NCBI GenBank assembly: GCA_964576865.1
Contig: CAZNVK010000009.1
Coordinates: forward strand, 2,001 to 66,000
Source of the DNA: an uncultured Candidatus Poseidoniales archaeon
Lineage (GTDB): Archaea; Thermoplasmatota; Poseidoniia; Poseidoniales; Thalassarchaeaceae
Length of the DNA: 64,000 nt
Reading direction: 5' to 3'
The position numbers were made by a program, and so were the translations under genes. Position 1 is the stretch's first letter, and each line of letters begins with the position of its first letter. This document shows positions 1-64,000 of the stretch, one piece after another. The notes beneath the pieces are model-generated. The model had not been told where the DNA came from and ran no database searches. It saw only the letters and a list, made by a program, of their open reading frames with translations.

Positions 1-39
1 TGTACCGAGTGCCGCCGCAGTGATGAGGAACCGCACCGG

Positions 40-1674
40 ATGCCTTGGGCGTCGCGAGTGATGGGCGATCTGAGCGGCACTCGAGTGAGTCCAATGTCAA
101 GAATCGTCGTCGATGCCAATGGCAAGCGGTATCGGATGCAGGATCCAGCACCTCTCACCCCTGCTCCTGATGACATTCAATTGGCTACGGAGAGCAAGCC
201 GTGGCGCAATTATTGGCGCATGCTAGGAACGGTGATTCTCGCATTCATCGTGATTTGGTTTGGTTTGACGATGTTGGTCGCAGGGGGGATATACGGCGAG
301 TTCATTCTAACCATAATCGGAGCGTTCTGTTCTATCGCACCCCTTCCCTTCCTCATCATTCTCCACCGACCAAAGATGGTCCACGTTCGCCTCGCGGTCC
401 CGGACTCCGGAGGCAAAACACATCACCCTCTCCCAGAAGGTGGTTCACTCCAGACCCCGGAACCGACGGCATTCCAACGATTTCTCACTCCTGACGACTC
501 GGTTCTCGATTTGCCGCCCTTGCGGCAGGTCTGGGGTGCCTTCCTTGTAACGGTGATACTCGGTGTGCTTCTCTCTGTGCCATTACTGATGTCATTGCTA
601 TCTGAGAATGAGGATTATGTCGTAGGGGTTTTTGCTCTCTCGTTCATCCCTGTGATGCTCCTTGCAATCGCAGCGTTCTCAATTCCAGTCTTTGCATGGT
701 GGGCAACCTCCTCGAAGATACTTGGTCTGCCGACTCGGCGCCGAGATGCTGAGGCTTGGTTGATTGCTGGGATGGCTTCTGCTCTCCCAGCCTTGCTGGT
801 AAATTCCTTCGTTTTCCCCGCATTACTGCCGGCCGGGATGTCTCAGGATACGGTCTATGCTCTTGGCGCTACGATTAGTGCGCCAATCGGCGAAGAGATC
901 TTCAAAATGCTCGGCGTCTGCATGTTCTTGCCTATGATTAGGAATGCGAAGAAAGGCTTCCAAGTTGGATTCACCGTGGGGTTGGGATTCGCCTTGATCG
1001 AGAATCTAACCTACATCCTGGGAAGTGGATTAAGCGGGGCAATAACTTTGACGATTACAACGGTTGTTCGGGGAATCGGCTCGATTCCCGCCCACGGTCT
1101 TTGGACTGGAATTACCGGGTTTGCCATAGGCTCTCTGGCCCAGACTCAGGATGCCGATAAGAGGGCGAGTTGGATATTTCGAACGCTGAGCATCAAGACC
1201 GTGGATATCGCAGAGAATCTCGGATTCGATGTCGATGGAGATGGTGATCACTCCGGCTACGATGATGAGAGACACACTTTGCAAGAAATGTTGGCGATGG
1301 ATGATGATGACAGGGCGGCGTGGAAACTAATCGACCCTGTGACTGGGATGCCGATTGAGACTGAGAATTCCCAGCAATTGGAGGAGGTCGGTGAATACAT
1401 GGTTACCGCAGCTCATGCTGCTGAACTCAGGGCAGAGGATGGGCTGCGATTGCTTCCTCCGAATGTGGTTTGGGCTTGCTTGTTGATTTCAATCGCCGGG
1501 CATGCCTTCTGGAATGGTACGAGCGTTGGAATGGAATATCTCGCTGGTGCGCTATCACTCGGAATGGGGGGAACTCTCGTCCTCAGTTTGATTTGGACTG
1601 CGATCCTCATTTCCGTGCTACTATTCCTCGCACGGGGCGTCTTCAAGGGAGTTCGTTCCCTCCCTTCCAGTTGA
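40..1674 (+). CDS. Multi-pass membrane protein, PrsW-family intramembrane protease-like
   Basis: 544-aa ORF with many hydrophobic helices. PrsW-type motifs occur in order: GEEIFKMLG, GFALIENLTY, PAHGLWTG, GHAFWNG. A ~130-aa acidic soluble insertion (DVDGDGDHSGYDDE...) sits before the last motif. Confidence 0.55.
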   Translation: MPWASRVMGDLSGTRVSPMSRIVVDANGKRYRMQDPAPLTPAPDDIQLATESKPWRNYWRMLGTVILAFIVIWFGLTMLVAGGIYGEFILTIIGAFCSIAPLPFLIILHRPKMVHVRLAVPDSGGKTHHPLPEGGSLQTPEPTAFQRFLTPDDSVLDLPPLRQVWGAFLVTVILGVLLSVPLLMSLLSENEDYVVGVFALSFIPVMLLAIAAFSIPVFAWWATSSKILGLPTRRRDAEAWLIAGMASALPALLVNSFVFPALLPAGMSQDTVYALGATISAPIGEEIFKMLGVCMFLPMIRNAKKGFQVGFTVGLGFALIENLTYILGSGLSGAITLTITTVVRGIGSIPAHGLWTGITGFAIGSLAQTQDADKRASWIFRTLSIKTVDIAENLGFDVDGDGDHSGYDDERHTLQEMLAMDDDDRAAWKLIDPVTGMPIETENSQQLEEVGEYMVTAAHAAELRAEDGLRLLPPNVVWACLLISIAGHAFWNGTSVGMEYLAGALSLGMGGTLVLSLIWTAILISVLLFLARGVFKGVRSLPSS

Positions 1675-1730
1675 GTGGAGGCGGGGGAATCCTTCATCAT
1701 CCTCTGACGGCGGATTGTAGTCGAGGACAC

Positions 1731-2468
1731 ATGGAACTGACCTCTGACCAGATGGTTTCGATAGGCTTGGTGCTCGGGCTGATGTTGATATCGGGCGCCC
1801 GAGGAATGCTCAATCGAAGTGGACTCCTCGCGGCTGCGACAGTCGGCCTCTCCGTGTCGCTGTTAGGACACTGGACATGGTTGGCGATTCTCATCGTTTT
1901 CCTCGTCGTCGGTTCTCTGGCGACTCTGTGGCGTTACGATGAGAAAGCGGCCCTCCGCTTGGCTGAGGATAACAAAGGCACTCGCGGCTGGCGCAACGTG
2001 ATGGCGAATGGCGGAGTTGCTGCTGGCGTGGCTGTGGCAAATTTCGCTATGGGTGGGCCCGAATGGGCGTACTCGGCTGCTGCGGCTTCGATCGCGGTTG
2101 CTGCCTCTGACACCTTAGCATCAGAGATCGGCAGCCTCGACCCACGGACTCGAAGCATCATCAATCTCGAAGCGGTGCCCGCCGGAACCAATGGTGGCAT
2201 GTCGGTGCTCGGGACATTTGCGGCACTCGCCGGCGGGTTACTCATCGCGGTGATGGCAGTCACTCTCGCCTCGATCACCAGTGTTACCACACCGCTGGTG
2301 ACGCTGTTCGTCCTCGTCACGGTGATAGGTTGGTTGGGTTGCCAAGTCGACTCTATACTCGGCGCTCTATTCGAGAATAAGGGACTCATGGGCAAGCACA
2401 CCGTGAACTTCCTTGCCACACTGTCTGGAGCTCTCATGGCAATCGTGGCCCATTGGCGCTTCCTCTAG
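1731..2468 (+). CDS. DUF92/TMEM19-family integral membrane protein
   Basis: I start at the internal ATG 1731 (MELTSDQMVSIGLVLG...); the upstream part of ORF 1470..2468 overlaps the previous gene. The product is multi-TM with GTRGWRNVMANGG and ASDTLASEIGSL motifs typical of the family. Confidence 0.6.
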   Translation: MELTSDQMVSIGLVLGLMLISGARGMLNRSGLLAAATVGLSVSLLGHWTWLAILIVFLVVGSLATLWRYDEKAALRLAEDNKGTRGWRNVMANGGVAAGVAVANFAMGGPEWAYSAAAASIAVAASDTLASEIGSLDPRTRSIINLEAVPAGTNGGMSVLGTFAALAGGLLIAVMAVTLASITSVTTPLVTLFVLVTVIGWLGCQVDSILGALFENKGLMGKHTVNFLATLSGALMAIVAHWRFL

Positions 2469-2573
2469 GGAGGAAGCGAATTCGAGAACCCCCCGATTTG
2501 GCCATTTCACCAGCGCGAGAGAGCGCGGGGTTTGAATGCCCATCCGATGGGCGATTGAGCAGGAGAGTAGCCG

Positions 2574-4898
2574 ATGCAGCAACCGAGATTCCTCGCTGGA
2601 GTGATGATCCTCCTACTTCTGGGAACCCTCGCCGCAGGAAGTTCAGCGGCTCAGAGCGGCGAGGAATTTGGGCCCGGCCTCGACTTAGAGGTCCCACTTT
2701 CACACAATATCTTCCTCCACGGGACCGAGGAAGAGCCTGAGTTTCGTAGGGATTGGCCGATATTGACCGGCATTCCCGGTGGCTCGGCGAGTTTCTCCAA
2801 GACAGCCGGTGCTCCTCAAACACTTGTCCAAGTCGATGGGGCGCCGGTCCAAGAAGCGCTTTCCCTCAATGGAACAGTCACCGTGGACCTCTACGCCTCG
2901 TTGGAGGCGAAGTCACCGATTTGCCGTCAGACCAATGTCCTCCCAGGCTCTCCAGCTGGTGCGACGACGCGCTTCATCATCACCCTCATCTGGGGTTCCT
3001 ACAGCCTTCTCAACGGTGAATCAACCAATGAGGTGACCATGGAGGAATCCTATACAGAGTCGCACTTATTCAGCGTCTCAGTTCCAGTCCAAGGTGTCGA
3101 CTTGAGTCCGGGCGACTCGATATCCTTGCGCATCGAAGTCCAACACGATTGCGTCCAACCCGGTTCCTTGTGGTGGGGTACCTTCGATGCACGAAGCGGA
3201 ATCACCTACACCGGTGACCTCATCGACCCACGTTTGGAACAGGTCACCGACTCGAACAGAATCACCCGAATCGAATTCACTCCAATCTCGCCTTGGGGGC
3301 CCGACGACTTCTCAGATCAGGTTATCGAGGTCGTCGGACCCATGGATGATTACGAATCGATGGTCCACGGATTCGGTCAGGAAGACGAACGCCTCGAGCA
3401 CTTTGAGGCACCTCACTCATTCAGAGTGGGCGAGGCGAATAGGACGGTTCTGACCTGGTCGACCTCGAATCCTCTCGTTCCCGGCCTCTACATGATCGAT
3501 GGGTGTTTTACCCTGCAAGACCAAAATCCAGCCGAACCCTGTGATGTGGTTGCAGTGTTGAAATTCGAGGTCGTAGAAGACCCTCAAGCATTGCTCAGCG
3601 GGACTTGGGTTGCTTTCCTCATCCCGCTGGGGGTAATCGCTTGGCTCGGCGCTTCGATGCGGGAAGCGATGCTACCTCTCCCAGCCTACGCTGTCATCCT
3701 CGTGCTAGCAATCGCCAGCGTAGGCCCTGCAATCCACCTGCCAGACATCGATGCCAACGCAGCGCGCTCGGACGGTGCAGCGCCTTCCTTCGCGCTGCTC
3801 GAACACGGCGGTGAGGGCTCGATCTCACTAGCGGATCTGCTATCTGAATCCGACGCCGTGGTCGTCGGGATGTACGTTCCGGGTTCGGCCAATGCGGTAC
3901 GTCAAGCCAATGATTTCCGCATGGCTGACGCCCTAATCGACAGCGAAGTCACTTTCATCCAAATCGCAACAGGCGCCGGTGTCAGAGCTGTCGACTTGGA
4001 CGCTCACGCCGCCAGCATCAATGGCTCCTGGCCACTACTGATGGACAAGGCCGATTCCAGCGTTGGCAAAGCCTTCCCCAGCGGAGCCAGCGATGCAGTC
4101 ATCATAATCGATGCAGCAGGATTCGTCACCGATTGGGCTCCGGGAACATATTCCAGTTCCGAAATCGCAACCGCGGTCGAGGAAGCAGGCAAGGGCTCGG
4201 GCCACAGCTTCCTCGACCCGCTCACTATGCTCTGGGGCACCGCACTTCTCCCGCTCTTCGTCCTCGCGATGCCCAGAGAGCGCAGATACACCGAACCCGA
4301 CGAGGTTCTCCTACCCGGCTCAGGCGTCCTCCTCACCATCCTCGCCGCCGGCTTCGGCTTCGCCATCTGGGCGGTCCCGATCGCTCTGCTCGCGGCGGTG
4401 GGCCTCGGAACGATATGGATATGGATTGAGGTCGCACTGGCTGCACTACTAGCCTATCACGGCTTCAGGACACTAACCAAGGGTCGCATTCCTGAGATTG
4501 ATTGGATCGCCGGAAAATTGCATTCTGCGCTGCCGCAAGCATACCAGGATTGGCGCAAAGCTTCATCTTTCAGCGACGATGTCCACCTCGGAATCTGGGT
4601 TGCTTGGCTCATCTGGCTACGCACTCCTGATATGGTCGCACAAGGGGTCGGCTCGGTCGCCCGCACCGGGGCTCTCGGCGTGATTCTGGCTCTGGCGATG
4701 TTGGCTGGGTTGATCCTCGCCGCGGGCCTGGCCGTGGTTCTGGCTCGTGGAATCATCGGCGTCACAGGCCCGATTCCCCGTACACTGGGTAGTCTCAGCG
4801 TTGGCATCCGTCCTCGAGCTTGGGGTTTGGCGAGTGCCATGCTTGGGGGATGGTTGCTTCTGAGTTTGGTTGTAGGTCCCCTACTGGGTTCGCTTTGA
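2574..4898 (+). CDS. Large secreted/membrane protein with a Cys-less thioredoxin-fold (TlpA/ResA-like) domain
   Basis: 774 aa. It has an N-terminal signal-like segment (LLLLGTLAAGSSAAQ), a ~330-aa extracytoplasmic region, TM helices, a redoxin-like stretch (aa ~400-540) and a C-terminal bundle of TM helices. Confidence 0.5.
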   Translation: MQQPRFLAGVMILLLLGTLAAGSSAAQSGEEFGPGLDLEVPLSHNIFLHGTEEEPEFRRDWPILTGIPGGSASFSKTAGAPQTLVQVDGAPVQEALSLNGTVTVDLYASLEAKSPICRQTNVLPGSPAGATTRFIITLIWGSYSLLNGESTNEVTMEESYTESHLFSVSVPVQGVDLSPGDSISLRIEVQHDCVQPGSLWWGTFDARSGITYTGDLIDPRLEQVTDSNRITRIEFTPISPWGPDDFSDQVIEVVGPMDDYESMVHGFGQEDERLEHFEAPHSFRVGEANRTVLTWSTSNPLVPGLYMIDGCFTLQDQNPAEPCDVVAVLKFEVVEDPQALLSGTWVAFLIPLGVIAWLGASMREAMLPLPAYAVILVLAIASVGPAIHLPDIDANAARSDGAAPSFALLEHGGEGSISLADLLSESDAVVVGMYVPGSANAVRQANDFRMADALIDSEVTFIQIATGAGVRAVDLDAHAASINGSWPLLMDKADSSVGKAFPSGASDAVIIIDAAGFVTDWAPGTYSSSEIATAVEEAGKGSGHSFLDPLTMLWGTALLPLFVLAMPRERRYTEPDEVLLPGSGVLLTILAAGFGFAIWAVPIALLAAVGLGTIWIWIEVALAALLAYHGFRTLTKGRIPEIDWIAGKLHSALPQAYQDWRKASSFSDDVHLGIWVAWLIWLRTPDMVAQGVGSVARTGALGVILALAMLAGLILAAGLAVVLARGIIGVTGPIPRTLGSLSVGIRPRAWGLASAMLGGWLLLSLVVGPLLGSL

Positions 4899-4969
4899 GC
4901 CAGGGCAACGGACACACACCCCGACCGTGAGCATCATAAGAGTGGGGCCGCTCGTCGATGCACTCCTTT

Positions 4970-5158
4970 GGGGGTATAGTATAACCTGGTAGTACCGCGG
5001 GCTCCAGTTGCACGGGAATGACGACGAGTGGGTAATCTGATGGTTTTGATGACCAACTGGAGCACCGACCCGTCGCAAACCGAGAGCGTGCATCTGCCAG
5101 GTGCACGCTAGGCGGAAGATACCCGCTGATCTGGGTTCAAATCCCAGTGCCCCCACCA
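4970..5158 (+). tRNA. tRNA-Trp (anticodon CCA at 5004-5006) with a 113-nt intron (about 5008-5120) and encoded CCA end
   Basis: Acceptor GGGGGTA/TGCCCCC. D arm GTAT..GTAC. Anticodon stem GCGGG (4997-5001)/CCCGC (5122-5126). Loop CTCCAG + A. T arm CTGGG-TTCAAAT-CCCAG. Discriminator A5155 followed by CCA. Confidence 0.85.
5011..5074 (+). ncRNA. Box C/D guide RNA embedded in the tRNA-Trp intron
   Basis: Box C ATGACGA 5018-5024, D' CTGA 5037-5040, C' TGATGA 5047-5052, D CCGA 5065-5068. There are two 12-nt spacers. A terminal stem ACGGG (5012-5016)/CCCGT (5069-5073) flanks the boxes. Confidence 0.7.
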
Positions 5159-5200
5159 TCTCTCTTCAAACAGATGAAATCTTAGAGATGGTGGGGTCAC
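5147..5200. repeat. Inverted repeat formed by the tRNA-Trp 3' end plus 5 downstream nt and an inverted copy
   Basis: GTGCCCCCACCATCTCT (5147-5163) versus the reverse complement of AGAGATGGTGGGGTCAC (5184-5200): 16 of 17 nt match, with a 20-nt spacer. Confidence 0.7.
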
Positions 5201-5282
5201 TTCAGCCGAGCCGCAAAGCGGCTCGCTCCTCGTTCCACTCGGAGTTCGCGCTTCCCTCCCTTCGGTCAGTCCAGCGCTCAGC

Positions 5283-5299
5283 TCCCAGTGCCTCCACCA
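5283..5299 (+). repeat. Direct partial copy of the tRNA-Trp 3' end
   Basis: TCCCAGTGCCTCCACCA matches tRNA positions 5142-5158 (TCCCAGTGCCCCCACCA) at 16 of 17 nt. It lies 141 nt downstream. Confidence 0.7.
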
Positions 5300-5560
5300 A
5301 AACTCCTCGTGCCTGACCTGTCGCGCTCTCTAGAGCGCGACTGCGCTCATGTTGAGGGTGCTCGAACTCACGTTCGTGCACCCGATTTCATTCAATCTCG
5401 CTTGGATTGAAAATCGGATTCTGCGGATACAGCGTCTAATGCTTCTTGCTCACCTTTTGAGACGCTAATGTTGGTTGTTTTTCTTCGATTGAATATCTGT
5501 TTCAATTCTTGTACCAGAATAGGTGGGATTGAAGGACTCCGCTTGTGCGCGGAGTGTTTA

Positions 5561-7714
5561 ATGAATCGCCGGTCGGTGGCTCTTGCGCTGGTGCTGCTGC
5601 TGATGTCGCCATTGGCCGGCAGCATCGCAGCACCTGGTGTTGACGAGGGGCGAGTGCCCCTCGATTCTACTGGGATTCAATTGATTGAGGCTGGTCAGAC
5701 CACCGAGGTTCCGCAGCAAGCTCCCATCTGGTGGGATACCACCCTCGAGTGGTGGGAGTACACCACTCTCGACGCTGACCGTAACGGCATACACGATTCG
5801 CTCCAGACCGCTATTGGCCCGGTCAACGTCGGACTCTCTTACGCGCGCGAGGTGACCGATTTCGACCGCGCGCTACTGCAAAGATTGGGTTACGACATCC
5901 ATCAGGAATTGCCAATCGTCGATGCTCTTCTTATCGGGGATGTCGACGCGAGCCAGGTCTGGCATCTCGCCCAGCTCAACGGCGTCGTCATGGTCGAGCG
6001 ATACGGTTCGCTGGTTTTCTACGGCGATGTTCAGACCCAAGCGGTCAAGGCGAGAAATTCGACTGAGTATCCGGTCGGGGCTTGGGACTTCGGCGTCACC
6101 GGCAAAGGCATCAACATCGCCATGGTTGACACCGGTGTGGATAACGAACACCCTGGCTTGGACGGCAAATTCGTCGCCGGTTACGATGCGGTTTGCTTCG
6201 TCCACTCAGACCCACAATGTATCCTCGCCGGCGGTCGTGAGGATGACGGATCATTCGACCCGGACGATGGAAACCAGCATGGCACCGCCTGCATGGGCAT
6301 GGCCAGCGCCACAGGACTCGAGGCAGATGGCTCGCAATCCGAATTCTACGGTTCTGCCCCCGACGCTGGACTCGTCGACGTGCGCATCGGCACAGACGTC
6401 GGTGCCGGGCCGTTCGAGAATTACCTGCTCGAGCAGGAATTCTATGAGTCCGCGATGAACGGCTTGCAGTGGATCATCGATCATCGCGACGATGCCTGGC
6501 CGGGAATAGACGAAGCTAGCCACGGCATCGACATCATCTCTCTATCTTGGGGAATAACCAGTCACGAGAACGGGGGCTCGGATGGAACAGACATGCACAG
6601 CCGCGTTCTCGACGAAGCGATGGAACTCGGTATCGCCGTCTCCAACGCCGCGGGCAACGACGGCGAGGACAACGACGGCCTCTCAGGGATGGCATCCTCC
6701 TCTCTCTCCATCACCGTGGCATCAACCGACGACCAGAACACCGTGAACCGCACGGACGACACCATCGCGGGCTATTCCTCGCGCGGCCCGCGCAAAGACA
6801 ATGGCGACGGAAACCCCGTCAACGAACTCATCCCAGAAATCAGCGCACCCGGAACCAACATCATCCAAGCTGAAGGGTGCGTCAGCAGCGGTGGCTGCAA
6901 CAATTTCCTCGGCGGCGACGCATCACAGAACACCTACACCGGCCGCGGCAGCGGCACATCCTACGCAGCACCAGCAGTATCGGGCGTAGTCGCGCTCGTC
7001 TGGGAGGCCAACGAGAACCTCACTCCCCTACAGATCAAGGAGGTTCTCAAGCACACCGCGGAAGTTCGCGGCGAGCCCAGCGCACCCGAGGTAGACCCCT
7101 ATTGGAACCGCGAGTTCGGCTACGGAATGGTCGACGCACTCGCCGCTGTCGAGCTCGCAATTTTCCTTCGCGACAGCGGCCAAACCCCATTGATCGACCC
7201 AACCCTGCAAAGCCACTCGTACGGCTTCAATCAGACAAGCACCGAGACCGCGATTAACATCACAGGCCACGCCTGGGGTCAATCAGGAAGCATAGACCGC
7301 GTCGAATACCGAATAGACGACGGCGAATGGCACGAAGCAACCTACTCAGTCACCCCCAGCGAAGTCGGAGCGCTAACCCCATTCCTTTGGCACGTCCTCC
7401 TCGACCCGGCGAAACTACCAGCCGGCGAGCACACCATCGAGGTGCACGCCGTCGCCGGCGCCATGCATTCCCTCCCCGTATTCCACCAAGTCAACGGCAC
7501 CGGTGCAGCCCAAACAGCTCTGGGAATCCCACCACTCGCGATCGGCGTTATCGCCCTCGTAGCAATCGCTTGGGTCGCTTCCCTCGTCCTAATCCGTTAT
7601 CGCTCCGACGACGAGATCGAAGCGATTATCGAGACCGTCCGCTCACGTGAGTCAAATGGCACTCAGATTGACACTGATATCGACGAAGTGGTCGAAGCCG
7701 AAATCATCGAGTAA
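5561..7714 (+). CDS. Subtilisin-like serine protease (peptidase S8), secreted with a C-terminal membrane anchor
   Basis: Starts at ATG 5561 (MNRRSVALALVLLLMSPLAGS signal). Catalytic triad contexts are VDTGVD, HGTACMG and GTSYAAPAVSG. The C-terminal helix is LAIGVIALVAIAWVASLVLI. Confidence 0.85.
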   Translation: MNRRSVALALVLLLMSPLAGSIAAPGVDEGRVPLDSTGIQLIEAGQTTEVPQQAPIWWDTTLEWWEYTTLDADRNGIHDSLQTAIGPVNVGLSYAREVTDFDRALLQRLGYDIHQELPIVDALLIGDVDASQVWHLAQLNGVVMVERYGSLVFYGDVQTQAVKARNSTEYPVGAWDFGVTGKGINIAMVDTGVDNEHPGLDGKFVAGYDAVCFVHSDPQCILAGGREDDGSFDPDDGNQHGTACMGMASATGLEADGSQSEFYGSAPDAGLVDVRIGTDVGAGPFENYLLEQEFYESAMNGLQWIIDHRDDAWPGIDEASHGIDIISLSWGITSHENGGSDGTDMHSRVLDEAMELGIAVSNAAGNDGEDNDGLSGMASSSLSITVASTDDQNTVNRTDDTIAGYSSRGPRKDNGDGNPVNELIPEISAPGTNIIQAEGCVSSGGCNNFLGGDASQNTYTGRGSGTSYAAPAVSGVVALVWEANENLTPLQIKEVLKHTAEVRGEPSAPEVDPYWNREFGYGMVDALAAVELAIFLRDSGQTPLIDPTLQSHSYGFNQTSTETAINITGHAWGQSGSIDRVEYRIDDGEWHEATYSVTPSEVGALTPFLWHVLLDPAKLPAGEHTIEVHAVAGAMHSLPVFHQVNGTGAAQTALGIPPLAIGVIALVAIAWVASLVLIRYRSDDEIEAIIETVRSRESNGTQIDTDIDEVVEAEIIE

Positions 7715-7821
7715 GCCGGCCTCGCGATTCGACAAATTTCCCTCGTGAAACTCACCTCAGACCCCGAAACCGAAGGATTCGAGGGTGTGTCTTCAAATGC
7801 TCACCGAGTCGTCCGTAGGTC

Positions 7822-8970
7822 GTGGTGCGATTTTCGGAACGAGCGAACAGCATCCGTCCAACTGGCGTTAGACGGATGTTCGACATGGCTGGCGATGACG
7901 CTGTCCAATTCGGTTTGGGGGAGCCGGATTTCCAACCTCCGGACATCGCCATCGAGGCATTCACCCGAGCGATGGAGGAAGGCCGCAACAAGTACACCAC
8001 AACCGCAGGCCTTCCACCGCTGCGTCAGAAGATTGCAGAGACCTGGCACCACCGTGACCCCACTTTGAGCGATGAGAACGTCTGTATGACCATGAGCGGA
8101 ACCAATGCACTGCTTGACATTTTCCTGGCATTGGTCGATCCGGGAGACGAAGTCCTCCTCCCCGAACCATACTTCCCTCTCTACCCAACGGATGTCGTGA
8201 TCTGCGGCGGCAACCCAATCCTCTATCCCTGCCTATTCGAGAATGGCTTCGTGCCGACAATCCCCGACCTCGAAGCTCGCTTGACGGACAAAACTGTCGC
8301 GATTCTCTACAATTTCCCAAGCAACCCGACGGGCGGAAATGTGACTCATGAACAGCGCGACGAATTGCTTGAATTCGCACGCGAGAACGATTTATGGGTC
8401 ATCACCGACGAGGTTTACGATCGCATCGTCTACGATTCCGAACACGTCTCATTCCTCGGTGCTGGATACGACAAAGTCATCATGATCAACTCATTTTCCA
8501 AGACCTTTGCAATGACCGGCTGGAGAATCGGCTACATCCTCTCGCCGGACCTCGAAGCGATGGGTCATATCACGAAGATGCAGTATTATGTGACGGCGTG
8601 CAGCAATGATGCGATGCAGCACGCCGTGCTCGAAGCCTTGGAGAAGGCCTCGGATTATCCGGCGCAGATGCGAGATGAATTCCATGCGCGTCGGGATTTG
8701 ATCTGCGAGCGATTGAACGCCATGCCGGGCGTCAGTTGCCACGTTCCGACCGGCGCATTCTACGTCTTCCCTAAGATCGATGTTCCTGGCATGAATAGCG
8801 AAGAGATCGCAATGGCTCTGCTCGAAGGCGGAGTTCTCTGCAGCCCCGGTTCCGCCTTCGGGGCTGCTGGTGAGGGCCACCTGCGCTTCGCGTACACGAT
8901 TGGACGCGAGGACATATCACGCGGCATGGACCGTGTCGAGAAGGTCCTCGCTGAACTGCGTGGAGAATGA
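7822..8970 (+). CDS. Pyridoxal-phosphate-dependent aminotransferase, class I/II (aspartate aminotransferase-like)
   Basis: 382 aa with a GTG start. Contains GLGEPDF, NPTG and the Lys motif SFSKTFAMTGWRIGY. Confidence 0.85.
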   Translation: MVRFSERANSIRPTGVRRMFDMAGDDAVQFGLGEPDFQPPDIAIEAFTRAMEEGRNKYTTTAGLPPLRQKIAETWHHRDPTLSDENVCMTMSGTNALLDIFLALVDPGDEVLLPEPYFPLYPTDVVICGGNPILYPCLFENGFVPTIPDLEARLTDKTVAILYNFPSNPTGGNVTHEQRDELLEFARENDLWVITDEVYDRIVYDSEHVSFLGAGYDKVIMINSFSKTFAMTGWRIGYILSPDLEAMGHITKMQYYVTACSNDAMQHAVLEALEKASDYPAQMRDEFHARRDLICERLNAMPGVSCHVPTGAFYVFPKIDVPGMNSEEIAMALLEGGVLCSPGSAFGAAGEGHLRFAYTIGREDISRGMDRVEKVLAELRGE

Positions 8971-9200
8971 GAGGCGATTCTGTGTCCGGAATCGAGGCCT
9001 TACTGGCTTTTCTGACAGGCCTCGTCCTGTTCACCTATGGCTCGCGCCGACTCGATGACCGTATCGGTTTGGGGCTGCTCCTCGCCGCTGCGGCGGCCCT
9101 GTATTCGATCGGCCCGAACCCGTTTCTATTCGGAATGTTTCTGGCCTGTGGTTGGTATTTGCTGAGTCTAGCCGTCGACCGAGCCTTCCCGGCTGAATGA
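8967..9200 (+). CDS. Small hypothetical membrane protein
   Basis: 77 aa. Its ATG overlaps the preceding stop (ATGA). Two to three hydrophobic helices. No recognisable family. Confidence 0.4.
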   Translation: MRGDSVSGIEALLAFLTGLVLFTYGSRRLDDRIGLGLLLAAAAALYSIGPNPFLFGMFLACGWYLLSLAVDRAFPAE

Positions 9201-9210
9201 GCGGCCGAAT

Positions 9211-10377
9211 TCAATCGTCGAAAAGGCCGAATGGAAGGTCGATCATTCGGCTGCTATCTTCGGCATCCTCGTCGTTTTCGCCCGATTCACCCTCCCCTGA
9301 ATCCTCATCGCCGCCTCCTGTTGTCCGCTTCCAAGCACCGAAGCCATCCAGAGGGTCGCCCTCCTCGTCTACGGAGTCGGAGGTGGGTGATGCATCTTCT
9401 TCGAGTAGGGTCTGGTTGAGATTCTCGATGCGCTCCTCTGGGTCGCGCATCCAATCCGGCATATCGTGCGCACCACCGAGAACCGAGATGGTCGTGAAGA
9501 CCGCGACGGGAAGGACCGAGATGGCGACGAGGAAGTCGATAATCGCCGCGTCGGGAACTTGTTCGGCAGGCATGATGGATTCTAGCAAGACCGCTTCCAA
9601 TTGCACGCTGTGCCAAACCGAATAATCGACCGCGAGCCATTCGAGGGCGAGTTGTAACATCACGCGCGCGATGAACCAGAAGATAATGATGGGCAGAATC
9701 CATGAGAATTTTGAGATTCGAGCCAGAATCTTACGGAACCATGCTGCGATTCCGATGAGATGGCGAGAGTAAATCGGTTGGATTCTGAGGCCGAACCAGA
9801 GCGCGATGAAATAGCCCACCATCCCCAATTCGAAGGCCTGTTCGGGCTTGAGAAAGCGCTCTGGAGTACCTTCCATTATTCCTAATGGAATAGCGATCAG
9901 CGCGACTTGAATCGGAATAGCCAGAATCTGCAGGCCCCCATGAATCGAGAGAATATCGTAGGTATCGGTACGACTGCTGACGAGCCGAGCCATCTGACCG
10001 TACGGACTCGATTGCAGATTGAGTCTGGCTCGGTCGATCAACTCGGGCGTATTGACCTTCCGACGCAGGCCCAGAACCGTCAACCATCCACCTCTGTCCG
10101 CGACGCTGGCAGGCGAGTACGCTCCCGCGACCAAGGCCAGAATCAGTGAGAGGAATCCGTAGGCCAGACCAGCGATGATTATCCAGTCAAGCGCGGCTAG
10201 GTCGATGTCGAATGAGAGTTGCTCGCCGTCATTATCAATCGAGAGAAGGTAGGTCAGGGAAAAGCCAACAATGGGTGCGATCGTCACCTGCCCGAGGACG
10301 ATGGTAGCCAGAAAGAATCGAGGAAGTAGTGGACTCTTCCCTCCAGTCATCGAGCCGTGGCAACTCCAAACCAACAT
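9211..10377 (-). CDS. Hypothetical multi-pass membrane protein with an acidic C-terminal tail
   Basis: 388-aa ORF with about 8 hydrophobic segments. The tail is EEDASPTSDSVDEEGD...GGGDEDSGEGESGENDEDAEDS. Confidence 0.55.
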   Translation of the reverse strand: MLVWSCHGSMTGGKSPLLPRFFLATIVLGQVTIAPIVGFSLTYLLSIDNDGEQLSFDIDLAALDWIIIAGLAYGFLSLILALVAGAYSPASVADRGGWLTVLGLRRKVNTPELIDRARLNLQSSPYGQMARLVSSRTDTYDILSIHGGLQILAIPIQVALIAIPLGIMEGTPERFLKPEQAFELGMVGYFIALWFGLRIQPIYSRHLIGIAAWFRKILARISKFSWILPIIIFWFIARVMLQLALEWLAVDYSVWHSVQLEAVLLESIMPAEQVPDAAIIDFLVAISVLPVAVFTTISVLGGAHDMPDWMRDPEERIENLNQTLLEEDASPTSDSVDEEGDPLDGFGAWKRTTGGGDEDSGEGESGENDEDAEDSSRMIDLPFGLFDD

Positions 10378-10453
10378 AAGCCCTTCATTCGAAGATGCAG
10401 TACCAATCCTTGTTCATCGACATGAGTGAAGTTCGCCAAAGCACGCAGAAGGT

Positions 10454-10468
10454 CCGCCCGTAGGGCGG
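10454..10468 (+). promoter_or_regulatory. GC hairpin CCGCCC-GTA-GGGCGG followed ~20 nt later by a TTCATA box, upstream of the surface-protein gene
   Basis: Perfect 6-bp arms with a GTA loop. TTCATA lies at 10488-10493 and the ATG at 10510. The rpl3 operon has the same layout upstream. Confidence 0.35.
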
Positions 10469-10509
10469 CGCACGCACCTACCGAACCTTCATACACAAAC
10501 CGATATCGC

Positions 10510-13500
10510 ATGAACTCGTTGTCTATGCGGAGCCTATCGTCAATCACCTTGTTCGCCATTCTCATGGTGACGAGTCTCTCGCCCCTCGCGTTTGACCCGG
10601 CACTGGACTACACTCCAGCACGCGAGGCCTCACCTCGAGCCCTATTCGATTACGAGGTGACCTCGATCGAGATTGGAAACGGTTCCCTCGACGCAACCGA
10701 GTGGACGAATCCTGACGGCAGCACCGTCGAGTACGTCATGCGAGACGAATTGATTCAGATCAACGTGACATTCACCCAAGCGGGAACCTCTGGTCAACCA
10801 TCGAGCGCAACCGGATATCTCCAGATCTGGCATCCGATCGGATTCAAGCTCGCAGAATGGCAGGTCAACATGAGTCTGTCCGGGTACCAATCTTACCGCG
10901 GAGAGTTCTACTGGACGCCAACCTCAGCTCACAGCCAGTTGGATGAGAACGGCTTCCTCGTGGGCGGCATCATCCTTCGAGGAATCGTCGATGGGGGTCT
11001 CGCTGATGATAACGATGCCAATAACCAACTCGACCGAGAGATGCCGGTCGCGGTCTGGAACGATCCGATGGAGAATGGGATCTGCGGAGATGTCGACCAA
11101 GACAATTCACCGGATTGCCCGAACCAACTCAGCTACGGCAATCCGACTTGGGTCGGAGCGGGTTACGATGCCGATGGCTCCCTCTCCGACCATCCTGATT
11201 ACTACGGCCACTGGCGAATGGACAATACCTCCAGCGCCATCGGTGAGCGCCACTGGCGAGTCTCCCGACAGGGCGCCGATTATGCCAGCAATCGTCTCGA
11301 CAGACTCTGGTGGGGCTGGCTAACTCCTTTCGACAGCTGCGATGATACGGGTCATGGTCTGGGTTACGGGACCTTCGACAATGCAATTTCAGCGCTTTAC
11401 GCCAACAATTTCTGCCGAGCTCGAATCCGTGGATTCGAGTATCTATCGCTCCAGATGGTCTCACATGCTTGGGGCGAGATGGGTGAGGGAGACATGGTTC
11501 GGATGGAAGCCGCTGCAGCCGGCGATGAATTCTACAATTACACCGCTCAGGAACTCTCTACCACGTACGGAGATTGGACTCAATTGGTCTGGAACATGTC
11601 CGATGTCCATCCAACTGGAGATTACACGCTGGCATTCAGATTCGATTCCGATTCGTCGTACGCCACTCAAGGAATCCACCTCGACGGATTCATCCTCTTC
11701 GGAATCGAGAGGGTCGCGGAATACACCCTCGACGTCGATTGTGACGACCCACTCCCGAATGCCTACATCGTCATTCCAGCCGACCCTCGACCTCCATCGC
11801 TTGCTTGCAAGGTGAAGAATAACGGATACGTGGATATTACCCTGCGCATCTACACCGAGGTATCGAACAAGTCGTGGATGTGGGAGCACCCTCTCAGAAT
11901 TGATTCAAACCACCCCTCAGATCACGACAATAGCGTGGTGACGAAGAACATCAAGGCCCTCGAAACCATGGATTTGTGGATCAATTTGACGATTCCCGAC
12001 GGAGTTACTGTGCAGGAGGTCAATTGGTACGTCCACATCGGTGACGGACTGACGAATTTCTCCAAGTGGAGCATCGATCTTCCTGTTGACGTCACCGCCG
12101 CATATTCCGCTTATCTCACTCAGAAAACTCTCGCAAATCCTGCCGTCACCCTGCTTCCCGGCGAAACTGGCGATGTCACTATGACCCTGAAGAATACGGG
12201 TAATCAGAAGGCGACTTGGAACCTCGGCGGTACTTTCGCTGACAATCGATGGAGCGCTGTGAATCTGGTCTGGATGAATGAGACTGGAGTGGAGATGACC
12301 AGTATTGAGATGGCTATCGGAGACAAATTCGAACTCAATGCTCGCGTCACCGCACCCGATGAGATAACCCCCGGCTCTTACGCCATCACCCTACTCGCTA
12401 ACGGACGGGCACCGGCTAATTTCCAGACTGAATGGACCATTCATGTCGAGGTCCCAATCGATCATGATCTCAAATTGAATCCTGAGGTCAGGGAGATGCT
12501 TGCGCCTGCTGATGGTGCATTACGCTGGATTGAGATACAACTCGTCAACGATGGAAATTCCGAGGAGGCCTTCGACCTCACCATCTCATCCGATTGGCGC
12601 CTCGGTCTTTATCTGAATGCGGAACAGACCCTTGGAATCGACCCATTCGGAGGCGATACGAGTATTCTGCTGATGTTCCCGATGCCGTATGGAATCGAGA
12701 ACGAAACCTACCAAATCTGGGTTCGAGCAACGAGTCAGAGCAATCCGCAATACCAGCGCAGCGTCCAATTGCTGCTGACGGTGCCTGAGACATACCTCGT
12801 CGATGTTCCAGACATGGATCTCACCGACGAGGTATACCGCGCAGGCGATGACCCCCGCACGATGCGCTGGGAGGTCTGGAATAATGGCAATATGCCTGAT
12901 AGATACCACATCTCCTTTGAGACGAGCCATTCTGATATCTCGGTCTTTGCAAAGGATCTGACCAATGGAAAGACCGGATGGATCGAGCCCGGTTCTTCGG
13001 TCAATCTCTCGGTGAGTTATGCCTTCGAGCAAGGCGCCGATGGCGACCGAACAGTGACCATGATTGCTACCAGTCAAGAGGCCGATTCCGTCGGTCAGAG
13101 CGTTTCAGCTCAAGGTGAGGCCGATTTCAAGGTGGGCAAGGTTGGCTGGTTACTGGTCCTGCCTCCTGCTGGAGGTCAGACGGTCGTCATCGACGAGAAG
13201 GGTTCTGTGACACTCGAATTCACTGTCCAGAACCTGCATACGACTTCTGAACAATTGATGCGAGCCGATATCGACAGGACGACTGAACCGGACCTGTTCT
13301 ACAATGTCCTCGATGTCCGCGTAGACAGTGAGGACCGTGATTTCGTTCTCGGCCCTCAGGCAACGAAGGTGGTCACCGTCACAGTGAATGTGGCGCAGGA
13401 GAATCTGGACAATCTTGCTGAGAATACGATGATGTTCAACGTGATTCTATCGGTTGACTCCGACATCGACAAGGTCTCGGTCGGAACTCCGATTCAGTTG

Positions 13501-14124
13501 GTGAAGACGGTCCAGACCTCCGATGGTCCAGAATTCGGCTTGATGGCGAAGATTGCTGCGAATATCGTCTTCGTCCTCGCCGGACTGGTCGCGATGGGTG
13601 TGGTCTTGGTCATCACCCTCCGTATCGTTCGTGAGGCGGGCGCGCCGCTTGAGGAATACTCGAGCATCGAGGATTACTCGCCGAGCTTCGTCGACTTCGG
13701 TGGAGACAGCGCGGTCCCTGCCGCGCCCGAGTTGCCCGCCGCCGATGAAGTCGCGAATTCTATGTTCGGCGGCTCGGCGGAAATCTTCGAGAATCCTGCC
13801 GCTGAGATGCCACCTCCTCCATTGCCTGAAGCAGATGCACCATCACCCGAGATGCCACCTCCTCCGATGCCAGAGCCTGAGGCGATCCCCGAGGCTGTGC
13901 CAGAGGCGATTCCTGAGCCAGAAGGGGTTGAGGAGGTCTTCGAGGAAGAAGTCGAGGTGGAGGAGCCGGCCGAGGAGGCTGTCGAAGAACCGACTCCCGA
14001 GGCCGAGCCAGAACTCCCACCAGGTGTTCCACCCGTTCCTGAAGAAGGCCTACCCGAGGGCTGGACGATGGAGCAGTGGGCCTACTATGGCCAGAAATGG
14101 CTCGACCAGAATAAGGGTAATTGA
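10510..14124 (+). CDS. Large cell-surface protein (CARDB/DUF11-like repeats) with a C-terminal TM anchor and a Pro/Glu-rich cytoplasmic tail
   Basis: Starts at ATG 10510 (MNSLSMRSLSSITLFAILMVTSLSPLAF signal). Contains repeated beta-rich modules such as LLPGETGDVTMTLKNTGNQKATWNL. The TM helix is IAANIVFVLAGLVAMGVVLVITL. The tail contains EMPPPPLPE.../EMPPPPMPE... Confidence 0.7.
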   Translation: MNSLSMRSLSSITLFAILMVTSLSPLAFDPALDYTPAREASPRALFDYEVTSIEIGNGSLDATEWTNPDGSTVEYVMRDELIQINVTFTQAGTSGQPSSATGYLQIWHPIGFKLAEWQVNMSLSGYQSYRGEFYWTPTSAHSQLDENGFLVGGIILRGIVDGGLADDNDANNQLDREMPVAVWNDPMENGICGDVDQDNSPDCPNQLSYGNPTWVGAGYDADGSLSDHPDYYGHWRMDNTSSAIGERHWRVSRQGADYASNRLDRLWWGWLTPFDSCDDTGHGLGYGTFDNAISALYANNFCRARIRGFEYLSLQMVSHAWGEMGEGDMVRMEAAAAGDEFYNYTAQELSTTYGDWTQLVWNMSDVHPTGDYTLAFRFDSDSSYATQGIHLDGFILFGIERVAEYTLDVDCDDPLPNAYIVIPADPRPPSLACKVKNNGYVDITLRIYTEVSNKSWMWEHPLRIDSNHPSDHDNSVVTKNIKALETMDLWINLTIPDGVTVQEVNWYVHIGDGLTNFSKWSIDLPVDVTAAYSAYLTQKTLANPAVTLLPGETGDVTMTLKNTGNQKATWNLGGTFADNRWSAVNLVWMNETGVEMTSIEMAIGDKFELNARVTAPDEITPGSYAITLLANGRAPANFQTEWTIHVEVPIDHDLKLNPEVREMLAPADGALRWIEIQLVNDGNSEEAFDLTISSDWRLGLYLNAEQTLGIDPFGGDTSILLMFPMPYGIENETYQIWVRATSQSNPQYQRSVQLLLTVPETYLVDVPDMDLTDEVYRAGDDPRTMRWEVWNNGNMPDRYHISFETSHSDISVFAKDLTNGKTGWIEPGSSVNLSVSYAFEQGADGDRTVTMIATSQEADSVGQSVSAQGEADFKVGKVGWLLVLPPAGGQTVVIDEKGSVTLEFTVQNLHTTSEQLMRADIDRTTEPDLFYNVLDVRVDSEDRDFVLGPQATKVVTVTVNVAQENLDNLAENTMMFNVILSVDSDIDKVSVGTPIQLVKTVQTSDGPEFGLMAKIAANIVFVLAGLVAMGVVLVITLRIVREAGAPLEEYSSIEDYSPSFVDFGGDSAVPAAPELPAADEVANSMFGGSAEIFENPAAEMPPPPLPEADAPSPEMPPPPMPEPEAIPEAVPEAIPEPEGVEEVFEEEVEVEEPAEEAVEEPTPEAEPELPPGVPPVPEEGLPEGWTMEQWAYYGQKWLDQNKGN

Positions 14125-14253
14125 GCCTGATATTCGGAATTCTCCGGTGCGAATCGGCTGATTGTGGGACGAGCGCGCTCGCGCCTACGTGTGCGAGGCC
14201 TTATGACCCCCACTCGGGTCGGCGGACTGCTGGATTCCGGAGCGTGATTTCCG

Positions 14254-15864
14254 ATGTACAACGGTCAACAACCTATATTCATCCTCAAGGAGGGGACTAC
14301 CAGAACGAGTGGAAAGACCGCTCAGAGCAACAATATCGCTGCCGCCAAGGCGGTTGCCGACGCTGTCCGCAGCACTTTGGGACCGAAGGGCATGGACAAG
14401 ATGCTCGTCGATGCAATGGGCGATGTCGTCATCACCAATGATGGCGCGACCATTCTCAAGGAAATGGACATCGAGCACCCTGCTGCTAAGATGATCATCG
14501 AGATCGCCAAGACTCAGGAACAGCACTGCTTCGACGGCACCACCAGTGCCGTCGTCATCGCCGGTGAGCTGCTCAAGCGAAGTGAGGACCTCGTTGAGCA
14601 GAACGTTCACCCAACCGTAATCTGCGAAGGATTCAGGCTGGCTTCAGACAAAGCGGCTGACCTCATCGATTCTCACGCTCTCGATGTCAACGAAGAGCGC
14701 CTCCACGAAGTCGCACGCACCGCGCTTACCGGCAAGAGCGCTGGGGCGGTCAAGGAATTCCTAGCAGACATCTCCGTCCGAGCCGTGATGTCCGTCGGTC
14801 AAGATACCGATGACGGTGTCGTCGTCGACCTCGACGATATCAAGATCGAGAAGAAGCAAGGTGGTTCGATCAAAGATAGCACCCTCGTCGACGGAATCAT
14901 CCTCGACAAGGAACGAGTCCACTCTGGAATGCCTCGTGGATTGGCTGATGCGAAGATCGCTCTCATCAATTCCGCGATCGAGGTCAAGAAGACCGAGGTC
15001 GACGCGAAAATCCAGATCACCGACCCGAATATGTTGGCCCAATTCCTCGACGAGGAGGAGTCATTCCTCAAGGGCCTCGTCGATAAAATCACAGCCAGCG
15101 GCGCCAATGTCGTCATCTGCCAGAAGGGCATCGACGACCTCGCCCAGCACTACATGGCAAAGGCCGGTCTTTTCGCAATCCGCCGCGCCAAGAAGAGCGA
15201 CATGGAAGCGCTCTCAAAGGCGACAGGCGGCAGTATCATCACCAATATCGACGACCTTAGCGGAGACGACCTAGGTCAAGCCGCCAAGGTCGAAGAGCGA
15301 AAGATAGGCGATTCAGACATGGTCTTCATCACCGGCTGCCCGCAAGCCAAGAGTGTCAGCGTCCTGCTGCGCGGCGGAACCGAGCATGTGGTGGATGAGA
15401 TCCGCCGAGCCTTCGACGACGCCGTCGGCGTTGTCGCAGTCGCCCACGAAGACGGAGCGGTCCTTACCGGAGGCGGCTCAGTCCTCGCAGCGATTAGCCG
15501 CGACCTTCGCCAGTACGCAGAAGGAATCGGCGGTCGCGAACAGATGGCAATCGAGGCCTTCGCCGGCGCTCTCGAGGTCATTCCTCGAACCCTCGCCGAG
15601 AACGCCGGCCTCGATCCAGTAAACACAATCATCGATCTCAGAAAGGCGCACTCCGAGGGCCTTTCGACCCACGGAGTAAACGTCTACGACGGCGGTGTAG
15701 TCGATATGCAAGAGAGCAAGGTGTACGAGCCAAGCCGTGTTGTGGAACAGGCCGTGCAGAGCGCTTCGGAGACCGCGGTTATGATTCTGAGAATAGACGA
15801 TGTCATCTCCAGTAAGGGTGGCGGCGGCATGGATGGCGCCGACTTCGATGGCTTCGATATGTAA
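14254..15864 (+). CDS. ths: Thermosome subunit (group II chaperonin)
   Basis: 536 aa. Contains [25 protein letters not shown] and a GGGAxE-type region; the C-terminus is GGGGMDG. Confidence 0.95.
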
Positions 15865-15872
15865 GGTCATTT

Positions 15873-15887
15873 ACGACCGTAGGTCGT
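15873..15887 (+). terminator. Hairpin ACGACC-GTA-GGTCGT 9 nt after the thermosome stop codon
   Basis: Perfect 6-bp palindrome with a GTA loop. It shares the exact 11-mer CCGTAGGTCGT with 7813-7823. Confidence 0.35.
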
Positions 15888-15959
15888 ACCAGACGTTTGC
15901 ATCAAGTTCAAGAATCGATTTCCGGTGGCAAGCCTGCCCGTCAGGGCTGAGATGGTTCG

Positions 15960-17939
15960 ATGGCAATCGTCAGTGTCTGGATTGAAGAGGGCTGCATCAC
16001 CTGCGATGCCTGTGAAGAGATCCTCCCCGAAGTCTTCCACGTCACCGATGACACATGCTACATCAAGTCCGAAGTCCGAGTCGATGGCGGCTACGACCGC
16101 AACGAAGTTCAGGCTGGTTTGACGCCCGAAACGATTTCTGAATTCCACGATGATATCCTCGACGCCGCCGACGGCTGTCCGGTGGATGTCATCATCGTCG
16201 TCGAAGCTGGCGAGGCTGCCGCAGAGGCTACTGAGGAAGCACCTACAGCAGCCGAGGTTGAGGCCGTACCGGCCGAGGCAGCGACCGAGGCTCCCATCGA
16301 GGTTGCCGGCGACGATATCGACGAATTACTGAGTGCGGGCGACCGCAGCCTGGCAATCCTATTCGGTTCACAATCCGGCAATTCCGAGGAGCTTGCTGCA
16401 AAGTTCGCCAAGCAGGCTGCGGATTACGGCTTGACAGGCGCCGTCCACGATATGGACGGCTTCGACTTTGGTTCCCTGTCGGGCATGAAGCGTGTTCTCA
16501 TCGTCTGTTCGACCTGGGGCGAGGGCGAGATGCCCGACAATGCCGAGGAGCTTTGGCAGACCGCGACGAAGGCTCCAGCCGGCAGTCTGTCCGGAGTCCA
16601 CTTCTCGGTCTGCGCTCTCGGCGATACGAGCTACGAATTCTTCTGCGAGTCTGGAAAGGACTGGGATGAACAATTCGAGAAGCTCGGTGCGACGCGGTTG
16701 GTAGACCGCGTCGATTGTGATGTGGATTATGATGGTCCAGCGGCCGCTTGGGCGCTCGATGCTCTGGCCGCTGTAGCCGCCGTCGATGGCGCCGGCGTTT
16801 ACCACGAAGAGATGGTCGAGGCAATCAAGGCTCATGCCGCTGGTGACTCTGGTGGTGCAGATGGCGAGGACGGATTCTCCGTTCCCGACCTGACAGCAGC
16901 CGCAATTCAAGCAGAAATCAGCATCTTCCGCTACGACCCAGAGGCGGCTTCGACCGGCTCTGACACTTGGGTCTGTGCGATGCCGGGCAGCATGAGCCTA
17001 CTCGAAGCCCTTCGAACCATCAAGAGCACACACGACGGCAGCCTATCCTTCCGCGATGGGGCTGCCGACGACCCAACGACTGCAATCTGCGTCAACGGCC
17101 GATTGGTCCTTCCAGGAACCATCCGCCTCGACGCACTCGCACCGACTCGCGACGGCACACTCAGTCTGCGAGTCGACCCACTCCCCGGCTTCGATGTCAT
17201 ACGTGACCTCGTAGTCGATCACTGGTCGATGGAGCGCCGCCGCGAATCGACCGAACCATGGATGGTCGCCGCAACCCGAGAAGGGGCCGCGACCATGCAA
17301 GGCGCAATAGGCACAATGGAGCCGAATGTCGCCACGGCGCTGCACTCGATTACCGATTTCAGCAGCGCCGCCCTCCTCCAAGCATCATCCGACGCAGTTC
17401 CGCACGCTAACGGATATCTCGGGCCCAGCGTCCTAGCATCAGCCTGGGCCCGCCGCAACGACCCTCGCTCATCCCAATCCTCAGTAGCGAGCATCGATGC
17501 AGTTCTCGGCAGTTCAAACGGCATCAAGGCCGAGACAGACCTAGCTAGCATCAGGCGCCAAAACGGGTCCGGAGTCGTCATTTCGGAGGCTTTGTTGGAC
17601 GCACGAACGCACGTTCTAGAGCAGGAAGGGTTCACCGGCCGCCACGGCAAGCACGTCTGGTGGTACGCATGGACTCTGAAGTCTAGCGGCAAGGTCAACG
17701 ATACGGTCCTCTATCGACAGGTTCTGGGGCCAATTGGCCTCCTTGGAAACCTCACTTCTGGCGTCACCGCTCGCATGGTCGCTGGCTTCACTCGCACCGG
17801 TGGGGACATGTTCTACGATATGCTGGCGATGGTCGCTCCACCGGCTGGATTCGGAAAGATGCCGCGGCAATTCAATTCATCAGTCGAGAATCATCACGAA
17901 GTCGTGGCGATTTTCAACGAGCTCGACGGGAGATTCTGA
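15960..17939 (+). CDS. Fusion protein: single-cluster ferredoxin + flavodoxin (FMN) domain + Cys-less SdhB/FrdB-like domain
   Basis: 659 aa. The ferredoxin part is CITCDAC...DGCPVDVI. The flavodoxin part is LAILFGSQSGNSEELA, STWGEGEMPDNA and ALGDTSYEFFC. The SdhB-like part is SIFRYDP, SLSFRDG, PLPGFDVIRDLVVD and YLGPSVLASAWARRNDPRS, with no cluster cysteines. Confidence 0.7.
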   Translation: MAIVSVWIEEGCITCDACEEILPEVFHVTDDTCYIKSEVRVDGGYDRNEVQAGLTPETISEFHDDILDAADGCPVDVIIVVEAGEAAAEATEEAPTAAEVEAVPAEAATEAPIEVAGDDIDELLSAGDRSLAILFGSQSGNSEELAAKFAKQAADYGLTGAVHDMDGFDFGSLSGMKRVLIVCSTWGEGEMPDNAEELWQTATKAPAGSLSGVHFSVCALGDTSYEFFCESGKDWDEQFEKLGATRLVDRVDCDVDYDGPAAAWALDALAAVAAVDGAGVYHEEMVEAIKAHAAGDSGGADGEDGFSVPDLTAAAIQAEISIFRYDPEAASTGSDTWVCAMPGSMSLLEALRTIKSTHDGSLSFRDGAADDPTTAICVNGRLVLPGTIRLDALAPTRDGTLSLRVDPLPGFDVIRDLVVDHWSMERRRESTEPWMVAATREGAATMQGAIGTMEPNVATALHSITDFSSAALLQASSDAVPHANGYLGPSVLASAWARRNDPRSSQSSVASIDAVLGSSNGIKAETDLASIRRQNGSGVVISEALLDARTHVLEQEGFTGRHGKHVWWYAWTLKSSGKVNDTVLYRQVLGPIGLLGNLTSGVTARMVAGFTRTGGDMFYDMLAMVAPPAGFGKMPRQFNSSVENHHEVVAIFNELDGRF

Positions 17940-17948
17940 GGTGAGAAA

Positions 17949-18809
17949 ATGGCTACCAAGTTTGCTTACCACCCTGGAAACGTCGCCCACAGCAGCGCTC
18001 CTGAGGTTGCTGATACGATGGGACCGCTGGCCCGCGCTTTGGGAATCGAGTTGGTTCCCTTGGCGGGGGCCACCAGTTGCGGCGCCGGGATTGTAAGACA
18101 GGCTAACCGGCGCCTGCAACTGACTCTCAATGCACGCACTTTTGCCTATGCTGAGGCGCAGGGTCTGGACATTCTGACTCCTTGCGCTGCTACCGCTGGC
18201 AATTTGCACGAGGATTTGCAGACTTTGAAGTCTGATCAGATTCTGCTGCAAGAGGTCAATGAGACGCTTGAGCGAACCTGTGGCTTGACAATGACGGGTG
18301 AGGTCAAAGTTCACCATTTGTTGCATGCAATCGTTGACGAGATCGGTATTGAGAAGCTTGAGGAGAAGGTTCGTAATCCGATCGATTTCGCGGTTGCTGG
18401 GTATTACGGGCCTAACATTCAGCAGGATGGGGCTTGCGGCGGAGATGATGTGTATGATCCGAATTATCTCGAGCAGGTGATTTCTGCTTTGGGTGGGACT
18501 CCTGTTCGCTGGGAGGCGAGAACGCAGAGCGTTGGTGTTCCGGGGTTGTTTTCGGAGGAGCCGACCGTGTTGAAGCAGGCTGCTGAGGCTTTGTCTGAGG
18601 CTAAGGCTGAGGGGGCTGATTTGATTGTCAGTGCATGCAATCTTTCGCACGCGGTCCTCGATATCTATCAGGGCAAGGCTGGCCGAAATACTGGGCTAGC
18701 GACAAACATTCCAGTGATTCATCTATGTGAGATGCTGGCTTTTGCTCTGGGCACCCACAATAACCGATTGGCTCTGCTGCGCACGCGTATCGCTGTTATT
18801 GGTGACTGA
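17949..18809 (+). CDS. HdrB/SdhE(type-E SdhC)-like protein with degenerate CCG motifs
   Basis: 286 aa with a two-fold internal architecture typical of CCG-domain proteins. The motif positions read YHPGN/TSCGAG/TPCAATAG and YYGPN/QSVGVPG/SACNLSH in place of Cys-rich consensus sites. Confidence 0.55.
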   Translation: MATKFAYHPGNVAHSSAPEVADTMGPLARALGIELVPLAGATSCGAGIVRQANRRLQLTLNARTFAYAEAQGLDILTPCAATAGNLHEDLQTLKSDQILLQEVNETLERTCGLTMTGEVKVHHLLHAIVDEIGIEKLEEKVRNPIDFAVAGYYGPNIQQDGACGGDDVYDPNYLEQVISALGGTPVRWEARTQSVGVPGLFSEEPTVLKQAAEALSEAKAEGADLIVSACNLSHAVLDIYQGKAGRNTGLATNIPVIHLCEMLAFALGTHNNRLALLRTRIAVIGD

Positions 18810-18834
18810 AATTGGTTGATTCGCGCATTCGCGC

Positions 18835-18867
18835 GGTCAGCGATTGCTAATCCGCTCGCCCGAGCGG
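18835..18867 (-). repeat. Intergenic duplicate of the last 9 codons plus stop of hef
   Basis: 29 of 33 nt are identical to 18881-18913. Both copies translate on the minus strand to RSGERISNR-stop, so all 4 differences are synonymous. Confidence 0.75.
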
Positions 18868-18882
18868 GGCTTTGCTTCTCGG

Positions 18883-21546
18883 TCAGCGGTTGCTAATTCG
18901 CTCGCCTGAACGGAAGGTTCGCCAGATTTCGCGGACTTGGGTTTCGGTGATTCCGTCGATTTGGCGCAGGTCGTCTTCGTCTGCCCAGACTAGACCTGCG
19001 ATGGTGCCGTATCGGTTGAGAAGTCGTGTTGCTAGGTCTTCGTCGACGCTTGGTATGGCGACGAGTAGAGTGATTGCTGCGGTCTGCTCGTCGTTTTGGC
19101 TCTCGCGGAGTTGGCGGGCAGCAGCCGCTGCTTGGGTTACAGGGTCGGTCCAGAGTTCTGGCTTGACGGCTTCTAATCTGTCTCGCGCGCGTGGGGTTAG
19201 CCCGTCGAGCATGGATTCTTCCCTGCGAGATGCGACGGTGAGGAAGCGCGCGGTCTCGGCTCCGTCCTTGGTAGTGACCACTGGGATGCCGAAGTCGAGG
19301 GCGAGGGTGGTGAGTGCGCCCATCAGGGCGTGGGGGTGGACTCTGGGTGATCTGAACAGGCCCTCACCCTCGATGAGGAGCAGGCTTCTGGGTGCTGCGC
19401 CGACGAGTCGGCTGGCTTGTTCTAGGAGGCGCCCATCGACGAGTGAATCGACGAAATCTCGGACGGTTTTGCGTTCGACGAGAATTCGCTCGCCGATGCG
19501 GAAGTCTCCAGTTTCGAGGCGTTCGATTCTGACATCGGCGCCTAGGGCTTTCAATCGGGCCACTACGGCGCTGTTGAGTTCTCTGTCGTCGGCTGTGACC
19601 GTCGCTCCTGGGACGTCAGGAAGGCTCTCTTCGAGGTCGAGCAGATCTTGGGCTGCAGAGACTGGATGAGTCGGTTCTGAGGATTTGGTTCCCGAATCGG
19701 TTTCTGGCTCGTCCGATGGTTGAGATTCTGTTTCGCGTACGCGAGAAGGTTGCTCCTCCGGAGTGGGTTCTGCATGCTTGCTCTCGCTGGCCTTCTCTCG
19801 GTCTGGGAATTGCTCGAGCCCGGTCTGTCCGCGCGGTCTGAATGTCGATGGAGGCAGGATTGCGGGCTCTTGGGAGCCTTGCTGGCTGGATGTTGACTCG
19901 TCCTGATTCAGTTCGGGTCGGTGTTGTTCGCGGATCGTTCTGACGAAATCTGCAACTGAGATTGTCTCCTCATTTTGCTCGACGCGGAATCCGCCTAGGT
20001 TCGAGAGGTCGATGTGTCCGCTACGAGTGAGTTGTCTGCGTACTCTGGCGACCGCGCGATGCATGTTCTCTTCACGACGAAGGGCGGCTGCGCGCGCACC
20101 TTCGTCGCGGGTCTCCTCGGCGATCAGGACGACGACATCTCCGTCGCGGTGGCGCCCGGTCCTTCCGCGTCGCTGGATATTGCGAATCTCGCTCGGCACC
20201 GGTTCGTAGAAGATGACGAGGTCCGCAGCTGGAATATCGAGCCCTTCCTCACCAACACTGGTGGCGATGAGGACATTTCCTTCGCCACTGCGGAAGGTCT
20301 CGATGCGTTCGACCTGCTGTTTGGGGGTGAGGCCCTTTCCGCTGCCACGCTTACTTTGGCCGATGAATTGGACTGGGCGAGCGCCCTCGAGTCCGCTGAG
20401 GGCGGCATCGAGGGCGGTTACGGTATCTCGGAATGTCGCGAAGACGATGATTCTGGAATCTGCTTCGCGGCGCAGTCGCTCACGCACCAATCGACGGACT
20501 GCGCCCACCTTGGAGTGTATTTCGCCCAATTCAATCAAACTCTCTCGGAGGTCTCTCACTCGCGGGTCGCGCAGAAGATTACGGGTATTCTTTTTCTCGG
20601 AATCCGACCCGCTTTCCTTTCTATCGAGGAACTCACGAGCGGCTGCGGTTCCTTGGCAGAGCAAGTGATTGATCAGGTGATGAAGAGACATCGCCAAGCC
20701 GATTCGACTCATCGAACCGTAGGCATCGGACTCGCCCCTGCGAACGGCCGTATTCGCGCGTTCCATTGCGTTGGCGAGTCCGGAATGTGAGACAGGTCCC
20801 GGCAAGACGTATCTGCCGAGCCTACGCTCACGATCGACGATACTCTCCTGCCAGCGAACGAACGGCTCGGCCAATTCGCGAATCTCATCGGGTACGCGAA
20901 CTCGCAATTCCTCGATTTCGAGATTCGCGAGATGGCCTGCAAGCATCGCATCGCTCGAAGTCCGAATGTGAATTCGCTCCACTGCCAATCTCTCACAGAT
21001 TTCCTGAACTTTCTCTGTCTTCGAGCCTGGACTCGCGGTCATTCCCAGAATCAATGGATTATCCGCGAGTCCCAGATAGAGATCTGCAACCTGAGCCGCA
21101 CCGGTCTCGCCAGTAGCATGGTGGGCCTCATCAACCACCAATAAGCAGCAATCTCTCAGATCGAGCACGCCCCGATTGACATCGTTGCGCACGACCTGAG
21201 GGGTCGAGACGATGAGTCGGCTATTCTTCCACATCCCCTCTCGCTTCGAGGCGGGAACAGCACCACTCATCGCCATCGGTTCAACCTCACCCTCTGGAAA
21301 GACTCGACTCAAATCATCGAGATGCTGCTTCACCAAAGCCACCGTGGGCGCGACCATCAGCGCCCAGCCGTCCGAGCGCCGCAGCATCTCCGCCATCACC
21401 ATCCAAGCAACAGCGGTCTTCCCAGCCGCCGTTGGCAACACCAACAGCGTCGAACCCGACAGCGCCACATCGACCGCCTCGAGCTGATATGCCCGGGCTT
21501 CGACGACCCCGTCACGAAGCCCGTCATGCTGAAGACTGCCGTTCAT
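18883..21546 (-). CDS. hef: Hef helicase/endonuclease (archaeal XPF/FANCM homologue)
   Basis: 887 aa. It has an N-terminal DEAH-box SF2 helicase (PTAAGKT, VVDEAHH, TSVGEEGLD, QRRGRTGR). A long disordered linker follows, then a C-terminal ERCC4 nuclease (GDFRIGERILVERKTVRDFVDS) and an HhH2 domain. Confidence 0.9.
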   Translation of the reverse strand: MNGSLQHDGLRDGVVEARAYQLEAVDVALSGSTLLVLPTAAGKTAVAWMVMAEMLRRSDGWALMVAPTVALVKQHLDDLSRVFPEGEVEPMAMSGAVPASKREGMWKNSRLIVSTPQVVRNDVNRGVLDLRDCCLLVVDEAHHATGETGAAQVADLYLGLADNPLILGMTASPGSKTEKVQEICERLAVERIHIRTSSDAMLAGHLANLEIEELRVRVPDEIRELAEPFVRWQESIVDRERRLGRYVLPGPVSHSGLANAMERANTAVRRGESDAYGSMSRIGLAMSLHHLINHLLCQGTAAAREFLDRKESGSDSEKKNTRNLLRDPRVRDLRESLIELGEIHSKVGAVRRLVRERLRREADSRIIVFATFRDTVTALDAALSGLEGARPVQFIGQSKRGSGKGLTPKQQVERIETFRSGEGNVLIATSVGEEGLDIPAADLVIFYEPVPSEIRNIQRRGRTGRHRDGDVVVLIAEETRDEGARAAALRREENMHRAVARVRRQLTRSGHIDLSNLGGFRVEQNEETISVADFVRTIREQHRPELNQDESTSSQQGSQEPAILPPSTFRPRGQTGLEQFPDREKASESKHAEPTPEEQPSRVRETESQPSDEPETDSGTKSSEPTHPVSAAQDLLDLEESLPDVPGATVTADDRELNSAVVARLKALGADVRIERLETGDFRIGERILVERKTVRDFVDSLVDGRLLEQASRLVGAAPRSLLLIEGEGLFRSPRVHPHALMGALTTLALDFGIPVVTTKDGAETARFLTVASRREESMLDGLTPRARDRLEAVKPELWTDPVTQAAAAARQLRESQNDEQTAAITLLVAIPSVDEDLATRLLNRYGTIAGLVWADEDDLRQIDGITETQVREIWRTFRSGERISNR

Positions 21547-21605
21547 GGAGCACCGCCTTCAAAGTCAGGGTTCTAAATCGTTGCACTGACCCCCATGTTC
21601 ACTTA

Positions 21606-21620
21606 CACCCCGTAGGGGTG
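21606..21620 (+). promoter_or_regulatory. GC hairpin CACCCC-GTA-GGGGTG upstream of a TTCATATA box and the ribosomal-protein operon
   Basis: Perfect 6-bp arms. TTCATATAGG lies at ~21643-21652. The extended motif 21597-21625 resembles 36695-36728 upstream of the 16S gene. Confidence 0.35.
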
Positions 21621-21841
21621 CAAACCGGCCCCGCCCGATTCGTTCATATAGGGCATGGAGGTCGCAAGGCCGCTCACTACGTGAGGCACCAGACACCACA
21701 GGGCTCTACAGCAGTATCCCGGAAAGCCGAACTCCACTCGGAAATCGGCTTTCGGTGTCACGGTTCCTCCCTAACGTGGCGAGCCCGGTTCGAATCCGCT
21801 TCGGCGGCAAACTAACCGGTGAAACACTGGAGGACAGACGA

Positions 21842-22918
21842 ATGGCCGACCGACACAACCCCCGCCGTGGTAGCATGGGCTTTAGCCCTCGAAAGAGGGC
21901 AGTTCGACCCTATGGGCGAATCACCTCATGGCCCGAGACCGAAGCGAGCGAGATCCGAATTCAGGGATTCGCTGGATGGAAGGCTGGAATGACTCACGTT
22001 TTGATGCGTGACACCAACCCTACCTCCACCTCCGCTGGACAAGAGGTCCGCAAGGCTGTCACGGTCGTCGAGGTTCCTCCGATGAAGGTACTGGCCGTCC
22101 GCGGCTACCACATGACTCCATACGGTATGCAAACCGCTGGTGAGGTCTGGGCAAACTCCTCCGAGAACCCGGACGGCCTACACCCGCGCTTCGCTAACCA
22201 GACTCGCGGCGAGCGAGATGCTGAGGAAGGCCGCAAGCCAGCGAAGCGCGCTGGGCGGCTTCCAAGCCGCGAGGGCGAGACCAACGGCGAGGCATTCGAC
22301 GCCCTCGCCAACTCGAACCTCTGCGAGGTTCGCCTCATCGTTGCAACCCAACCCGCTCTGGTCAAGAGCGTGCCATCGAAGACCCCCGAAATCATGGAGG
22401 TCGGCCTTGTTGGCGGCGACAATGCAGCCAAGCTCGAGTGGGCAAAGGAGCGACTGGGTGGCGAGGTCACCGTCGCAGATGTCTACGAATCGGGTCAAGA
22501 AATCGATGTCGTCGGAATCACCAAGGGCAAGGGATTCCAAGGTGTCGTCAAGCGATTCGGAGTCAAGCTTCTGAGCCACAAGAACTCGAAGAAGCGCCGA
22601 CAAATCGGTAACATGGGAGACTTCGGAACCGGATACGTCCGCAAGACGATTCGACAAGCCGGTCAGATGGGATACCACCAGCGCACCGAACTAAACAAGC
22701 GCGTTCTCCGCATCTCAAACCCCGATGAGTCCGATGTGACTCCGGCAGGTGGCTTCCTCCACTACGGAGAGGTCACCAATCCATACATGATTATCCAAGG
22801 CAGTCTGCCGGGTCCAGCGAAGCGCCTTCTGCGCTTCCGTGACGCGGTTCGCCCGAAGTCGAAGCTGCACGAGGTCGATTTGACCTACGTCAGTACTTCG
22901 AGCAAGCAGGGAGTGTGA
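21842..22918 (+). CDS. rpl3: 50S ribosomal protein L3 (uL3)
   Basis: ATG 21842 with GGAGG 9 nt upstream. N-terminus MADRHNPRRGSMGFSPRKRA; FQGVVKRFG motif. First gene in the conserved operon order. Confidence 0.95.
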   Translation: MADRHNPRRGSMGFSPRKRAVRPYGRITSWPETEASEIRIQGFAGWKAGMTHVLMRDTNPTSTSAGQEVRKAVTVVEVPPMKVLAVRGYHMTPYGMQTAGEVWANSSENPDGLHPRFANQTRGERDAEEGRKPAKRAGRLPSREGETNGEAFDALANSNLCEVRLIVATQPALVKSVPSKTPEIMEVGLVGGDNAAKLEWAKERLGGEVTVADVYESGQEIDVVGITKGKGFQGVVKRFGVKLLSHKNSKKRRQIGNMGDFGTGYVRKTIRQAGQMGYHQRTELNKRVLRISNPDESDVTPAGGFLHYGEVTNPYMIIQGSLPGPAKRLLRFRDAVRPKSKLHEVDLTYVSTSSKQGV

Positions 22919-22922
22919 TTAG

Positions 22923-23801
22923 ATGAAGACAAAGTCGTACAATCTGGTTAACACCGTCGAGCAGGAAGAGATGGACGCTGGTCTGCTCGCCGAGATCTAC
23001 GAGGTCGAAGCAAAAGATGGCAAGTCCGTCTCTCTCCCCGGCGTATTCGAGGCTGAGGTCCGCGAGGATCTCATCCGCCGCGCCGTGCTCGCTAGCCGTG
23101 CAAACCGCAGGCAGGCCTACGGCCACCGCGAGCACGACGGCAAGCGCGCCCCACAACCCGGAATGAAGCACTCCGTCGAGTGGTGGGGCAAGGGTCGCGG
23201 TGTCTCGCGCATTATGCGTAAGGCTGGACAGCGCACCGCCGCTCAGAATCCACACACACGCGGCGGTCGCCGCGCACACGGACCTATGGTCGCGAAGGAC
23301 TGGTCCCAGAAGATCAACAGCAAGGAAAATGGCGTCGCTCGCGATTCCGCAATCGCTGCAACCGCTGACGCTGACATGGTCTCGGCTCGCGGACACCGCT
23401 TCGATGGCGGCGTCCGCTTCCCTATCGTCATCGACGGCTACATCGAGAGCCGCGAAGAGGGTGATGAGAAGTACGAGATCGAGAACCTGCCTCTGCAGTA
23501 CTCCACTCGCAAGTTCGTCGCCATGATGGAAGGACTCGGACTCGGCGCAGACCTCGAGCGCGCTCGCACCGGCCGCGGCATCCGCGCCGGCAAGGGCACG
23601 ATGCGCGGTCGCAAGTACCGAACTCCGAAGAGCATCTTGTTGGTAGTCGCTCAGACCGATGGTCTGGCAAAGGCTGCTCGCAATGTGCCTGGCGTCGACG
23701 TCGTCGCCGCCAAGGACCTCTCTGCAGAAGATCTCGCACCCGGCGGAGACGCTGGTAGACTGACGGTCTGGACGAAGGCGGCAATAGGAGCGTTGGAGTG
23801 A
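22923..23801 (+). CDS. rpl4: 50S ribosomal protein L4 (uL4)
   Basis: 292 aa. Contains the GRGIRAGKGTMRGRKYR motif. Positioned between L3 and L23. Confidence 0.9.
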   Translation: MKTKSYNLVNTVEQEEMDAGLLAEIYEVEAKDGKSVSLPGVFEAEVREDLIRRAVLASRANRRQAYGHREHDGKRAPQPGMKHSVEWWGKGRGVSRIMRKAGQRTAAQNPHTRGGRRAHGPMVAKDWSQKINSKENGVARDSAIAATADADMVSARGHRFDGGVRFPIVIDGYIESREEGDEKYEIENLPLQYSTRKFVAMMEGLGLGADLERARTGRGIRAGKGTMRGRKYRTPKSILLVVAQTDGLAKAARNVPGVDVVAAKDLSAEDLAPGGDAGRLTVWTKAAIGALE

Positions 23802-23806
23802 TTCCC

Positions 23807-24097
23807 ATGGTAGACCCTTACAGTATCATACAGATGCCTTGGATCACTGAGAAGACACTCGAGGCTCGCCGCATCGCCGATGAGGACGGCGGCTACCGCG
23901 AGAACAACAACCGAATCGAGTTCATCGTCCGCCGTGAGGCGACGAAGGCTCAGATCAAGGCGGCAGTCGAGGAACTCCTCGACGTTCAGGTCGCTAAGGT
24001 CAACACCAAGATCACAATCACTGGCAAGCATGCCTCCGTGCGCCTTGCCGATGGCTACGATGCGGAGGATGCAGCGCTCAAGCTCGGAGCGTTCTGA
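23807..24097 (+). CDS. rpl23: 50S ribosomal protein L23 (uL23)
   Basis: MVDPYSIIQMPWITEKTLE... The ORF track starts at GTG 23798, overlapping the L4 stop; I prefer ATG 23807. Confidence 0.85.
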   Translation: MVDPYSIIQMPWITEKTLEARRIADEDGGYRENNNRIEFIVRREATKAQIKAAVEELLDVQVAKVNTKITITGKHASVRLADGYDAEDAALKLGAF

Positions 24098-24109
24098 TGA
24101 GGTGATATC

Positions 24110-24826
24110 ATGGGTAAGCGAACACGTTCACAACGCCGCGGATCCAGCCCAAAGAACCGGGTTGCAAGCCACCGATTCCCTGCAGCAAACCGCATCCCTC
24201 GCGTCAGCGAGAAGATGGGCGAGGTCACCGACCTCGTTCACAGCGCGGCTCACACCGCGCCTCTCGCGCGCGTGAAGTTTGAAGATGGAACAACCGCCCA
24301 CATCGCAGCTCCTGAGGGCGTCTCCGTCGGCCAGGAGCTGGCCTTCGGAGACAATGTCAGTCTGCGCCCGGGCAATGTCACCAAGCTCTCCGAGATCCCT
24401 GAGGGAACTCCGATCTGCAATGTCGAGTCCAGACCGGGCGACGGCGGCAAGTTCGCTCGCTCCGGCGGCAACTCAGCCGTTCTCGAGACCCGAATGGGTG
24501 ACAAGGTCCGCGTCCGCCTTCCAAGCGGCTCTCTGAAGGACCTACCAGCAAGTTGCCGAGCCACCATCGGTGTGCTCGGCGGACACGGCCGCACCGAGAA
24601 GCCTCTGATGAAGGCCGGTGCGGCTCACTACCGCGCCAAGGCGCGAGGAAAGCTCTACCCAACCGTCAGCGGTGTGGCGATGAACCCTGTCGACCACCCT
24701 CACGGTGGAGGAAATCACCAAGCGGTTCACGGACCGAACTCGGTGAGCCGCCACGCGCCTCCGGGCCAGAAGGTTGGACACATCGCTCCGCGCCGAACTG
24801 GGCGCGGAAGGACGAGGGAGCAGTGA
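24110..24826 (+). CDS. rpl2: 50S ribosomal protein L2 (uL2)
   Basis: 238 aa. Contains PEGTPICNVE and MNPVDHPHGGG. SD GAGGTGA lies upstream. Confidence 0.95.
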   Translation: MGKRTRSQRRGSSPKNRVASHRFPAANRIPRVSEKMGEVTDLVHSAAHTAPLARVKFEDGTTAHIAAPEGVSVGQELAFGDNVSLRPGNVTKLSEIPEGTPICNVESRPGDGGKFARSGGNSAVLETRMGDKVRVRLPSGSLKDLPASCRATIGVLGGHGRTEKPLMKAGAAHYRAKARGKLYPTVSGVAMNPVDHPHGGGNHQAVHGPNSVSRHAPPGQKVGHIAPRRTGRGRTREQ

Positions 24827-24836
24827 GGTGTGAGAA

Positions 24837-25337
24837 ATGGCACGCAAATCGAAGAAGATGTTCCGCTCACCTAAGACCGCTCGCCGCCAGGCTCGCAAGC
24901 GCCGCTCGACAATCGCCGAGCGCCGCAAGAAGGAATTCCTCTGGCGCGGTATGACGATGGATGAGCTGAGCGCTCTGCCACTCTACCCTCCTGAGGATGA
25001 GCCCGAAGCACCTTGCATCGCGACTCTGATGCCTTCGCGCGCGAAGAGATCCCTCTCACGTGGGCTATCCGAGGAGGCTGAGAAGTTCCTCGAGAAGGTT
25101 CGCGAGAACGGCGGCAGAAAGATGGTCAAAACCCACTGCCGCAGCATGTACATCCTGCCAGAGATGGTCGGTACGACCCTCGGTGTTCACAACGGCCGCG
25201 ACTTCGTCAAGGTCGAGGTCATCCCTGAAATGATCGGACACGCTCTTGGCGAATTCGCGCCGACCCGCCGCTCGGTCACGCACACCGGGCCTGGTGTGGG
25301 TGCTACCCGGTCGAGTAAGCACGTAGCATTGAAGTGA
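24837..25337 (+). CDS. rps19: 30S ribosomal protein S19 (uS19) with a ~30-aa basic N-terminal extension
   Basis: The core is KKEFLWRGMTMDEL...GVHNGRDFVKVEV...GEFAPTR. SD GAGGTG lies upstream of ATG 24837. Confidence 0.9.
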   Translation: MARKSKKMFRSPKTARRQARKRRSTIAERRKKEFLWRGMTMDELSALPLYPPEDEPEAPCIATLMPSRAKRSLSRGLSEEAEKFLEKVRENGGRKMVKTHCRSMYILPEMVGTTLGVHNGRDFVKVEVIPEMIGHALGEFAPTRRSVTHTGPGVGATRSSKHVALK

Positions 25338-25348
25338 GGTGAGAAGAG

Positions 25349-25873
25349 ATGAGTAGAAACGCAGGAAAACCACAATCCGGATACACGCAGCTACTCGAGG
25401 GCTCGAACCTCGCAACGGCTCGCGCAGTCAACGTGGACATGCACCACAAGCACTGCTACCAGATCGCCAAGTTCATTCGCGGAATGAACGCAATGGATGC
25501 AATCGAGTACCTAGAGAAGGTCATGGACAAGAAGGAAGCAATCCCTTACACCCGCCGCTCCCGAAAGGGCAAGGGTGGCAATACGATGGCTGGCCACCGA
25601 AAGGGCAAGATGGGTCCTGGTCGCTATCCCTACAAAGCCTCGAAGGAATTCATCAAGCTGATCAACAGCGCGATGGAGAATGCTCGCCAGCGCTACGATA
25701 CCATCGACGCTGAGGACATGATAATCACTCACTGTGCCGCCCACCGCGGTCAGATTCACACCGGCTGGAAGCCGCGCGCCCGCGGGCGCGCATCGCCGAA
25801 GAACCACTATCAGGTGAATCTCGAGATCTTCCTCGAGCACTTCGGCGATGAAGAGGAAGAGGACGAATTCTGA
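25349..25873 (+). CDS. rpl22: 50S ribosomal protein L22 (uL22)
   Basis: 174 aa. Called from operon position plus the stretches AIEYLEKVMDKKEAIPY and HCAAHRG. Acidic C-terminus. Confidence 0.85.
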   Translation: MSRNAGKPQSGYTQLLEGSNLATARAVNVDMHHKHCYQIAKFIRGMNAMDAIEYLEKVMDKKEAIPYTRRSRKGKGGNTMAGHRKGKMGPGRYPYKASKEFIKLINSAMENARQRYDTIDAEDMIITHCAAHRGQIHTGWKPRARGRASPKNHYQVNLEIFLEHFGDEEEEDEF

Positions 25874-25880
25874 GGTGAAG

Positions 25881-26729
25881 ATGATGAGTAAGACAAACAC
25901 CATTCGAAACATCGTCAACCGCAATATCGAGCGCCAGCTCGTGCGCGAGTACCTGCTGAAGGAGACCGAGCGCGCTGGATTCGGCGGCCTCGATTTCAAG
26001 CGCACTCCCGAGGGAACTCTGGTCAAGCTTCAGGCTGAGCAGGTCGGCCGCGTCATCGGCCGCCGCGGTAAGGTCATCCACGAATTGCAGCGCCGCCTCA
26101 AGAACGATTTCAATCTCGACAAGCCTCGCCTCGAGGTCAACGAGATTGAGGAGCCTCGCCTGAACGCTCAGGTCATGGCGAGCCGTCTGGCTTCTTCGCT
26201 CGAGCGCGGCTGGTTCTTCCGCCGCGCTGGCCACTCGACCTCTCAGAACATCATGGACGCAGGGGCCCGCGGATGTCTAATCATCCTCAGCGGGAAGATC
26301 TCCGGCGCTCGCCACCGCGTTCAGAAGTTCCAGAAGGGCCACATCAAGTTCTGCGGTGAAACCGCGCTCGAATTCATGGACGAAGGCTTCGCGACCGCGG
26401 TCAAGAAGTTGGGAACCATTGGCTGCACGGTCCGCATCATGCGCCCAGGCGTCAAGTTGCCGCACGAGATCAGTATCCAGGACCGTGCAGAGTCCGGCCT
26501 CGGCCCAATCGAAGAAGTCTCGATGCTCGAGATTCCTGAAGAGGCCGAAGAAACCCCAGTGGTCGATGAGGTCGCCGCTGCCGATACCGAAGAGGTAGTC
26601 GACAGCGTCGTCGAGAAGATGGCCGAGATGGAAGCAGCTGCCGCAGAGGAATCCTCAGAGGAAGCAGCCGACGAGGAAGCGGCCGAAGAGGCAGCAGACG
26701 AATCAAGCGAAGCAGAGGAGGGCGAGTGA
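25881..26729 (+). CDS. rps3: 30S ribosomal protein S3 (uS3) with an acidic C-terminal tail
   Basis: ATG 25881 follows SD GAGGTGA. KH motif GRVIGRRGKVIHELQ. The tail is EESSEEAADEEAAEEAADESSEAEEGE. Confidence 0.9.
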   Translation: MMSKTNTIRNIVNRNIERQLVREYLLKETERAGFGGLDFKRTPEGTLVKLQAEQVGRVIGRRGKVIHELQRRLKNDFNLDKPRLEVNEIEEPRLNAQVMASRLASSLERGWFFRRAGHSTSQNIMDAGARGCLIILSGKISGARHRVQKFQKGHIKFCGETALEFMDEGFATAVKKLGTIGCTVRIMRPGVKLPHEISIQDRAESGLGPIEEVSMLEIPEEAEETPVVDEVAAADTEEVVDSVVEKMAEMEAAAAEESSEEAADEEAAEEAADESSEAEEGE

Positions 26730-26731
26730 AC

Positions 26732-26935
26732 ATGGCACACATCAAGTCACGTGATATCGACCAGATGAATCCAGAGCAGCGCGAGCGCCGCCTCGCCGAG
26801 CTCAAGGAGGAACTTCTGCAATTGCGCGCTCAGCAGGCGCTCGGAGGATCATCTTCCAACGCAGGCGCGTACAAGCAGACCCGCCGAAGCATCGCACGTC
26901 TTCTGACCAAGATGTCCGAGGAGAACAAGGAGTAG
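26732..26935 (+). CDS. rpl29: 50S ribosomal protein L29 (uL29)
   Basis: MAHIKSRDIDQMNPEQRERRLAELKEELLQLR. An alternative GTG at 26726 overlaps the S3 stop. Confidence 0.85.
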   Translation: MAHIKSRDIDQMNPEQRERRLAELKEELLQLRAQQALGGSSSNAGAYKQTRRSIARLLTKMSEENKE

Positions 26936-26941
26936 ACCGGA

Positions 26942-27241
26942 ATGGCTGGCATTTGCAATCTGTGTGGTCTACCAGAGGAATTGTGCATCTGCCAAGAAAT
27001 TGCTAAAGAACAACAAAAAGCGATCATTTCGACTGTGAGAAGGAGGTATGGAAAGATGGTAACGATGGTTGAAGGAATCGACGATTCCGCAATTGACATC
27101 GGCAAGCTGGCGAAGCTGCTCAAGGGCGCTTGCGCCAGCGGCGGCACCGTCAAGGGACGCACCATCGAACTACAAGGTGACCACAAGAAGCGCGTCGCCA
27201 AGGTCCTCGAGCAGAACGGATACCAAGTGGAGGTGCGCTGA
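26942..27241 (+). CDS. Translation initiation factor SUI1/aIF1
   Basis: 99 aa. N-terminal CNLCGLPEELCIC, then the SUI1 core TVKGRTIELQGDHKKRVAKVLEQNGY. This is the canonical position after L29. Confidence 0.85.
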   Translation: MAGICNLCGLPEELCICQEIAKEQQKAIISTVRRRYGKMVTMVEGIDDSAIDIGKLAKLLKGACASGGTVKGRTIELQGDHKKRVAKVLEQNGYQVEVR

Positions 27242-27499
27242 ATGAGCATCTACCACGCACCTTGGCTCGCGCGCGACATCGAAGTCGTCGCGAGCCGCGA
27301 CCCAACTTTGGTTGGAGTCACTGGAATGGTCGTCGAGGAGACTCGCAGAACGCTCCGCGTTCGCACGCTCTCGGGAGAGGTCACTCTGCCGAAGGACGTC
27401 ATCACATTCACCATCGATTCGGGATCGGTCGTAATCGACGGCGCAGCCGTCACTCAGCGACCCGAGGATCGCATCAACCGAAGATACAGGAGGAACTGA
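27242..27499 (+). CDS. rnp1: RNase P protein component 1 (Rpp29/Pop4)
   Basis: 85 aa. Contains LVGVTGMVVEETRRTLRV. Canonical position between SUI1 and S17. Confidence 0.75.
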   Translation: MSIYHAPWLARDIEVVASRDPTLVGVTGMVVEETRRTLRVRTLSGEVTLPKDVITFTIDSGSVVIDGAAVTQRPEDRINRRYRRN

Positions 27500-27500
27500 A

Positions 27501-27833
27501 ATGAAAGACATCGGAGTAGACGTCCGCGCCCCCGAGGGCGATTGGGATGGAGACCAGAATTGCCCATTCTATGGCAGCCTGAGGCTGCGAGGACAGATCA
27601 TCGAGGGCACCGTGTCCTCGATTGGAATGAGCAACTCGATCATCGTGCAGCGCGAGGTCACTCGTTACATGAAGAAATACGAGCGATATGAGAAGCGCAC
27701 CCGCCGCTACGCAGCCCACCTGCCTTCGTGCATCGGTGAGGTCGCTTCCGGCGACAATGTCCGAATCATGGAGTGCCGCCCGCTCTCCAAGACCGTCAAG
27801 TTCTGCGTCATCGAGAAGGGGGCTTCCGAATGA
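27501..27833 (+). CDS. rps17: 30S ribosomal protein S17 (uS17)
   Basis: 110 aa. Contains GTVSSIGMSNSIIVQRE...GDNVRIMECRPLSKT. Confidence 0.9.
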   Translation: MKDIGVDVRAPEGDWDGDQNCPFYGSLRLRGQIIEGTVSSIGMSNSIIVQREVTRYMKKYERYEKRTRRYAAHLPSCIGEVASGDNVRIMECRPLSKTVKFCVIEKGASE

Positions 27834-28228
27834 GGGGAGTCGCTGGACGCTCGACAGCTGGCCTGCCCAGCATGGCAAAGATGGACTGCGTCGACAATAC
27901 CGGCGCTAAGGTCGTACAACTCATCACCGTCCTGAAGAAGGGCGGTGTCGCTCGCCGGTATCCTGCTGGCGGCGTTGGCGATATGATTCGCGTAACCGTC
28001 CGCCGTGGTACTCCAGAGACCCGCAGACAAATCTTCAACGCGGTAATCGTGCGCCAGAAGCGCCCGTTCCGCCGTGTTGACGGAACCTGGGTTCAATTCG
28101 AGGACAATGCTTGCGTCATCACAAATGAGCGTGGTGAGGTCAAGGGTTCCGACATCAAGGGGCCAGTGAGCCGCGAGGCAGCAGAGCGCTGGCCTCGTAT
28201 CGCCGCTACGGCGAAGCAGATTGTGTGA
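27830..28228 (+). CDS. rpl14: 50S ribosomal protein L14 (uL14)
   Basis: ATG 27830 overlaps the S17 stop (ATGA). Contains CVDNTGAK...IRVTVRRG...AVIVRQK. Confidence 0.9.
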   Translation: MRGVAGRSTAGLPSMAKMDCVDNTGAKVVQLITVLKKGGVARRYPAGGVGDMIRVTVRRGTPETRRQIFNAVIVRQKRPFRRVDGTWVQFEDNACVITNERGEVKGSDIKGPVSREAAERWPRIAATAKQIV

Positions 28229-28238
28229 GGTGTGAGAA

Positions 28239-28676
28239 ATGGTAAGCAAGAAAGCAGGAAAGCAGCGTCAGGCACAGACCGACGCCCCAGTTCACGTTCG
28301 CCGCAAGCGCATCCGCGCTCGCTTGATCACCGACGACCCCGAATTGGCTACGATCCGCTCGGTCACCGTGCGCGTCGGAGACGATGTCGAGGTTCTACGC
28401 GGCGATTTCGGATTCCCCAACAGTGTCAAGGCAGACTCTCGCGGAAAGCGCCTCGGTCAATCCCGCGGCCGCTCCGGCGTCAAGTCGAGCATCGTCGGAG
28501 TCGACACCAAGAGCGGCTTCGTCTTCGTCGAGGGAGTCACTACCACAACTGCGGATGGAAAGGAGGAGCCGCTTCCGATTCACCCCTCGAACCTCGTAGT
28601 CACCAAACTGTACGATGGTGACCCACTGCGCATCAAGCGCATCATGGAGCGATCAAACGGAGGTGCTGAACAATGA
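28239..28676 (+). CDS. rpl24: 50S ribosomal protein L24 (uL24)
   Basis: 145 aa. KOW motif VRVGDDVEVLRGDFG. SD GAGGTG lies upstream. Confidence 0.9.
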   Translation: MVSKKAGKQRQAQTDAPVHVRRKRIRARLITDDPELATIRSVTVRVGDDVEVLRGDFGFPNSVKADSRGKRLGQSRGRSGVKSSIVGVDTKSGFVFVEGVTTTTADGKEEPLPIHPSNLVVTKLYDGDPLRIKRIMERSNGGAEQ

Positions 28677-29371
28677 GCAGCAGCCACATGAAGAGACTGA
28701 CAATGCCACGAAGCTGGCCCCTGACCCGCAAGACCGACATCTGGGTCCAGAAGCCGAATCCCGGTGGACACACTGATGAGATGTGCATGCCTCTCGGCCT
28801 CATTCTACGCGATGTCCTCGGACTAGCTCACTCCCAGCGCGAGGCCAAGCGAATGGTCGCTACGCGCAAGGTCCTCGTCGACGGCCGCATCGAGACCGAT
28901 GTCGGCCGCGGTGTCGGACTGATGGACGTCCTCACCGTCGGTGAGGACAACTTCCGCTGCATCCTCGACCAGAACGGCAAGCTCCGCTACCGCTCCATCT
29001 CGGACAAGGCTGCTGCCAGCAAGCTCTGCCGCGTCATGAGCAAGACCACAATCCGCGGCGGCAAGACACAGATTCACCTGCACGACGGCCGCAACATCAT
29101 CGTCGAGGATGCAAACCAGTACAATTCCGGTGACACCCTCGTAATCGCACTCCCAGACCAGGAAGTATCTGGCCACCACGCCTTCGGTGAGGGTGTGCAG
29201 GCTTACCTGACCGGCGGAAGTCACATCGGTACTACCGCCAGCGTCGTCTCGCGTGACATCAAGCGCTCCTCGAAAGCTAACGAAGTCCAGTTCGAGGACT
29301 TCGGCACCGTCGCAGACTACGTCTTCGTCATCGGTGCCGACAAGGATCTCCCATTGGAGGTGAACGCATGA
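28673..29371 (+). CDS. rps4e: 30S ribosomal protein S4e (eS4)
   Basis: 232 aa. Begins MSSSHMKRLTMPRSWPLTRK. Overlaps the L24 stop. Confidence 0.9.
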   Translation: MSSSHMKRLTMPRSWPLTRKTDIWVQKPNPGGHTDEMCMPLGLILRDVLGLAHSQREAKRMVATRKVLVDGRIETDVGRGVGLMDVLTVGEDNFRCILDQNGKLRYRSISDKAAASKLCRVMSKTTIRGGKTQIHLHDGRNIIVEDANQYNSGDTLVIALPDQEVSGHHAFGEGVQAYLTGGSHIGTTASVVSRDIKRSSKANEVQFEDFGTVADYVFVIGADKDLPLEVNA

Positions 29372-29895
29372 GTGAATCTGCCAACCCAATGCTCGCTCCA
29401 CGAATCGCCAAGGTCACCGTCAACATCGGTGTCGGCGAGGGTGGCGCCCGTCTGCAACTCGCCGAGCGCGTGTTAGAGCTGCTCACCGGCATGAAGCCAG
29501 TGCGCACCCTCGCAAAGAGCACAAACCGTGAACTCGGTACCCGCGAAGGCGCGCCGATCGGCTGCAAGGTCAGCATCCGTGACGCAACTACCGTCGAGTC
29601 CTTCCTGAAGGATGCCTTCTGGGTCCGCGAGAACACCCTGCCGGCGTGGAACTTCGACCAGTCCGGCAACCTATCCTTCGGAATCGCGGACTACACCGAC
29701 TTCCCCGAGCAGAAGTATGACCCAGATATCGGCATCTTCGGCATGGACATCAACATCGTACTCGAGCGCCCAGGACACAGGGTATCCCGACGCCGCCGCC
29801 GCGCGGCAAAGGTCGGAATGCCTCACCGAGTGGGCAAGACCGAGTCCAAGGAGTGGTTCAAGGAACACTTCGGACTCACCATTGTGGAGGAGTGA
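29368..29895 (+). CDS. rpl5: 50S ribosomal protein L5 (uL5)
   Basis: 175 aa. Contains IAKVTVNIGVGEGG...FGIADYTDFP...GMDINIV. Confidence 0.9.
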   Translation: MSESANPMLAPRIAKVTVNIGVGEGGARLQLAERVLELLTGMKPVRTLAKSTNRELGTREGAPIGCKVSIRDATTVESFLKDAFWVRENTLPAWNFDQSGNLSFGIADYTDFPEQKYDPDIGIFGMDINIVLERPGHRVSRRRRRAAKVGMPHRVGKTESKEWFKEHFGLTIVEE

Positions 29896-29898
29896 AGC

Positions 29899-30051
29899 AT
29901 GGCACGTGATCATGGAGAAGAGATCGGACGAAGCAACGGATGCCGACGCTGCGGACGCAAGCGCGGTATGATTCGCCGACATGGCCTGAGATTGTGCCGC
30001 CAGTGCTTCCGAGATGTGGCCCCACAGATTGGATTCAAGAAATATGCGTGA
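29899..30051 (+). CDS. rps14: 30S ribosomal protein S14 type Z (uS14), zinc-binding
   Basis: 50-aa ORF read by eye; it is below the ORF-track cutoff. The sequence is [50 protein letters not shown], with CxxC...CxxC. Confidence 0.85.
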
Positions 30052-30062
30052 GGTGATGAAGA

Positions 30063-30452
30063 ATGCAGTTTGATCCATTGAGTGACGCTTTCGTCCGCAT
30101 TTTCAACGCGGAACAAGCCGGACATTACGAAGTGACCGTGAGCCCTGCCAGCAAATTGCTGGGTAGTATGCTCTCAATCATGCAGAAGTCGGGATATGTA
30201 GGAGAATACCAGATGGTCGAGGATGGTCGTGGAGGCGGCTTCCGCGTTGAGTTGATCGGAGCTATCAACCGCTGCGGCGTCATCAAGCCACGACACTCGG
30301 TCAAGAGGACTGATTACGATAAGTGGGAGTCGCGCTATCTGCCGGCTCAGGACTTCGGTCTTCTGATTCTGACAACCAATCAAGGTGTGATGAACCACCA
30401 CGATGCGAAGAAGGAGCGTGTCGGCGGGCGATTGCTCGCGTACATCTTCTGA
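30063..30452 (+). CDS. rps8: 30S ribosomal protein S8 (uS8)
   Basis: 129 aa. Begins MQFDPLSDAFVRIFNAEQAG. SD GAGGTGA lies upstream. Confidence 0.9.
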   Translation: MQFDPLSDAFVRIFNAEQAGHYEVTVSPASKLLGSMLSIMQKSGYVGEYQMVEDGRGGGFRVELIGAINRCGVIKPRHSVKRTDYDKWESRYLPAQDFGLLILTTNQGVMNHHDAKKERVGGRLLAYIF

Positions 30453-30465
30453 GGAGGGATGAGTT

Positions 30466-31020
30466 ATGCCGAAGTTGGACAAGATTTCACACACGATTCC
30501 TCTCCCCGAGGGGGTCTCCGCCACCGTCGCCGGTCACGATGTGACCCTGGCTAAGGATGGTAAGTCCCTCACTCGAGAGTTCCGCCACCCTCGCGTCGAG
30601 GTTCGCGACTCCTCGGCTGGTGTCGAGGTTTTCTGCAACCTGCCGCGCCGCAAGGAGAAGGCACTTGCCGGAACCTGGGCGGCGCACCTGACAAACATGG
30701 CCCGAGGCGTCGACTCGGGCTTCGAGTACAAGCTCAAGGCTGTGTACTCTCACTTCCCTATGACAATCAAGGTACAGGGCAACGAGATGACCATCACCAA
30801 CCTGTTTGGTGAGAAGGTCCCTCGTCGAGCCGCTCTGCCATGGTCGCCTGCTGAGGTAGAGGTCAAGGTCGCTAACAAGACCGAGATCACCGTCACAGGC
30901 GCCGACCGCGAGAAGGTCGGCCAGACCGCGGCTAACATCGAGCGCGCCTGCCACATCAAGAAGCGAGACCGACGTGTGTTCCAGGATGGAATCTACATCG
31001 TCTCGAAGGGAGACGAGTAA
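30466..31020 (+). CDS. rpl6: 50S ribosomal protein L6 (uL6)
   Basis: 184 aa. Two repeated L6 domains. Called from operon position. Confidence 0.85.
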   Translation: MPKLDKISHTIPLPEGVSATVAGHDVTLAKDGKSLTREFRHPRVEVRDSSAGVEVFCNLPRRKEKALAGTWAAHLTNMARGVDSGFEYKLKAVYSHFPMTIKVQGNEMTITNLFGEKVPRRAALPWSPAEVEVKVANKTEITVTGADREKVGQTAANIERACHIKKRDRRVFQDGIYIVSKGDE

Positions 31021-31025
31021 ACCGG

Positions 31026-31718
31026 GTGATTATGATGGATTACGAAAGTATGACAGTCGCTGAACTGAAGGATCTACTCCGCGCAGCCGAGTTGCCGGTC
31101 TCCGGCAAGAAGGCTGAGCTCATCGCTCGCCTGCAGGAGGCAGGCGACGCAGCGTCTCCAGTCGAGGAGGCAGAATCCGACCTTGACGAGGAGATGGACG
31201 AGGACGAGTCGGAGGACATCGAGGGTGACTTCGAGGACGACGATTTCGAGGCTGACGAATTCGAGGACGATTGGGACGATTTCCACACCGCCCGCCAGAA
31301 GCCAGTCCTCGACGAGGCAACCAAGGATGCACTCGCAACCCGCGCGGCTCAGAAGAAGAAGCAACCCGCTTTCCGCCGCCAAGAATGGTTCCGCTACAAG
31401 CGCCTCTCACGCACCGGCTGGAAGAAGCCACGGGGTGACGACTCGAGCCAGCGCAAGAACCGCAAGTACCGCTCGCCAATGGTCCGCGTCGGCTACGGCA
31501 AGATCGCTGACGCCCGCGGACTCCACCCCTCCGGATTCGAAGAGATCCTCGTCAACGCCGCTGGCGACCTCGACGGTCTCGACCCGGAGCGCCAAGCAGT
31601 TCGCATCGCCGCATCCGTCGGCAACCGCAAGCGCGCGAGCATCCACGACCGCGCAGACGACCTAGGTCTGCGCGTTCTCAACCGCCGCCGCTTCGCGCGC
31701 AAGGGGGACTTGCAATGA
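31026..31718 (+). CDS. rpl32e: 50S ribosomal protein L32e (eL32) with an N-terminal SAP-like domain and acidic linker
   Basis: The C-terminal core is FRRQEWFRYKRLSRTGWKKPRGDDSSQRKN. The N-terminus MTVAELKDLLRAAELPVSGKKAELIARLQEAG matches the SAP helix-extended-helix pattern. Confidence 0.8.
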   Translation: MIMMDYESMTVAELKDLLRAAELPVSGKKAELIARLQEAGDAASPVEEAESDLDEEMDEDESEDIEGDFEDDDFEADEFEDDWDDFHTARQKPVLDEATKDALATRAAQKKKQPAFRRQEWFRYKRLSRTGWKKPRGDDSSQRKNRKYRSPMVRVGYGKIADARGLHPSGFEEILVNAAGDLDGLDPERQAVRIAASVGNRKRASIHDRADDLGLRVLNRRRFARKGDLQ

Positions 31719-32191
31719 TGATCACGAACCAGAAGAGGCTCGCGGCTGCAATCTTCAGCAAGCGCGAGGGCCGCACCGTCGGAATCCACCGCATCTGGGT
31801 CGACAAGGACTACCTCGACGATGTCGCCAACGCCGTCCAGAAGGACGACGTCCGCCGCCTCATCGAGGAGGGTGTCATCAAGGCACGACCTCTGGTCGGA
31901 ACCAGCCGTTCCCGAGCCCGCAAGGCAGCTGCTCAGAAGTCGAAGGGACGACGCACGGGCCAGGGTTCGAGAAAGGGTACCCTGAACTCGCGTAACCCGA
32001 AGAAGGAACGCTGGATGAGAACAATCCGCGCACAGCGCCGAACTCTCAAGGAGATGAGGGGCGACGAGACCCTGACTCCATCCGAATACCGCTACTACTA
32101 CAGGAAGGCCAAGGGCGGCTCATATCGCTCTGTCTCCCACATGAAGTCGAACATGGAAATCGACGGAATCAAGCTCGGAGGTGAGCAGTGA
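31715..32191 (+). CDS. rpl19e: 50S ribosomal protein L19e (eL19)
   Basis: 158 aa. Contains NQKRLAAAIFSKREGRTVGIHRIWVD. Basic C-terminus. Confidence 0.9.
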   Translation: MMITNQKRLAAAIFSKREGRTVGIHRIWVDKDYLDDVANAVQKDDVRRLIEEGVIKARPLVGTSRSRARKAAAQKSKGRRTGQGSRKGTLNSRNPKKERWMRTIRAQRRTLKEMRGDETLTPSEYRYYYRKAKGGSYRSVSHMKSNMEIDGIKLGGEQ

Positions 32192-32706
32192 TGGCACACG
32201 GTAAGAATCAGAGACTCCGCTACAAGCGCCGCCGCAATGGCGAGACAGATTACCGCCGCAGAATGCGAATGCTTCGTGGTGGCAGCACCCGCGCAGTCGT
32301 GCGCGTGACCAATACGCAGACGATCTGTCAGTTGGTCGACTACACGACCAGCGGCGACAATGTTGAGATTTCAATCGATGGAAAGACCTTGGTCGATAAG
32401 TTCGGCTGGCCTCTCGATGCTTCACGCAAGTCGGTGCCAGCCAGCTACATTTCTGGATACGCCATGGCCAAAGCAGCAATCGCAGCCGGCCATGACGAGG
32501 CCATCCTTGACATCGGTCTGGCCGCTTCGACCCCTGGAAACCGCGTGTTCGCGGCCCTCAAAGGAATGGTCGATGCTGGCCTAGAGATTCCACACAGCGA
32601 AGATGTGCTACCCAGCGATGACCGCATCAATGGAGCGCACATCGACGACTCGATCGCAGCAGCGGTCGAGTCGGCAAAGAAGACAATTGAGGAGGCGAGT
32701 GCATGA
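32188..32706 (+). CDS. rpl18: 50S ribosomal protein L18 (uL18)
   Basis: 172 aa. Contains [16 protein letters not shown]...[12 protein letters not shown]. Confidence 0.9.
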
Positions 32707-33473
32707 GCGAGGAGACAACCGATATCGTCGAGGATGTTCCAGCGATCGCTCCAGGATTGGCTCTGGCAATGGCGGAGCAGGAGGATACTTCCCCTCGCCG
32801 CCGCCGAGGTCCAGATCCACTCGCGGCTCTCAGAGCCTGGCAACCACGCACCCGCCTCGGACGCATGGTGGCTAGCGGTCAGATTCTGACTTACGAGGAA
32901 GCCCTCGCGACAGGATTGCCAATCCGCGAGGTCGAGATCGTAGATGCACTACTTCCTGGACTGACCGATGACGTCCTCGCGGTGAACATGATTCAGCGCA
33001 TGACCGACTCCGGTCGCCGTGTTCGATTCAATGTCCTGTGCGTTGTCGGGAACAGCGATGGATACGTTGGCCTTGCAATATGCAAGGGTAAGGAAGTCGC
33101 CGGAACCATCCGCAAGGCCATTGACAAGGCCAAGCTCAACTTGATTCCAGTCATGCGCGGCAATGGATCATGGGAATCCGGAGGCGGCCCAGGCACCTCC
33201 GTCCCACTGAAGATCACCGGCCGCTCCGGTTCCACACGAGTCACCTTGATGCCAGCACCAGCTGGAAAGGGACTCGTAATCGGTGATTACGGCCGGCGCG
33301 TTCTGCAGTTAGCCGGTGTCACCGACGTCTGGAGCCGCTCCGCGGGCCAGACCCGAACAACAATCAATTACGCCCAGGCGACGTTCAACGCCCTCGTCGA
33401 ATTGAACAGAACTCGCATCGGCGAGGCAGACCGCCGTCGCCTGAATATCACCAGCGGGAGGCGAGATCAATGA
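32703..33473 (+). CDS. rps5: 30S ribosomal protein S5 (uS5) with an N-terminal extension
   Basis: 256 aa. Contains [26 protein letters not shown]...GLVIGD. Confidence 0.9.
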
Positions 33474-33940
33474 CATTCCTCGTCGTACGCGTGCGCAGTG
33501 ACCGAGGCGTCGAGCGCAGCATCCGTGACACAATGGGTATGCTCAACCTTACCCGTGTTAATCACGCAACAATCATCCCAGAGAGTTCCACATACGCTGG
33601 AATGCTGCAGAAGTCCAAGGACTTCGTCACCTGGGGCTCGATCGATGCTTCGACCATCGAGAACCTACTCAACACCCGTGGCCGAATGGTCGGTGACAAG
33701 CCGGTCGACGATGCTGCGATTAAGGAAGGATCCGACTTCAAGTCGGTCAAGGACTTCGCAGCAGCCCTCGCTACCGGCGAGGCGACCATGAAGTCGGTCG
33801 AGGGACTCAAGCCTGTCCTCCGTCTGCACCCACCTCGTGGTGCAAAGGGCTGGGGCGGTATCAAGCGAGCTTACTCGGTAGGCGGCGCTCTGGGATTCCG
33901 AGGCGACGAAATCGGTGCTCTCGCGGAGAGAATGATTTGA
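33470..33940 (+). CDS. rpl30: 50S ribosomal protein L30 (uL30)
   Basis: 156 aa. Contains [31 protein letters not shown]. Confidence 0.9.
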
Positions 33941-33950
33941 GGTGAGATGA

Positions 33951-34379
33951 ATGGTATCACGCACTAACAAATTCAGGGGCCGATCCCGCTACCACGGTCG
34001 CGGAAAGAAGGCAGGTCGCGGCGCAGGTTTGCGAGGTGGCCGCGGAAATGCTGGAATCAACAAGCACCGCTTGATGACCCGTCTCAAGTATATGCCAGGG
34101 CATTGGGGAATGCACGGATTCAACCGTCACCCAAGCCTTCGCAAGGTGAACGTCAGCATCAATCTCATTCAGGTCAGTCAGATGGCTGAGGGCGACTCAA
34201 TCGACCTCGGCGAGCTGGGATATGACAAGCTTCTCGGCAGTGGTCGAATCGACCGCGCGCTCGAGATCACCGTCGCCGCAGCAAGCGCGCGCGCCATCGA
34301 GAAGGTGCAAGCCGCTGGCGGTTCCGTCGTCCTCAGTGACGGCGACGACGACGAGTGGGGCGAGTGGGAAGAGGAGTGA
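33951..34379 (+). CDS. rpl15: 50S ribosomal protein L15 (uL15)
   Basis: 142 aa. Contains RGRSRYHGRGKKAGRGAGLRGGRGNAG. Acidic C-terminus. Confidence 0.9.
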   Translation: MVSRTNKFRGRSRYHGRGKKAGRGAGLRGGRGNAGINKHRLMTRLKYMPGHWGMHGFNRHPSLRKVNVSINLIQVSQMAEGDSIDLGELGYDKLLGSGRIDRALEITVAAASARAIEKVQAAGGSVVLSDGDDDEWGEWEEE

Positions 34380-34438
34380 GTCGGACTCACGACTCGATTC
34401 CATGATATACAGGATAGACAGCGGCGCGGGTGAGCGAG

Positions 34439-36364
34439 ATGAGTGACAAGATACGTCCTTCACCAATCGGTATCGCCATCGTAGCCGCGATTTACTGGGG
34501 TGCCTTGGTCTGGTGGCAGCAGGATGCCCTCTTCGGATCGGACACCGACGCCCAACTCAAGTCCCTCTTGATGTTCGGAGTCTCGTTCCCTTACGTAGGA
34601 TTTGTCATTTGGGGAACGATGACAGATCTTCCCGAGAATATCGCTGAGATACCATATCTCGGACGCATGTTGAAACCTGGTATCTGGCTTGCAGCCGTTC
34701 TAGGCTTCTTCGCCTGGGGCTGGAAAGACCCATCGGTTGTCGGATTCGTCTTAGTTGGAATCGCTCTTCTGGGTCTGGGTGCAGGTCTCTCGCTCGCATG
34801 CCTGATGTATTCTGGCGAGGAGTCCAGTCGACTGTACGCGCTTCGCCGCCTAGTCGATGTTTATCCATCGATCACAAAGCCTGAAGGGCACGTCCGCTTC
34901 AATCAGAAGCTCTGGACCACAACTCTGGTTCTCATCATCTACTTCATGATGACCAATGTGATGATCTGGGGTCTTTCAGATTCGACCCTCGACGTTTTCT
35001 CCTCTTTCCGTGCGATCATGGCCGGTGCATCTGGTTCGATTATGCACCTTGGAATCGGGCCAATTGTTACAGCCTCGATTATCATGCAATTATTCGCTGG
35101 TGCAAAGATTATCCAGCTTGATTTGCAGGACTCCGCCGATAAGCAGCTATACCAAGGAGTCCAGAAGATTCTCGTCCTACTGATGATTCCAATCGAGTCC
35201 ATTCCGCAAGTCTACGGATTCCTCGACCCGCACGAGTCGATAATCATCCAGTATGGACTCGGTTGGGCAAACGCGATTATCGTCGCCCAGCTCTTCGTCG
35301 GTTCATACCTCGTATTCCTGCTCGACGAATTGGTCAGCAAGTGGGGTATCGGCAGCGGTATCTCCCTCTTCATCGCTGCCGGTGTGGCTCAGTCAACATT
35401 CGTGGGAACCCTTTCCCCACTCGCGACAGTCCAAGGGACTCCATACTCTCTGCAGAACCCACCTTCTGGGACTCTGCCGATGATTTTCTACACCTTGCGG
35501 ACGGCAACGAATTCCCAATTGGTCAGTGAGAATGGTTTCGAACTAATCTTATTGAATCACGCGAATCCTGTTGCTGCGCTGGTCTCATCGATCATCGTGT
35601 TCTTGGTTGTGGCATATGCTGAGTCGAGTAAATTGGAATTGCCACTGACTCATGGAAAGGTTCGCGGCCACAGAGGTCAATACCCGATTCGTCTGGTCTA
35701 CGCCAGTAACATTCCAGTGATTTTGATGGCTGCACTGCTCGCCAACGTCAACATGTTTACCCTCCTCTTCTGGAGTTCCCCGACGCTCTCCACGGTCCCG
35801 ATACTGGGTAAGAACGGTTGGGGTTCGATGGCGCATTACTTCGGTTCGTATGAGCCTGGTGCGACATCGCCATCGGGCGGATTCGCTTGGTATTCCTCGA
35901 TGGTCAACGGGGTTGGTGATTGGTTGATCCCGTTGCTCAACCAGAGCGGTGATGCCTATGGCCATGAGCTCTGGCAGATCATGGTTCACGTCATCGTTTA
36001 CGTGACGTTCATGACTGTGGGCTCGACCATCTTCGCTAAGTTCTGGATCGAGACCACGAATATGGGCTCGAAGGATGTGGCTAAGCAGATCGAGCGGACC
36101 GGAATGCAGATTCCTGGATTCCGCAAGAACCCAGTTGTTCTCGAGCGCATCCTCGAGCGTTACATCCCGCCGGTCACCATCTTCTCTGGTGCCTTCGTCG
36201 GATTGCTCGCGGCGGGTGCTGATCTTCTGGGAACGGTGGGTAATGCCACTGGTACCGGATTGCTTCTGGCGGTCGGAATTATTCTCAGAACTTACGAGCA
36301 GATTCAGAAGGAACAAGCGATGGAAATGCATCCGGTTCTCCGCGAGTTCTTCGGCGCTGAGTGA
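34439..36364 (+). CDS. secY: Preprotein translocase SecY with a ~120-aa N-terminal membrane extension
   Basis: The canonical archaeal SecY N-terminus (YPSITKPEGHVRFNQKLWTT...) begins ~135 aa into the ORF. The start is ATG 34439 or GTG 34430; an internal ATG at 34805 would give a conventional length. Confidence 0.9.
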   Translation: MSDKIRPSPIGIAIVAAIYWGALVWWQQDALFGSDTDAQLKSLLMFGVSFPYVGFVIWGTMTDLPENIAEIPYLGRMLKPGIWLAAVLGFFAWGWKDPSVVGFVLVGIALLGLGAGLSLACLMYSGEESSRLYALRRLVDVYPSITKPEGHVRFNQKLWTTTLVLIIYFMMTNVMIWGLSDSTLDVFSSFRAIMAGASGSIMHLGIGPIVTASIIMQLFAGAKIIQLDLQDSADKQLYQGVQKILVLLMIPIESIPQVYGFLDPHESIIIQYGLGWANAIIVAQLFVGSYLVFLLDELVSKWGIGSGISLFIAAGVAQSTFVGTLSPLATVQGTPYSLQNPPSGTLPMIFYTLRTATNSQLVSENGFELILLNHANPVAALVSSIIVFLVVAYAESSKLELPLTHGKVRGHRGQYPIRLVYASNIPVILMAALLANVNMFTLLFWSSPTLSTVPILGKNGWGSMAHYFGSYEPGATSPSGGFAWYSSMVNGVGDWLIPLLNQSGDAYGHELWQIMVHVIVYVTFMTVGSTIFAKFWIETTNMGSKDVAKQIERTGMQIPGFRKNPVVLERILERYIPPVTIFSGAFVGLLAAGADLLGTVGNATGTGLLLAVGIILRTYEQIQKEQAMEMHPVLREFFGAE

Positions 36365-36704
36365 CACCATTCAATCCCTTTCAGCGCCGCCGATTTTTCG
36401 TAGCTCCCACTCCTCGTTTCCTTACGAATCGAGACTGAAATCAGTGGAAGGATTCGGCGTGATTCGCAACCCGATCATCAAATGACTCAACCAGTCGAAT
36501 TGGCGCGCAGTGCACCGATTACAGGTCGCAGCCCACTCGTCATCTTCATATACCGAAGGACGGTCGGCGGGCTGCTGCGTCAGACTGGCGTTGGAGACTG
36601 AGGACCATCCGGTCCGATGAAGTTCTCCATCAAGTCAGACGCACGCCGAGGAAATGCAGTCGCGAACTCGATTCGCGATAAAGAGGTGAACCACGTTCAA
36701 CTTG

Positions 36705-36723
36705 ACCCCCGACCATAGGGGGT
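36705..36723 (+). promoter_or_regulatory. GC hairpin ACCCCC-GACCATA-GGGGGT upstream of an AT-rich promoter region for 16S
   Basis: 6-bp arms. It is part of the 36695-36728 motif similar to 21597-25. AT-rich TATA-like stretches follow at 36733-36800. Confidence 0.3.
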
Positions 36724-36855
36724 GCAAGAAGCAGATTATTTCGATTCAAATTCAAAAATAGAATCGGTGTATCCTGCGTCAATTTTCAATAAGAATCAGC
36801 AAAAACTTGTGATCCACTCGATACTTCCGTTAGGATTGTGATTCCGCTCACGCGA

Positions 36856-38325
<1,470 letters not shown>

Positions 38326-38350
38326 GAGAAACTCGGAAAACCCGGGGGGG

Positions 38351-38370
38351 CGGGGCGCTTCGGCGCCCCG
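38351..38370 (+). terminator. Stable UUCG-tetraloop hairpin followed by a T-rich tract just after 16S
   Basis: CGGGGCGC-TTCG-GCGCCCCG, followed by CTCTTCCACCTTTTCT. Confidence 0.35.
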
Positions 38371-38487
38371 CTCTTCCACCTTTTCTAACAAAATTATACC
38401 AGCCTGAGTGAGAGCAAGAATTCCGCTTTTCACAATAAGTACACACTGAGTGTGTAGAAACTCACTGCCATCTAACGCGGAACCGAA

Positions 38488-38497
38488 GGTATATACC
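38488..38497 (+). promoter_or_regulatory. TATA-like box GGTATATACC ~24 nt upstream of the ABC-importer start codon (leaderless-type arrangement)
   Basis: A palindromic AT core in an otherwise GC-rich spacer. The distance to ATG 38521 fits an archaeal TATA-to-TSS spacing. Confidence 0.4.
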
Positions 38498-38520
38498 TAA
38501 TACACGTCCTAAACGACGTC

Positions 38521-39738
38521 ATGCGACACTTGCTCGCTACGACAATGATGCTGTTAATGATGACTGCGGCCCTTGCGGGCTGTGCGGGCGGCGAGGGCTT
38601 CACTCAGGAAGACATCGACGCTGCGCGTGAAGAAGGAAAGGCGGAAGGAATCGCCGAGGCGACACCAGTGAGCACGCTTGATACGATTATCGAGCGCGGT
38701 TCGATGAAGTGTGGTGTGAAGGAATCCCAGTACGGAATGGGATACCTTGACTCTGCGACAGGTGTACGCTCCGGATTGGATATCTCCTACTGCCGAGCGG
38801 TTGCTGCCGCTCTGGGGTTGAATCCTGACACGGATGTCGAGTACATTCCAGCGTCCGGATCAGACCGATTCGACAAGCTCGCCTCCGGTACGATCGACGT
38901 CCTGATCCGCACCACGACCTGGACCACCAGCCGTGATGCAGACCTGAACGCTGACTTCGCTGGAATGAACTTCTTCGACGGACAGGGTATCCTCGTTCGT
39001 GGAGACCGATATGAGCAGGCAGCATCCGAAAACTCTGCTGCAAACTTGAATGGAGCCAATATTTGTGTAGGAATCGGCACAACCACCGAGGGTAACATGC
39101 AAGACTGGTTCTCCTCAAGAGGAATCAGCTTCACATCTGTACCGGTTGCAGATGCTGCTGAGGCAACTGCAAAGTTCATCTCTGGCGAGTGCGATGCCTT
39201 CACTGGCGACATGTCCGCAATGGTCGCAAAGAAGTGGCAGCTCGACAGTGATGGATCTGTCACCAACGATGAAGGCGCAGTCGACATCTGGATTGCTCAG
39301 GAACTCATGTCCAAGGAGCCTCTCGGCGCTGCAACTCGTGACATGGACTCCGACTTCAAGGACGTCGTCGCATGGGTCTGGTACGGAATGGTCACAGCTG
39401 AGGAAATGGGAGTTACGGCAGCAAACGCAGCAGACTCCGCCGCAGACGCGTGCGCTTTGAACACTGCTGGCTCCGCAAACGACCCAGGGATGTGCCGCCT
39501 CTTGACCGAGAACCTTGGTCTTGGTACATCGGACAACCCGCTGCCCGGTGATTGGATGCAGAGAGTTCTCTCCGCATCTGGTAACTACGGTGAGGCATAT
39601 GACGATGCATTCTGCGATGGCAGCTACGATGGTGTCAGCGGATCGGATGCAATGTCGGGATGTCTCATCTCGCGTGCAGGAACTCTGAACGCTCTCGTCT
39701 CCGAGGGTGGAATCCAGTACGCTCCAGCAATGCGCTGA
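38521..39738 (+). CDS. Amino-acid ABC transporter substrate-binding lipoprotein (AapJ/family-3 like)
   Basis: 405 aa. Lipobox LAGCAG. The SBP_bac_3-like core is GSMKCGVKESQYGMGY...GTIDVLIRTTTWT. Confidence 0.75.
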   Translation: MRHLLATTMMLLMMTAALAGCAGGEGFTQEDIDAAREEGKAEGIAEATPVSTLDTIIERGSMKCGVKESQYGMGYLDSATGVRSGLDISYCRAVAAALGLNPDTDVEYIPASGSDRFDKLASGTIDVLIRTTTWTTSRDADLNADFAGMNFFDGQGILVRGDRYEQAASENSAANLNGANICVGIGTTTEGNMQDWFSSRGISFTSVPVADAAEATAKFISGECDAFTGDMSAMVAKKWQLDSDGSVTNDEGAVDIWIAQELMSKEPLGAATRDMDSDFKDVVAWVWYGMVTAEEMGVTAANAADSAADACALNTAGSANDPGMCRLLTENLGLGTSDNPLPGDWMQRVLSASGNYGEAYDDAFCDGSYDGVSGSDAMSGCLISRAGTLNALVSEGGIQYAPAMR

Positions 39739-39774
39739 ATTGAATTAATGAAGAGTATTGTCTGAATTACGAAA

Positions 39775-39806
39775 GCCCCTGAGGGGGGGTAAACTCCCTC
39801 AGGGGC
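39775..39806 (+). promoter_or_regulatory. Intra-operon 11-bp GC hairpin between the binding-protein and permease genes
   Basis: GCCCCTGAGGG (39775-39785) pairs with CCCTCAGGGGC (39796-39806), with a 10-nt loop. Confidence 0.5.
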
Positions 39807-39842
39807 CCATTCTCAAACTTCATCTTACGTCAGGTGCTCCCC

Positions 39843-42005
39843 ATGGAATCCTCGGGAAATAATATTCTGGATGATTTGGTTTCATTCCGCGCCCCAACAG
39901 ATAATGAGGGCAGAATTCGTCTCGCGCTCAGGATGATTCTGTTTGTAGCCAGCCTCGTTTTCATTTACATGTACTCGAAAAAGTTCCTGACGATGTGTGT
40001 GGATTACATCTCTCAAATGGCGAGGGACATCGAAATTTCAGGGGTCCAGATGAACCCCTCTCACATGCCGATGGATAAACTGACCCTTATCGTAGGCGGA
40101 ATGACTCTAGTCGCATACCTTCTGGTTCAGAATGACTTTGCCCAAATATCGCGACATCTCAGATCTCAGGATAAAGAAGAATCCTTCAATTTTCAATGGA
40201 TCTCTCCGTCACTATTCGGAATTTTCATGTTCCTAATCGCATTCATTCTCGTTGCATACTTCTTCGAATTATCGCCGAGTAGCCAGATTCCATTCCTATT
40301 CATTGGGGGTGCCATTGTTTCAGGAATCATCCTCTTACAGAATAATTTGACAGACATATTCGACGGCTCTGCGTTCAAAACGACTGCAGGACAGATTCAG
40401 GCAGGAATCACATTAGGCTCGATTCTAATCTTCGCCGCACTCACGCTTAACATCAGCTTCCTGCCAATTCTATCGCAGAACATTCCTCAAGTTCTCTCCA
40501 TTTTCATAACCCTAACCGTCGGTGTTTGGATGATTATTCTCAGGCAGGAGAGGGACAAGCCTGGCATCCAAGAGAAGAGAACCGCCGCAATGGCATATCT
40601 CATCCTTCTCCCATTCCTGATGTATCTATTGCTTAGGGTATTCTATCTACAGAATGATCCGGATCCAGTGATGGCGAATCGCTGGGAAGTGAAATTCGAT
40701 TTCATGGATAAGGTGAACACCTTCAAGATAAATCCGTGGCCAATGGAAGTCGAACCAAATGTAGATTCTCGTTGGTTATTCCTCAAAGCGGCCATCATCA
40801 ATTCCATTCGGGTGACTTTGGTGAGCATAGTACTGTGTACAATTCTTGGAACCATAGTTGGTGTCACACGATTGTCGTCGAACAAATTGGCAGCGTCGGT
40901 TGGAACCGTGTACGTAGAAGTATTCCGAAATCTTCCAGCAGCAGTGCTGCTCTTTCTCATCTCGACGCAAATCGGCTTCAAATTCCCATATTTCATCGAT
41001 GAGAAATCAATTCTCCCAATCGGTGATTCGATGGCGGCGATGTACTATAGCAATGAAGGAATTTGGTTCGTTACTGTATCCGATTATGCCCGTCTTCTCT
41101 TCGCGATAATCGGGCTAGCAATTCTACGAAGTGTGATGCGACATCGGTCGAGGGTGGAACCTCGGTTTATATCTAGACCTGATTCCACGTTAGGATTCCT
41201 GCGTAGACCTTTTTCATTCCTCGGATGGAGATTTGAACCCCTCGCTGCAGATTTATTCTTGATTGTTTCAAGTATTTTCTTCCTGATTCTGTTCATCCCC
41301 TTCATCACGACCCATGGAGGGGGTTGGAATGGGTTGATTGGCATATTCATACTACTCTACGCCCTCTATGTGACGACAAGCGTTGATGATGATGGGATGA
41401 ATTCCTTGGAAATTGATGACTCAGAGAAGGGTGTTCGGACGAGTTTCACAATATGGACGATGGCCTTCTCCTTCGCCGCTGGGATTACACTATCGGGTGG
41501 GCTTTCCTTCCCAGAATATACCAAGGATTGGAACAACGACGGCATCATCGACGCACCAGGGTCGTGGGATATTGTTGAGGGGACTGGATTTGAGATTACA
41601 CCGTTCTTCCTCGCCATGATCATCGGCTTGACTCTATTCACAGCAGCCGTTGTTGCAGAGATTGTACGCGGTAGTATCCAATCTCTTCCACGAGGTCAGG
41701 TAGAAGCAGCGATTTCTCTTTCATTGAACCCTTATCAGAGGCTTAGGTTGGTGATCCTACCGCAGGCCCTGCGCAGCATGGTTCCACTGCTGAATAATCA
41801 ATACATGAACGTCTGGAAGAATTCCAGCCTCGCGCTAATCGTCGCGTATACTGACATATTCTATGTCATTCTCGTCATGATGAACAATGTTGGAAAATTG
41901 ATTCCATTGTTCATTCTCCTTCTCATCACATACCAATTTGGTAGTTTGACAATTTCAGCTATCATGAATTGGTATAATTCCAGAGTTACGAGTGTGAAGA
42001 TATGA
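39843..42005 (+). CDS. Amino-acid ABC transporter permease (AapQ/HisM-type) with a large N-terminal membrane extension
   Basis: The C-terminal ~250 aa carry the family signature AAVVAEIVRGSIQSLPRGQVEAAISLSLNPYQRLRLVILPQALR. The ~450 aa upstream are additional TM helices. Confidence 0.75.
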   Translation: MESSGNNILDDLVSFRAPTDNEGRIRLALRMILFVASLVFIYMYSKKFLTMCVDYISQMARDIEISGVQMNPSHMPMDKLTLIVGGMTLVAYLLVQNDFAQISRHLRSQDKEESFNFQWISPSLFGIFMFLIAFILVAYFFELSPSSQIPFLFIGGAIVSGIILLQNNLTDIFDGSAFKTTAGQIQAGITLGSILIFAALTLNISFLPILSQNIPQVLSIFITLTVGVWMIILRQERDKPGIQEKRTAAMAYLILLPFLMYLLLRVFYLQNDPDPVMANRWEVKFDFMDKVNTFKINPWPMEVEPNVDSRWLFLKAAIINSIRVTLVSIVLCTILGTIVGVTRLSSNKLAASVGTVYVEVFRNLPAAVLLFLISTQIGFKFPYFIDEKSILPIGDSMAAMYYSNEGIWFVTVSDYARLLFAIIGLAILRSVMRHRSRVEPRFISRPDSTLGFLRRPFSFLGWRFEPLAADLFLIVSSIFFLILFIPFITTHGGGWNGLIGIFILLYALYVTTSVDDDGMNSLEIDDSEKGVRTSFTIWTMAFSFAAGITLSGGLSFPEYTKDWNNDGIIDAPGSWDIVEGTGFEITPFFLAMIIGLTLFTAAVVAEIVRGSIQSLPRGQVEAAISLSLNPYQRLRLVILPQALRSMVPLLNNQYMNVWKNSSLALIVAYTDIFYVILVMMNNVGKLIPLFILLLITYQFGSLTISAIMNWYNSRVTSVKI

Positions 42006-43612
42006 GTTCTCAAGGATTCGGTTTGCAGGCTTTCCTCGAACTCGAGGAGTCTATGGCTGGCAAACCAGGTTATTCTTTGGATGAGAATCGTTCTGTTCAG
42101 GTTACTGGCGCTACTGCAGTCTTTGCGGTGCTCTACGCAATACTAGGATCGGGAGGATTGCTTGAACTTCGCTCTGGGGCTATCGATGCTGGTGGTGGCG
42201 AACTAAACGCAAGCATTTACGCCGCTCTAGCGGGTCTATCGCTCGCATTCGCAATCTGGATATCGGTTACGATTTTAGCGAAGTTTACAGTAAAGAAGAC
42301 TTTGCTCACCGCAATCCTTGGTCTCATCAGCTCATGGTTAATTTTCATCGTGGTAGATGGCTTGAGCTACTTCGTTCTGGTCGAAGCAGAATGGGAGGTT
42401 GTTTGGGCCAATCGAGTCTTGGTAATCGTGGGACAACAAATGACAGAACAAATGACCCAAGCACCTGGCTCTGAATTCTGCATCTCGACATGTTATGGTT
42501 TGAACCAGAATTTCCGCCTATGGTGGATTCTTTACCCGACCTTTGGAGTCATCGCTGCTGCGTATGGAACGACAGCGGATCATCCAGCGAAATTCTTGAT
42601 TCCATTCACCATCGTCTGGGCATTCTTCGCACTTATCGCTGGGACTCCTACAGAGATCAACTATCACCGTATTGTGCCTCTGACCAACCTGTCAATCGCA
42701 CTGATAGTTGCCTTCCTCTGTTATGGCGGGTCCTATTGGTATTGCAGCAGATCTGAGGAGTACAAAGCAGTTCGACTGCGATCCTACATCACCATGGCAG
42801 CGGTCTTCACCTTCTTCTTCGCAATCGCAGTGATGGACCCGCCTCAGATAGTCAAAGATGCAGCAGTCTTCCTAGGAGCCACACCAGCTCAAGAGATGGT
42901 CAGTGGAACCCCGTCTTCTCTCGACAAATTGGCAGGAAACGGAATCGAAGCCTCCCAATGGGGTGGATTGTTCGTCAACTTGATTGTGGCGACCGCAGGA
43001 TGCGTTCTAGGCTTCGGCATTGGTGTCGTTCTAGCTTTCGGCAGACAGAGTTCACTTCCGTTCTTCAAGGTGCCATCGGTCCTCCTAATCGAATTGGTTC
43101 GCTCCGGACCGATGATCTGCTGGCTTTGGTTTGCGGTATTCTTGATGCCGGACTTGATCGATCCATTCTACGACACAGAGGATATCATGCGCATGCTTCT
43201 CATCTTCGGCTTGTTCGGAGGCTGTTACATCGCCGAGGTCATTCGAGGTGGCCTACAAGCGGTAGACAGTGGCCAGAAAGAAGCAGCGATGGCCCTCGGC
43301 CTTACATCCTTCCAAACCAAGATGACCGTCGAACTTCCTAACGCAGTACGAACAACACTACCATCCATTGTCAGCGTATTCATCGGACTGTGGAAAGACA
43401 CCACACTACTTTTCATCATCAACATCCTCGACTTCTTCAAACTGGCAAAGGATTTGCCGAATACCGATCTGCGCTTCCTCGGCGACTTCCTAGAGCCGCT
43501 ATACGTCACAGCCCTAGTGTTCTGGGCATTCGCATTCTATCTCTCAAGAGTCTCAATGAGGATTGAGAAGAGTCTTGGATTAGTCAAAGAAGGAGGAGGC
43601 GAATTAGCATGA
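42002..43612 (+). CDS. Amino-acid ABC transporter permease (AapM-type), extended
   Basis: 536 aa. Contains [42 protein letters not shown]. The start overlaps the previous stop. Confidence 0.75.
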
Positions 43613-44361
43613 GTACGAAGAGTGATGAGGTAATCATAGAAACTAGAGGAGTCAGAGTGAACTTCGGGGATTTCTGGGCATTGAAAGGAATTGACATGAC
43701 CATTCGACGTGGAGAAATCGTCGTTGTTCTCGGTCCATCAGGGTCGGGTAAGTCGACATTCATTCGCACTCTAAACCGTCTACAACCTCACAGTGCAGGA
43801 ACGATTGAAATTGATGGAATAACAGTGGATGAGGATACTTCAGTCGCAGATTTGAAATTCATCAGATCCGAAATTGGCTTCGTCTTCCAGCAATTCAATC
43901 TCTTTCCACACCTGACCATCATGGAGAATATCACCCTTGCTCCGATGAAGGTCAAGGGCATGTCGAAGAGAGCTGCTGAAGCAAAGGCGATGGAGTTGCT
44001 CGAGAGAGTCGGAATCCCAGAGCAGGCGTTCAAGTATCCGAGCGGGCTATCGGGAGGTCAACAGCAACGTGTCGCAATCGCCCGAGCGCTAGCGATGGAC
44101 CCGAAGATTATGCTCTTCGATGAACCGACATCGGCGCTCGACCCTGAGATGATCAAGGAGGTTCTCGATGTGATGGTCGACCTGGCAAAGCGAGACATCA
44201 CGATGATTGTCGTCACTCACGAAATGGGCTTCGCAAAGGAGGTCGGCGACCGCTGTATCCTATTCGACGAGGGTCATTTGATTGAGGAAGCACCACCTGA
44301 GCAATTCTTCTCGAATCCTGAGCACGAGCGAACCAAACTCTTCCTTGAACAGATTCTCTGA
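43609..44361 (+). CDS. Amino-acid ABC transporter ATP-binding protein (GlnQ/AapP-like)
   Basis: 250 aa. Walker [10 protein letters not shown], signature [15 protein letters not shown], Walker [13 protein letters not shown]. Confidence 0.9.
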
Positions 44362-44440
44362 TTGAGTAACATTCCTCACAGGTGCTGAAATTCCCAATGC
44401 TGGGGTAACCACGATAACCTCGTGTTAGTCTCAAGAATCG

Positions 44441-45511
44441 ATGATAGAGGCCTTGACCCCATATCTAGACCGCATAGAAGAGGCAGGCACACTCGCGCAA
44501 TTAGGTGCAGGACTCACGGCAAGCCTGATCGCGACATTCATCTTTCGAGCACTGATCAATGGTCCGGTTTTACGTCGTATCGAGAAAAGCGAGAACCTCT
44601 ACGATGACCGAGTTTTCATACTTGCAACACCGATTCTGAACATTGGAATTTTACTGACCGGAATCTGGCTAACATTCCAATGGGCATACGAAGGTGGCTC
44701 CTTTGAACGCTCGGCTTTTGCCGGCGGTTCGATTGCGATACTCTTGGTTATGTTGGCACAATTCATGACGTCGCTGGTCGATGAATTTCTGCCACCAATT
44801 TTCGAGGAGATCGACGATAGGACTCACCTCGACCTCTCGACGATGCAGACGATTTCGGTCAGCGCAGCCAAAGTCATCGCCTGGCTCGTCGCAATCCTCC
44901 TCGCGATGGACCAAATGAACATCGATATCACACCCATCCTCGCATCAGCGACGATACTCACATTGGTTGTCGGCCTCGCCTTGCAAGAGACCGCAGGCAA
45001 TCTCGTCTCAGGGATGTTGATGCTCATCGACAAGCCTTTTGCCAAGGGTGACAAAGTCATTGTAAAGGGGGTGAAAGGCAAGGTTGTCGATGTAGGAATC
45101 ATGACGACCAAAATCCGCACAGGAAACGAGCGAATGGTCATCATACCGAACACTTCACTCTCTGGTGAATTGGTAGAGAATTACGCGCAGGGGAGCTCTC
45201 TGGATAACCCTGATTCGATGAACCTCAGATTCCGCGTTCAGACCACGCTGGACCAAGATCCGACCCTCGTCAAGAGTATCATGTTGAAGGCCATCACCGA
45301 TTGTGAATATACTGTGGATTACCATAAAACAGAGGTTTTGCTCTACGATATTTCAGAAACAGCACTGGTCTTCCGCCTGGATTGCTGGGTGAAGAATTAC
45401 AATCAAGAGCGCAAGGCAAAGGACTGGATACTCATCGAGATCCTCAAGCAATTCAAGGCTCAGGACATTTCGGTACCCTACCCTCATCTGACCGTGAAAA
45501 ATGCAGAATGA
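44441..45511 (+). CDS. Small-conductance mechanosensitive channel (MscS family)
   Basis: 356 aa. Contains LALQETAGNLVSGMLMLIDKPFAKGDKV...IIPNTSL. Confidence 0.85.
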   Translation: MIEALTPYLDRIEEAGTLAQLGAGLTASLIATFIFRALINGPVLRRIEKSENLYDDRVFILATPILNIGILLTGIWLTFQWAYEGGSFERSAFAGGSIAILLVMLAQFMTSLVDEFLPPIFEEIDDRTHLDLSTMQTISVSAAKVIAWLVAILLAMDQMNIDITPILASATILTLVVGLALQETAGNLVSGMLMLIDKPFAKGDKVIVKGVKGKVVDVGIMTTKIRTGNERMVIIPNTSLSGELVENYAQGSSLDNPDSMNLRFRVQTTLDQDPTLVKSIMLKAITDCEYTVDYHKTEVLLYDISETALVFRLDCWVKNYNQERKAKDWILIEILKQFKAQDISVPYPHLTVKNAE

Positions 45512-45522
45512 GTTGCTCGATC

Positions 45523-45927
45523 TCAACCGAGTTCCCCTAGAGCGGAGCGGAGTTCTTCAGTCAATGGCACCGAGCGCTCGTTTTCGAAATCGTAGAACAC
45601 GATGGTGCATTCACCCGTCGCACAAAGGTCTCCAGCCGAATCGCGTACAACATTCTCCAACTTGAAACTCGAATTTCCGAGACTCGCCACCCGTGTGCCA
45701 ACGGTCACTGTATCCGGGTAGTGGATTGGCTTGTGGTAATCGACGCTCAGGTTTGCCAAAATCGGGCCGTGAGTCTGCGAATGGGCCGTCCTCAATTTAC
45801 TCATCTGAAACAGGTCGACGCGCACGGTCTCCATCCAACGAAGATGGCGTGTGTTATTCACATGCCCCAGCGCGTCCATATCGCCCCAATGAACTACGAA
45901 TTCGCGCACGACCGGGAAGCCTTCCAT
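45523..45927 (-). CDS. Acyl-CoA thioesterase, 4HBT/YbgC-like hotdog fold
   Basis: 134 aa. Contains VHWGDMDALGHVNNTRHLRWME. Confidence 0.75.
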   Translation of the reverse strand: MEGFPVVREFVVHWGDMDALGHVNNTRHLRWMETVRVDLFQMSKLRTAHSQTHGPILANLSVDYHKPIHYPDTVTVGTRVASLGNSSFKLENVVRDSAGDLCATGECTIVFYDFENERSVPLTEELRSALGELG

Positions 45928-46033
45928 GGGGCTGCGAGTAGTGCGGCAGGCTATGGAGTTCGTGGAGGGGTGTAGTTCATCTCAGCAGTCGACGAGGTGT
46001 CCACTGAACTCAATCGTCAAGCCAATGCGAGAC

Positions 46034-46915
46034 TCAGCCATCGACCCAATGGGCCACTCGGTCGAGCATTGTGCTTCGGAAGGTCAGCAATTGCAATTTT
46101 GGGCCCTCAATATCCACCGTGAGGGTCGAACCGCGGGTGAAGTGAGTCTCATCCCAACCATCGCTGACCACGTACCCGCGGTGCATATCGCTGACTAGAA
46201 CCGTCGGCTCGGCGGTCCAATCCCAGTACGAGCCGTCGTCGCGCCGGTGTGCCCGAGGCAAATCGCGCGCGACAAACAAGTAGTGGTCATCGACTTCGCC
46301 AATCGGGAAGGTCGTCCCCTCGATATTAGCGACATTCCTGAACCAAGCGCCCTGCCCAAGGAATGTCGAAAAAAGCAAGCCAGACGAATACTGCCTACAA
46401 TCCACTGAATCACGCCGCGACAAATGATACTTCGATGGCTGGTACTGGTGAGTATTCGCAATCAGCAAATCATTCAACGCAGGATCGCACCGAATACGAT
46501 TCCCACTAGTCGTCACAATCTCAGCCTGCAATCGCGGCAAATGGTTGACGATCGCCTCCCCGGCGATCGCGGCGCGCACATCCGCGCCGAAATTATCAGG
46601 ATCACTCCCCATGTAGAATCCGTAGGACCCGTCACCGTCCGTCTCACGAGGGTGAGAATTAACCCCCATAACCAGCGTTTTCGAATCAACCGAGTGAGCG
46701 ATCGAGGTCAGCGTCCCATCCCCACCGAGAACGATGATCAAATCCCGGTCGATGAAATCCGCGCGCCGAACCGTCTCACGCGCGGAGTAATCAACCCCCA
46801 GACCGCGTTCAGCAACCAGCGAATCGAGCTCGGTCCTAACAACGTCTAGCGCCCTATCGTGGACCGCCTCGAAATTCTTCTTGTAGACCACCAACACGTC
46901 CTGAACCACAAGCAC
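46034..46915 (-). CDS. NAD(+) kinase-like protein
   Basis: 293 aa. Contains DLIIVLGGDGTLTS, ALNDLLI and SSGLLFSTFLGQGAW, which correspond to NADK motifs. Confidence 0.6.
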   Translation of the reverse strand: MLVVQDVLVVYKKNFEAVHDRALDVVRTELDSLVAERGLGVDYSARETVRRADFIDRDLIIVLGGDGTLTSIAHSVDSKTLVMGVNSHPRETDGDGSYGFYMGSDPDNFGADVRAAIAGEAIVNHLPRLQAEIVTTSGNRIRCDPALNDLLIANTHQYQPSKYHLSRRDSVDCRQYSSGLLFSTFLGQGAWFRNVANIEGTTFPIGEVDDHYLFVARDLPRAHRRDDGSYWDWTAEPTVLVSDMHRGYVVSDGWDETHFTRGSTLTVDIEGPKLQLLTFRSTMLDRVAHWVDG

Positions 46916-47060
46916 ACCCCCGTTCTCAGCCGACGCGTCAAGCCCGTTCCATATAGCAACGACGCAGGCGGGAGACCCGCGAAAATGGCGATTGAAGCGG
47001 GGGCTGACGGCGACACCTGAAGCATAGTCTCATCAGCGAGAGGTGTCGCCATCAGAGGCG

Positions 47061-48131
47061 ATGAGAGCAGCGCTATTGGGCCTGATTCTACTCGCGCCTG
47101 CACTCGCAGGTTGCCTTGAGGTGCCGCTTGACCCCTGCGAGGGCACCGAGTGCTTCCCATTCGATAGCGAGGTGCTGAACGAGTTGCTTTCGGACCCGGA
47201 AGCACTCGACGTTCTGCTGTTAGCTACTCATAATTCCAAATTACGTGTCGAGTCTTCGACGACCTATGCGACGGAGACCCAGCAAGGTGAGATCCACTGG
47301 AGTGTTGCCAAAGACGACGAAGCAGGGCTTCGTTCGATAGCCATGCGATTCGCCCTCGGGATGACTTCGATCGATACCGAGGTCATCGAGGGCGGCGAAA
47401 CGACGAATATCAGGCTCGGGAACGTCTGGTACGAAGGGCGAGATGCCGTTCCCGAATACAAGGATCCATTCCACGATATCGCCCAGCAGGCGACGGAGAA
47501 TCCAGAGGGCTTGTGGCCGACCTTTGGATTCGATACAACGGCGATTTCGGCGCTCGACTGGACGATTACTCACGATCTCGAATCTCTCGAGCAAATTGCA
47601 ACAGGACGTAATGCGACTCATTCGATCGTTCTCGTCCTCAAGGGGATGCCGCCAGCAGTCGTCGGTGTCGAACTCTACGGCGACGACGACTCCGCCTTCG
47701 TTATGAGCATCAGCAGTGGTGATGCGGTCACGCTCGAGTTACAGTCCGACCTGCCGCGTACACCGATTGAATTCGTCGTAGGTGAAGCGGTGGATTTGTC
47801 TGATGGCATCACCGTTTGGGGTGGCGCAGTGCCGAGCGGATTCACCTCCGAGGTCGACCCTGCCGAGATTGAAGTCCACGCGCGCGAAGCCGGTGAAGAC
47901 GCTGGCGGCGAGAGTCTTGCGTCGATGAATATCGCCGATGGACACACCAATGTCTCCGATTCAGCGGACGATTGGTGGACTTTCACATGGATGGATTACG
48001 ATGCAGATGGTTGGTTCTCAGCCGGAGACCTCTATGAAATTCGTACAAATTCAACCGCAGAGGTCGAGATTGCTGTTTTCGACCTTTGGGCGGATAGTTG
48101 GACCGGCGATAGGTCACTTCCGAACGCCTGA
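47061..48131 (+). CDS. Hypothetical secreted lipoprotein
   Basis: ATG 47061 gives MRAALLGLILLAPALAGC (lipobox). The mature part is acidic. No family recognised. Confidence 0.55.
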   Translation: MRAALLGLILLAPALAGCLEVPLDPCEGTECFPFDSEVLNELLSDPEALDVLLLATHNSKLRVESSTTYATETQQGEIHWSVAKDDEAGLRSIAMRFALGMTSIDTEVIEGGETTNIRLGNVWYEGRDAVPEYKDPFHDIAQQATENPEGLWPTFGFDTTAISALDWTITHDLESLEQIATGRNATHSIVLVLKGMPPAVVGVELYGDDDSAFVMSISSGDAVTLELQSDLPRTPIEFVVGEAVDLSDGITVWGGAVPSGFTSEVDPAEIEVHAREAGEDAGGESLASMNIADGHTNVSDSADDWWTFTWMDYDADGWFSAGDLYEIRTNSTAEVEIAVFDLWADSWTGDRSLPNA

Positions 48132-48185
48132 ATCCGACCGTCGCCTGCTAAGGGTTGAAGACAGTCGGAGTAAATCTCCTCTCCG

Positions 48186-49631
48186 ATGGCCGAGTTCTCC
48201 GAGGACGAGCCGCTGGAAGAAAGATTGAACAGATTGCTGAAGAAAATCGATGATTTTTCTCACGAGGCGTCAAAGGTCGCCAGCAGTCGAGCCTCGAAGA
48301 TGGCGAATAAATTCTCCTCAAAGATGGAAGAAGTCGGCGAGGACCTGAGAACTCGCACCGACGAACTCCAAACAAGTGCTAAGGAGAAGAAAGCCAGAAT
48401 GGCTGAGTCGGTCAAGGAATCGACAGCAAGCGTGCGCGAACGGGCGAGTGAATTTCGCCCCGGAGAGGTGCGGGTAGTTCGCGATACCGCCCCGCCAATC
48501 GTCGGCCAAGCCACAAGCCACGGTCAGGGTGTAGTCGAGCCAGTCCCTACGGGCTTAGTAATCTGGGAAGAGCCCAAGGTCGGAGTACTGAGCAAAATTT
48601 CGACCGCGATTCTCAACCATATGCAATACACCATGCCAGCCGTCATATTGTTCAGCACAATCATCTGGATCGGCTATTTTGTCGAGGGGACACTCGCTGC
48701 CACATTCCTCGATGGACTAACCTCGATGACCGGAATTTCCGAGACAGCATTCGCACTGCTCTTCTTCTGGGGCGCGATTCCCGGACGAATCATCTCCTAT
48801 CCGTTACATTCGACATCATCAGCTGAATTGGTCGCGGCGATGGATTTGGTCAGTTTCCTCCTCCTCATCGCCGCAATTGGATTCTTCACACGAGTGCGCC
48901 TAGCTTCTCCATTAGCCATCAGCTCGCTCGTAATAGCTCTCGTCGCACGCTTGGTAATCCCCTTCCAATCCGGCGCGCAACTCGTCGATTTCGCAATCTT
49001 TGAGTCGCTTACAGTTATCCTCTTCACGGGATTATTCTGCTTCCTTCTAACCTTGCCTAAATTCAAGCCGAAGCCGAGCGAACAAGGCTCAGTCGGCTTC
49101 GATATCGACCCCGAGATTCTACAACCAGAATCCTCGGAGACGGGCGAACCCTCAAAGCAGACGATGGAATTCTTGTGGTTCGATTCGGATATGACGGACC
49201 CCACAGAAACCCTACCACGACCGAAGAGGCCACGCGGACGATCGGAGTATGAGATGTACGAGTGGGTGCTGTTGCTCGTCAATCTGGTGCTGTGGCCAAT
49301 CTCGATTCTTTCGACGATGGTCGTTGGGGCAAGCACGGAATTCATGGGAATGGGTCCGTTCAACTTTGACGAAAACTGGCTCCTTCTAGTCGGCGCCTGG
49401 GCCCCAACCGCCTTCTTCTTCTTCCTGCTCTACAAGATGGACGCCGCCGCTCGCGACGGACAGACCTACCACATGGAGAAGGTCGCTTACCAGGAAGCGA
49501 TGACTCGATACACCGAGGCGAAGAATGCCTATCTTGAGCTGTTGACTTTGCAAGCCGAGGTTCGCAAGCAAGAGATTATCGAGGAGAATTCGAACCTCGA
49601 CCTCTCTTCCGCAGCGCCAACCGCCGAATGA
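48186..49631 (+). CDS. Hypothetical membrane protein with a charged helical N-terminus and a C-terminal coiled region
   Basis: 481 aa. The N-terminal ~110 aa are K/E/S-rich. About 7 TM helices follow. No family recognised. Confidence 0.5.
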   Translation: MAEFSEDEPLEERLNRLLKKIDDFSHEASKVASSRASKMANKFSSKMEEVGEDLRTRTDELQTSAKEKKARMAESVKESTASVRERASEFRPGEVRVVRDTAPPIVGQATSHGQGVVEPVPTGLVIWEEPKVGVLSKISTAILNHMQYTMPAVILFSTIIWIGYFVEGTLAATFLDGLTSMTGISETAFALLFFWGAIPGRIISYPLHSTSSAELVAAMDLVSFLLLIAAIGFFTRVRLASPLAISSLVIALVARLVIPFQSGAQLVDFAIFESLTVILFTGLFCFLLTLPKFKPKPSEQGSVGFDIDPEILQPESSETGEPSKQTMEFLWFDSDMTDPTETLPRPKRPRGRSEYEMYEWVLLLVNLVLWPISILSTMVVGASTEFMGMGPFNFDENWLLLVGAWAPTAFFFFLLYKMDAAARDGQTYHMEKVAYQEAMTRYTEAKNAYLELLTLQAEVRKQEIIEENSNLDLSSAAPTAE

Positions 49632-49739
49632 GACCTCGGTGAATCGCCCTTTCGCGCCACGAGGCGCGTGCCGACGCTCAACCATACACTTCACTAGCAT
49701 AGGTGAGATTCAAGCGCCGTCCAATCCACAGTCGGCCTC

Positions 49740-51515
49740 ATGGCCGGCGCATCCCACCCTCTGATGCGCCTACTAACGCATCTCAGCGATTATCGAGGCC
49801 AGGTCTGGCTGGCCTCGTTCTGCTCGGTGATGAACAAATTCTGGGACCTCGCACCACCCATCCTGATAGGCATGGCAATCGATGTCGTCGCCTATCAGGA
49901 GGACTCAATGTTAGCGAGCCTTGGCTACCCGGACCCGTATAACCAGTTCCTCATTTTGGTGGGTTTGACGGTAGTCATCTGGATTCTCGAATCCCTCTTC
50001 GAATATTGGTTCGGCGTGCTCTGGCGCAACCTCGCCCAAAGCGCCCAACACGAGCTCCGCATGGATGCCTACTCCCACATCCAAAACCTCGAGATGCAAT
50101 GGTTCTCCGGGCAAACGACTGGTGGTCTGATGGCCATCATGAATGATGATGTGAACCAACTTGAACGGTTTTTGGATCAGGGCGCGAATGACCTGTTGCA
50201 GGTCGCGACGACGGTAATCGTCGTCGGGGCGGTGATGTTCCTAATCGCGCCCGAGGTGGCGATTCTCGCTGTGCTGCCGATTCCGGTAATCGTCGCTGGT
50301 TCTTTCATGTTTCAGCGCAGGATCGGGGTGCGCTACGCGCGGGTGCGCAAGGAGGTCGGAGACCTCAATGCGCTGCTGAATAACAATCTCAGCGGTATCA
50401 CGACGATTAAGTCGTTCACCGCTGAGGATTTGGAGGTCGAGCGCGTGGGCGTGGCCTCGCGCTCGTATCGAGATGCTAATCGCGAGGCGATTCGTCTCTC
50501 GGCTTCATTTGTCCCCCTCATTCGCATGGCGATTCTCTTCGCCTTCACAGCCAATATGCTGGTTGGAGGCTGGCTGGCGCTCGAGGGGGCATTGTCGGTC
50601 GGGGCCTATTCGGTCATCGTTTTCATCACTCAGAGATTGCTATGGCCGCTGACACGCTTGGGGCAGACCTTCGATCTGTATCAGCGGGCGATGGCCTCGA
50701 CCGACAGGGTGCTCGACCTGCTCGACACTCCGGTCGGCATGGTCGAGGGTGATATCGAATTGAATGGAACCAAGGGATCAATTCGATTCGATTCAGTAGA
50801 ATTTTCTTATCCTGAGCGAGAATCCGTCCTCGCGGGAGTCTCGCTCGATATCGAAGCCGGCGAGACAGTCGGATTGGTCGGCTCGACCGGCTCGGGAAAG
50901 ACGACACTGGTCGGCCTGCTGCTCCGCTTCCACGACCCTCTAGCCGGCTCGGTCACGCTCGACGGCCACGAGGTCACCGACCTGCGATTGGCCTCATTGC
51001 GCGGTTCAATCGCCCTTGTCTCGCAGAATACGACGCTATTTCCTGGCAGCGTGCGCGACAATATCCTCTATGGCAGGCCGAATGCAAGCGATGAAGAATT
51101 GCTCGAGGCGGCCCGAATCGCTGAGGCAACAGCCTTCATTGATGAGCTACCCGCTGGCTGGGACACAGACATCGGCGAGGACGGCCACAGACTCTCAGGT
51201 GGCCAACGCCAGCGCCTCGCCATCGCCCGCGCGGTCCTCAAGGATGCACCAATCCTCGTGCTCGACGAGGCCACCAGCAATGTCGACAATGAGACCGAAG
51301 CGGCCTTGCAACGCTCAATCGACAGAATTTCGGCCGACCGGACCACGATTATCATCGCACACCGGCTATCGACGGTTCGCAACGCAGACAAGATAGCCGT
51401 CCTCGAATCGGGACAAATCACCGAGCAAGGAACCCACGAAGAGCTAGTTGAGGCAGACGGACTCTACGCGCGGCTCTGGTCGGTGCAAACTGGCGTAGCG
51501 GCAACCACACACTAA
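49740..51515 (+). CDS. ABC exporter, fused permease/ATPase (MsbA/MdlB-type)
   Basis: 591 aa. A six-helix TMD is followed by Walker [24 protein letters not shown] and ILVLDEATS. Confidence 0.9.
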
Positions 51516-51552
51516 GGCACCCCGCAAACCCAGCCGCGCCGGCAAAGGATTG

Positions 51553-51924
51553 ATGGCAGGCCACACTCACGAGCAATCGATGGCGCGAGTCGACTCTCTC
51601 ATCTTCTTCCTTCTCGGATTCGCGCAATTGCTACTCGGCGGGCAGATAACTGGCGATCCATTGCTCGATGTACTGGGAATATTTCTGCAAGGCACAGGAG
51701 GGAGCAGTCTTGTTCTCGGAATTTACTTCCTTCTTTTTGTTGCTCGCCACCAGAAGGATTTCGAAGAATCCTATTCTAAAGTAGAGAAAACCACTTTGAT
51801 TCGCAACCAACAAACCGGTCAATTGGAGCTCAAGGATACGAGACCAATTGCCAATAAATTACTCTGGTATGCTGGCCCTGTCGGGCTTACATTATTGAGT
51901 GCCCTAGTATGGCTCGCCAGTTGA
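51553..51924 (+). CDS. Small hypothetical membrane protein
   Basis: Hydrophobic ORF. Possible starts are ATG 51553 or ATG 51580; the latter aligns with the start of the 52331 gene in the duplicated 5' region. Confidence 0.45.
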   Translation: MAGHTHEQSMARVDSLIFFLLGFAQLLLGGQITGDPLLDVLGIFLQGTGGSSLVLGIYFLLFVARHQKDFEESYSKVEKTTLIRNQQTGQLELKDTRPIANKLLWYAGPVGLTLLSALVWLAS

Positions 51925-51925
51925 G

Positions 51926-52180
51926 GTGAGTGCGCTGTCTGCCAAACAAGACCTTTCGGACAGGGTTGATGACATTATCAACAATCCAGCTTACGAAATG
52001 CTTGGTGGCTACCAGATTTTTCTGCGTCGAATGGCTATTCCAGCATTCCTGCTAATTTTCGCGCTCTTCATTTGGACTCTCACCGAACACAAACTCCTCA
52101 CCGCAGTCCTCACCGGACTTGCCGTGGGCCCTGCATTCAATCTCGATCGAGCACTCGCTGAATGGTTGCGACGGCGCTGA
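51926..52180 (+). CDS. Small hypothetical membrane protein
   Basis: 84 aa with a GTG start. Two hydrophobic helices. Directly follows the previous ORF. Confidence 0.4.
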   Translation: MSALSAKQDLSDRVDDIINNPAYEMLGGYQIFLRRMAIPAFLLIFALFIWTLTEHKLLTAVLTGLAVGPAFNLDRALAEWLRRR

Positions 52181-52182
52181 CC

Positions 52183-52207
52183 CACTCGCTGAATGGTAGC
52201 GACATCG
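52183..52207 (+). repeat. Duplicate of the last 25 nt of coding sequence of ORF 51926..52180
   Basis: CACTCGCTGAATGGTAGCGACATCG versus 52152-52176 CACTCGCTGAATGGTTGCGACGGCG: 22 of 25 nt match, with a 31-nt offset. Confidence 0.65.
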
Positions 52208-52330
52208 ATTAACAAAACACGGTCTTCGGCGTCGAGACCGACTTGGGTCGAAATTCTTCCGCAAATAAAACGAGCCGAGCCTCATTAGTCGGCGAAGGAC
52301 TGATAGCATCCCACCCGTGTGAGCAAATCG

Positions 52331-52930
52331 ATGGTCAGCCTCAGCGACTTCGACTTAATCTCCCTGCTATTCGGTGAAGCGGACTCAACTCTGGAGTTGA
52401 TTTTCTCAGCCTCTGCCCTCATCGGTGGCGTCCTCTTCCTGCTCTGGTTCGTCCTGATGCTAATGGGCGGAGTCGCAGAAGGTGTCTTCGAAGGCCTATT
52501 TGGTCTCGAAATGGACGTGATGAGTTCTGATGGCTCATTCGATGCGATGACTTTCCAAGGTGTCATGGCCTTCATGATGTTCTTTGGGCTCGCGGGGCTC
52601 TACACACTCAACTCAGACGGCAGCGACTCGCTCGCCATTCTCGCCGGCGGGGTCGCCGGCGGCGCCTCGATGTACGGCACTGGCAAAATTTTCCAGGTTT
52701 TCTTTGCCCTCGAGGCGAGCGGAAACGTCGAGATATCGGAAGCGGTAGGCGTGAGGGGCAGCGTTTACCTGCGCATTCCTGAGGGAGGTGTGGGTCAGGT
52801 GCAGATCGAACTTGGGGGCGGGCTCAAGACCTACAATGCAAAATCAGAGGATGATCAAGGGATTGCCACAGGCGAGTTCATCGAAGTCGTCGATACCATC
52901 ACTTCTACTCTAGTCGTAAAGCGAGTTTGA
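52331..52930 (+). CDS. NfeD/YqiJ-like membrane protein (short NfeD with a C-terminal OB-fold)
   Basis: Membrane N-terminal half. C-terminal GVRGSVYLRIPEGGVGQVQIELGGGLKTYNAKSE...GEFIEVVD. Lies immediately upstream of the flotillin gene. An alternative GTG start is at 52319. Confidence 0.65.
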   Translation: MVSLSDFDLISLLFGEADSTLELIFSASALIGGVLFLLWFVLMLMGGVAEGVFEGLFGLEMDVMSSDGSFDAMTFQGVMAFMMFFGLAGLYTLNSDGSDSLAILAGGVAGGASMYGTGKIFQVFFALEASGNVEISEAVGVRGSVYLRIPEGGVGQVQIELGGGLKTYNAKSEDDQGIATGEFIEVVDTITSTLVVKRV

Positions 52931-53015
52931 AGTCGGACTCAGGGACTAGAATCATCCCTGCGCCGGCACAGGTTTAATCAGTCAGCACGCGGTGTAGGGG
53001 TCGGAGTGATTCTTC

Positions 53016-54410
53016 ATGAGTGAACATGCTGGACCGATTCTGACGATAATGATGTTCGCAACCTTGCTATTCTTGGTTGCGATAGTGATATTCTTCGCTC
53101 AGCGATACAAGCGCTGTCCTCCGGACAAGGTCATGGTCGTTTACGGTCGCACCGACAAGGGCAAGGCCAGTCGAACGATACATGGAGGTGCAGCACTTGT
53201 TTGGCCGTTGATTCAGGATTACGCCTTCCTTTCATTGAATCCGATTACCATCAATATCGATCTTAGAAACGCTCTATCTCTACAGAATATTCGAATCAAC
53301 GTTCCTTCTACTTTCACCATCGGTGTCTCGACTGAGTCGCACATCATGGCTAATGCGGCCGAGCGTCTGCTCGGCCTGAAGCAGCCTGAGATCGAAGAAA
53401 TGGCAAAGGAGATTATCTTCGGTCAACTTCGTCTGACAGTTGCTTCACTCACAATTGAGCAGATTAACCAGGACCGTGACGCCTTCCTAGAATTGACTCG
53501 AACGAATGTCGACACGGAATTGCAAAAGATTGGTCTTTACTTGATCAACGTTAACCTAGTCGACATTACCGATGAGTCCGACTATATCGAGAGCATCGGT
53601 AAGAAGGCAGCTGCGACCGCGGTCGAGAACGCCCGCGTCGACGTCGCAAATGCTGAGCGAGACGGTGCGGTTGGTGCTGCTAAGGCAGACAGGGCGCGAG
53701 AGATCGAGGTTGCTGAGAACCTCGCTGAGGCCGAGAAGGGCCGAAAGACCGCTGAGGCTGACCAGCGTGTTTACGTCGGACAGCAAGAGGCTCTGGCGAT
53801 TTCTGGTGAGAACGCGGCAAAGGCCGAAGTTGCTCAATCCGATGCTGACTTGGCCGAAGCAGAGGCCGCTGCAAGGCAGCGAGCCGATGTTGCTACAGCT
53901 CAATCGCAAGCAGCGATTGAGCGCGCTCGCTATACCGAAGAGGAGGAGCGCCTACGTGCAAGCGACATTGTTCGCGAGCAGATTCAGAAGCAGCAGATCG
54001 AAATCGCCGCCGAGGCGGAAGCTGAGCGCCAACGCCGCGTCGCCCGTGGTGAGGCGGATGCGATTCTTGCTCGCTACGAGGCTGAGGCTGCTGGTGTCCA
54101 GAAGGTCTTACAAGCCAAGGCAGCAGGTTACGAAGGCTTGGTCAGCAGCGCTGGAGGAGACCCCAAGGCTGCTGCTACTCTCTTGATGGTCGAGAAGATC
54201 GACCAGATGGTCGCTGCTCAGGTCGAAGCGATCCGCAACCTAAAGATCGACAGCATCACCGTATGGGATTCCGGCGGCGATGGAGACGGCAGTTCGACTT
54301 CCAATTTTATCTCCAACCTCGTGAAGTCCCTGCCGCCTCTGCATGATATCGCCTCCAATGCTGGAGTTGATTTGCCGGATTACCTCGGCAGCATGCAAGA
54401 CGGCGAATGA
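53016..54410 (+). CDS. Flotillin (SPFH/band-7 domain, YqiK-like)
   Basis: 464 aa. An N-terminal TM helix and SPFH core are followed by a long Ala/Glu-rich coiled coil (AEAEAAARQRADVATAQSQ...). Confidence 0.85.
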   Translation: MSEHAGPILTIMMFATLLFLVAIVIFFAQRYKRCPPDKVMVVYGRTDKGKASRTIHGGAALVWPLIQDYAFLSLNPITINIDLRNALSLQNIRINVPSTFTIGVSTESHIMANAAERLLGLKQPEIEEMAKEIIFGQLRLTVASLTIEQINQDRDAFLELTRTNVDTELQKIGLYLINVNLVDITDESDYIESIGKKAAATAVENARVDVANAERDGAVGAAKADRAREIEVAENLAEAEKGRKTAEADQRVYVGQQEALAISGENAAKAEVAQSDADLAEAEAAARQRADVATAQSQAAIERARYTEEEERLRASDIVREQIQKQQIEIAAEAEAERQRRVARGEADAILARYEAEAAGVQKVLQAKAAGYEGLVSSAGGDPKAAATLLMVEKIDQMVAAQVEAIRNLKIDSITVWDSGGDGDGSSTSNFISNLVKSLPPLHDIASNAGVDLPDYLGSMQDGE

Positions 54411-54492
54411 TGAATCAGTGAATTTCACTGGTCGAGCCACTATCCCTTTGGGATAGTCAGACTCTTGAATGGCCATCGGCTCGCCCAGCTCG

Positions 54493-55725
54493 ATGACCGA
54501 AGACGTCGTGATTATCGGAGGAGCCCGAACACCATTCTGCGAATGGCTCGGAGGTAAGCGAGGCGATGGAGAAGCAGGCGGAAGGCTGGCTTCGGTCAGC
54601 GCCGAAGAACTCGGCACCATCGCCATCAAAGGCGCCTTGGCGAAGACAGGGACAAGCCCTGATTCCGTCGATCACGTGGTGATGGGCCACGCGCTCCAGA
54701 CAAGTGATCAAGCGATTTTCGGAGCGCGACATGCCGGCCTCAATGCCGGCATTCCACAAGAAGTCCCGATGCTGACCCTCAACCGTTTGTGCGGCTCAGG
54801 AGTCCAATCGATTATCTCTGCCGCTCAAATGATCAAACTCGGCGAGGCATCGACCGTCGTAGCCGGCGGAATGGAGAACCTCAGTCAAGCGCCGCACGTC
54901 CTGCGCGACATGCGCTCGACATTCAAGCTCGGACGCCCGCCCCAAGCCGGCTACGTACTCGATAAGGACATGGAGGACTACCTCTTCACCAACCTCATCG
55001 ACACGACATGCGATTCATTCATGGCTCAGACCAGCGATGAGATCTGCCGTAGAATCGGGGTCACTCGCGAGGAGGCAGACGCCTTCGCAGTCATCAGCCA
55101 CACCCGCACCGAGAATAGCGTCGACACGGGAGTCTGGGCAAACGAAATCGTCGATGTCGAGACTCCCGAAGGAATCGTCACCGCAGACCAAGAGGACCAC
55201 TTCGTCCGAGGGACCAGCGAGGAGTCACTCGCTGGACTCCGCACCCACTTCGGTCCAACCTCCCTCGTCACCGCAGGCAATGCCTCCGGAGTAGTCGATG
55301 GAGCAGCCGCAGTAGTCGTCAAGTCAGCCAGTCAAGCTGCTGCAGACGGCGATGCCCCACTCGCCCGAATCGTCGATTGGGGCATCGTCGGCCTCGAGCC
55401 GGCGATCATGGCCCACGGCCCGGTCCCAGCCAGCCGGCTCGCCCTCGAGCGCGCCGGCATGAGCGTCGAGGACATCGACCTGTGGGAGGTCAACGAGGCC
55501 TTCGCCGGCCAGACCGTAGCCTGCATGAAGGACTTAGGAATCAGCCCAGATATCGTCAATATCAATGGTGGAGCAGTAGGTCTCGGCCACCCGTTGGCAG
55601 CAACGGGTAGCCGTCTCGCGCTGACCCTTGCACACACACTCAAGCGCGAGGGCAAGCGATTCGGTATCGCCACCGCCTGCATCGGCGGCGGCCAAGGAAT
55701 AGCCCTAATCATCGAATCGCTCTAA
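54493..55725 (+). CDS. Acetyl-CoA acetyltransferase (thiolase II)
   Basis: MTEDVVIIGGARTPF. Active-site contexts NRLCGSG, NEAFA, GHPLAATG and CIGGGQG. The ORF is also open from ATG 54469. Confidence 0.9.
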   Translation: MTEDVVIIGGARTPFCEWLGGKRGDGEAGGRLASVSAEELGTIAIKGALAKTGTSPDSVDHVVMGHALQTSDQAIFGARHAGLNAGIPQEVPMLTLNRLCGSGVQSIISAAQMIKLGEASTVVAGGMENLSQAPHVLRDMRSTFKLGRPPQAGYVLDKDMEDYLFTNLIDTTCDSFMAQTSDEICRRIGVTREEADAFAVISHTRTENSVDTGVWANEIVDVETPEGIVTADQEDHFVRGTSEESLAGLRTHFGPTSLVTAGNASGVVDGAAAVVVKSASQAAADGDAPLARIVDWGIVGLEPAIMAHGPVPASRLALERAGMSVEDIDLWEVNEAFAGQTVACMKDLGISPDIVNINGGAVGLGHPLAATGSRLALTLAHTLKREGKRFGIATACIGGGQGIALIIESL

Positions 55726-55785
55726 CCGAATCCTCCTCTTTCGCAGCCAATTCTTCCTGGCTGGGCATTTCTTCGTCCGGCACAG

Positions 55786-56046
55786 GTGTTATCGCATATG
55801 CAGCCTCTCAGGAAAACGATGAGCCTGCAAGTTTCGAGAGAGAGAAGCCTTGTGAAAACGCTGACATGGAGGATAATCGCCTCAACAGACACATTCCTAA
55901 TCGGATTTTTCTTTACAGATAGTGCGACGATTGCCGCCTCGATTGCAGGTGTCGAAGTCGTCACCAAGATGGCTCTCTATTACCTCCACGAGCGGGGTTG
56001 GAATAACATTGGATGGGGCAAGAACGACGTGGTTCCAGCAGTTTGA
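55786..56046 (+). CDS. DUF2061-family small membrane protein
   Basis: Contains KTLTWRIIASTDTFLIGFFFTD...VVTKMALYYLHERGWN. Confidence 0.6.
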   Translation: MLSHMQPLRKTMSLQVSRERSLVKTLTWRIIASTDTFLIGFFFTDSATIAASIAGVEVVTKMALYYLHERGWNNIGWGKNDVVPAV

Positions 56047-56070
56047 ATATGGTCTTCTCAGCCTCGGTCC

Positions 56071-56892
56071 TCACAGACCAATTGTCTCTGTGACATCCAT
56101 CAGATAGCGAATGAGTGATACTGCCACGGCTACTAGGTAAGGGTAGGTCAGAACACGTTGAGGAAGCATCCGAATCGCCACCTTGGCTCCTGCCCAAGAG
56201 GTTGCTAGAACCACGAAAGGAATCGCGAGTACAGCCATCTCCATCGATAGTAGGTCGCTGAGGAGAGATGGCTCGAAGAGCAGGTGAGCACCGATGGCCA
56301 CTGGCACGACTCGCATCACGATAAGGTAGGATGTGCCTGCAGCTCGGTGTGGCTCAAGCCCGAGAATCGTTCGATTCAACATGGTGAAGATTACCCCTCC
56401 TCCAACACCTATCAGACCGGCAGCGGTGCCACCACCCAGGCAACCGACTTTGTAAGTATAGAGCAGCGCGCCCTCGACCTTGGGATTGGTATCCTCGTCG
56501 TGAACGTCGGTGTGTTGCTCTTCCATGAGTTTCTTGAGTCCGCGATAAATCACCCACGCGAGAAGAATCGTTGCGAGAAACTTGACCGCATCCTCACCTA
56601 ATTCAGCGAACATCAGGTCGGCTGCAAGAGCACCGAGGACAGCTCCCCCGATAGCCACCAAACGCCCTTTGCGTCCGACTTCTGCAACCGTGTAACCGCC
56701 CTCGTCGTGCGCACGTCTACTGCCGATGCTGACGAACCAGACGAGGATTAGCGAGGCGACAATCGAGAGGTGGAGGTCCCAGCCGAGGATGAAGTGAAGT
56801 GTCGGAACGAAAAGTACACCACCGCCGAGTCCGAGAGGAGCGAACATGAAGGCGGTGATGAGGATAACAGCCAGCGCGTAGAATTCCTCCAT
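56071..56892 (-). CDS. TauE/SafE (TSUP, DUF81) family anion exporter, candidate sulfite exporter
   Basis: 273 aa with 7-8 TM helices. Contains FAPLGLGGGVLFVPTLHF and the internal repeat GLIGVGGGVIF. Its start abuts the stop of the Mo-enzyme gene. Confidence 0.75.
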   Translation of the reverse strand: MEEFYALAVILITAFMFAPLGLGGGVLFVPTLHFILGWDLHLSIVASLILVWFVSIGSRRAHDEGGYTVAEVGRKGRLVAIGGAVLGALAADLMFAELGEDAVKFLATILLAWVIYRGLKKLMEEQHTDVHDEDTNPKVEGALLYTYKVGCLGGGTAAGLIGVGGGVIFTMLNRTILGLEPHRAAGTSYLIVMRVVPVAIGAHLLFEPSLLSDLLSMEMAVLAIPFVVLATSWAGAKVAIRMLPQRVLTYPYLVAVAVSLIRYLMDVTETIGL

Positions 56893-59667
56893 TCACTCAT
56901 CTCCGTTGGTTTCTGCATCCGCGCTCGGCGCGAATCCGGGCATGTAGAAGTGTTCCTTGCGCGGGGCGAGCGGGCGCTTCATCCAGAGGGGTCTGCGCTC
57001 ACCTCGCGGATGAGTTTCACGCTCCTTGGCCCATTCATTCCAGCGTTTGTAGTAGGCGAATGACTTTTCGCGGTCGACTTCGATATCGCCGTATTCCTCG
57101 CCCGGTTCCGGGCGAGACAGCCTGACCTTTTGCAGCCAGCAGTGGGCGCCAGATATTGGGTCAGGCTGAACCGCGTGGGTGATATTCTGGTGAACTCCAC
57201 CATCGCGCCACCAGATGCGATTTGTGTCCGGATCGTCCGATTTCCACGGCTCGACCCCGCTGATGGTTCGCATCCTCATTTTCCCGTCACCCATGTCCTC
57301 GATGGCGACTTCATTGGTCATGAAGCGATTACCGCGGTCCTGACTGCGTCGCCATCGCCCGATGTGATGAGAACAGCCGACAACACCGGGTTTGATGCCC
57401 TCAGTCACCCAAACCTTGTCGACGAACCAACCGATTTCAGTCTCGATTTTCAGCAAGTCACCCTCGGCCACGCCCAATTTGCGAGCGTCCTTCGGGTGAA
57501 TCCAAATCGGGTTCCTGTGGGCGATTTCAACCAGCCATTTTGCATTGGCCGAGCGAGAATGGATGTGTTGAGGCAGGCGGAAATTGGGTAGCAGGCAATA
57601 CTCGTCCTCGCCAGCCAAATTATCTGGATGAACGTGCGATTTCTGGCGGTAGTGAGGAATCGAATGCTCGGGATAACCGAACTCAATCATCGTCTCCGAG
57701 TAGAATTCTTGCTTTCCGCTCGGAGTCGGCCAACCCTCCTCCTTGTGCTTCTCATAAGTCGCCTCCTCGATGAGGAAAGCCCCGTGACGACGCATGTAGC
57801 CGAGCGCGTCGGTCCCCTCGGCATCAGCCGCTTCTGGAAGTCCTGGAACGCGCTCGAAGAGATACTGATAGTACTCGTCAATGGTGATTTTCTCACCCTT
57901 GCGATAAGGACTCATGAAGTGCTCACGGATGCCCATTGTGCCGTCGTCGATGCGCCAAGACAACTCGATCCAGAATTCATCTTCTTCCCAAACTTCGCCG
58001 GGGTTGATCTCGTGCGTGAACTCAACTTCGCGCCCTTCTCTCCTTGCGTATTCTCGCAAAACGGGTTGCCGGAACGCCACCCACTTGCCCGATGATGTAG
58101 CGTATGAGTTGACGTCGTGCCGCTCACTTGAATGTCCCATCGGCAGGACGTAGTCGGCGAAGAATGCGGTCTCGTTCCAAGTTGGGGTGAGCGCGATGTG
58201 GCAGCCGACCGCCTCTTCGTTTTCGAGCATCTCCATCCATGAGAATCCGTCGGGGTATGTCCAAACTGGATTGAAGACACGGGTGAAGTAGACGTCCATC
58301 GAGCCGCGCCCGTCCTTGACGAGGTGCGGCAAAATGTGGCTCATCTCGAAGTGGGAAAGGGTGTATTCGGGCGGGAAATGAAGTTCGTTCCAGCCGTCGG
58401 GGTCCGGTGGAACATCGAAGAGAGACGGTTTGAATTTCGACCATGAATTCGGGCTCGTGCCGCCCACCGTTCCAACCGAGCCGGTCAGCACGTTCAGGAA
58501 GTGGAGAGTTCGGCTGACCTGCCAGCCTCCGAGGTTACCAATTGCTGCACTGCGCCACACATGCGTACACAATTGACTACCGGCGCTGGCAACGACTTCG
58601 CCCGCCTCGATCACCTGTTCGACAGGTATTCTGCATTCGGCGGCGGCGAATTCGGGAGTGTATTCAGCGTATTCCTCGACGAGCAATTCGATGAATCGCC
58701 CAAACTCGCACGGCTCGTCAGAGTGAACCGCGTCCATCCACATCTCCCAATTGACCTGAGTCTCCATGAATTCGCGGTCAAACAACCCGCGCTCGAGAAT
58801 CATCTTCGCCCAAGCGAGGAAGAGCGCGGGCTCGCTGCCCGGCCATGTCGGAAGCCAATGGTCAGCCATGGCCGCCGTATTCGAAAGTCGAGGGTCGATG
58901 ACAATCAGCTTCGCACCATCCATCATCCCCTCGAGAATACGTTGTGCGTGCGGATTGAAATAATGCCCAGTTTCGAGGTGCGAGGAGGTCAGTAGGATGA
59001 CCTTGGCATTGGTGTGGTCGGGGCTTGGTCGGTCGTGTTTGTGCCACAGAGCGTAGCCGGTTCGCGCTCCAGCTGAGCAGATATTCGTGTGCGAATTATG
59101 CCCGTCGACCCCCCACGCCTTGAGGACTCGATTCGCGTACCCTTCGTGACCGGGCCGCCCAACATGGTAGACGACTTTGTCGACGCCGCCGCGCTTGAGT
59201 GAGGCTCGAATTTTGGCGGCGATTTCGTCGAGCGCTTGGTCCCAGGAAATCTGTTCCCAGCCGCCTTCTCCACGCTTTTCTGTGCGGCGAAGTGGATGCA
59301 TTATGCGCTCGGTATCCTGAATTTGATTGATCGTCGCGGGACCTTTTGCGCAATTTCGCCCGCGCGAGCCGGGGTGGTGTGGATTGCCTTCGAATTTCGA
59401 CACCTCCCCCGAGTCCTTGTCGACGTATGCTAGCAGACCGCAGGCCGATTCGCAATTGAAGCAGGTTGTCGGGACTAACGAGTAATTCTTCTCGACGCGA
59501 ACCGGCCAAGCATTTGCATCGAATTCGGTGTGGTTGTGCCACTCGTCTGGGTCGGGGAATTTGCGGAGCGGCTGCAGGTTGCCTCCCGCGTGCTCGCGGT
59601 CGAGGTTGGGGATGATGCGCAGTTTTTGCGCGAAATCCTCGATGAACGTCCTACCCATCTGAATCAC
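56893..59667 (-). CDS. Molybdopterin oxidoreductase catalytic subunit (DMSO-reductase family; Psr/Phs/Ttr/Soe-type), no signal peptide
   Basis: 924 aa. The N-terminal FS0 motif is CFNCESACGLL...GRNCAKG. A candidate Mo-ligand context is NSHTNICSAG. There is no RR motif or hydrophobic h-region at the N-terminus. Confidence 0.8.
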   Translation of the reverse strand: MIQMGRTFIEDFAQKLRIIPNLDREHAGGNLQPLRKFPDPDEWHNHTEFDANAWPVRVEKNYSLVPTTCFNCESACGLLAYVDKDSGEVSKFEGNPHHPGSRGRNCAKGPATINQIQDTERIMHPLRRTEKRGEGGWEQISWDQALDEIAAKIRASLKRGGVDKVVYHVGRPGHEGYANRVLKAWGVDGHNSHTNICSAGARTGYALWHKHDRPSPDHTNAKVILLTSSHLETGHYFNPHAQRILEGMMDGAKLIVIDPRLSNTAAMADHWLPTWPGSEPALFLAWAKMILERGLFDREFMETQVNWEMWMDAVHSDEPCEFGRFIELLVEEYAEYTPEFAAAECRIPVEQVIEAGEVVASAGSQLCTHVWRSAAIGNLGGWQVSRTLHFLNVLTGSVGTVGGTSPNSWSKFKPSLFDVPPDPDGWNELHFPPEYTLSHFEMSHILPHLVKDGRGSMDVYFTRVFNPVWTYPDGFSWMEMLENEEAVGCHIALTPTWNETAFFADYVLPMGHSSERHDVNSYATSSGKWVAFRQPVLREYARREGREVEFTHEINPGEVWEEDEFWIELSWRIDDGTMGIREHFMSPYRKGEKITIDEYYQYLFERVPGLPEAADAEGTDALGYMRRHGAFLIEEATYEKHKEEGWPTPSGKQEFYSETMIEFGYPEHSIPHYRQKSHVHPDNLAGEDEYCLLPNFRLPQHIHSRSANAKWLVEIAHRNPIWIHPKDARKLGVAEGDLLKIETEIGWFVDKVWVTEGIKPGVVGCSHHIGRWRRSQDRGNRFMTNEVAIEDMGDGKMRMRTISGVEPWKSDDPDTNRIWWRDGGVHQNITHAVQPDPISGAHCWLQKVRLSRPEPGEEYGDIEVDREKSFAYYKRWNEWAKERETHPRGERRPLWMKRPLAPRKEHFYMPGFAPSADAETNGDE

Positions 59668-59668
59668 C

Positions 59669-61081
59669 TCAATGCAGGGTCTCCAATTGCGGCTTCATCA
59701 CCGTGAGGTGGGCATGGTGGCATACTACTGCGATCAGCAGAACGGCTGCCGCCCACATCAGCAATTCAGTTGATGTCAGCAGAACCAGTGTTGCCGCGCC
59801 AAGAAGCAACATTTCGAACAGCATCTTGACAGCCAACAAACGGTCTTTGGACCAGGCGCGCCCGCGCGCCTGTCCGAATAACCAAGCGGTGTAAACGCCG
59901 GTTAGAGTTGCCAGAGGAATGCCGGCGAAGGCCAGATATTCGAGGTAGGCGCGGTCGAGGTCGAAGAACAAAACCGCGCCACTGAGAGCCAATACTCCGC
60001 CGAATGCACCTAAGATGTATGCCCCCTTCACAAGCCAAGAATTCCAATTCGGCCGGAGCATAACGTAGAGGAAGCGCTCAGGTCGGTCGAGATCTTTCAC
60101 CAATAGCAGTCCAGTCAAACCTAGGAAGGCGGTGCAACCGATGACCAATGTCCACCACAACTCATCGGTCATCTCCAATGCGCCAGCAAACATCGCCAGC
60201 ATCGCAACCAGATATGTTCCCGCGGCGAGTGCCTTGGTAACGATGTAAGCCGAGACTTCCCAACCCCACAGAATTCCCTTCGAGGGCTGGTCATAACTGC
60301 GCTTGGGCCGCTCAGCCTGTTCATCTAATCTGTCCATGACATCACGGATGACTGCCCTATCGCGTGGATTTGCAGCCCGCGCCTTCTTCTCTAACGCTAA
60401 TTGCACAATCATCGAATTGGTATCGGCCGCGCCCAAGCGAGAATCAGCATACTTGGCAAAATGCCCAACGCCCGCGGCCTGATCTGTCCACAGATATTCA
60501 CCGCTACGCTCAGTAGCGTGAGGGTCGAGCATCTCATCACTCGTCTCGACATAGAAGACATTCGGCCGCGCTCCACTCTCAGGCTTGCGCACCGTCGTCT
60601 CGTGGTCACGCAAGTAACCAGAAATCGATGAGTTAGGGTCGTCCAAATCCCCAGAGACAATCGCCTCGACTGGACAAACGATCACGCAAGCCGGCTCGTA
60701 AGAATGCTCAATCCGGTGCGCGCAATAATTGCACTTGGCCGCAGTGCCCTTATTCGGGTCGATGTACAAAGCATCGTAAGGACAAGCTTGCATGCAAGAT
60801 TTGCATCCGATACAGCGGTCATCATCGAAGTCGACGATACCGTCCTCGCGCGTGAATAACGCAGTAGTCGGACAAATCGTCGTACACGGCGAATCTTCGC
60901 AATGATTGCAGCGATGCACCGAGAACTCGCGCGTGACATCAGGATAAGTCCCCTTTTCGATGTATTTGACGTGGGTGCGGTTGACTCCGATAGGAACGTC
61001 GTGTTCGGACTTGCAGGCGACCGTGCAGGCATGGCAACCGATACACTTACGATTGTCAATGACAAAGCCAAAATTAGTCAT
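59669..61081 (-). CDS. Four-cluster [4Fe-4S] subunit (PsrB/NrfC/DmsB-like) fused to a short NrfD/PsrC-like membrane anchor
   Basis: 470 aa. Four Cys groups are present: CIGCHACTVAC, CNHCEDSPCTTICP, CIGCKSCMQACP and CNYC...CVIVCP. The C-terminal ~210 aa have ~5 TM helices with DLDRPERF, NSWLVKG and YTAWLFG motifs. Confidence 0.75.
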   Translation of the reverse strand: MTNFGFVIDNRKCIGCHACTVACKSEHDVPIGVNRTHVKYIEKGTYPDVTREFSVHRCNHCEDSPCTTICPTTALFTREDGIVDFDDDRCIGCKSCMQACPYDALYIDPNKGTAAKCNYCAHRIEHSYEPACVIVCPVEAIVSGDLDDPNSSISGYLRDHETTVRKPESGARPNVFYVETSDEMLDPHATERSGEYLWTDQAAGVGHFAKYADSRLGAADTNSMIVQLALEKKARAANPRDRAVIRDVMDRLDEQAERPKRSYDQPSKGILWGWEVSAYIVTKALAAGTYLVAMLAMFAGALEMTDELWWTLVIGCTAFLGLTGLLLVKDLDRPERFLYVMLRPNWNSWLVKGAYILGAFGGVLALSGAVLFFDLDRAYLEYLAFAGIPLATLTGVYTAWLFGQARGRAWSKDRLLAVKMLFEMLLLGAATLVLLTSTELLMWAAAVLLIAVVCHHAHLTVMKPQLETLH

Positions 61082-61099
61082 GTTTGACTTCCTCCAAGA

Positions 61100-62248
61100 C
61101 TAGGCAACCATGTGACTGGCAGCACACTCATTTTTTCCTAAATCCATTATATCCTGTTCAGATTCTTCGGGTGAAATCCACCCAGAATTGACCTTTCTGA
61201 TTTCATCATAGACAGCGGGTTGGTCCCTCATGTTCTCAACAATATATTCGACGAATTCTTCTTCGTTTTCAATGCCATATATCTCTTCGTTTAGAGATTT
61301 CACTGTTCCGAAGTCATTCAGAATAAGGTAATCCTCATTCGCCTCTAAGTCCCAGTCGGTATAGTGCCCAGGAAGAACTAGTAGATCATCTGGCATTACT
61401 GCGATTCGAGTTTTGAGTGTCTCGTACAATTGCTTGGCCCACTCGACTACTTTACGACCAAGATCAGGTCTTCCTATTGATACGATGAAAACGGTATCAC
61501 CAGATATCATAAATTTCTCATCGACAACATAAGTCGTTGAACCGGGTGTGTGGCCTGGAGAGTGGGTGCAGAGAACCGTTGGTCCGCCCCCCCGGGCGAA
61601 ATTGATTTCTTGACCATCAGAGACAGGAGCGTAAGTGATGGCAGTGCCCGCGTAATCTCCTTCGTGCGCAATATATTGTGCTCCAGTCAATTCGCTTAGA
61701 CGAGGGCCTCCAGATATGTAATCCGCTTGGAGATGTGTTTCGAACACGTGAGTGATTTTCACATAATGTTCTTCGGCGAATGCAGTGTAGAAATCTATAT
61801 TCCTACTAGGGTCAAAAATCATCATCTGCCCTTCGAAAATCAAACCATAAGAGCACGAGGCTTTCCCAGGGCGGTTAAATTGCCAAACGGTGTATCTTCC
61901 TCCTCCGGGTATTTGTTTTGGAATCAGGACATTTCCCCATGAAACAATTCCTTCTTCAAGCCAACGGACATCTGAGAAACCTGATGATTTGAGCAGTTCT
62001 GCAACAAATCTCGCTGAACCCTCCTTAGCACAAATCACCCGAATAGAATCCGATTTCTTCAATTGTGATGATGCGGCATCAGGTGTCTCAATGAAATCAA
62101 AATAGGGAATGTTCCTCATGTCAACCTCATTCGGCCCTTCAACCATGAATCGGCCATGATCATCCTCATTTCTCACGTCTAGAAAAACATAATTTTTCTT
62201 TTGTTCAATCCACTGATACAATTCAGATGCGCAGTAACTTTCTGTCAT
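61100..62248 (-). CDS. Rhodanese domain fused to a metallo-beta-lactamase-fold (persulfide-dioxygenase-like) domain
   Basis: 382 aa. The rhodanese loop is VICAKEGSAR. The MBL motifs read ETHLQADYISG, SPGHTPGS, SGDTVF and LPGH. Confidence 0.7.
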   Translation of the reverse strand: MTESYCASELYQWIEQKKNYVFLDVRNEDDHGRFMVEGPNEVDMRNIPYFDFIETPDAASSQLKKSDSIRVICAKEGSARFVAELLKSSGFSDVRWLEEGIVSWGNVLIPKQIPGGGRYTVWQFNRPGKASCSYGLIFEGQMMIFDPSRNIDFYTAFAEEHYVKITHVFETHLQADYISGGPRLSELTGAQYIAHEGDYAGTAITYAPVSDGQEINFARGGGPTVLCTHSPGHTPGSTTYVVDEKFMISGDTVFIVSIGRPDLGRKVVEWAKQLYETLKTRIAVMPDDLLVLPGHYTDWDLEANEDYLILNDFGTVKSLNEEIYGIENEEEFVEYIVENMRDQPAVYDEIRKVNSGWISPEESEQDIMDLGKNECAASHMVA

Positions 62249-62257
62249 CGGCCCAAC

Positions 62258-62767
62258 TCACATGAATAACTGAAGATCTGCATCCACAGCGAAGTCGAGG
62301 AAGGCGGCTGCTCCAGCATATGATATTCCTTCAATGAAATCCTTCTCCTCAAAGCCGAATACATCCATCGTCATTTGACAAGCAATCAGGTCGACACCGA
62401 GTATTTGGCACATATCACGGAGTTCGGTGATAGTTGCGACTCCCTTATTCTTGAACGTCTTCTTCATCAATGAAGTTGCAACGGTGTCAAATCCAGGCAT
62501 TACTCCACTTATTGCATGAGGAATTGGCCAATCTATGGACTGAAACCCTTTGGGTCCAAAAGGCATTTTCATTGGCATCGCAGGGTTAGCTGCAGGAGTT
62601 ACTTTGGCCTTGATTTCAGGCTTGAGTAAAGGTAGACCGTAGAATGTGAAGAATACTTTCACTTCGATATCCATCGCTGCAGCTGTCGAGGCCAAGATGA
62701 ATGGAGGATATGCCCAATCGAGCGAACCCTGAGAGGCGATTATCGCCATCTTCTTCTTCTCGCCCAT
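62258..62767 (-). CDS. DsrE/DsrE3-like sulfur-relay protein (COG2210-type)
   Basis: 169 aa. Contains KKMAIIASQGSLDWAYPPFILASTAAAMDIEVKVFFTFYGL and the conserved Cys context DLIACQMTMD. Confidence 0.7.
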   Translation of the reverse strand: MGEKKKMAIIASQGSLDWAYPPFILASTAAAMDIEVKVFFTFYGLPLLKPEIKAKVTPAANPAMPMKMPFGPKGFQSIDWPIPHAISGVMPGFDTVATSLMKKTFKNKGVATITELRDMCQILGVDLIACQMTMDVFGFEEKDFIEGISYAGAAAFLDFAVDADLQLFM

Positions 62768-63007
62768 TTACTCACCTTTTCTTACCAAGAAGTAGAACTT
62801 GCCCTCACCCTCACTGGATTCAATGATTTTGTGACCAACTCGGTCAGCCCATGCAGGCATATCCTTGCAGGAGCCGGGGTCGGTTGTTGTGACTCGAAGG
62901 ATTTCTCCAGGAGCCATCGAGTCGATTTTCAATTTTGTTTTCAAGACTGGCAGCGGGCAGTTCATCCCAGAGCAATCAATTGTTTCATTTGGTTCAGTCA
63001 TCTTCAT
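62768..63007 (-). CDS. tusA: TusA/SirA-family sulfur carrier
   Basis: 79 aa. The Cys-Pro-x-Pro motif is CSGMNCPLPVLKTK. Confidence 0.8.
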   Translation of the reverse strand: MKMTEPNETIDCSGMNCPLPVLKTKLKIDSMAPGEILRVTTTDPGSCKDMPAWADRVGHKIIESSEGEGKFYFLVRKGE

Positions 63008-63377
63008 TCACCTCAAGAAATGAGTCGAGTAAGTGGCTCCATTCACCACTTCCTACCTTCGTTGAGCACTCAGTGAAGCACGCGAATAATTTGTGCACGA
63101 AAGGATTTGAAACGGAATAGAATCTCCTAGTCCCTTCTTTTCTGACATCAAGGATGCCTCTCTCATTCATTCTTGAGAGATGCTGGGAGGTCCTAGGCTG
63201 GCTGAATCCAAGGTCCCGCTGGACTTGACCCATGGTTTTTTCTCCCTGCGCAAGAAGTTGCAGGATTCGCAAACGATCCGGGTGGCCCAGAGTACGGAGC
63301 ATGATTGCCGCAGCCTCCCTGAACCTCTCTTCTCTGCCAATAACGGCTTCATCTATGGAAGCGTTCATCTCACTCAC
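62994..63377 (-). CDS. ArsR/SmtB-family transcriptional regulator (BigR/SqrR-like context)
   Basis: 127 aa. The wHTH is LGHPDRLRILQLLAQGEKTMGQVQRDLGFSQPRTSQHLSRM. The only Cys residues are in FACFTEC near the C-terminus. The gene overlaps tusA by 14 nt. The start is GTG 63377 or ATG 63368. Confidence 0.75.
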   Translation of the reverse strand: MSEMNASIDEAVIGREERFREAAAIMLRTLGHPDRLRILQLLAQGEKTMGQVQRDLGFSQPRTSQHLSRMNERGILDVRKEGTRRFYSVSNPFVHKLFACFTECSTKVGSGEWSHLLDSFLEVNEDD

Positions 63378-63431
63378 TACAAACCTACGGGTCCAACCTA
63401 GAATAAAAGAATTGCGATATAATAACTGTTG

Positions 63432-63451
63432 AATATAAGAGTATGATTATA
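63432..63451. promoter_or_regulatory. Candidate operator: inverted repeat ATATAA-N8-TTATAT in the divergent promoter region
   Basis: Perfect 6-bp arms in the AT-rich spacer between arsR (minus strand) and the second tauE gene (plus strand). Confidence 0.3.
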
Positions 63452-63488
63452 TACTGCTGCTTGCGCGGTTGCCGCTCAGGGATGTTTG

Positions 63489-64000
63489 ATGGCAATTGAA
63501 TCGCTACTCGCAATCTTATTGATACTCACCGTAGCTTTGCTGTTCTCTCCCATCGGCCTAGGAGGTGGGATACTATTCGTTCCAATTCTACATTTTTTAC
63601 TAAAATGGCCGATTGAACAAGCGATGATAGGATCCTTGAGTTTAGTATGGATGGTCTCACTTGGTTCGATGATTGCCCATCACAGTGTTGGGGAAGATGA
63701 TCCTGAGGCTGCGAAGACTGGAATATTGATGTACGTTCCCGCAGCGATTATCGGTTCACTGATCGGATATTTCTTGCTTGAGAACGTATCAGAATTCTCA
63801 ATCAAGATTCTAGTCATAATTTTGATGTCGTTTATCTTGATTACTAGTATTGAGAAAACGTTCAGGAAATCAACTAAAATGAAGAATATCTCTGTTGAAG
63901 AGAAAACTAATTCCGCACCACAAAGTTACAGAGTAGGTTGTGGCGTTGGTGGACTTTCTGCGGGAGTTTTGGGAATTGGTGGTGGAGCGGTTATGGTAAT
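63489..64000 (+). CDS. TauE/SafE (TSUP) family permease, second paralog, truncated by the window end
   Basis: Read by eye from ATG 63489: MAIESLLAILLILTVALLFSPIGLGGGILFVPILHFLLKW...GIGGGAVMV. There is no stop before 64000. The N-terminus is closely similar to that of 56071..56892. Confidence 0.7.
   Translation, partial: MAIESLLAILLILTVALLFSPIGLGGGILFVPILHFLLKWPIEQAMIGSLSLVWMVSLGSMIAHHSVGEDDPEAAKTGILMYVPAAIIGSLIGYFLLENVSEFSIKILVIILMSFILITSIEKTFRKSTKMKNISVEEKTNSAPQSYRVGCGVGGLSAGVLGIGGGAVMV

What the first reader, a model, noticed from the sequence alone, without database searches (positions are those of the whole stretch)
15960..18809. Ferredoxin-flavodoxin fusion carrying a Cys-less SdhB domain, followed by an HdrB/SdhE-like protein with eroded CCG motifs
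The 659-aa ORF has three parts. The first is a single-cluster ferredoxin (CITCDAC...CP). The second is a CysJ/P450-reductase-type FMN domain (FGSQSGNSEELA, STWGEGEMPDNA, ALGDTSYEFFC). The third is a C-terminal region collinear with succinate dehydrogenase/fumarate reductase subunit B. From memory, the matches to E. coli SdhB are as follows: SIFRYDP matches SIYRYNP, SLSFRDG matches SLSFRRSC, PLPGFDVIRDLVVD matches PLPGLPVIRDLVVD, and YLGPSVLASAWARRNDPRS matches FIGPAGLLAAYRFLIDSRD. Every position that ligates the 2Fe-2S, 4Fe-4S and 3Fe-4S clusters in SdhB is non-Cys here (...FRDGAADDPTTAI..., ...TMQGAIGTMEPNVA...). The next gene follows 9 nt later. It has the duplicated architecture of HdrB/type-E SdhE (CCG domains), but its motif sites read TSCGAG/TPCAATAG and QSVGVPG/SACNLSH, so most cluster ligands are lost. 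SdhB plus a CCG protein is the module found in type-E succinate:quinone reductases and in thiol:fumarate reductase TfrB. No SdhA-like flavoprotein is adjacent. This looks like a redox scaffold that lost its original clusters and gained new cofactor domains (Fd, FMN). I do not recognise it as a described system.
Basis: partly seen in the sequence, partly recalled or inferred. Interest (0 to 1): 0.7.

Follow-up and report, generated by a model that had tools for sequence, protein, structure and literature searches.

The report
Iron-stripped SdhB/HdrB redox module, MGII archaea
Abundant ocean archaea (Marine Group II) all carry a conserved, uncharacterised gene pair descended from the iron-sulfur half of succinate dehydrogenase that has lost nearly all its iron-sulfur sites and instead carries fused ferredoxin or flavodoxin domains.

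Summary
ORF A (15960-17939, 659 aa) is a 4Fe-4S ferredoxin, a flexible linker, a CysJ-type FMN flavodoxin domain, then a full-length long (type-E/MFR-like) SdhB. In that SdhB part all 12 cluster-ligand columns are non-Cys. ORF B (17949-18809, 286 aa) starts 9 nt later behind an SD-like GGTGA. It has an HdrB/SdhE double-CCG fold (TM 0.83) and keeps 3 of 10 ligand Cys.

This is not decay. dN/dS is 0.02-0.10. The pair sits in a fixed syntenic slot (thermosome-A-B-Hef-L3 operon) in all 123 loci fetched, and A-relatives occur in 247 species genomes.

Family analysis adds three points. The A module is cluster-less in every member. The N-terminal carrier varies (Fd-Fld, Fld-Fld, Fld, Fd, Fd-Fd). Basal lineages keep one complete CCG site in B, which was lost at least twice, and only where a flavodoxin is present.

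Best reading: this is a functional Fd/Fld-driven reductase. B is the catalytic subunit, most likely doing thiol/disulfide chemistry of the DsrK kind. The dead SdhB acts as a clamp and tether. Flavin has progressively replaced Fe-S. The substrate is unknown. I found no prior description, and public annotations (sulfite reductase flavoprotein; SDH cytochrome b) are wrong.

The parts
15960..17939 (+). Gene A (659 aa): Fd - linker - Fld - cluster-less SdhB-like module with C-terminal arm
   Evidence: ORF; domains; 120 close homologues of the same architecture; dN/dS 0.02-0.10.
15984..16199 (+). Single-cluster [4Fe-4S] ferredoxin domain (aa 9-80; C12, C15, C18, C73)
   Evidence: Pfam Fer4_13 6e-8, above GA. 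The four Cys are conserved in all Fd-bearing homologues.
16200..16343 (+). Ala/Glu/Pro-rich flexible linker (aa 81-128)
   Evidence: Low-complexity sequence, the most variable part of the protein (highest dN; variable in alignment A1). Inferred to act as a tether for a mobile Fd.
16344..16784 (+). CysJ/MioC-type FMN (flavodoxin) domain (aa 129-275); no FAD/NADPH domain follows
   Evidence: Flavodoxin_1 1.8e-31. TIGR01931 matches positions 58-204 only, at 138 bits against a cut-off of 668. GSQSGNSE, STWGEGEMPDN and LGDTSYEFFC are invariant.
16905..17234 (+). SdhB N-terminal beta-grasp domain without 2Fe-2S ligands (aa 316-425)
   Evidence: Fer2_3 5.4e-10. pLDDT is 80-90. The ligand columns read A368, D371, T374, G386.
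17235..17594 (+). SdhB helical (2 x 4Fe-4S) domain without any ligand Cys (aa 426-545)
   Evidence: Alignments. The replacements S477 and E525 are conserved in 109 of 110 sequences. Foldseek hits SdhB/FrdB.
17595..17936 (+). C-terminal arm (aa 546-659; RHGKHVWWY..., GFTRTGG, NHHEVVAIFNELDGRF). Homologous to the extension of long type-E/MFR SdhB, with a family-specific insert.
   Evidence: Collinear with P0286, P0301 and P0293, which match PRK12577/PRK12576 over their full length. It has the lowest dN/dS (0.02). It holds the only A columns that co-vary with the state of B's cluster site. Its pLDDT is below 50 when modelled alone.
17940..17948 (+). 9-nt spacer GGTGAGAAA with an SD-like GGTGA; translational coupling of A and B
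   Evidence: In most relatives the spacer is only 2-20 nt.
17949..18809 (+). Gene B (286 aa): HdrB/SdhE-type double-CCG protein. The N-site is reduced to C44 and C79 plus new H8 and H14. The C-site is reduced to C230.
18851..18868 (+). Terminator-like hairpin after B, in the convergent spacer before the Hef gene
   Evidence: This is a consensus match only.

Best explanation
A and B form a two-subunit, cytoplasmic (or at most peripheral) redox enzyme. It descends from a type-E-like SdhB/SdhE (HdrC/HdrB-like) module.

Shown:
- The SdhB-derived part of A has no Fe-S ligands in any family member.
- B keeps the HdrB fold.
- Both genes are under strong purifying selection.
- The pair is a fixed, vertically inherited core pair of Poseidoniales-type archaea.
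- The N-terminal carrier module is interchangeable (Fd, Fd-Fd, Fd-Fld, Fld, Fld-Fld).
- Basal lineages keep one complete CCG Cys set in B.

Inferred:
- The dead SdhB is a structural clamp. Its highly conserved C-terminal arm holds B, and it tethers the carrier domain(s).
- Electrons from an outside donor, such as the 2-oxoacid:ferredoxin oxidoreductases typical of archaea, enter through the mobile Fd and/or Fld. They go directly to the cleft between B's two CCG domains, bypassing the lost three-cluster wire.
- In basal forms the acceptor is one noncubane-type cluster facing the lone invariant Cys230. This is the same logic as DsrK, HmcF and TmcB.
- In the window's lineage that cluster has been replaced by FMN as the one-electron/two-electron converter, together with surviving thiols (C79, C230, and C44 with H8/H14, possibly a small metal site).

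I commit to thiol/disulfide (or persulfide/trisulfide) reduction as the most likely chemistry. The overall trend, Fe-S replaced by flavin, fits iron economy in the surface ocean.
For: Homology and fold:
- Profiles, PDB sequence matches and fold searches support both homologies.
- All 12 ligand columns are non-Cys in 110 family members, with conserved replacements.

B family states:
- The C-site is degenerate in all 106 sequences, yet C230 is conserved in 106/106 and C79 in 105/106.
- The N-site is complete in 16 sequences, plus L122 and L123.

Selection and distribution:
- dN/dS is 0.02-0.10 per domain, lowest in the arm.
- A and B are adjacent in 79 of 80 genome loci and in all adequately long metagenome loci. 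The spacer carries an SD-like sequence, and there is no terminator between the genes.

Carrier module:
- The second Fld arose by tandem duplication (58% identity).
- Fld-less A occurs only with cluster-competent B: 4/13 against 0/86, p = 2e-4.

Evolutionary order:
- Basal position of the cluster-bearing states and at least two independent losses.
- The only A columns that change together with B's site lie in the arm.

Precedents:
- DsrK-type enzymes have one CCG cluster plus a conserved lone Cys that is proposed to be catalytic (PMC10861901).
- Flavin-to-noncubane-cluster transfer is proposed for FadF and DgcB (PMC13083937).
Against: - There is no experimental data of any kind.
- The A-B complex and the arm-B contact are inferred. 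The arm was modelled with pLDDT below 50, and co-folding was not possible.
- A flavodoxin-type FMN feeding a protein dithiol is not an established mechanism.
- The third B state (Y8, R14, D44) keeps only C79 and C230 (plus C163), so any metal-site idea cannot be universal.
- Gene neighbourhood gives no functional clue, because the whole block is syntenic housekeeping.
- The trees are NJ without support values and have short internal branches.
- The iron-economy reading is not tested against environmental data.
Confidence: 0.45

Rival explanations
1. Ferredoxin/flavodoxin:quinone oxidoreductase. The module keeps the job of its type-E ancestor, delivering electrons to membrane quinone at a monotopic SdhE-like subunit. 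The tethered Fd/FMN replaces SdhA and the cluster wire, giving MGII a non-pumping route to re-oxidise reduced ferredoxin.
For: - The ancestry is long type-E/MFR SdhB plus an SdhE-like partner. SdhE is the proposed monotopic anchor and quinone site (PMC2754724).
- Flavodoxin-fold FMN proteins can reduce quinones directly (established for the WrbA/NQO type; my own knowledge).
- MGII have an orphan RnfB and an unresolved Fd re-oxidation route (PMC6336850).
Against: - No transmembrane or strongly amphipathic segment is present in A or B (KD maximum 1.5).
- It does not explain why exactly one Cys per CCG domain (C79, C230) is invariant after all other ligands were lost.
- The quinone site of type-E enzymes is itself unproven.
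Confidence: 0.17
2. Catalytically dead adaptor (a pseudoenzyme scaffold). The SdhB-like/HdrB-like pair only docks the tethered Fd/Fld onto another enzyme, for example an SdhA-type flavoprotein or the NuoEFG-less complex I. It would serve as that enzyme's dedicated electron-input or electron-output arm.
For: - There is a complete loss of the internal electron wire, but strong conservation of fold and surface motifs shared with SdhB (FRYxP, DGSLxFR, PLxGxxVxRDLxVD).
- The carrier module is swapped freely while the scaffold stays constant.
- The third B state has almost no candidate catalytic or metal residues at the N-site.
Against: - No partner gene is linked in any of 123 loci.
- C79, C230, H123, H234 and H258 are invariant in B's cleft region, which suggests chemistry rather than pure scaffolding.
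- The retention of a complete CCG site in basal lineages points to catalysis or electron transfer inside B.
Confidence: 0.2
3. The public annotations are right: A is a sulfite-reductase (CysJ) flavoprotein and B is the cytochrome b/anchor subunit of the organism's succinate dehydrogenase.
For: - JGI, KEGG-style and Tara names for homologues say so (K00380; 'succinate dehydrogenase/fumarate reductase cytochrome b subunit').
- The same names are repeated in PMC6741140.
Against: - A has only the FMN domain of CysJ (138 bits against a cut-off of 668, no FAD/NADPH domain).
- B has no transmembrane helices or haem ligand pattern, and it is an HdrB-fold protein.
- No SdhA or Cys-bearing SdhB is adjacent, and MGII are reported to have a separate canonical complex II (PMC6336850).
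Confidence: 0.03
4. Decaying pseudogenes or an assembly/frameshift artefact explain the missing cysteines.
For: None beyond the missing Cys themselves. Some orthologues keep 5 Cys in B's N-site.
Against: - The ORFs are intact and of constant length in hundreds of independent assemblies.
- dN/dS is 0.02-0.10.
- The replacement residues are themselves conserved.
- The window's state is shared by about 77 sequences.
Confidence: 0.01

Closest known systems
Type-E succinate:quinone reductase / MFR module (long SdhB, PRK12577/PRK12576/NF042952, plus SdhE/MfrE)
   Same: - A's C-terminal 345 aa are collinear end to end with long SdhBs, including their C-terminal extension.
- B is an SdhE/HdrB-type double-CCG protein encoded immediately downstream.
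   Different: - All 12 Fe-S ligand Cys of SdhB are absent, and there is a family-specific insert in the arm (GFTRTGG...).
- B keeps 3 of 10 Cys.
- No SdhA and no SdhF are present.
- Fd/Fld domains are fused to the N-terminus.
- Scores fall far below the curated cut-offs (54 against 88 bits for dhsB; 112 against 500 for SdhE).
HdrBC of heterodisulfide reductase
   Same: - B superposes on HdrB (TM 0.80-0.83, rmsd 3.0-3.6 Å, 25-29% identity).
- It shares H123, C230-x3-H234, D238 and Q241 with HdrB.
- Its partner has an HdrC-like helical ferredoxin domain (weak HdrC profile hit).
   Different: - Neither noncubane cluster can form in the window protein.
- The partner has no clusters, and there is no HdrA.
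- The host is an aerobic marine heterotroph.
- B scores 131 bits against a cut-off of 345.
DsrK / HmcF / TmcB (single-CCG catalytic subunits)
   Same: Basal family members have one complete CCG Cys set plus one strictly conserved Cys left over from the degenerate site. In DsrK this arrangement is proposed to do di-/trisulfide reduction.
   Different: - The arrangement is mirrored: here the C-terminal site is the degenerate one.
- The surviving Cys sits at a different motif position (the first Cys of CxxC, not the CC pair).
- The window's own B has no complete CCG at all.
- There are no membrane cytochrome partners.
TfrB (thiol:fumarate reductase subunit B) and PDB 3KWL
   Same: - Both combine an SdhB-like part with double-CCG domains.
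- 3KWL (H. pylori, function unknown) was hit by both models.
   Different: - In those proteins the two parts are fused in one chain, and TfrB keeps all its clusters and works with TfrA.
- A scores 28 bits against TfrB's cut-off of 385.
- 3KWL's cofactor content was not examined.
CysJ / cytochrome P450 reductase FMN domain; MioC-type flavodoxins
   Same: The FMN domain is closest to CysJ residues 58-204 and carries the typical phosphate and isoalloxazine loops.
   Different: There is no FAD/NADPH (FNR-like) domain. Here the domain is fused between a ferredoxin and a dead SdhB.

Membership tests
SdhB/FrdB iron-sulfur subunit (TIGR00384; long form PRK12577/PRK12576) | N-terminal 2Fe-2S-ferredoxin (beta-grasp) fold plus a helical two-cluster domain, in SdhB order | tested here: met
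   Fer2_3 scores 39.7 bits (GA 27). SdhB profiles align aa 316-506. Foldseek's top 32 hits are all SdhB/FrdB chains over about 250 columns.
SdhB/FrdB iron-sulfur subunit (TIGR00384; long form PRK12577/PRK12576) | Cys ligands for the 2Fe-2S, the 4Fe-4S and the 3Fe-4S (or second 4Fe-4S) clusters | tested here: not met
   0 of 12 ligand columns are Cys in the window protein and in essentially all 110 family members.
SdhB/FrdB iron-sulfur subunit (TIGR00384; long form PRK12577/PRK12576) | Score above the curated family cut-off | tested here: not met
   TIGR00384 scores 53.9 bits against 88; PRK05950 56.5 against 228; PRK12576 52 against 344.
SdhB/FrdB iron-sulfur subunit (TIGR00384; long form PRK12577/PRK12576) | Encoded with, and working with, an SdhA/FrdA flavoprotein | tested here: not met
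   No SdhA-like ORF lies in the 64-kb window or within ±10 kb in 123 related loci. Physical association elsewhere in the cell is not testable here.
SdhB/FrdB iron-sulfur subunit (TIGR00384; long form PRK12577/PRK12576) | C-terminal extension typical of the long type-E/MFR SdhBs | tested here: met
   The arm (aa 546-659) aligns with the extensions of P0286, P0301 and P0293. Those proteins match PRK12577 over positions 2-328 of 330.
HdrB / SdhE double-CCG proteins (TIGR03288, NF042965, PF02754) | Two tandem CCG-domain folds | tested here: met
   The model has pTM 0.82. HdrB chains superpose at TM 0.80-0.83 over 270-296 columns. PF02754 scores 40.5 bits (GA 20.6).
HdrB / SdhE double-CCG proteins (TIGR03288, NF042965, PF02754) | Two complete CX(n)CCGX(m)CXXC motifs (10 Cys) binding noncubane clusters or a 4Fe-4S plus Zn | tested here: not met
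   The window B keeps C44 and C79 (N-site) and C230 (C-site) only. Basal relatives have 5/5 in the N-site and 1/5 in the C-site.
HdrB / SdhE double-CCG proteins (TIGR03288, NF042965, PF02754) | Score above the curated equivalog cut-off | tested here: not met
   HdrB model: 131 bits against 345. SdhE model: 112 bits against 500. The cluster-bearing relatives also fail, at 167-179 and 157-159 bits.
CysJ (assimilatory sulfite reductase flavoprotein, TIGR01931) | FMN domain plus FAD/NADPH-binding FNR-like domains | tested here: not met
   Only profile positions 58-204 of 597 are matched, at 138 bits against a cut-off of 668. There is no FAD or NAD domain in Pfam.
Flavodoxin-like FMN domain (PF00258) | Flavodoxin fold with FMN phosphate loop and aromatic isoalloxazine loops | tested here: met
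   PF00258 scores 109.7 bits (GA 25). GSQSGNSE, STWGEGEMPDN and LGDTSYEFFC are invariant. FMN binding itself is not testable here.
Single-cluster 4Fe-4S ferredoxin (PF13370) | CxxCxxC...CP ligand set | tested here: met
   C12, C15, C18 and C73-P are present. PF13370 scores 33.7 bits (GA 24.5).
TfrB (thiol:fumarate reductase subunit B, NF004898) | Single chain fusing a cluster-bearing SdhB with two CCG domains, encoded with TfrA | tested here: not met
   The parts are on two separate genes, there are no clusters and there is no TfrA. The score is 28.4 bits against a cut-off of 385.
DsrK-type single-CCG disulfide/trisulfide reductase subunit | One complete CCG motif plus a conserved lone Cys from the degenerate site | tested here: not met
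   The window B has no complete CCG motif. Basal relatives do meet this pattern, in mirrored form. The resemblance is in working logic, not in membership.
Succinate dehydrogenase cytochrome b / membrane anchor (public annotation of B) | Transmembrane helices and haem-ligating histidines | tested here: not met
   The maximum Kyte-Doolittle 19-residue window is 1.5, so there is no TM segment. The fold is soluble and HdrB-like.

The most novel reading that the evidence does not exclude
The pair is a previously unrecognised class of redox enzyme. It would be the main ferredoxin/flavodoxin-oxidising reductase of Marine Group II archaea. An ancestral five-cluster Fe-S machine was rebuilt step by step into a flavin-plus-thiol enzyme. 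The Fld-Fld and Fld-only forms, about half of the lineages, would be completely iron-free. This would be a fixed genomic adaptation to iron scarcity in the surface ocean, and the first double-CCG/HdrB-fold catalyst that works without any noncubane cluster.
Probability: 0.15. Interest if true: 0.85.

Novelty: new variant of a known kind. Interest (0 to 1): 0.62.

Why it matters
Marine Group II archaea are among the most abundant and transcriptionally active archaea of the upper ocean, at about 8% of metatranscriptomes in one recent study (PMC13096325). None has been cultured.

This gene pair is a universal, strongly constrained part of their genomes. It sits beside the ribosomal protein operon, yet its function is unknown. 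It is currently mislabelled as 'sulfite reductase flavoprotein' and 'succinate dehydrogenase cytochrome b', which can corrupt metabolic reconstructions of sulfur assimilation and complex II.

Biochemically, it would show that the SdhB and HdrB folds can be kept and used after losing their Fe-S clusters. It would also be a natural series in which Fe-S cofactors are replaced stepwise by flavin: Fd-Fd, then Fd-Fld, then Fld-Fld, with B's cluster lost twice. That bears on two open questions:
- How these archaea re-oxidise ferredoxin.
- How far iron economy can remodel core redox enzymes.

Tried and rejected
- **Asp/Glu-racemase idea.** Pfam PF01177 gave a sub-threshold hit on B aa 208-280, and 'SACNLSH' resembles the racemase 'ACNTAH'. 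I rejected it: racemases appear only as remote fold hits (TM ~0.35, E ≥ 8e-4) against HdrB at TM 0.83, and the motif is the HdrB CPFCH motif with one Cys lost.
- **Pseudogene or assembly error.** Rejected.
- **Gene-neighbourhood inference.** The block S8 protease, aminotransferase, membrane protein, surface protein, thermosome, A, B, Hef, L3 operon is syntenic in all lineages, even the 3-Mb, 69% GC genome. It carries no functional signal.
- **Modelling B with a diverse alignment that included cluster-bearing relatives.** A2, which holds window-type sequences only, was used instead.
- **Measuring the distances C79-C230 and H8/H14/C44/C79.** Model coordinates are not exposed to scripts.
- **Locating the canonical SdhA/SdhB of MGII genomes.** I wanted to test whether the pair is an in-lineage duplicate.
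- **Expression evidence.** Damashek 2021 and the 2026 metatranscriptome paper say nothing specific.
- **Literature searches for a prior description.** Only the auto-annotation mention in PMC6741140 turned up.
- **Identity of 3KWL.** It is listed only as an uncharacterised protein.

Full report
**1. What is there**

The window comes from a Marine Group II (Poseidoniales, Thalassarchaeaceae-type) archaeon. Homologues of both proteins carry those organism names, and the neighbours are archaeal housekeeping genes: a thermosome, a Hef helicase-nuclease, and an L3-L4-L23-L2-S19-L22-S3 operon.

ORF A runs 15960..17939 (+) and encodes 659 aa. ORF B runs 17949..18809 (+) and encodes 286 aa. The 9-nt spacer is GGTGAGAAA, which contains an SD-like GGTGA. 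There is no terminator-like site between the genes, and there is one just after B. I take the two genes as one bicistronic unit.

**2. Domains of A**

- Pfam finds Fer4_13 at aa 9-79, Flavodoxin_1 at aa 133-256 (1.8e-31) and Fer2_3, the SdhB N-terminal domain, at aa 320-424 (5.4e-10). All three are above their gathering scores.
- NCBIfam places the FMN domain closest to CysJ, but only over CysJ positions 58-204. The score is 138 bits against a cut-off of 668, and there is no FAD/NADPH domain.
- SdhB models align aa 316-506 at 1e-15, below their cut-offs.
- phmmer against the PDB hits FrdB and SdhB (1.5e-6).
- An AF2 model of aa 300-659 is confident in the beta-grasp domain, moderate in the helical domain and poor in the last ~90 residues. 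It retrieves SdhB/FrdB chains as its top 32 PDB hits, at E ~1e-10 over about 250 columns.

**3. The C-terminal arm and the ancestry of A**

An exhaustive search of 1.84 billion representative proteins with aa 300-659 gave only 16 clusters at E < 1e-30. Scores then jump to ordinary Cys-bearing SdhBs of 310-380 aa at 1e-11 and weaker.

These SdhBs match the long SdhB models PRK12577, PRK12576 and MFR-SdhB over their full length. Type-E SdhB of this kind carries a second 4Fe-4S and pairs with SdhE (PMC2754724).

A is collinear with them to its last residue. This includes the C-terminal extension (aa 546-659), which in A carries a family-specific insert, GFTRTGG.... The arm is the most conserved part of the protein and has the lowest dN/dS, 0.02.

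**4. Loss of ligands in A**

I aligned 110 family members with 8 long SdhBs. The 12 columns that are Cys in at least 7 of the 8 canonical proteins are non-Cys in the family. Only six sequences carry a single Cys at one of these columns.

In the window protein the columns read A368, D371, T374, G386 / F467, A470, L473, S477 / E525, L528, I531, N535. The replacements are themselves conserved: S477 and E525 in 109 of 110, T374 in 99 of 110. The SdhB part was therefore cluster-less in the common ancestor of the family and has been maintained that way.

**5. B**

- B matches HdrB (TIGR03288, 3.8e-38) and MFR SdhE (4.7e-32) over its full length, but scores far below both cut-offs: 131 against 345 bits and 112 against 500 bits.
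- PDB HdrB chains match at 6e-31.
- The model (pTM 0.82) superposes on HdrB at TM 0.80-0.83.
- Of the ten HdrB ligand positions, the window protein keeps C44 and C79 in the N-terminal site and C230 in the C-terminal site.
- There are no transmembrane segments in A or B. The public label 'cytochrome b subunit' is therefore wrong.

**6. Not decay, and not an artefact**

- Hundreds of independent assemblies encode both proteins at constant length.
- 247 species-representative genomes encode a relative of A. The best 80 are all Poseidoniales.
- dN/dS against the closest relatives is 0.08 for Fd, 0.06-0.07 for Fld, 0.04-0.10 for the SdhB-like domains, 0.02 for the arm and 0.06-0.07 for B.

**7. Distribution and context**

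The order thermosome, A, B, Hef (minus strand), L3 operon is kept in all 80 genome loci, in 41 divergent metagenome loci (A 35-49% identical), and in two loci from a 69% GC lineage with a 3-Mb contig. The upstream protease, aminotransferase, membrane protein and surface protein are usually kept as well.

The pair is therefore an old, vertically inherited core feature of this archaeal group. The neighbourhood says nothing about its function.

Pereira et al. 2019 saw the two genes at this position under their automatic names, without analysing them (PMC6741140). Tully 2019 reports a separate canonical complex II in MGII (PMC6336850).

**8. Variation that bears on mechanism**

(a) The N-terminal carrier module varies while the SdhB-like module stays constant. 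The counts are Fd-Fld 48, Fld-Fld 42, Fld about 17, Fd 1 (plus L122 and L123) and Fd-Fd 1. The extra Fld is a tandem duplicate of the internal one, at 58% identity.

(b) B's C-terminal CCG site is degenerate in all 106 sequences, yet C230 is invariant. B's N-terminal site occurs in three states:

| State of B's N-terminal site | Residues | Sequences |
|---|---|---|
| Complete | five Cys, with F/Y8 and K/Q14 | 16, plus L122/L123 |
| Window type | H8, N11, H14, S43, C44, C79, T82 | 77 |
| Third state | Y8, N11, R14, S43, D44, C79 | 13 |

(c) A proteins without a flavodoxin occur only with a B that has the complete site: 4 of 13 against 0 of 86, Fisher p = 2e-4, not corrected for phylogeny.

(d) I built two trees: an outgroup-rooted NJ tree of the SdhB-like part, and a midpoint-rooted NJ tree of thermosome+L3+L4. 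Both place the Fd-Fd and Fd-only, cluster-competent lineages basally. Both show the complete site lost at least twice, once on the way to the window's clade and once or more inside its sister clade. The internal branches are short and I have no support values.

(e) Only three A columns differ between partners of cluster-bearing B and partners of both cluster-less B groups: F569Y, L579V and T588V. All three lie in the arm. This fits the arm touching B near its N-terminal site.

**9. How it most likely works**

Shown: the internal three-cluster wire of SdhB is gone. The only redox cofactor sites left in the window pair are the Fd cluster and the FMN site. B keeps the HdrB fold, with one invariant Cys per CCG domain.

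Inferred:
- The dead SdhB is a clamp (through the arm) and a tether.
- The Fd sits on a ~45-residue Ala/Glu/Pro linker, the fastest-evolving segment, and acts as a mobile carrier.
- Electrons reach B's inter-domain cleft directly from Fd or FMN.

Two published precedents make this reasonable:
- DsrK, HmcF and TmcB have a single CCG cluster plus a strictly conserved Cys left from the missing site. That Cys is proposed to be catalytic in di-/trisulfide reduction (PMC10861901). Basal family members have the same arrangement in mirror image.
- The EtfD homologues FadF and DgcB lack one CCG cluster. They are proposed to receive electrons from a flavin directly into the remaining noncubane cluster (PMC13083937).

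In the window's lineage the last B cluster has been replaced, functionally, by FMN and the surviving thiols. H8, H14, C44 and C79 co-vary as a set and may form a small metal site.

I therefore favour Fd/Fld-dependent thiol/disulfide-type chemistry. The main rivals are a quinone-reductase role inherited from the type-E ancestor and a pure adaptor role. None of these can be decided without experiments or a co-folded structure.

**10. Iron economy**

Counting ligand sets, the module goes from about 12 Fe (Fd-Fd plus the B cluster) through 8 and 4 (the window) to 0 in the Fld-Fld and Fld-only forms, which make up about half of the loci.

Replacement of ferredoxin by flavodoxin is the classic response of marine microbes to iron scarcity. 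That is established knowledge, not something tested here. The link is an inference, and it could be tested against depth and iron metadata.

**11. Comparison and novelty**

The pair works most like a stripped-down type-E SdhB/SdhE or HdrC/HdrB module. It fails the defining features of each family: the ligand cysteines, the curated score cut-offs and the SdhA or HdrA partner. It is not CysJ, not TfrB and not an SDH anchor.

I found no description of a cluster-less SdhB, of a double-CCG protein without any complete CCG motif, or of Fd/Fld-SdhB fusions. I rate it a new variant of a known kind. There is a modest chance (about 0.15) that it is a truly new type of flavin/thiol enzyme with ecological weight.

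**12. Limits**

- No complex prediction was possible.
- The trees have no support values.
- The substrate is unknown.
- The location and type of the genuine SDH genes in these genomes were not checked.

Noticed in passing
window 56071-62248 (- strand): A cluster of four genes: a TauE/SafE sulfite exporter (56071-56892), a 924-aa molybdopterin oxidoreductase (56893-59667), a Fer4_11 + NrfD fusion protein (59669-61081) and a rhodanese + metallo-beta-lactamase protein of persulfide-dioxygenase type (61100-62248). It looks like a sulfite/persulfide/polysulfide-handling unit.
   Followed up: partly
PDB entry 3KWL (H. pylori uncharacterised protein, 514 aa): This entry was hit by both the A model (E 1e-4) and the B model (E 2e-9, TMq 0.70). 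The SdhB profile also hits its residues 20-123 (E 0.004). It appears to be a single-chain SdhB-N plus double-CCG protein of unknown function. Its Cys and cofactor content were not examined.
   Followed up: partly
L122:7490-9943 and L123:7512-10004; L122:15940-16233 and L123:15490-15885: In the high-GC (0.69) basal lineage, an 817-830-aa PLD-like (PLDc_2) gene is inserted between the thermosome and A. In L123 it overlaps A's start by 4 nt. An OsmC-family gene sits between Hef and the L3 operon.
   Followed up: no
window 40001-44000 and 60001-64000: G+C drops to 0.45-0.50 against about 0.57 elsewhere. The first stretch covers the ABC-transporter permease genes. These may be islands or compositionally distinct genes.
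   Followed up: no
window 15872-15888: A perfect 7-bp hairpin (TACGACC-GTA-GGTCGTA) lies 8 nt after the thermosome stop codon and about 70 nt before gene A. It may be a transcript-end or processing signal separating the thermosome from the A-B unit.
   Followed up: no
window 10426-14124: A 1232-aa predicted surface protein with a C-terminal hydrophobic segment and a Pro/Glu/Ala-rich tail. It is conserved in position but diverges fast (25-87% identity) across the related loci.
   Followed up: no
public annotations of homologues (P0027, P0118, P0201, P0216, P0240 etc.): A is labelled COG0369/K00380 'sulfite reductase flavoprotein'. B is labelled 'succinate dehydrogenase/fumarate reductase cytochrome b subunit'. 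Both labels contradict the domain content and could distort KEGG-based reconstructions of MGII metabolism.
   Followed up: partly
window 34430-36364: The longest SecY ORF is 644 aa, but the Plug and SecY domains begin only at about aa 169. The GTG start is probably too far upstream, which would be an ORF-calling artefact rather than a real extension.
   Followed up: no

Follow-up and report, generated by a model that had tools for sequence, protein, structure and literature searches.

A conserved molybdoenzyme core and an optional sulfur-relay cassette share one locus in Poseidoniales archaea

Why does a marine archaeon place a sulfur-trafficking module beside a molybdenum oxidoreductase, and which reaction would that enzyme catalyze? 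The question arises from a 64,000-nt stretch of DNA (the window) whose host, taken in the first-pass annotation for a marine euryarchaeon, is a member of the Poseidoniales (MGIIb) in Marine Group II. That annotation had described a seven-gene operon in which a persulfide-type sulfur-relay module is joined to a Mo/FeS/NrfD oxidoreductase at a single locus, and this junction is borne out. All seven minus-strand ORFs lie exactly where it had placed them, their spacings recompute to −14, 0, 9, 18, 1, and 0 nt, the divergent TauE gene starts at 63489, and profile-HMM annotation of the seven products (Pfam/NCBIfam) predicts domains that agree with its gene names. The Mo gene requires one adjustment: an ATG at 59658 is a likelier start than the GTG at 59667 because homologues align from residue 3–4 and a GGTGA lies upstream. 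The product is then 921 rather than 924 aa, and the spacing is 10 nt.

The genes and their order thus hold, but the single ancestral unit does not. The region consists of two nested things, a core (56071–61081) and a separate accessory cassette (61100–64000, to the window end). Across Poseidoniales loci, the core comprises an FeS-NrfD fusion and a Mo subunit, usually with TauE, and the FeS-NrfD/Mo pair is found in all ~38 informative loci. The cassette, ~3.3 kb in which TauE2 is divergent from ArsR-TusA-DsrE2-Rhd-MBL, occurs in ~9 of 30 Poseidoniales species (~30%), always at the same site, directly in front of the core. We adopt this two-part reading because clean presence/absence indels of 3.2–3.3 kb separate close relatives with and without the cassette, because one locus (L036) retains a deletion scar, and because in the window's lineage GC3 is lower in the cassette than in the core, with the break exactly at 61081/61100. 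Another locus (L014) shows cassette decay. TauE2 (63489–64000, plus strand; TauE/SafE-family permease, Pfam TauE 68.7 bits; GC3 = 0.40), whose gene runs past the window end, is counted as a cassette member since it is lost together with ArsR-TusA-DsrE2-Rhd-MBL in cassette-free relatives.

A search for the gene order among Poseidoniales recovered all seven genes in independent lineages (L005, L033, and L076/77/78) and the ArsR-to-Mo part in L015, L019, L020, L035, L042, L068, and L069. Unbiased sampling via Rhd-MBL met the same order in the Marine Group II (MGII) loci L068, L069, and L076–78. Because it is repeated in independent lineages, the arrangement reflects more than chance.

Regulatory features at the two ends of the cassette suggest how the parts may be expressed together. 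The 111-bp arsR/tauE2 intergenic region (63378–63488) contains a palindrome, TATATAA-N8-TTATATT (63432–63453, unstranded). It is conserved between the window and L005, L033, and L014 and is a candidate for a TATA box common to both genes and for an ArsR operator. At the other end, the Rhd-MBL/FeS-NrfD junction is an 18-nt gap with a GGAGG, too short for a promoter, and co-transcription across the cassette/core boundary is plausible; this junction suggests that cassette insertion placed the core under an ArsR-controlled promoter. A TATA-like GATATAATGG, which precedes the FeS-NrfD start by ~65 nt and is still present in the L036 scar, may mark an internal promoter within the 3′-terminal part of Rhd-MBL.

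The catalytic Mo/W-bisPGD subunit (56893–59658, minus strand) carries three DMSOR Pfam domains (Molybdop_Fe4S4, Molybdopterin, and Molydop_binding), an FS0 cluster at Cys66/69/73/103, and the Mo ligand Cys194 inside the invariant motif DGHNSHTNICSAGAR. It scores under every NCBIfam equivalog cut-off, PhsA being the top model (187 vs. 694 bits), and its top PDB match is PsrA (2vpw, 1e-37). An affinity with formate dehydrogenase or nitrate reductase, raised in the first-pass annotation as a possible refutation, is not what the profiles indicate: Fdh, ArrA, and NarG models all score lower than PhsA and far under their cut-offs. In a neighbor-joining tree built without SoeA reference sequences, the Mo family forms a distinct clade (98/100 bootstraps) with a cytoplasmic core (83/100), and the subunit appears to represent an unnamed DMSOR lineage separate from Psr/Phs and DmsA. 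Database labels are limited to "molybdopterin-dependent oxidoreductase," "hypothetical," or "formate dehydrogenase"; judged by sequence, the subunit lies outside every named family, uncharacterized and with no functional name in the databases queried. Inspection of N-termini found no Tat signal on the subunit or its family members, whereas the sister clades and all Psr/Phs-like relatives carry one, consistent with the cytoplasmic enzyme proposed earlier; in the Tat-bearing sister branches, FeS and NrfD reside on split genes. Motif comparison indicates that the Mo active-site residues do not tell substrates apart. Nor does the direction of catalysis, oxidase vs. reductase, appear readable from the Mo sequence, because a related cytoplasmic enzyme of Aquifex was originally described as a sulfur reductase (PMC10100899).

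The subunit's electron-transfer partner is a fusion of a four-cluster [4Fe-4S] protein with NrfD (59669–61081, minus strand; Pfam Fer4_11 and NrfD), a fusion retained throughout MGII as well as in Rhodococcus, haloarchaea, and T. roseum. Its FeS part (approximately residues 1–180) is of the PsrB/ArrB/TtrB type, with 16 Cys in four groups for four [4Fe-4S] clusters and TtrB as top NCBIfam match (180 bits). The membrane anchor (approximately residues 273–467) is a quinone-interacting NrfD/PsrC type with six helices in an AF2 model (pLDDT 80–95), and the NrfD Pfam match covers model positions 7–194 of 313; Foldseek matches the fusion to ArrB (E 5e-6) and PsrC (E 1e-3, TM 0.53). Relative to NrfD, two of eight helices are lost, both from the second bundle, which has been linked to ion translocation (PMC8076601). 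Immediately after the Mo stop codon starts TauE1 (56071–56892, minus strand; TauE/SafE family, Pfam TauE 80.2 bits), an anion permease presumed to export sulfate or sulfite and 36% identical to TauE2. In MGIIb-type loci TauE follows Mo in the same direction; elsewhere the two are convergent, and a few loci have no TauE.

Within the cassette, the regulator (62994–63377, minus strand; 127 aa, Pfam ArsR/HTH_5) is a winged-helix protein that its profile (HTH_metalloreg 73.5 bits, cut-off 55) assigns to the ArsR/SmtB family as a generic member. It has Cys100 and Cys104 in its C-terminal helix; alignment of MGII orthologues shows a single conserved Cys and no α2 Cys. Its BigR score, 48 bits, falls short of the 155-bit cut-off, and a BigR/SqrR-type two-Cys sensor is ruled out. 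TusA (62768–63007, minus strand; 79 aa, Pfam TusA 86.7 bits) carries the active-site Cys17 in a CPxP motif, and both the MGII proteins and the Rhodococcus homologue, at 39% identity, keep this Cys. The DsrE2-type sulfur transferase (62258–62767, minus strand; 169 aa, Pfam DrsE_2 167 bits, NCBIfam DsrE2 206 bits with a cut-off of 210) has a conserved Cys130 and is the most conserved cassette protein, 76–94% identical among MGII.

The Rhd-MBL fusion (61100–62248, minus strand; 382 aa, Pfam Rhodanese and Lactamase_B) joins an N-terminal rhodanese to a C-terminal MBL fold resembling persulfide dioxygenases (PDOs), with key residues rhodanese Cys73, His172, His233, Asp251, His295, and C-terminal Cys375. 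In the PDB it most resembles PDOs of the CstB and ETHE1 types (3tp9, 3r2u, 4ysb, and 4chl), and Rhodococcus (34%) and haloarchaea (32–33%) have homologues that match over the full length. The conversion of persulfide to sulfite proposed in the first-pass annotation requires Rhd-MBL to be a PDO, and an O2-dependent sulfite-forming step is insecure because motif 2 is the variant THLQADY (His172), a Gln/Tyr-substituted metal motif, because the Cys-Gly loop of CstB is missing in the MGII protein, and because homologues 54% identical occur in sulfate-reducing Desulfobacterota, where they pair only with TusA and no Mo enzyme is present. CstB-type fusions, moreover, release thiosulfate, not sulfite (PMC12934615).

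The coupling to a Mo enzyme extends beyond this genome: Rhodococcus jostii pRHL3, haloarchaeal plasmids, and uncultured bacteria have it too. Mo homologues 46–68% identical occur in Rhodococcus, haloarchaea, T. roseum (Thermomicrobium), and uncultured bacteria, neighbored by PDO-type MBL-rhodaneses, TusA/DsrE, an SQR-like gene, an sHdr/LbpA-type cluster, and TauE or SulP exporters. On pRHL3, ArsR, two MBL/PDO-rhodanese genes, DsrE, and TusA accompany the FeS fusion and Mo; Natrinema and Halomicrococcus combine Rhd-MBL, a TauE unrelated to the window's, and a SoxB-like gene with the pair; and T. roseum has a CsoR-family regulator beside the FeS fusion and Mo. One bacterial locus (L064) has a CstB-type PDO-rhodanese, the FeS fusion, Mo, and in place of TauE a bona fide SulP permease for sulfate, whose 546 bits exceed the cut-off; an SQR-like flavoprotein is encoded close by. 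In another (L067), an sHdr/LbpA-type cluster (HdrB/C-like CCG protein, two GcvH-like proteins, lipoate ligases, and LipS1/LipS2) leads directly into TusA, FeS fusion, and Mo. No sulfur genes surround Mo in three bacterial contexts (L001, L063, and L065). In none of the databases queried does this pairing, common to haloarchaea, Rhodococcus, and other bacteria, carry a functional name.

By comparative gene context, the SoeABC-like reading offered in the first-pass annotation is the best supported one, and with somewhat better than even confidence we take the Mo enzyme to be a SoeABC-like sulfite:quinone oxidoreductase of presumably separate origin. The sulfite/sulfate couple (~ −516 mV) can reduce menaquinone (~ −74 mV), and reduction of thiosulfate or polysulfide by quinol is uphill. 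The absent Tat signal and cytoplasm-facing enzyme match the inward-facing orientation that is the SoeABC hallmark (PMC8076601), sulfite is the product of both PDOs and sHdr (pathway logic in PMC12934615 and PMC8551704), and tusA-soeABC linkage is known among sulfur oxidizers (PMC11507549).

The same enzyme might instead run as a cytoplasm-facing, quinol-driven reductase (Psr/Phs/Ttr-like or Aquifex-like) whose substrate would be sulfane sulfur, polysulfide, thiosulfate, or tetrathionate. Acting on oxidized or zero-valent sulfur, whether free or bound to a carrier, it would serve detoxification or redox balancing with TusA, DsrE2, and rhodanese delivering substrate. Its nearest named families (PhsA, PsrA, and TtrB for the FeS part) are reductases of this kind, and its B-C-A gene order is that of Salmonella ttrBCA. 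The Tat-bearing sister branches resemble ordinary periplasmic reductases, the MGII Rhd-MBL family extends to anaerobic sulfate reducers, and bacterial cytoplasmic SreA, which clusters with SoeA, is an example of such an enzyme giving a reductase assay (PMC10100899). We nevertheless regard this as unlikely: With quinol as donor, thiosulfate or polysulfide reduction is endergonic, the anchor is short of two NrfD helices (PMC8076601), the hosts (MGII, Rhodococcus, T. roseum, and haloarchaea) are aerobic, the neighbors are sulfite producers and anion exporters (PDO-type MBLs, sHdr/LbpA, SulP, and TauE) rather than sulfide-handling genes, and a futile cycle would result if a reductase followed sHdr or PDO.

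Were the Mo enzyme itself to oxidize carrier-bound sulfane sulfur (a persulfide or thiosulfonate on TusA or DsrE2), yielding sulfite or sulfate, it would be a Mo-based third alternative to the cytoplasmic sulfur-oxidizing systems rDsr and sHdr. The rhd-tusA-dsrE2 trio, a known delivery set of both (PMC11094781), would be its dedicated delivery chain and directly adjoins the Mo enzyme here and in Rhodococcus; an MGII Rhd-MBL that is no true dioxygenase could leave oxidation to it. Yet no carrier genes adjoin the enzyme in ~70% of Poseidoniales species, in T. roseum, or in several bacteria, in L067 it follows an sHdr/LbpA-type cluster already performing that oxidation, and L064 and RHA1 encode canonical CstB-type PDOs. 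To our knowledge, no DMSOR enzyme acts on a protein persulfide, and we consider this route improbable.

Equally doubtful is loose adjacency, a self-contained cst-like persulfide-detoxification cassette that landed at a recombination-permissive site beside an enzyme whose substrate is unrelated to sulfur, such as formate, arsenite/arsenate, a selenium oxyanion, or an S- or N-oxide: The discrete indel with differing GC3, the Mo-free Desulfobacterota pairs, the generic regulator, and the public "formate dehydrogenase" label fit it, but a functional link is hard to avoid because Actinomycetota, Halobacteria, uncultured bacteria, and both Poseidoniales families all have the pairing and do so with differing regulators (ArsR and CsoR-type), PDO architectures, and exporters (TauE, unrelated TauE, and SulP), and neither the Fdh, ArrA, and NarG scores nor the neighborhood, where no ars, sel, or fdh accessory genes lie nearby, favor such substrates.

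Under the SoeABC-like reading, family knowledge suggests that persulfide sulfane sulfur would be taken up and relayed via TusA, DsrE2, and the rhodanese domain, and the MBL domain might, with some uncertainty, turn it into sulfite or an S-sulfonate/thiosulfate equivalent. Context and architecture suggest that the Mo enzyme would then oxidize sulfite to sulfate on the cytoplasmic side, passing two electrons by way of FS0 and the four [4Fe-4S] clusters to quinone in the anchor, and TauE would carry the anion out. In cassette-free genomes, the core would handle other cytoplasmic sources of sulfite. If this is correct, the core removes toxic sulfite as sulfate in these archaea, and the sulfur-relay cassette is an optional plug-in placed before it.

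Profile-HMM annotation of the products, a check proposed in the first-pass annotation, confirmed each assignment at the locus (56071-64000) with Pfam and NCBIfam models. All seven minus-strand genes appear in the ORF list exactly where they had been placed, with the intergenic spacings originally reported, and the divergent ORF beginning at 63489 exits the window. The upstream cassette comprises this divergent gene (TauE2, plus strand) and ArsR-TusA-DsrE2-Rhd-MBL (61100-63377, minus); the core comprises an FeS-NrfD fusion (59669-61081, minus) and a catalytic Mo-bisPGD (Mo) subunit (56893-59658, minus), followed by TauE1 (56071-56892, minus). The models matched were ArsR/HTH_5 (Pfam and NCBIfam); TusA (Pfam, 86.7 bits; CPxP Cys17); DrsE_2 (167 bits; NCBIfam DsrE2 borderline at 206 bits against a cut-off of 210; conserved Cys130); Rhodanese plus Lactamase_B; Fer4_11 plus NrfD within one 470-aa protein; Molybdop_Fe4S4, Molybdopterin, and Molydop_binding (924 aa as called); and Pfam TauE for both copies, which share 36% identity. 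A more probable Mo start than the one called is the ATG at 59658, since homologues align from residue 3-4 and GGTGA precedes this ATG. Next to the locus, a DUF2061 small membrane protein gene (55786-56046, plus) is convergent with TauE1; its position between TauE1 or Mo and a thiolase gene is kept in most MGIIb loci, and it is duplicated in three (L014, L015, L029). Elsewhere in the window, a segment of lower GC (38521-44361; 0.455-0.49 versus a window mean of 0.56) carries an amino-acid-type ABC transporter—SBP_bac_3, unusually long permeases of 723 and 536 aa, and an ATPase—followed by an MscS channel.

Core and cassette behave differently across Poseidoniales. A scan of one genome per species recovered 44 loci, every one from Poseidoniales, and in the tblastn synteny table every informative locus has the FeS-NrfD fusion directly upstream of the Mo gene. 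In MGIIb-type loci TauE lies downstream of Mo and points the same way; in other loci it is convergent, and a few have none. ArsR-TusA-DsrE2-RhdMBL lies directly upstream of the core in only nine species representatives, drawn from both families (L005, L014, L015, L019, L020, L031, L033, L035, and L042), and the cassette is missing from ~21 species. The first-pass annotation had taken the seven genes for a single unit; the "operon" is instead composite, because pairwise blastn of close relatives gives clean indels. In L006/L036 and L009, 60-110 bp stand in place of the segments L005 5244-8579 and L033 5348-8578, which contain TauE2, ArsR, TusA, DsrE2, and Rhd-MBL; the flanks are 82-94% identical. 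In cassette-free L036, a scar with the terminal Rhd-MBL residues (DIMDLRKNQCVAPSH) persists just before FeS-NrfD (~8490-8560), and in L014 (7120-7390) an in-frame deletion joins TusA to the DsrE2 C terminus; both loci show the cassette in the course of being lost. One of three cassette-erosion states is seen in L027 (136-1425), where just TauE and ArsR lie directly upstream of FeS-NrfD.

Base composition qualifies how recently the cassette arrived. Window GC3 is 0.40-0.52 in the cassette versus 0.59-0.68 in FeS-NrfD, Mo, and TauE1, with the break falling exactly at 61081/61100, and the cassette proteins of the window and L005 are only 67-69% identical although their Mo subunits are 95% identical. 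The same break occurs in L005 and is absent from L015, L019, L035, and L042. A "recent island" reading is thus only partly upheld, being limited to the window/L005 lineage, with host-like composition elsewhere. We read the cassette as an old companion module, often lost, that in the window lineage was probably exchanged by lateral transfer from a relative of lower GC. The search for the gene order in Poseidoniales that had been suggested found the full seven-gene arrangement again in the MGII (Marine Group II) lineage L076, and unbiased sampling through Rhd-MBL placed this gene directly upstream of FeS-NrfD and Mo again in L068, L069, and L076-78. Just upstream of arsR, L076 carries three extra genes (3591-6569), encoding a 115-aa single-domain rhodanese, a 350-aa thioredoxin-reductase-like flavoprotein, and a 410-aa product that matches no family.

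Transcription of the Mo enzyme in the window is probably driven from upstream, because only 18 nt, containing GGAGG, separate Rhd-MBL from FeS-NrfD, versus a 60-110 bp intergenic region before FeS-NrfD in cassette-free genomes. Alternatively, an internal TATA-like element within the 3' end of the Rhd-MBL gene may drive the core. A conserved palindrome, TATATAA-N8-TTATATT, in the arsR/tauE2 intergenic region (63432-63453) may serve both genes as TATA box and operator. Scanning for sigma-70 promoters and intrinsic terminators, a procedure not designed for archaea, gave counts at or below shuffled expectation.

The Mo subunit belongs to the Cys-ligated group of the DMSO-reductase (MopB) superfamily, with the motif for its own FeS cluster (FS0), the Mo-bisPGD domains, and the ligand Cys all present. 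The FS0 residues C66/C69/C73/C103 and the ligand C194 lie in invariant motifs and align with PsrA and ArrA, including their ligand Cys; around the ligand, the cytoplasmic core clade reads DGHNSHTN(I/V)CSxGAR without variation. Scores nevertheless fall far below every NCBIfam equivalog cut-off: PhsA, 187.5 bits versus 694; DmsA/YnfE, 173; Fdh, 130; ArrA, 120; TtrA, 98 versus 1750; and NarG, 34. The closest solved structure is PsrA (2vpw_A, 1e-37). In an exhaustive search of 1.84 billion representatives, full-length relatives with more than 40% identity were few; the next tier consists of Psr/Phs-like proteins at 28-36% identity, which score 320-407 bits with the PhsA model. Neither an RR motif nor a hydrophobic leader was found in the window protein or any family member. 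This Tat-free set—MGII, haloarchaeal, Rhodococcus, T. roseum, and related proteins—has in common a "YPxPxxW" extension and the FS0 motif CFNCExxCGLLAY, and RR leaders occur in the sister branches P0127, P0145, and P0180, in the Azoarcus protein, and in every Psr/Phs-like representative. In a neighbor-joining tree of Mo subunits (735 columns, 100 bootstraps, FdhF root; with Psr/Phs-like and DmsA/YnfE proteins for reference), the family plus its Tat-bearing sisters formed a clade in 98/100 replicates and the cytoplasmic core in 83/100, both separate from the Psr/Phs-like radiation and from DmsA/YnfE. The active site does not reveal the substrate: the His(-4)/Thr(-3)/basic(+5) arrangement resembles the ArrA oxyanion pocket, yet is common in Psr/Phs-like representatives. 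A deep family branch (P0123, P0125, and P0128) lacks the Mo-ligand Cys, and P0125 also lacks the FS0 Cys residues; it may represent a noncatalytic or differently ligated derivative. P0123, from a Myxococcota UBA796 contig (L060), even so neighbors a sigma-54 activator, an MBL-rhodanese, two YeeE/YedE-type Sulf_transp genes, and the FeS fusion; we down-weighted this context because the branch lacks the ligand Cys.

The partner protein combines sixteen Cys in four ferredoxin-type groups with a shortened anchor. Its Pfam NrfD match covers only model positions 7-194 of 313, and residues 273-467 form six long helices in an AF2 model (pLDDT 80-95) that is usable for the membrane part only, since the shallow alignment left the FeS domain at pLDDT <50. 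Foldseek matched the fusion to ArrB (E 5e-6) and to PsrC with bound menaquinone (2vpw_C; E 1e-3, TM 0.53), and the best NCBIfam match for the FeS domain was TtrB (180 bits). The best 120 homologues are all MGII fusions of ~470 aa. Relatives with a Tat signal encode FeS and NrfD as two proteins, in unchanged gene order; fusion and inward orientation were therefore derived together.

Among named systems, the sulfite:quinone oxidoreductase SoeABC is encoded in the order A-B-C, whereas the window has the order (BC)-A. SoeABC consists of three separate subunits with an eight-helix SoeC (PMC8076601), whereas in the window B and C are fused into a 470-aa, six-helix protein. The enzymes of Allochromatium vinosum, Aquifex aeolicus, and Ruegeria pomeroyi are like that of the window in having a Cys-ligated Mo-bisPGD with FS0, a four-cluster FeS protein, and an NrfD-like anchor; both types lack a Tat signal and have a cytoplasmic catalytic side (PMC8076601, PMC10100899), and both are genomically linked to TusA and cytoplasmic sulfite-producing systems (PMC11507549). 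Indirect hints on placement in the bSreA/SoeA lineage are negative: IMG labels the MGII proteins with a COG name only (COG0243) and gives no soeA KO-type name, and only 5 of 1,354 members of that lineage are archaeal (PMC10100899). SoeA is represented by neither an NCBIfam model nor a PDB structure, and none of the homologues or cluster members bears its name. We do not claim membership of the SoeABC family; the comparison here covers architecture, orientation, and gene context, and architecture and gene order set the window enzyme apart. Two Rhodobacteraceae plasmid matches (H14, H20) considered as soeABC turned out otherwise.

PsrABC/PhsABC are the best-scoring named relatives of the Mo subunit (PhsA, 2vpw_A) and of the anchor fold (2vpw_C), with the same cofactor set. 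Psr/Phs enzymes are, however, Tat-exported and periplasm-facing with separate B and C subunits, whereas the window protein carries no Tat signal and has a fused partner; at 28-36% identity, below the PhsA equivalog cut-off, it lies outside the Psr/Phs clade. TtrBCA has the FeS-anchor-catalytic order of the window, with TtrB best for the FeS domain, but is Tat-exported, periplasmic, and unfused, and its TtrA model scores the window subunit far too low for membership. Of the Cys-type lineages left without a name in a MopB survey, one is the sister of TtrA (PMC10100899). The MOLY/YTD clusters of sulfur disproportionators were ruled out as equivalents, their enzymes being extracellular and Tat/TorD-dependent, and the SUOX-type sulfite oxidase of Lutacidiplasmatales is an unrelated enzyme.

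The Staphylococcus aureus cst operon has the arrangement tauE <> cstR-cstA-cstB-sqr. Like the window, cst and BigR-Blh loci place a divergent TauE by a small repressor and combine TusA, DsrE-type, and rhodanese domains with a PDO (persulfide dioxygenase)-like MBL-rhodanese (PMC12934615 for CstB). In the window, by contrast, the transfer domains are separate proteins, no SQR is present, and a molybdoenzyme comes after the cassette. The regulator belongs neither with CstR, of the CsoR family, nor with the two-Cys BigR/SqrR repressors: it scores 48 bits against the BigR cut-off of 155, lacks the alpha2 Cys of the alpha2 + alpha5 pair, and conserves one Cys across MGII orthologues, with a CxxxC in the window/L005/L033 group only. 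It is best described, from its sequence, as a generic ArsR/SmtB member and nothing more specific. TusA (Cys17) and DsrE2 (Cys130) are canonical carriers, with family HMM matches and active-site Cys both present. Sulfur oxidisers hold the same three carrier families in synteny beside the enzyme they are thought to serve, as in Rhd_2599-TusA-DsrE2A of A. vinosum and in shdr clusters (PMC11094781). Their partner is rDsr or sHdr, whereas here it is an MBL fused to the rhodanese, together with the molybdoenzyme, in a heterotrophic planktonic archaeon.

Rhd-MBL, a 382-aa protein with an N-terminal rhodanese, is PDO-like but has variant motifs. Among solved structures it comes closest to PDOs of the CstB and ETHE1 types, with matches of only 1e-12 to 1e-19. 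The iron triad of ETHE1-type PDOs is 2-His-1-Asp, supplied by the first His of motif 2, the motif 3 His, and the motif 4 Asp. His172, His233, and Asp251 are invariant in Rhd-MBL, as are His295, the rhodanese Cys73, and the C-terminal Cys375 (GKNECAAS), but motif 2 reads H-L-Q-A-D-Y rather than H-x-H-x-D-H/F. THLQADY is present in all MGII proteins, and H-x-H-A-D-H in Rhodococcus and Halomicrococcus. The Cys-Gly loop that follows motif 5 in CstB is absent, the aligned segment being PGHYTDWDLE versus PGHGAGSPCGK in 3r2u and 3tp9; Rhd-MBL instead has the conserved C-terminal Cys375. CstB-type proteins combine this substrate-mimic loop, self-S-sulfonated according to a 2026 preprint, with a C-terminal rhodanese (PMC12934615). 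The variant motif recurs in full-length relatives, 53-55% identical, from Desulfobacterales and the Olavius Delta-1 symbiont. In two such Desulfobacterota loci (L074 and L075, 8001-9960), from sulfate reducers, a 54% identical Rhd-MBL with THLQADY and GKNECAAS is paired with TusA only, among acyl-CoA dehydrogenase, enoyl-CoA hydratase, and CoA-transferase genes. Rhd-MBL and TusA therefore form an independent unit, present in anaerobes too, and Rhd-MBL itself is a putative PDO.

Outside Poseidoniales, tblastn located full-length homologues of 46-54% identity on annotated plasmids. Rhodococcus jostii RHA1 pRHL3 carries ArsR, two DUF202 genes, and two MBL genes—one a full-length Rhd-MBL homologue (34%), the other CstB-like—then DsrE (32%), TusA (39%), a 506-aa FeS-NrfD fusion (46%), Mo (53%), and Mrp/NBP35. 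Plasmids of Natrinema and Halomicrococcus combine a SoxB-like gene, Rhd-MBL (32-33%), and a TauE that is not orthologous with the FeS fusion and Mo; MobA is also present. The 596-aa haloarchaeal SoxB-like product (L049 1231-3021; L054 1413-3203) is a thiosulfohydrolase homologue that scores 213 bits with TIGR04486, below cut-off, and could act on an S-sulfonate intermediate by hydrolysis. Rhd-MBL, TauE, FeS, and Mo also have a universal stress protein and a regulator of the IclR family as neighbors there. Downstream of Mo in Rhodococcus and haloarchaea lie the FeS-cluster carrier Mrp/NBP35 and/or the Mo-cofactor guanylyltransferase MobA (L050 10799-11968; L049 11179-13027; L054 11252-11932), probably dedicated maturation factors. 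A TorD/NarJ-type chaperone was found with none of the cytoplasmic family; TorD is present in the three-subunit loci of Sulfurovum and Azoarcus. T. roseum pairs a CsoR/RicR-family regulator with the FeS fusion and Mo. In locus L064 (62% identity), the FeS fusion and Mo are joined by a CstB-type MBL-rhodanese and by SulP, a sulfate permease scoring above cut-off; an SQR-like flavoprotein is nearby. In L067 (68% identity; a bacterium by EF-G), an HdrB/C-like Fer4+CCG protein, two GcvH-like proteins, lipoate ligases, LipS1 (above cut-off), a LipS2-like protein, a thioredoxin-like protein, and TusA are all co-directional with the FeS fusion and Mo. These genes make up the accessory complement of sHdr-LbpA sulfur-oxidation clusters (PMC11094781). 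The bacterial locus L001 (GCA_030426805.1, 10001-12856) carries a Mo gene 70% identical to the window's and inside the Poseidoniales clade (NJ 100%); its host is a Gram-negative bacterium of 70% GC, and the gene lacks an FeS-NrfD partner within 22 kb. A 350-aa secreted protein with no family match is encoded upstream and multihaem cytochromes downstream, and the locus looks like interdomain transfer with loss or replacement of the partner. Sulfur genes were found neither in this context nor in two other bacterial ones, L063 and L065.

Together, these contexts lead us to favor, at slightly better than even confidence, a Mo enzyme that would oxidise sulfite to sulfate on the cytoplasmic side and deliver the electrons to quinone, the activity of SoeABC (PMC8076601). 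This reading rests on an inward-facing enzyme found repeatedly downstream of two sulfite-forming systems, PDO-type and sHdr-type; on the recruitment alongside it of anion exporters of three unrelated origins (two TauE lineages and SulP); on aerobic hosts; and on thermodynamics, which favor the oxidation direction. Reversing that direction gives an enzyme, likewise facing inward, that would reduce sulfane sulfur or oxidised sulfur species; we regard this as unlikely. Direct oxidation of carrier-bound sulfur, for which TusA and DsrE2 would be the carriers at hand, seems more doubtful still. Equally improbable is a loose, nonfunctional adjacency to the cassette with a non-sulfur substrate for Mo; sulfur-linked neighbors recur in the Rhodococcus, haloarchaeal, L064, and L067 loci.

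Returning to sulfite oxidation, a broader reading can be advanced only tentatively. FeS-NrfD fusion plus Mo would constitute an unrecognised cytoplasmic sulfite-oxidising lineage that arose independently of SoeABC through Tat loss and B/C fusion in a Psr/Ttr-like ancestor, and that serves as a general sulfite sink after PDO-type and sHdr-type systems in aerobic Actinomycetota, Chloroflexota, and Halobacteria and universally in Poseidoniales; Rhd(N)-MBL, with "THLQADY" and its C-terminal Cys, would represent a new glutathione-free, self-substrate class of sulfur-oxidising (or hydrolysing) enzymes. The parts are all of known kinds; novelty lies in how they are combined, in an anchor that is both fused and shortened, and in a separate lineage that is universal in Poseidoniales. 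Mo homologues above 80% identity number in the hundreds, those with names being "Candidatus Poseidoniales/Thalassarchaeaceae/Poseidoniaceae," and public names for the family are all generic or wrong. Although a single 90%-identity cluster holds 2,524 member sequences, the MGII genome literature searched does not describe the enzyme, and we found no description, for MGII or elsewhere, of the locus, the fusion, or a PDO/TusA/DsrE link to this lineage.

The hypothesis is directly testable because close homologues exist in the tractable Rhodococcus jostii/opacus and in cultivable haloarchaea. A sulfite:quinone oxidoreductase here would be a second example of an inward-turned DMSO-reductase-family enzyme, with its NrfD anchor fused and shortened, and would inform the evolution of these modules; it would also be a candidate for the "missing" sulfite oxidase of PDO-bearing heterotrophs without SorAB or SoeABC. 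Poseidoniales are the most abundant planktonic Euryarchaeota. If the enzyme has this activity, MGII would detoxify sulfite from persulfides or organosulfur breakdown while gaining respiratory electrons, and an archaeal term would be added to the oxidative marine sulfur cycle.
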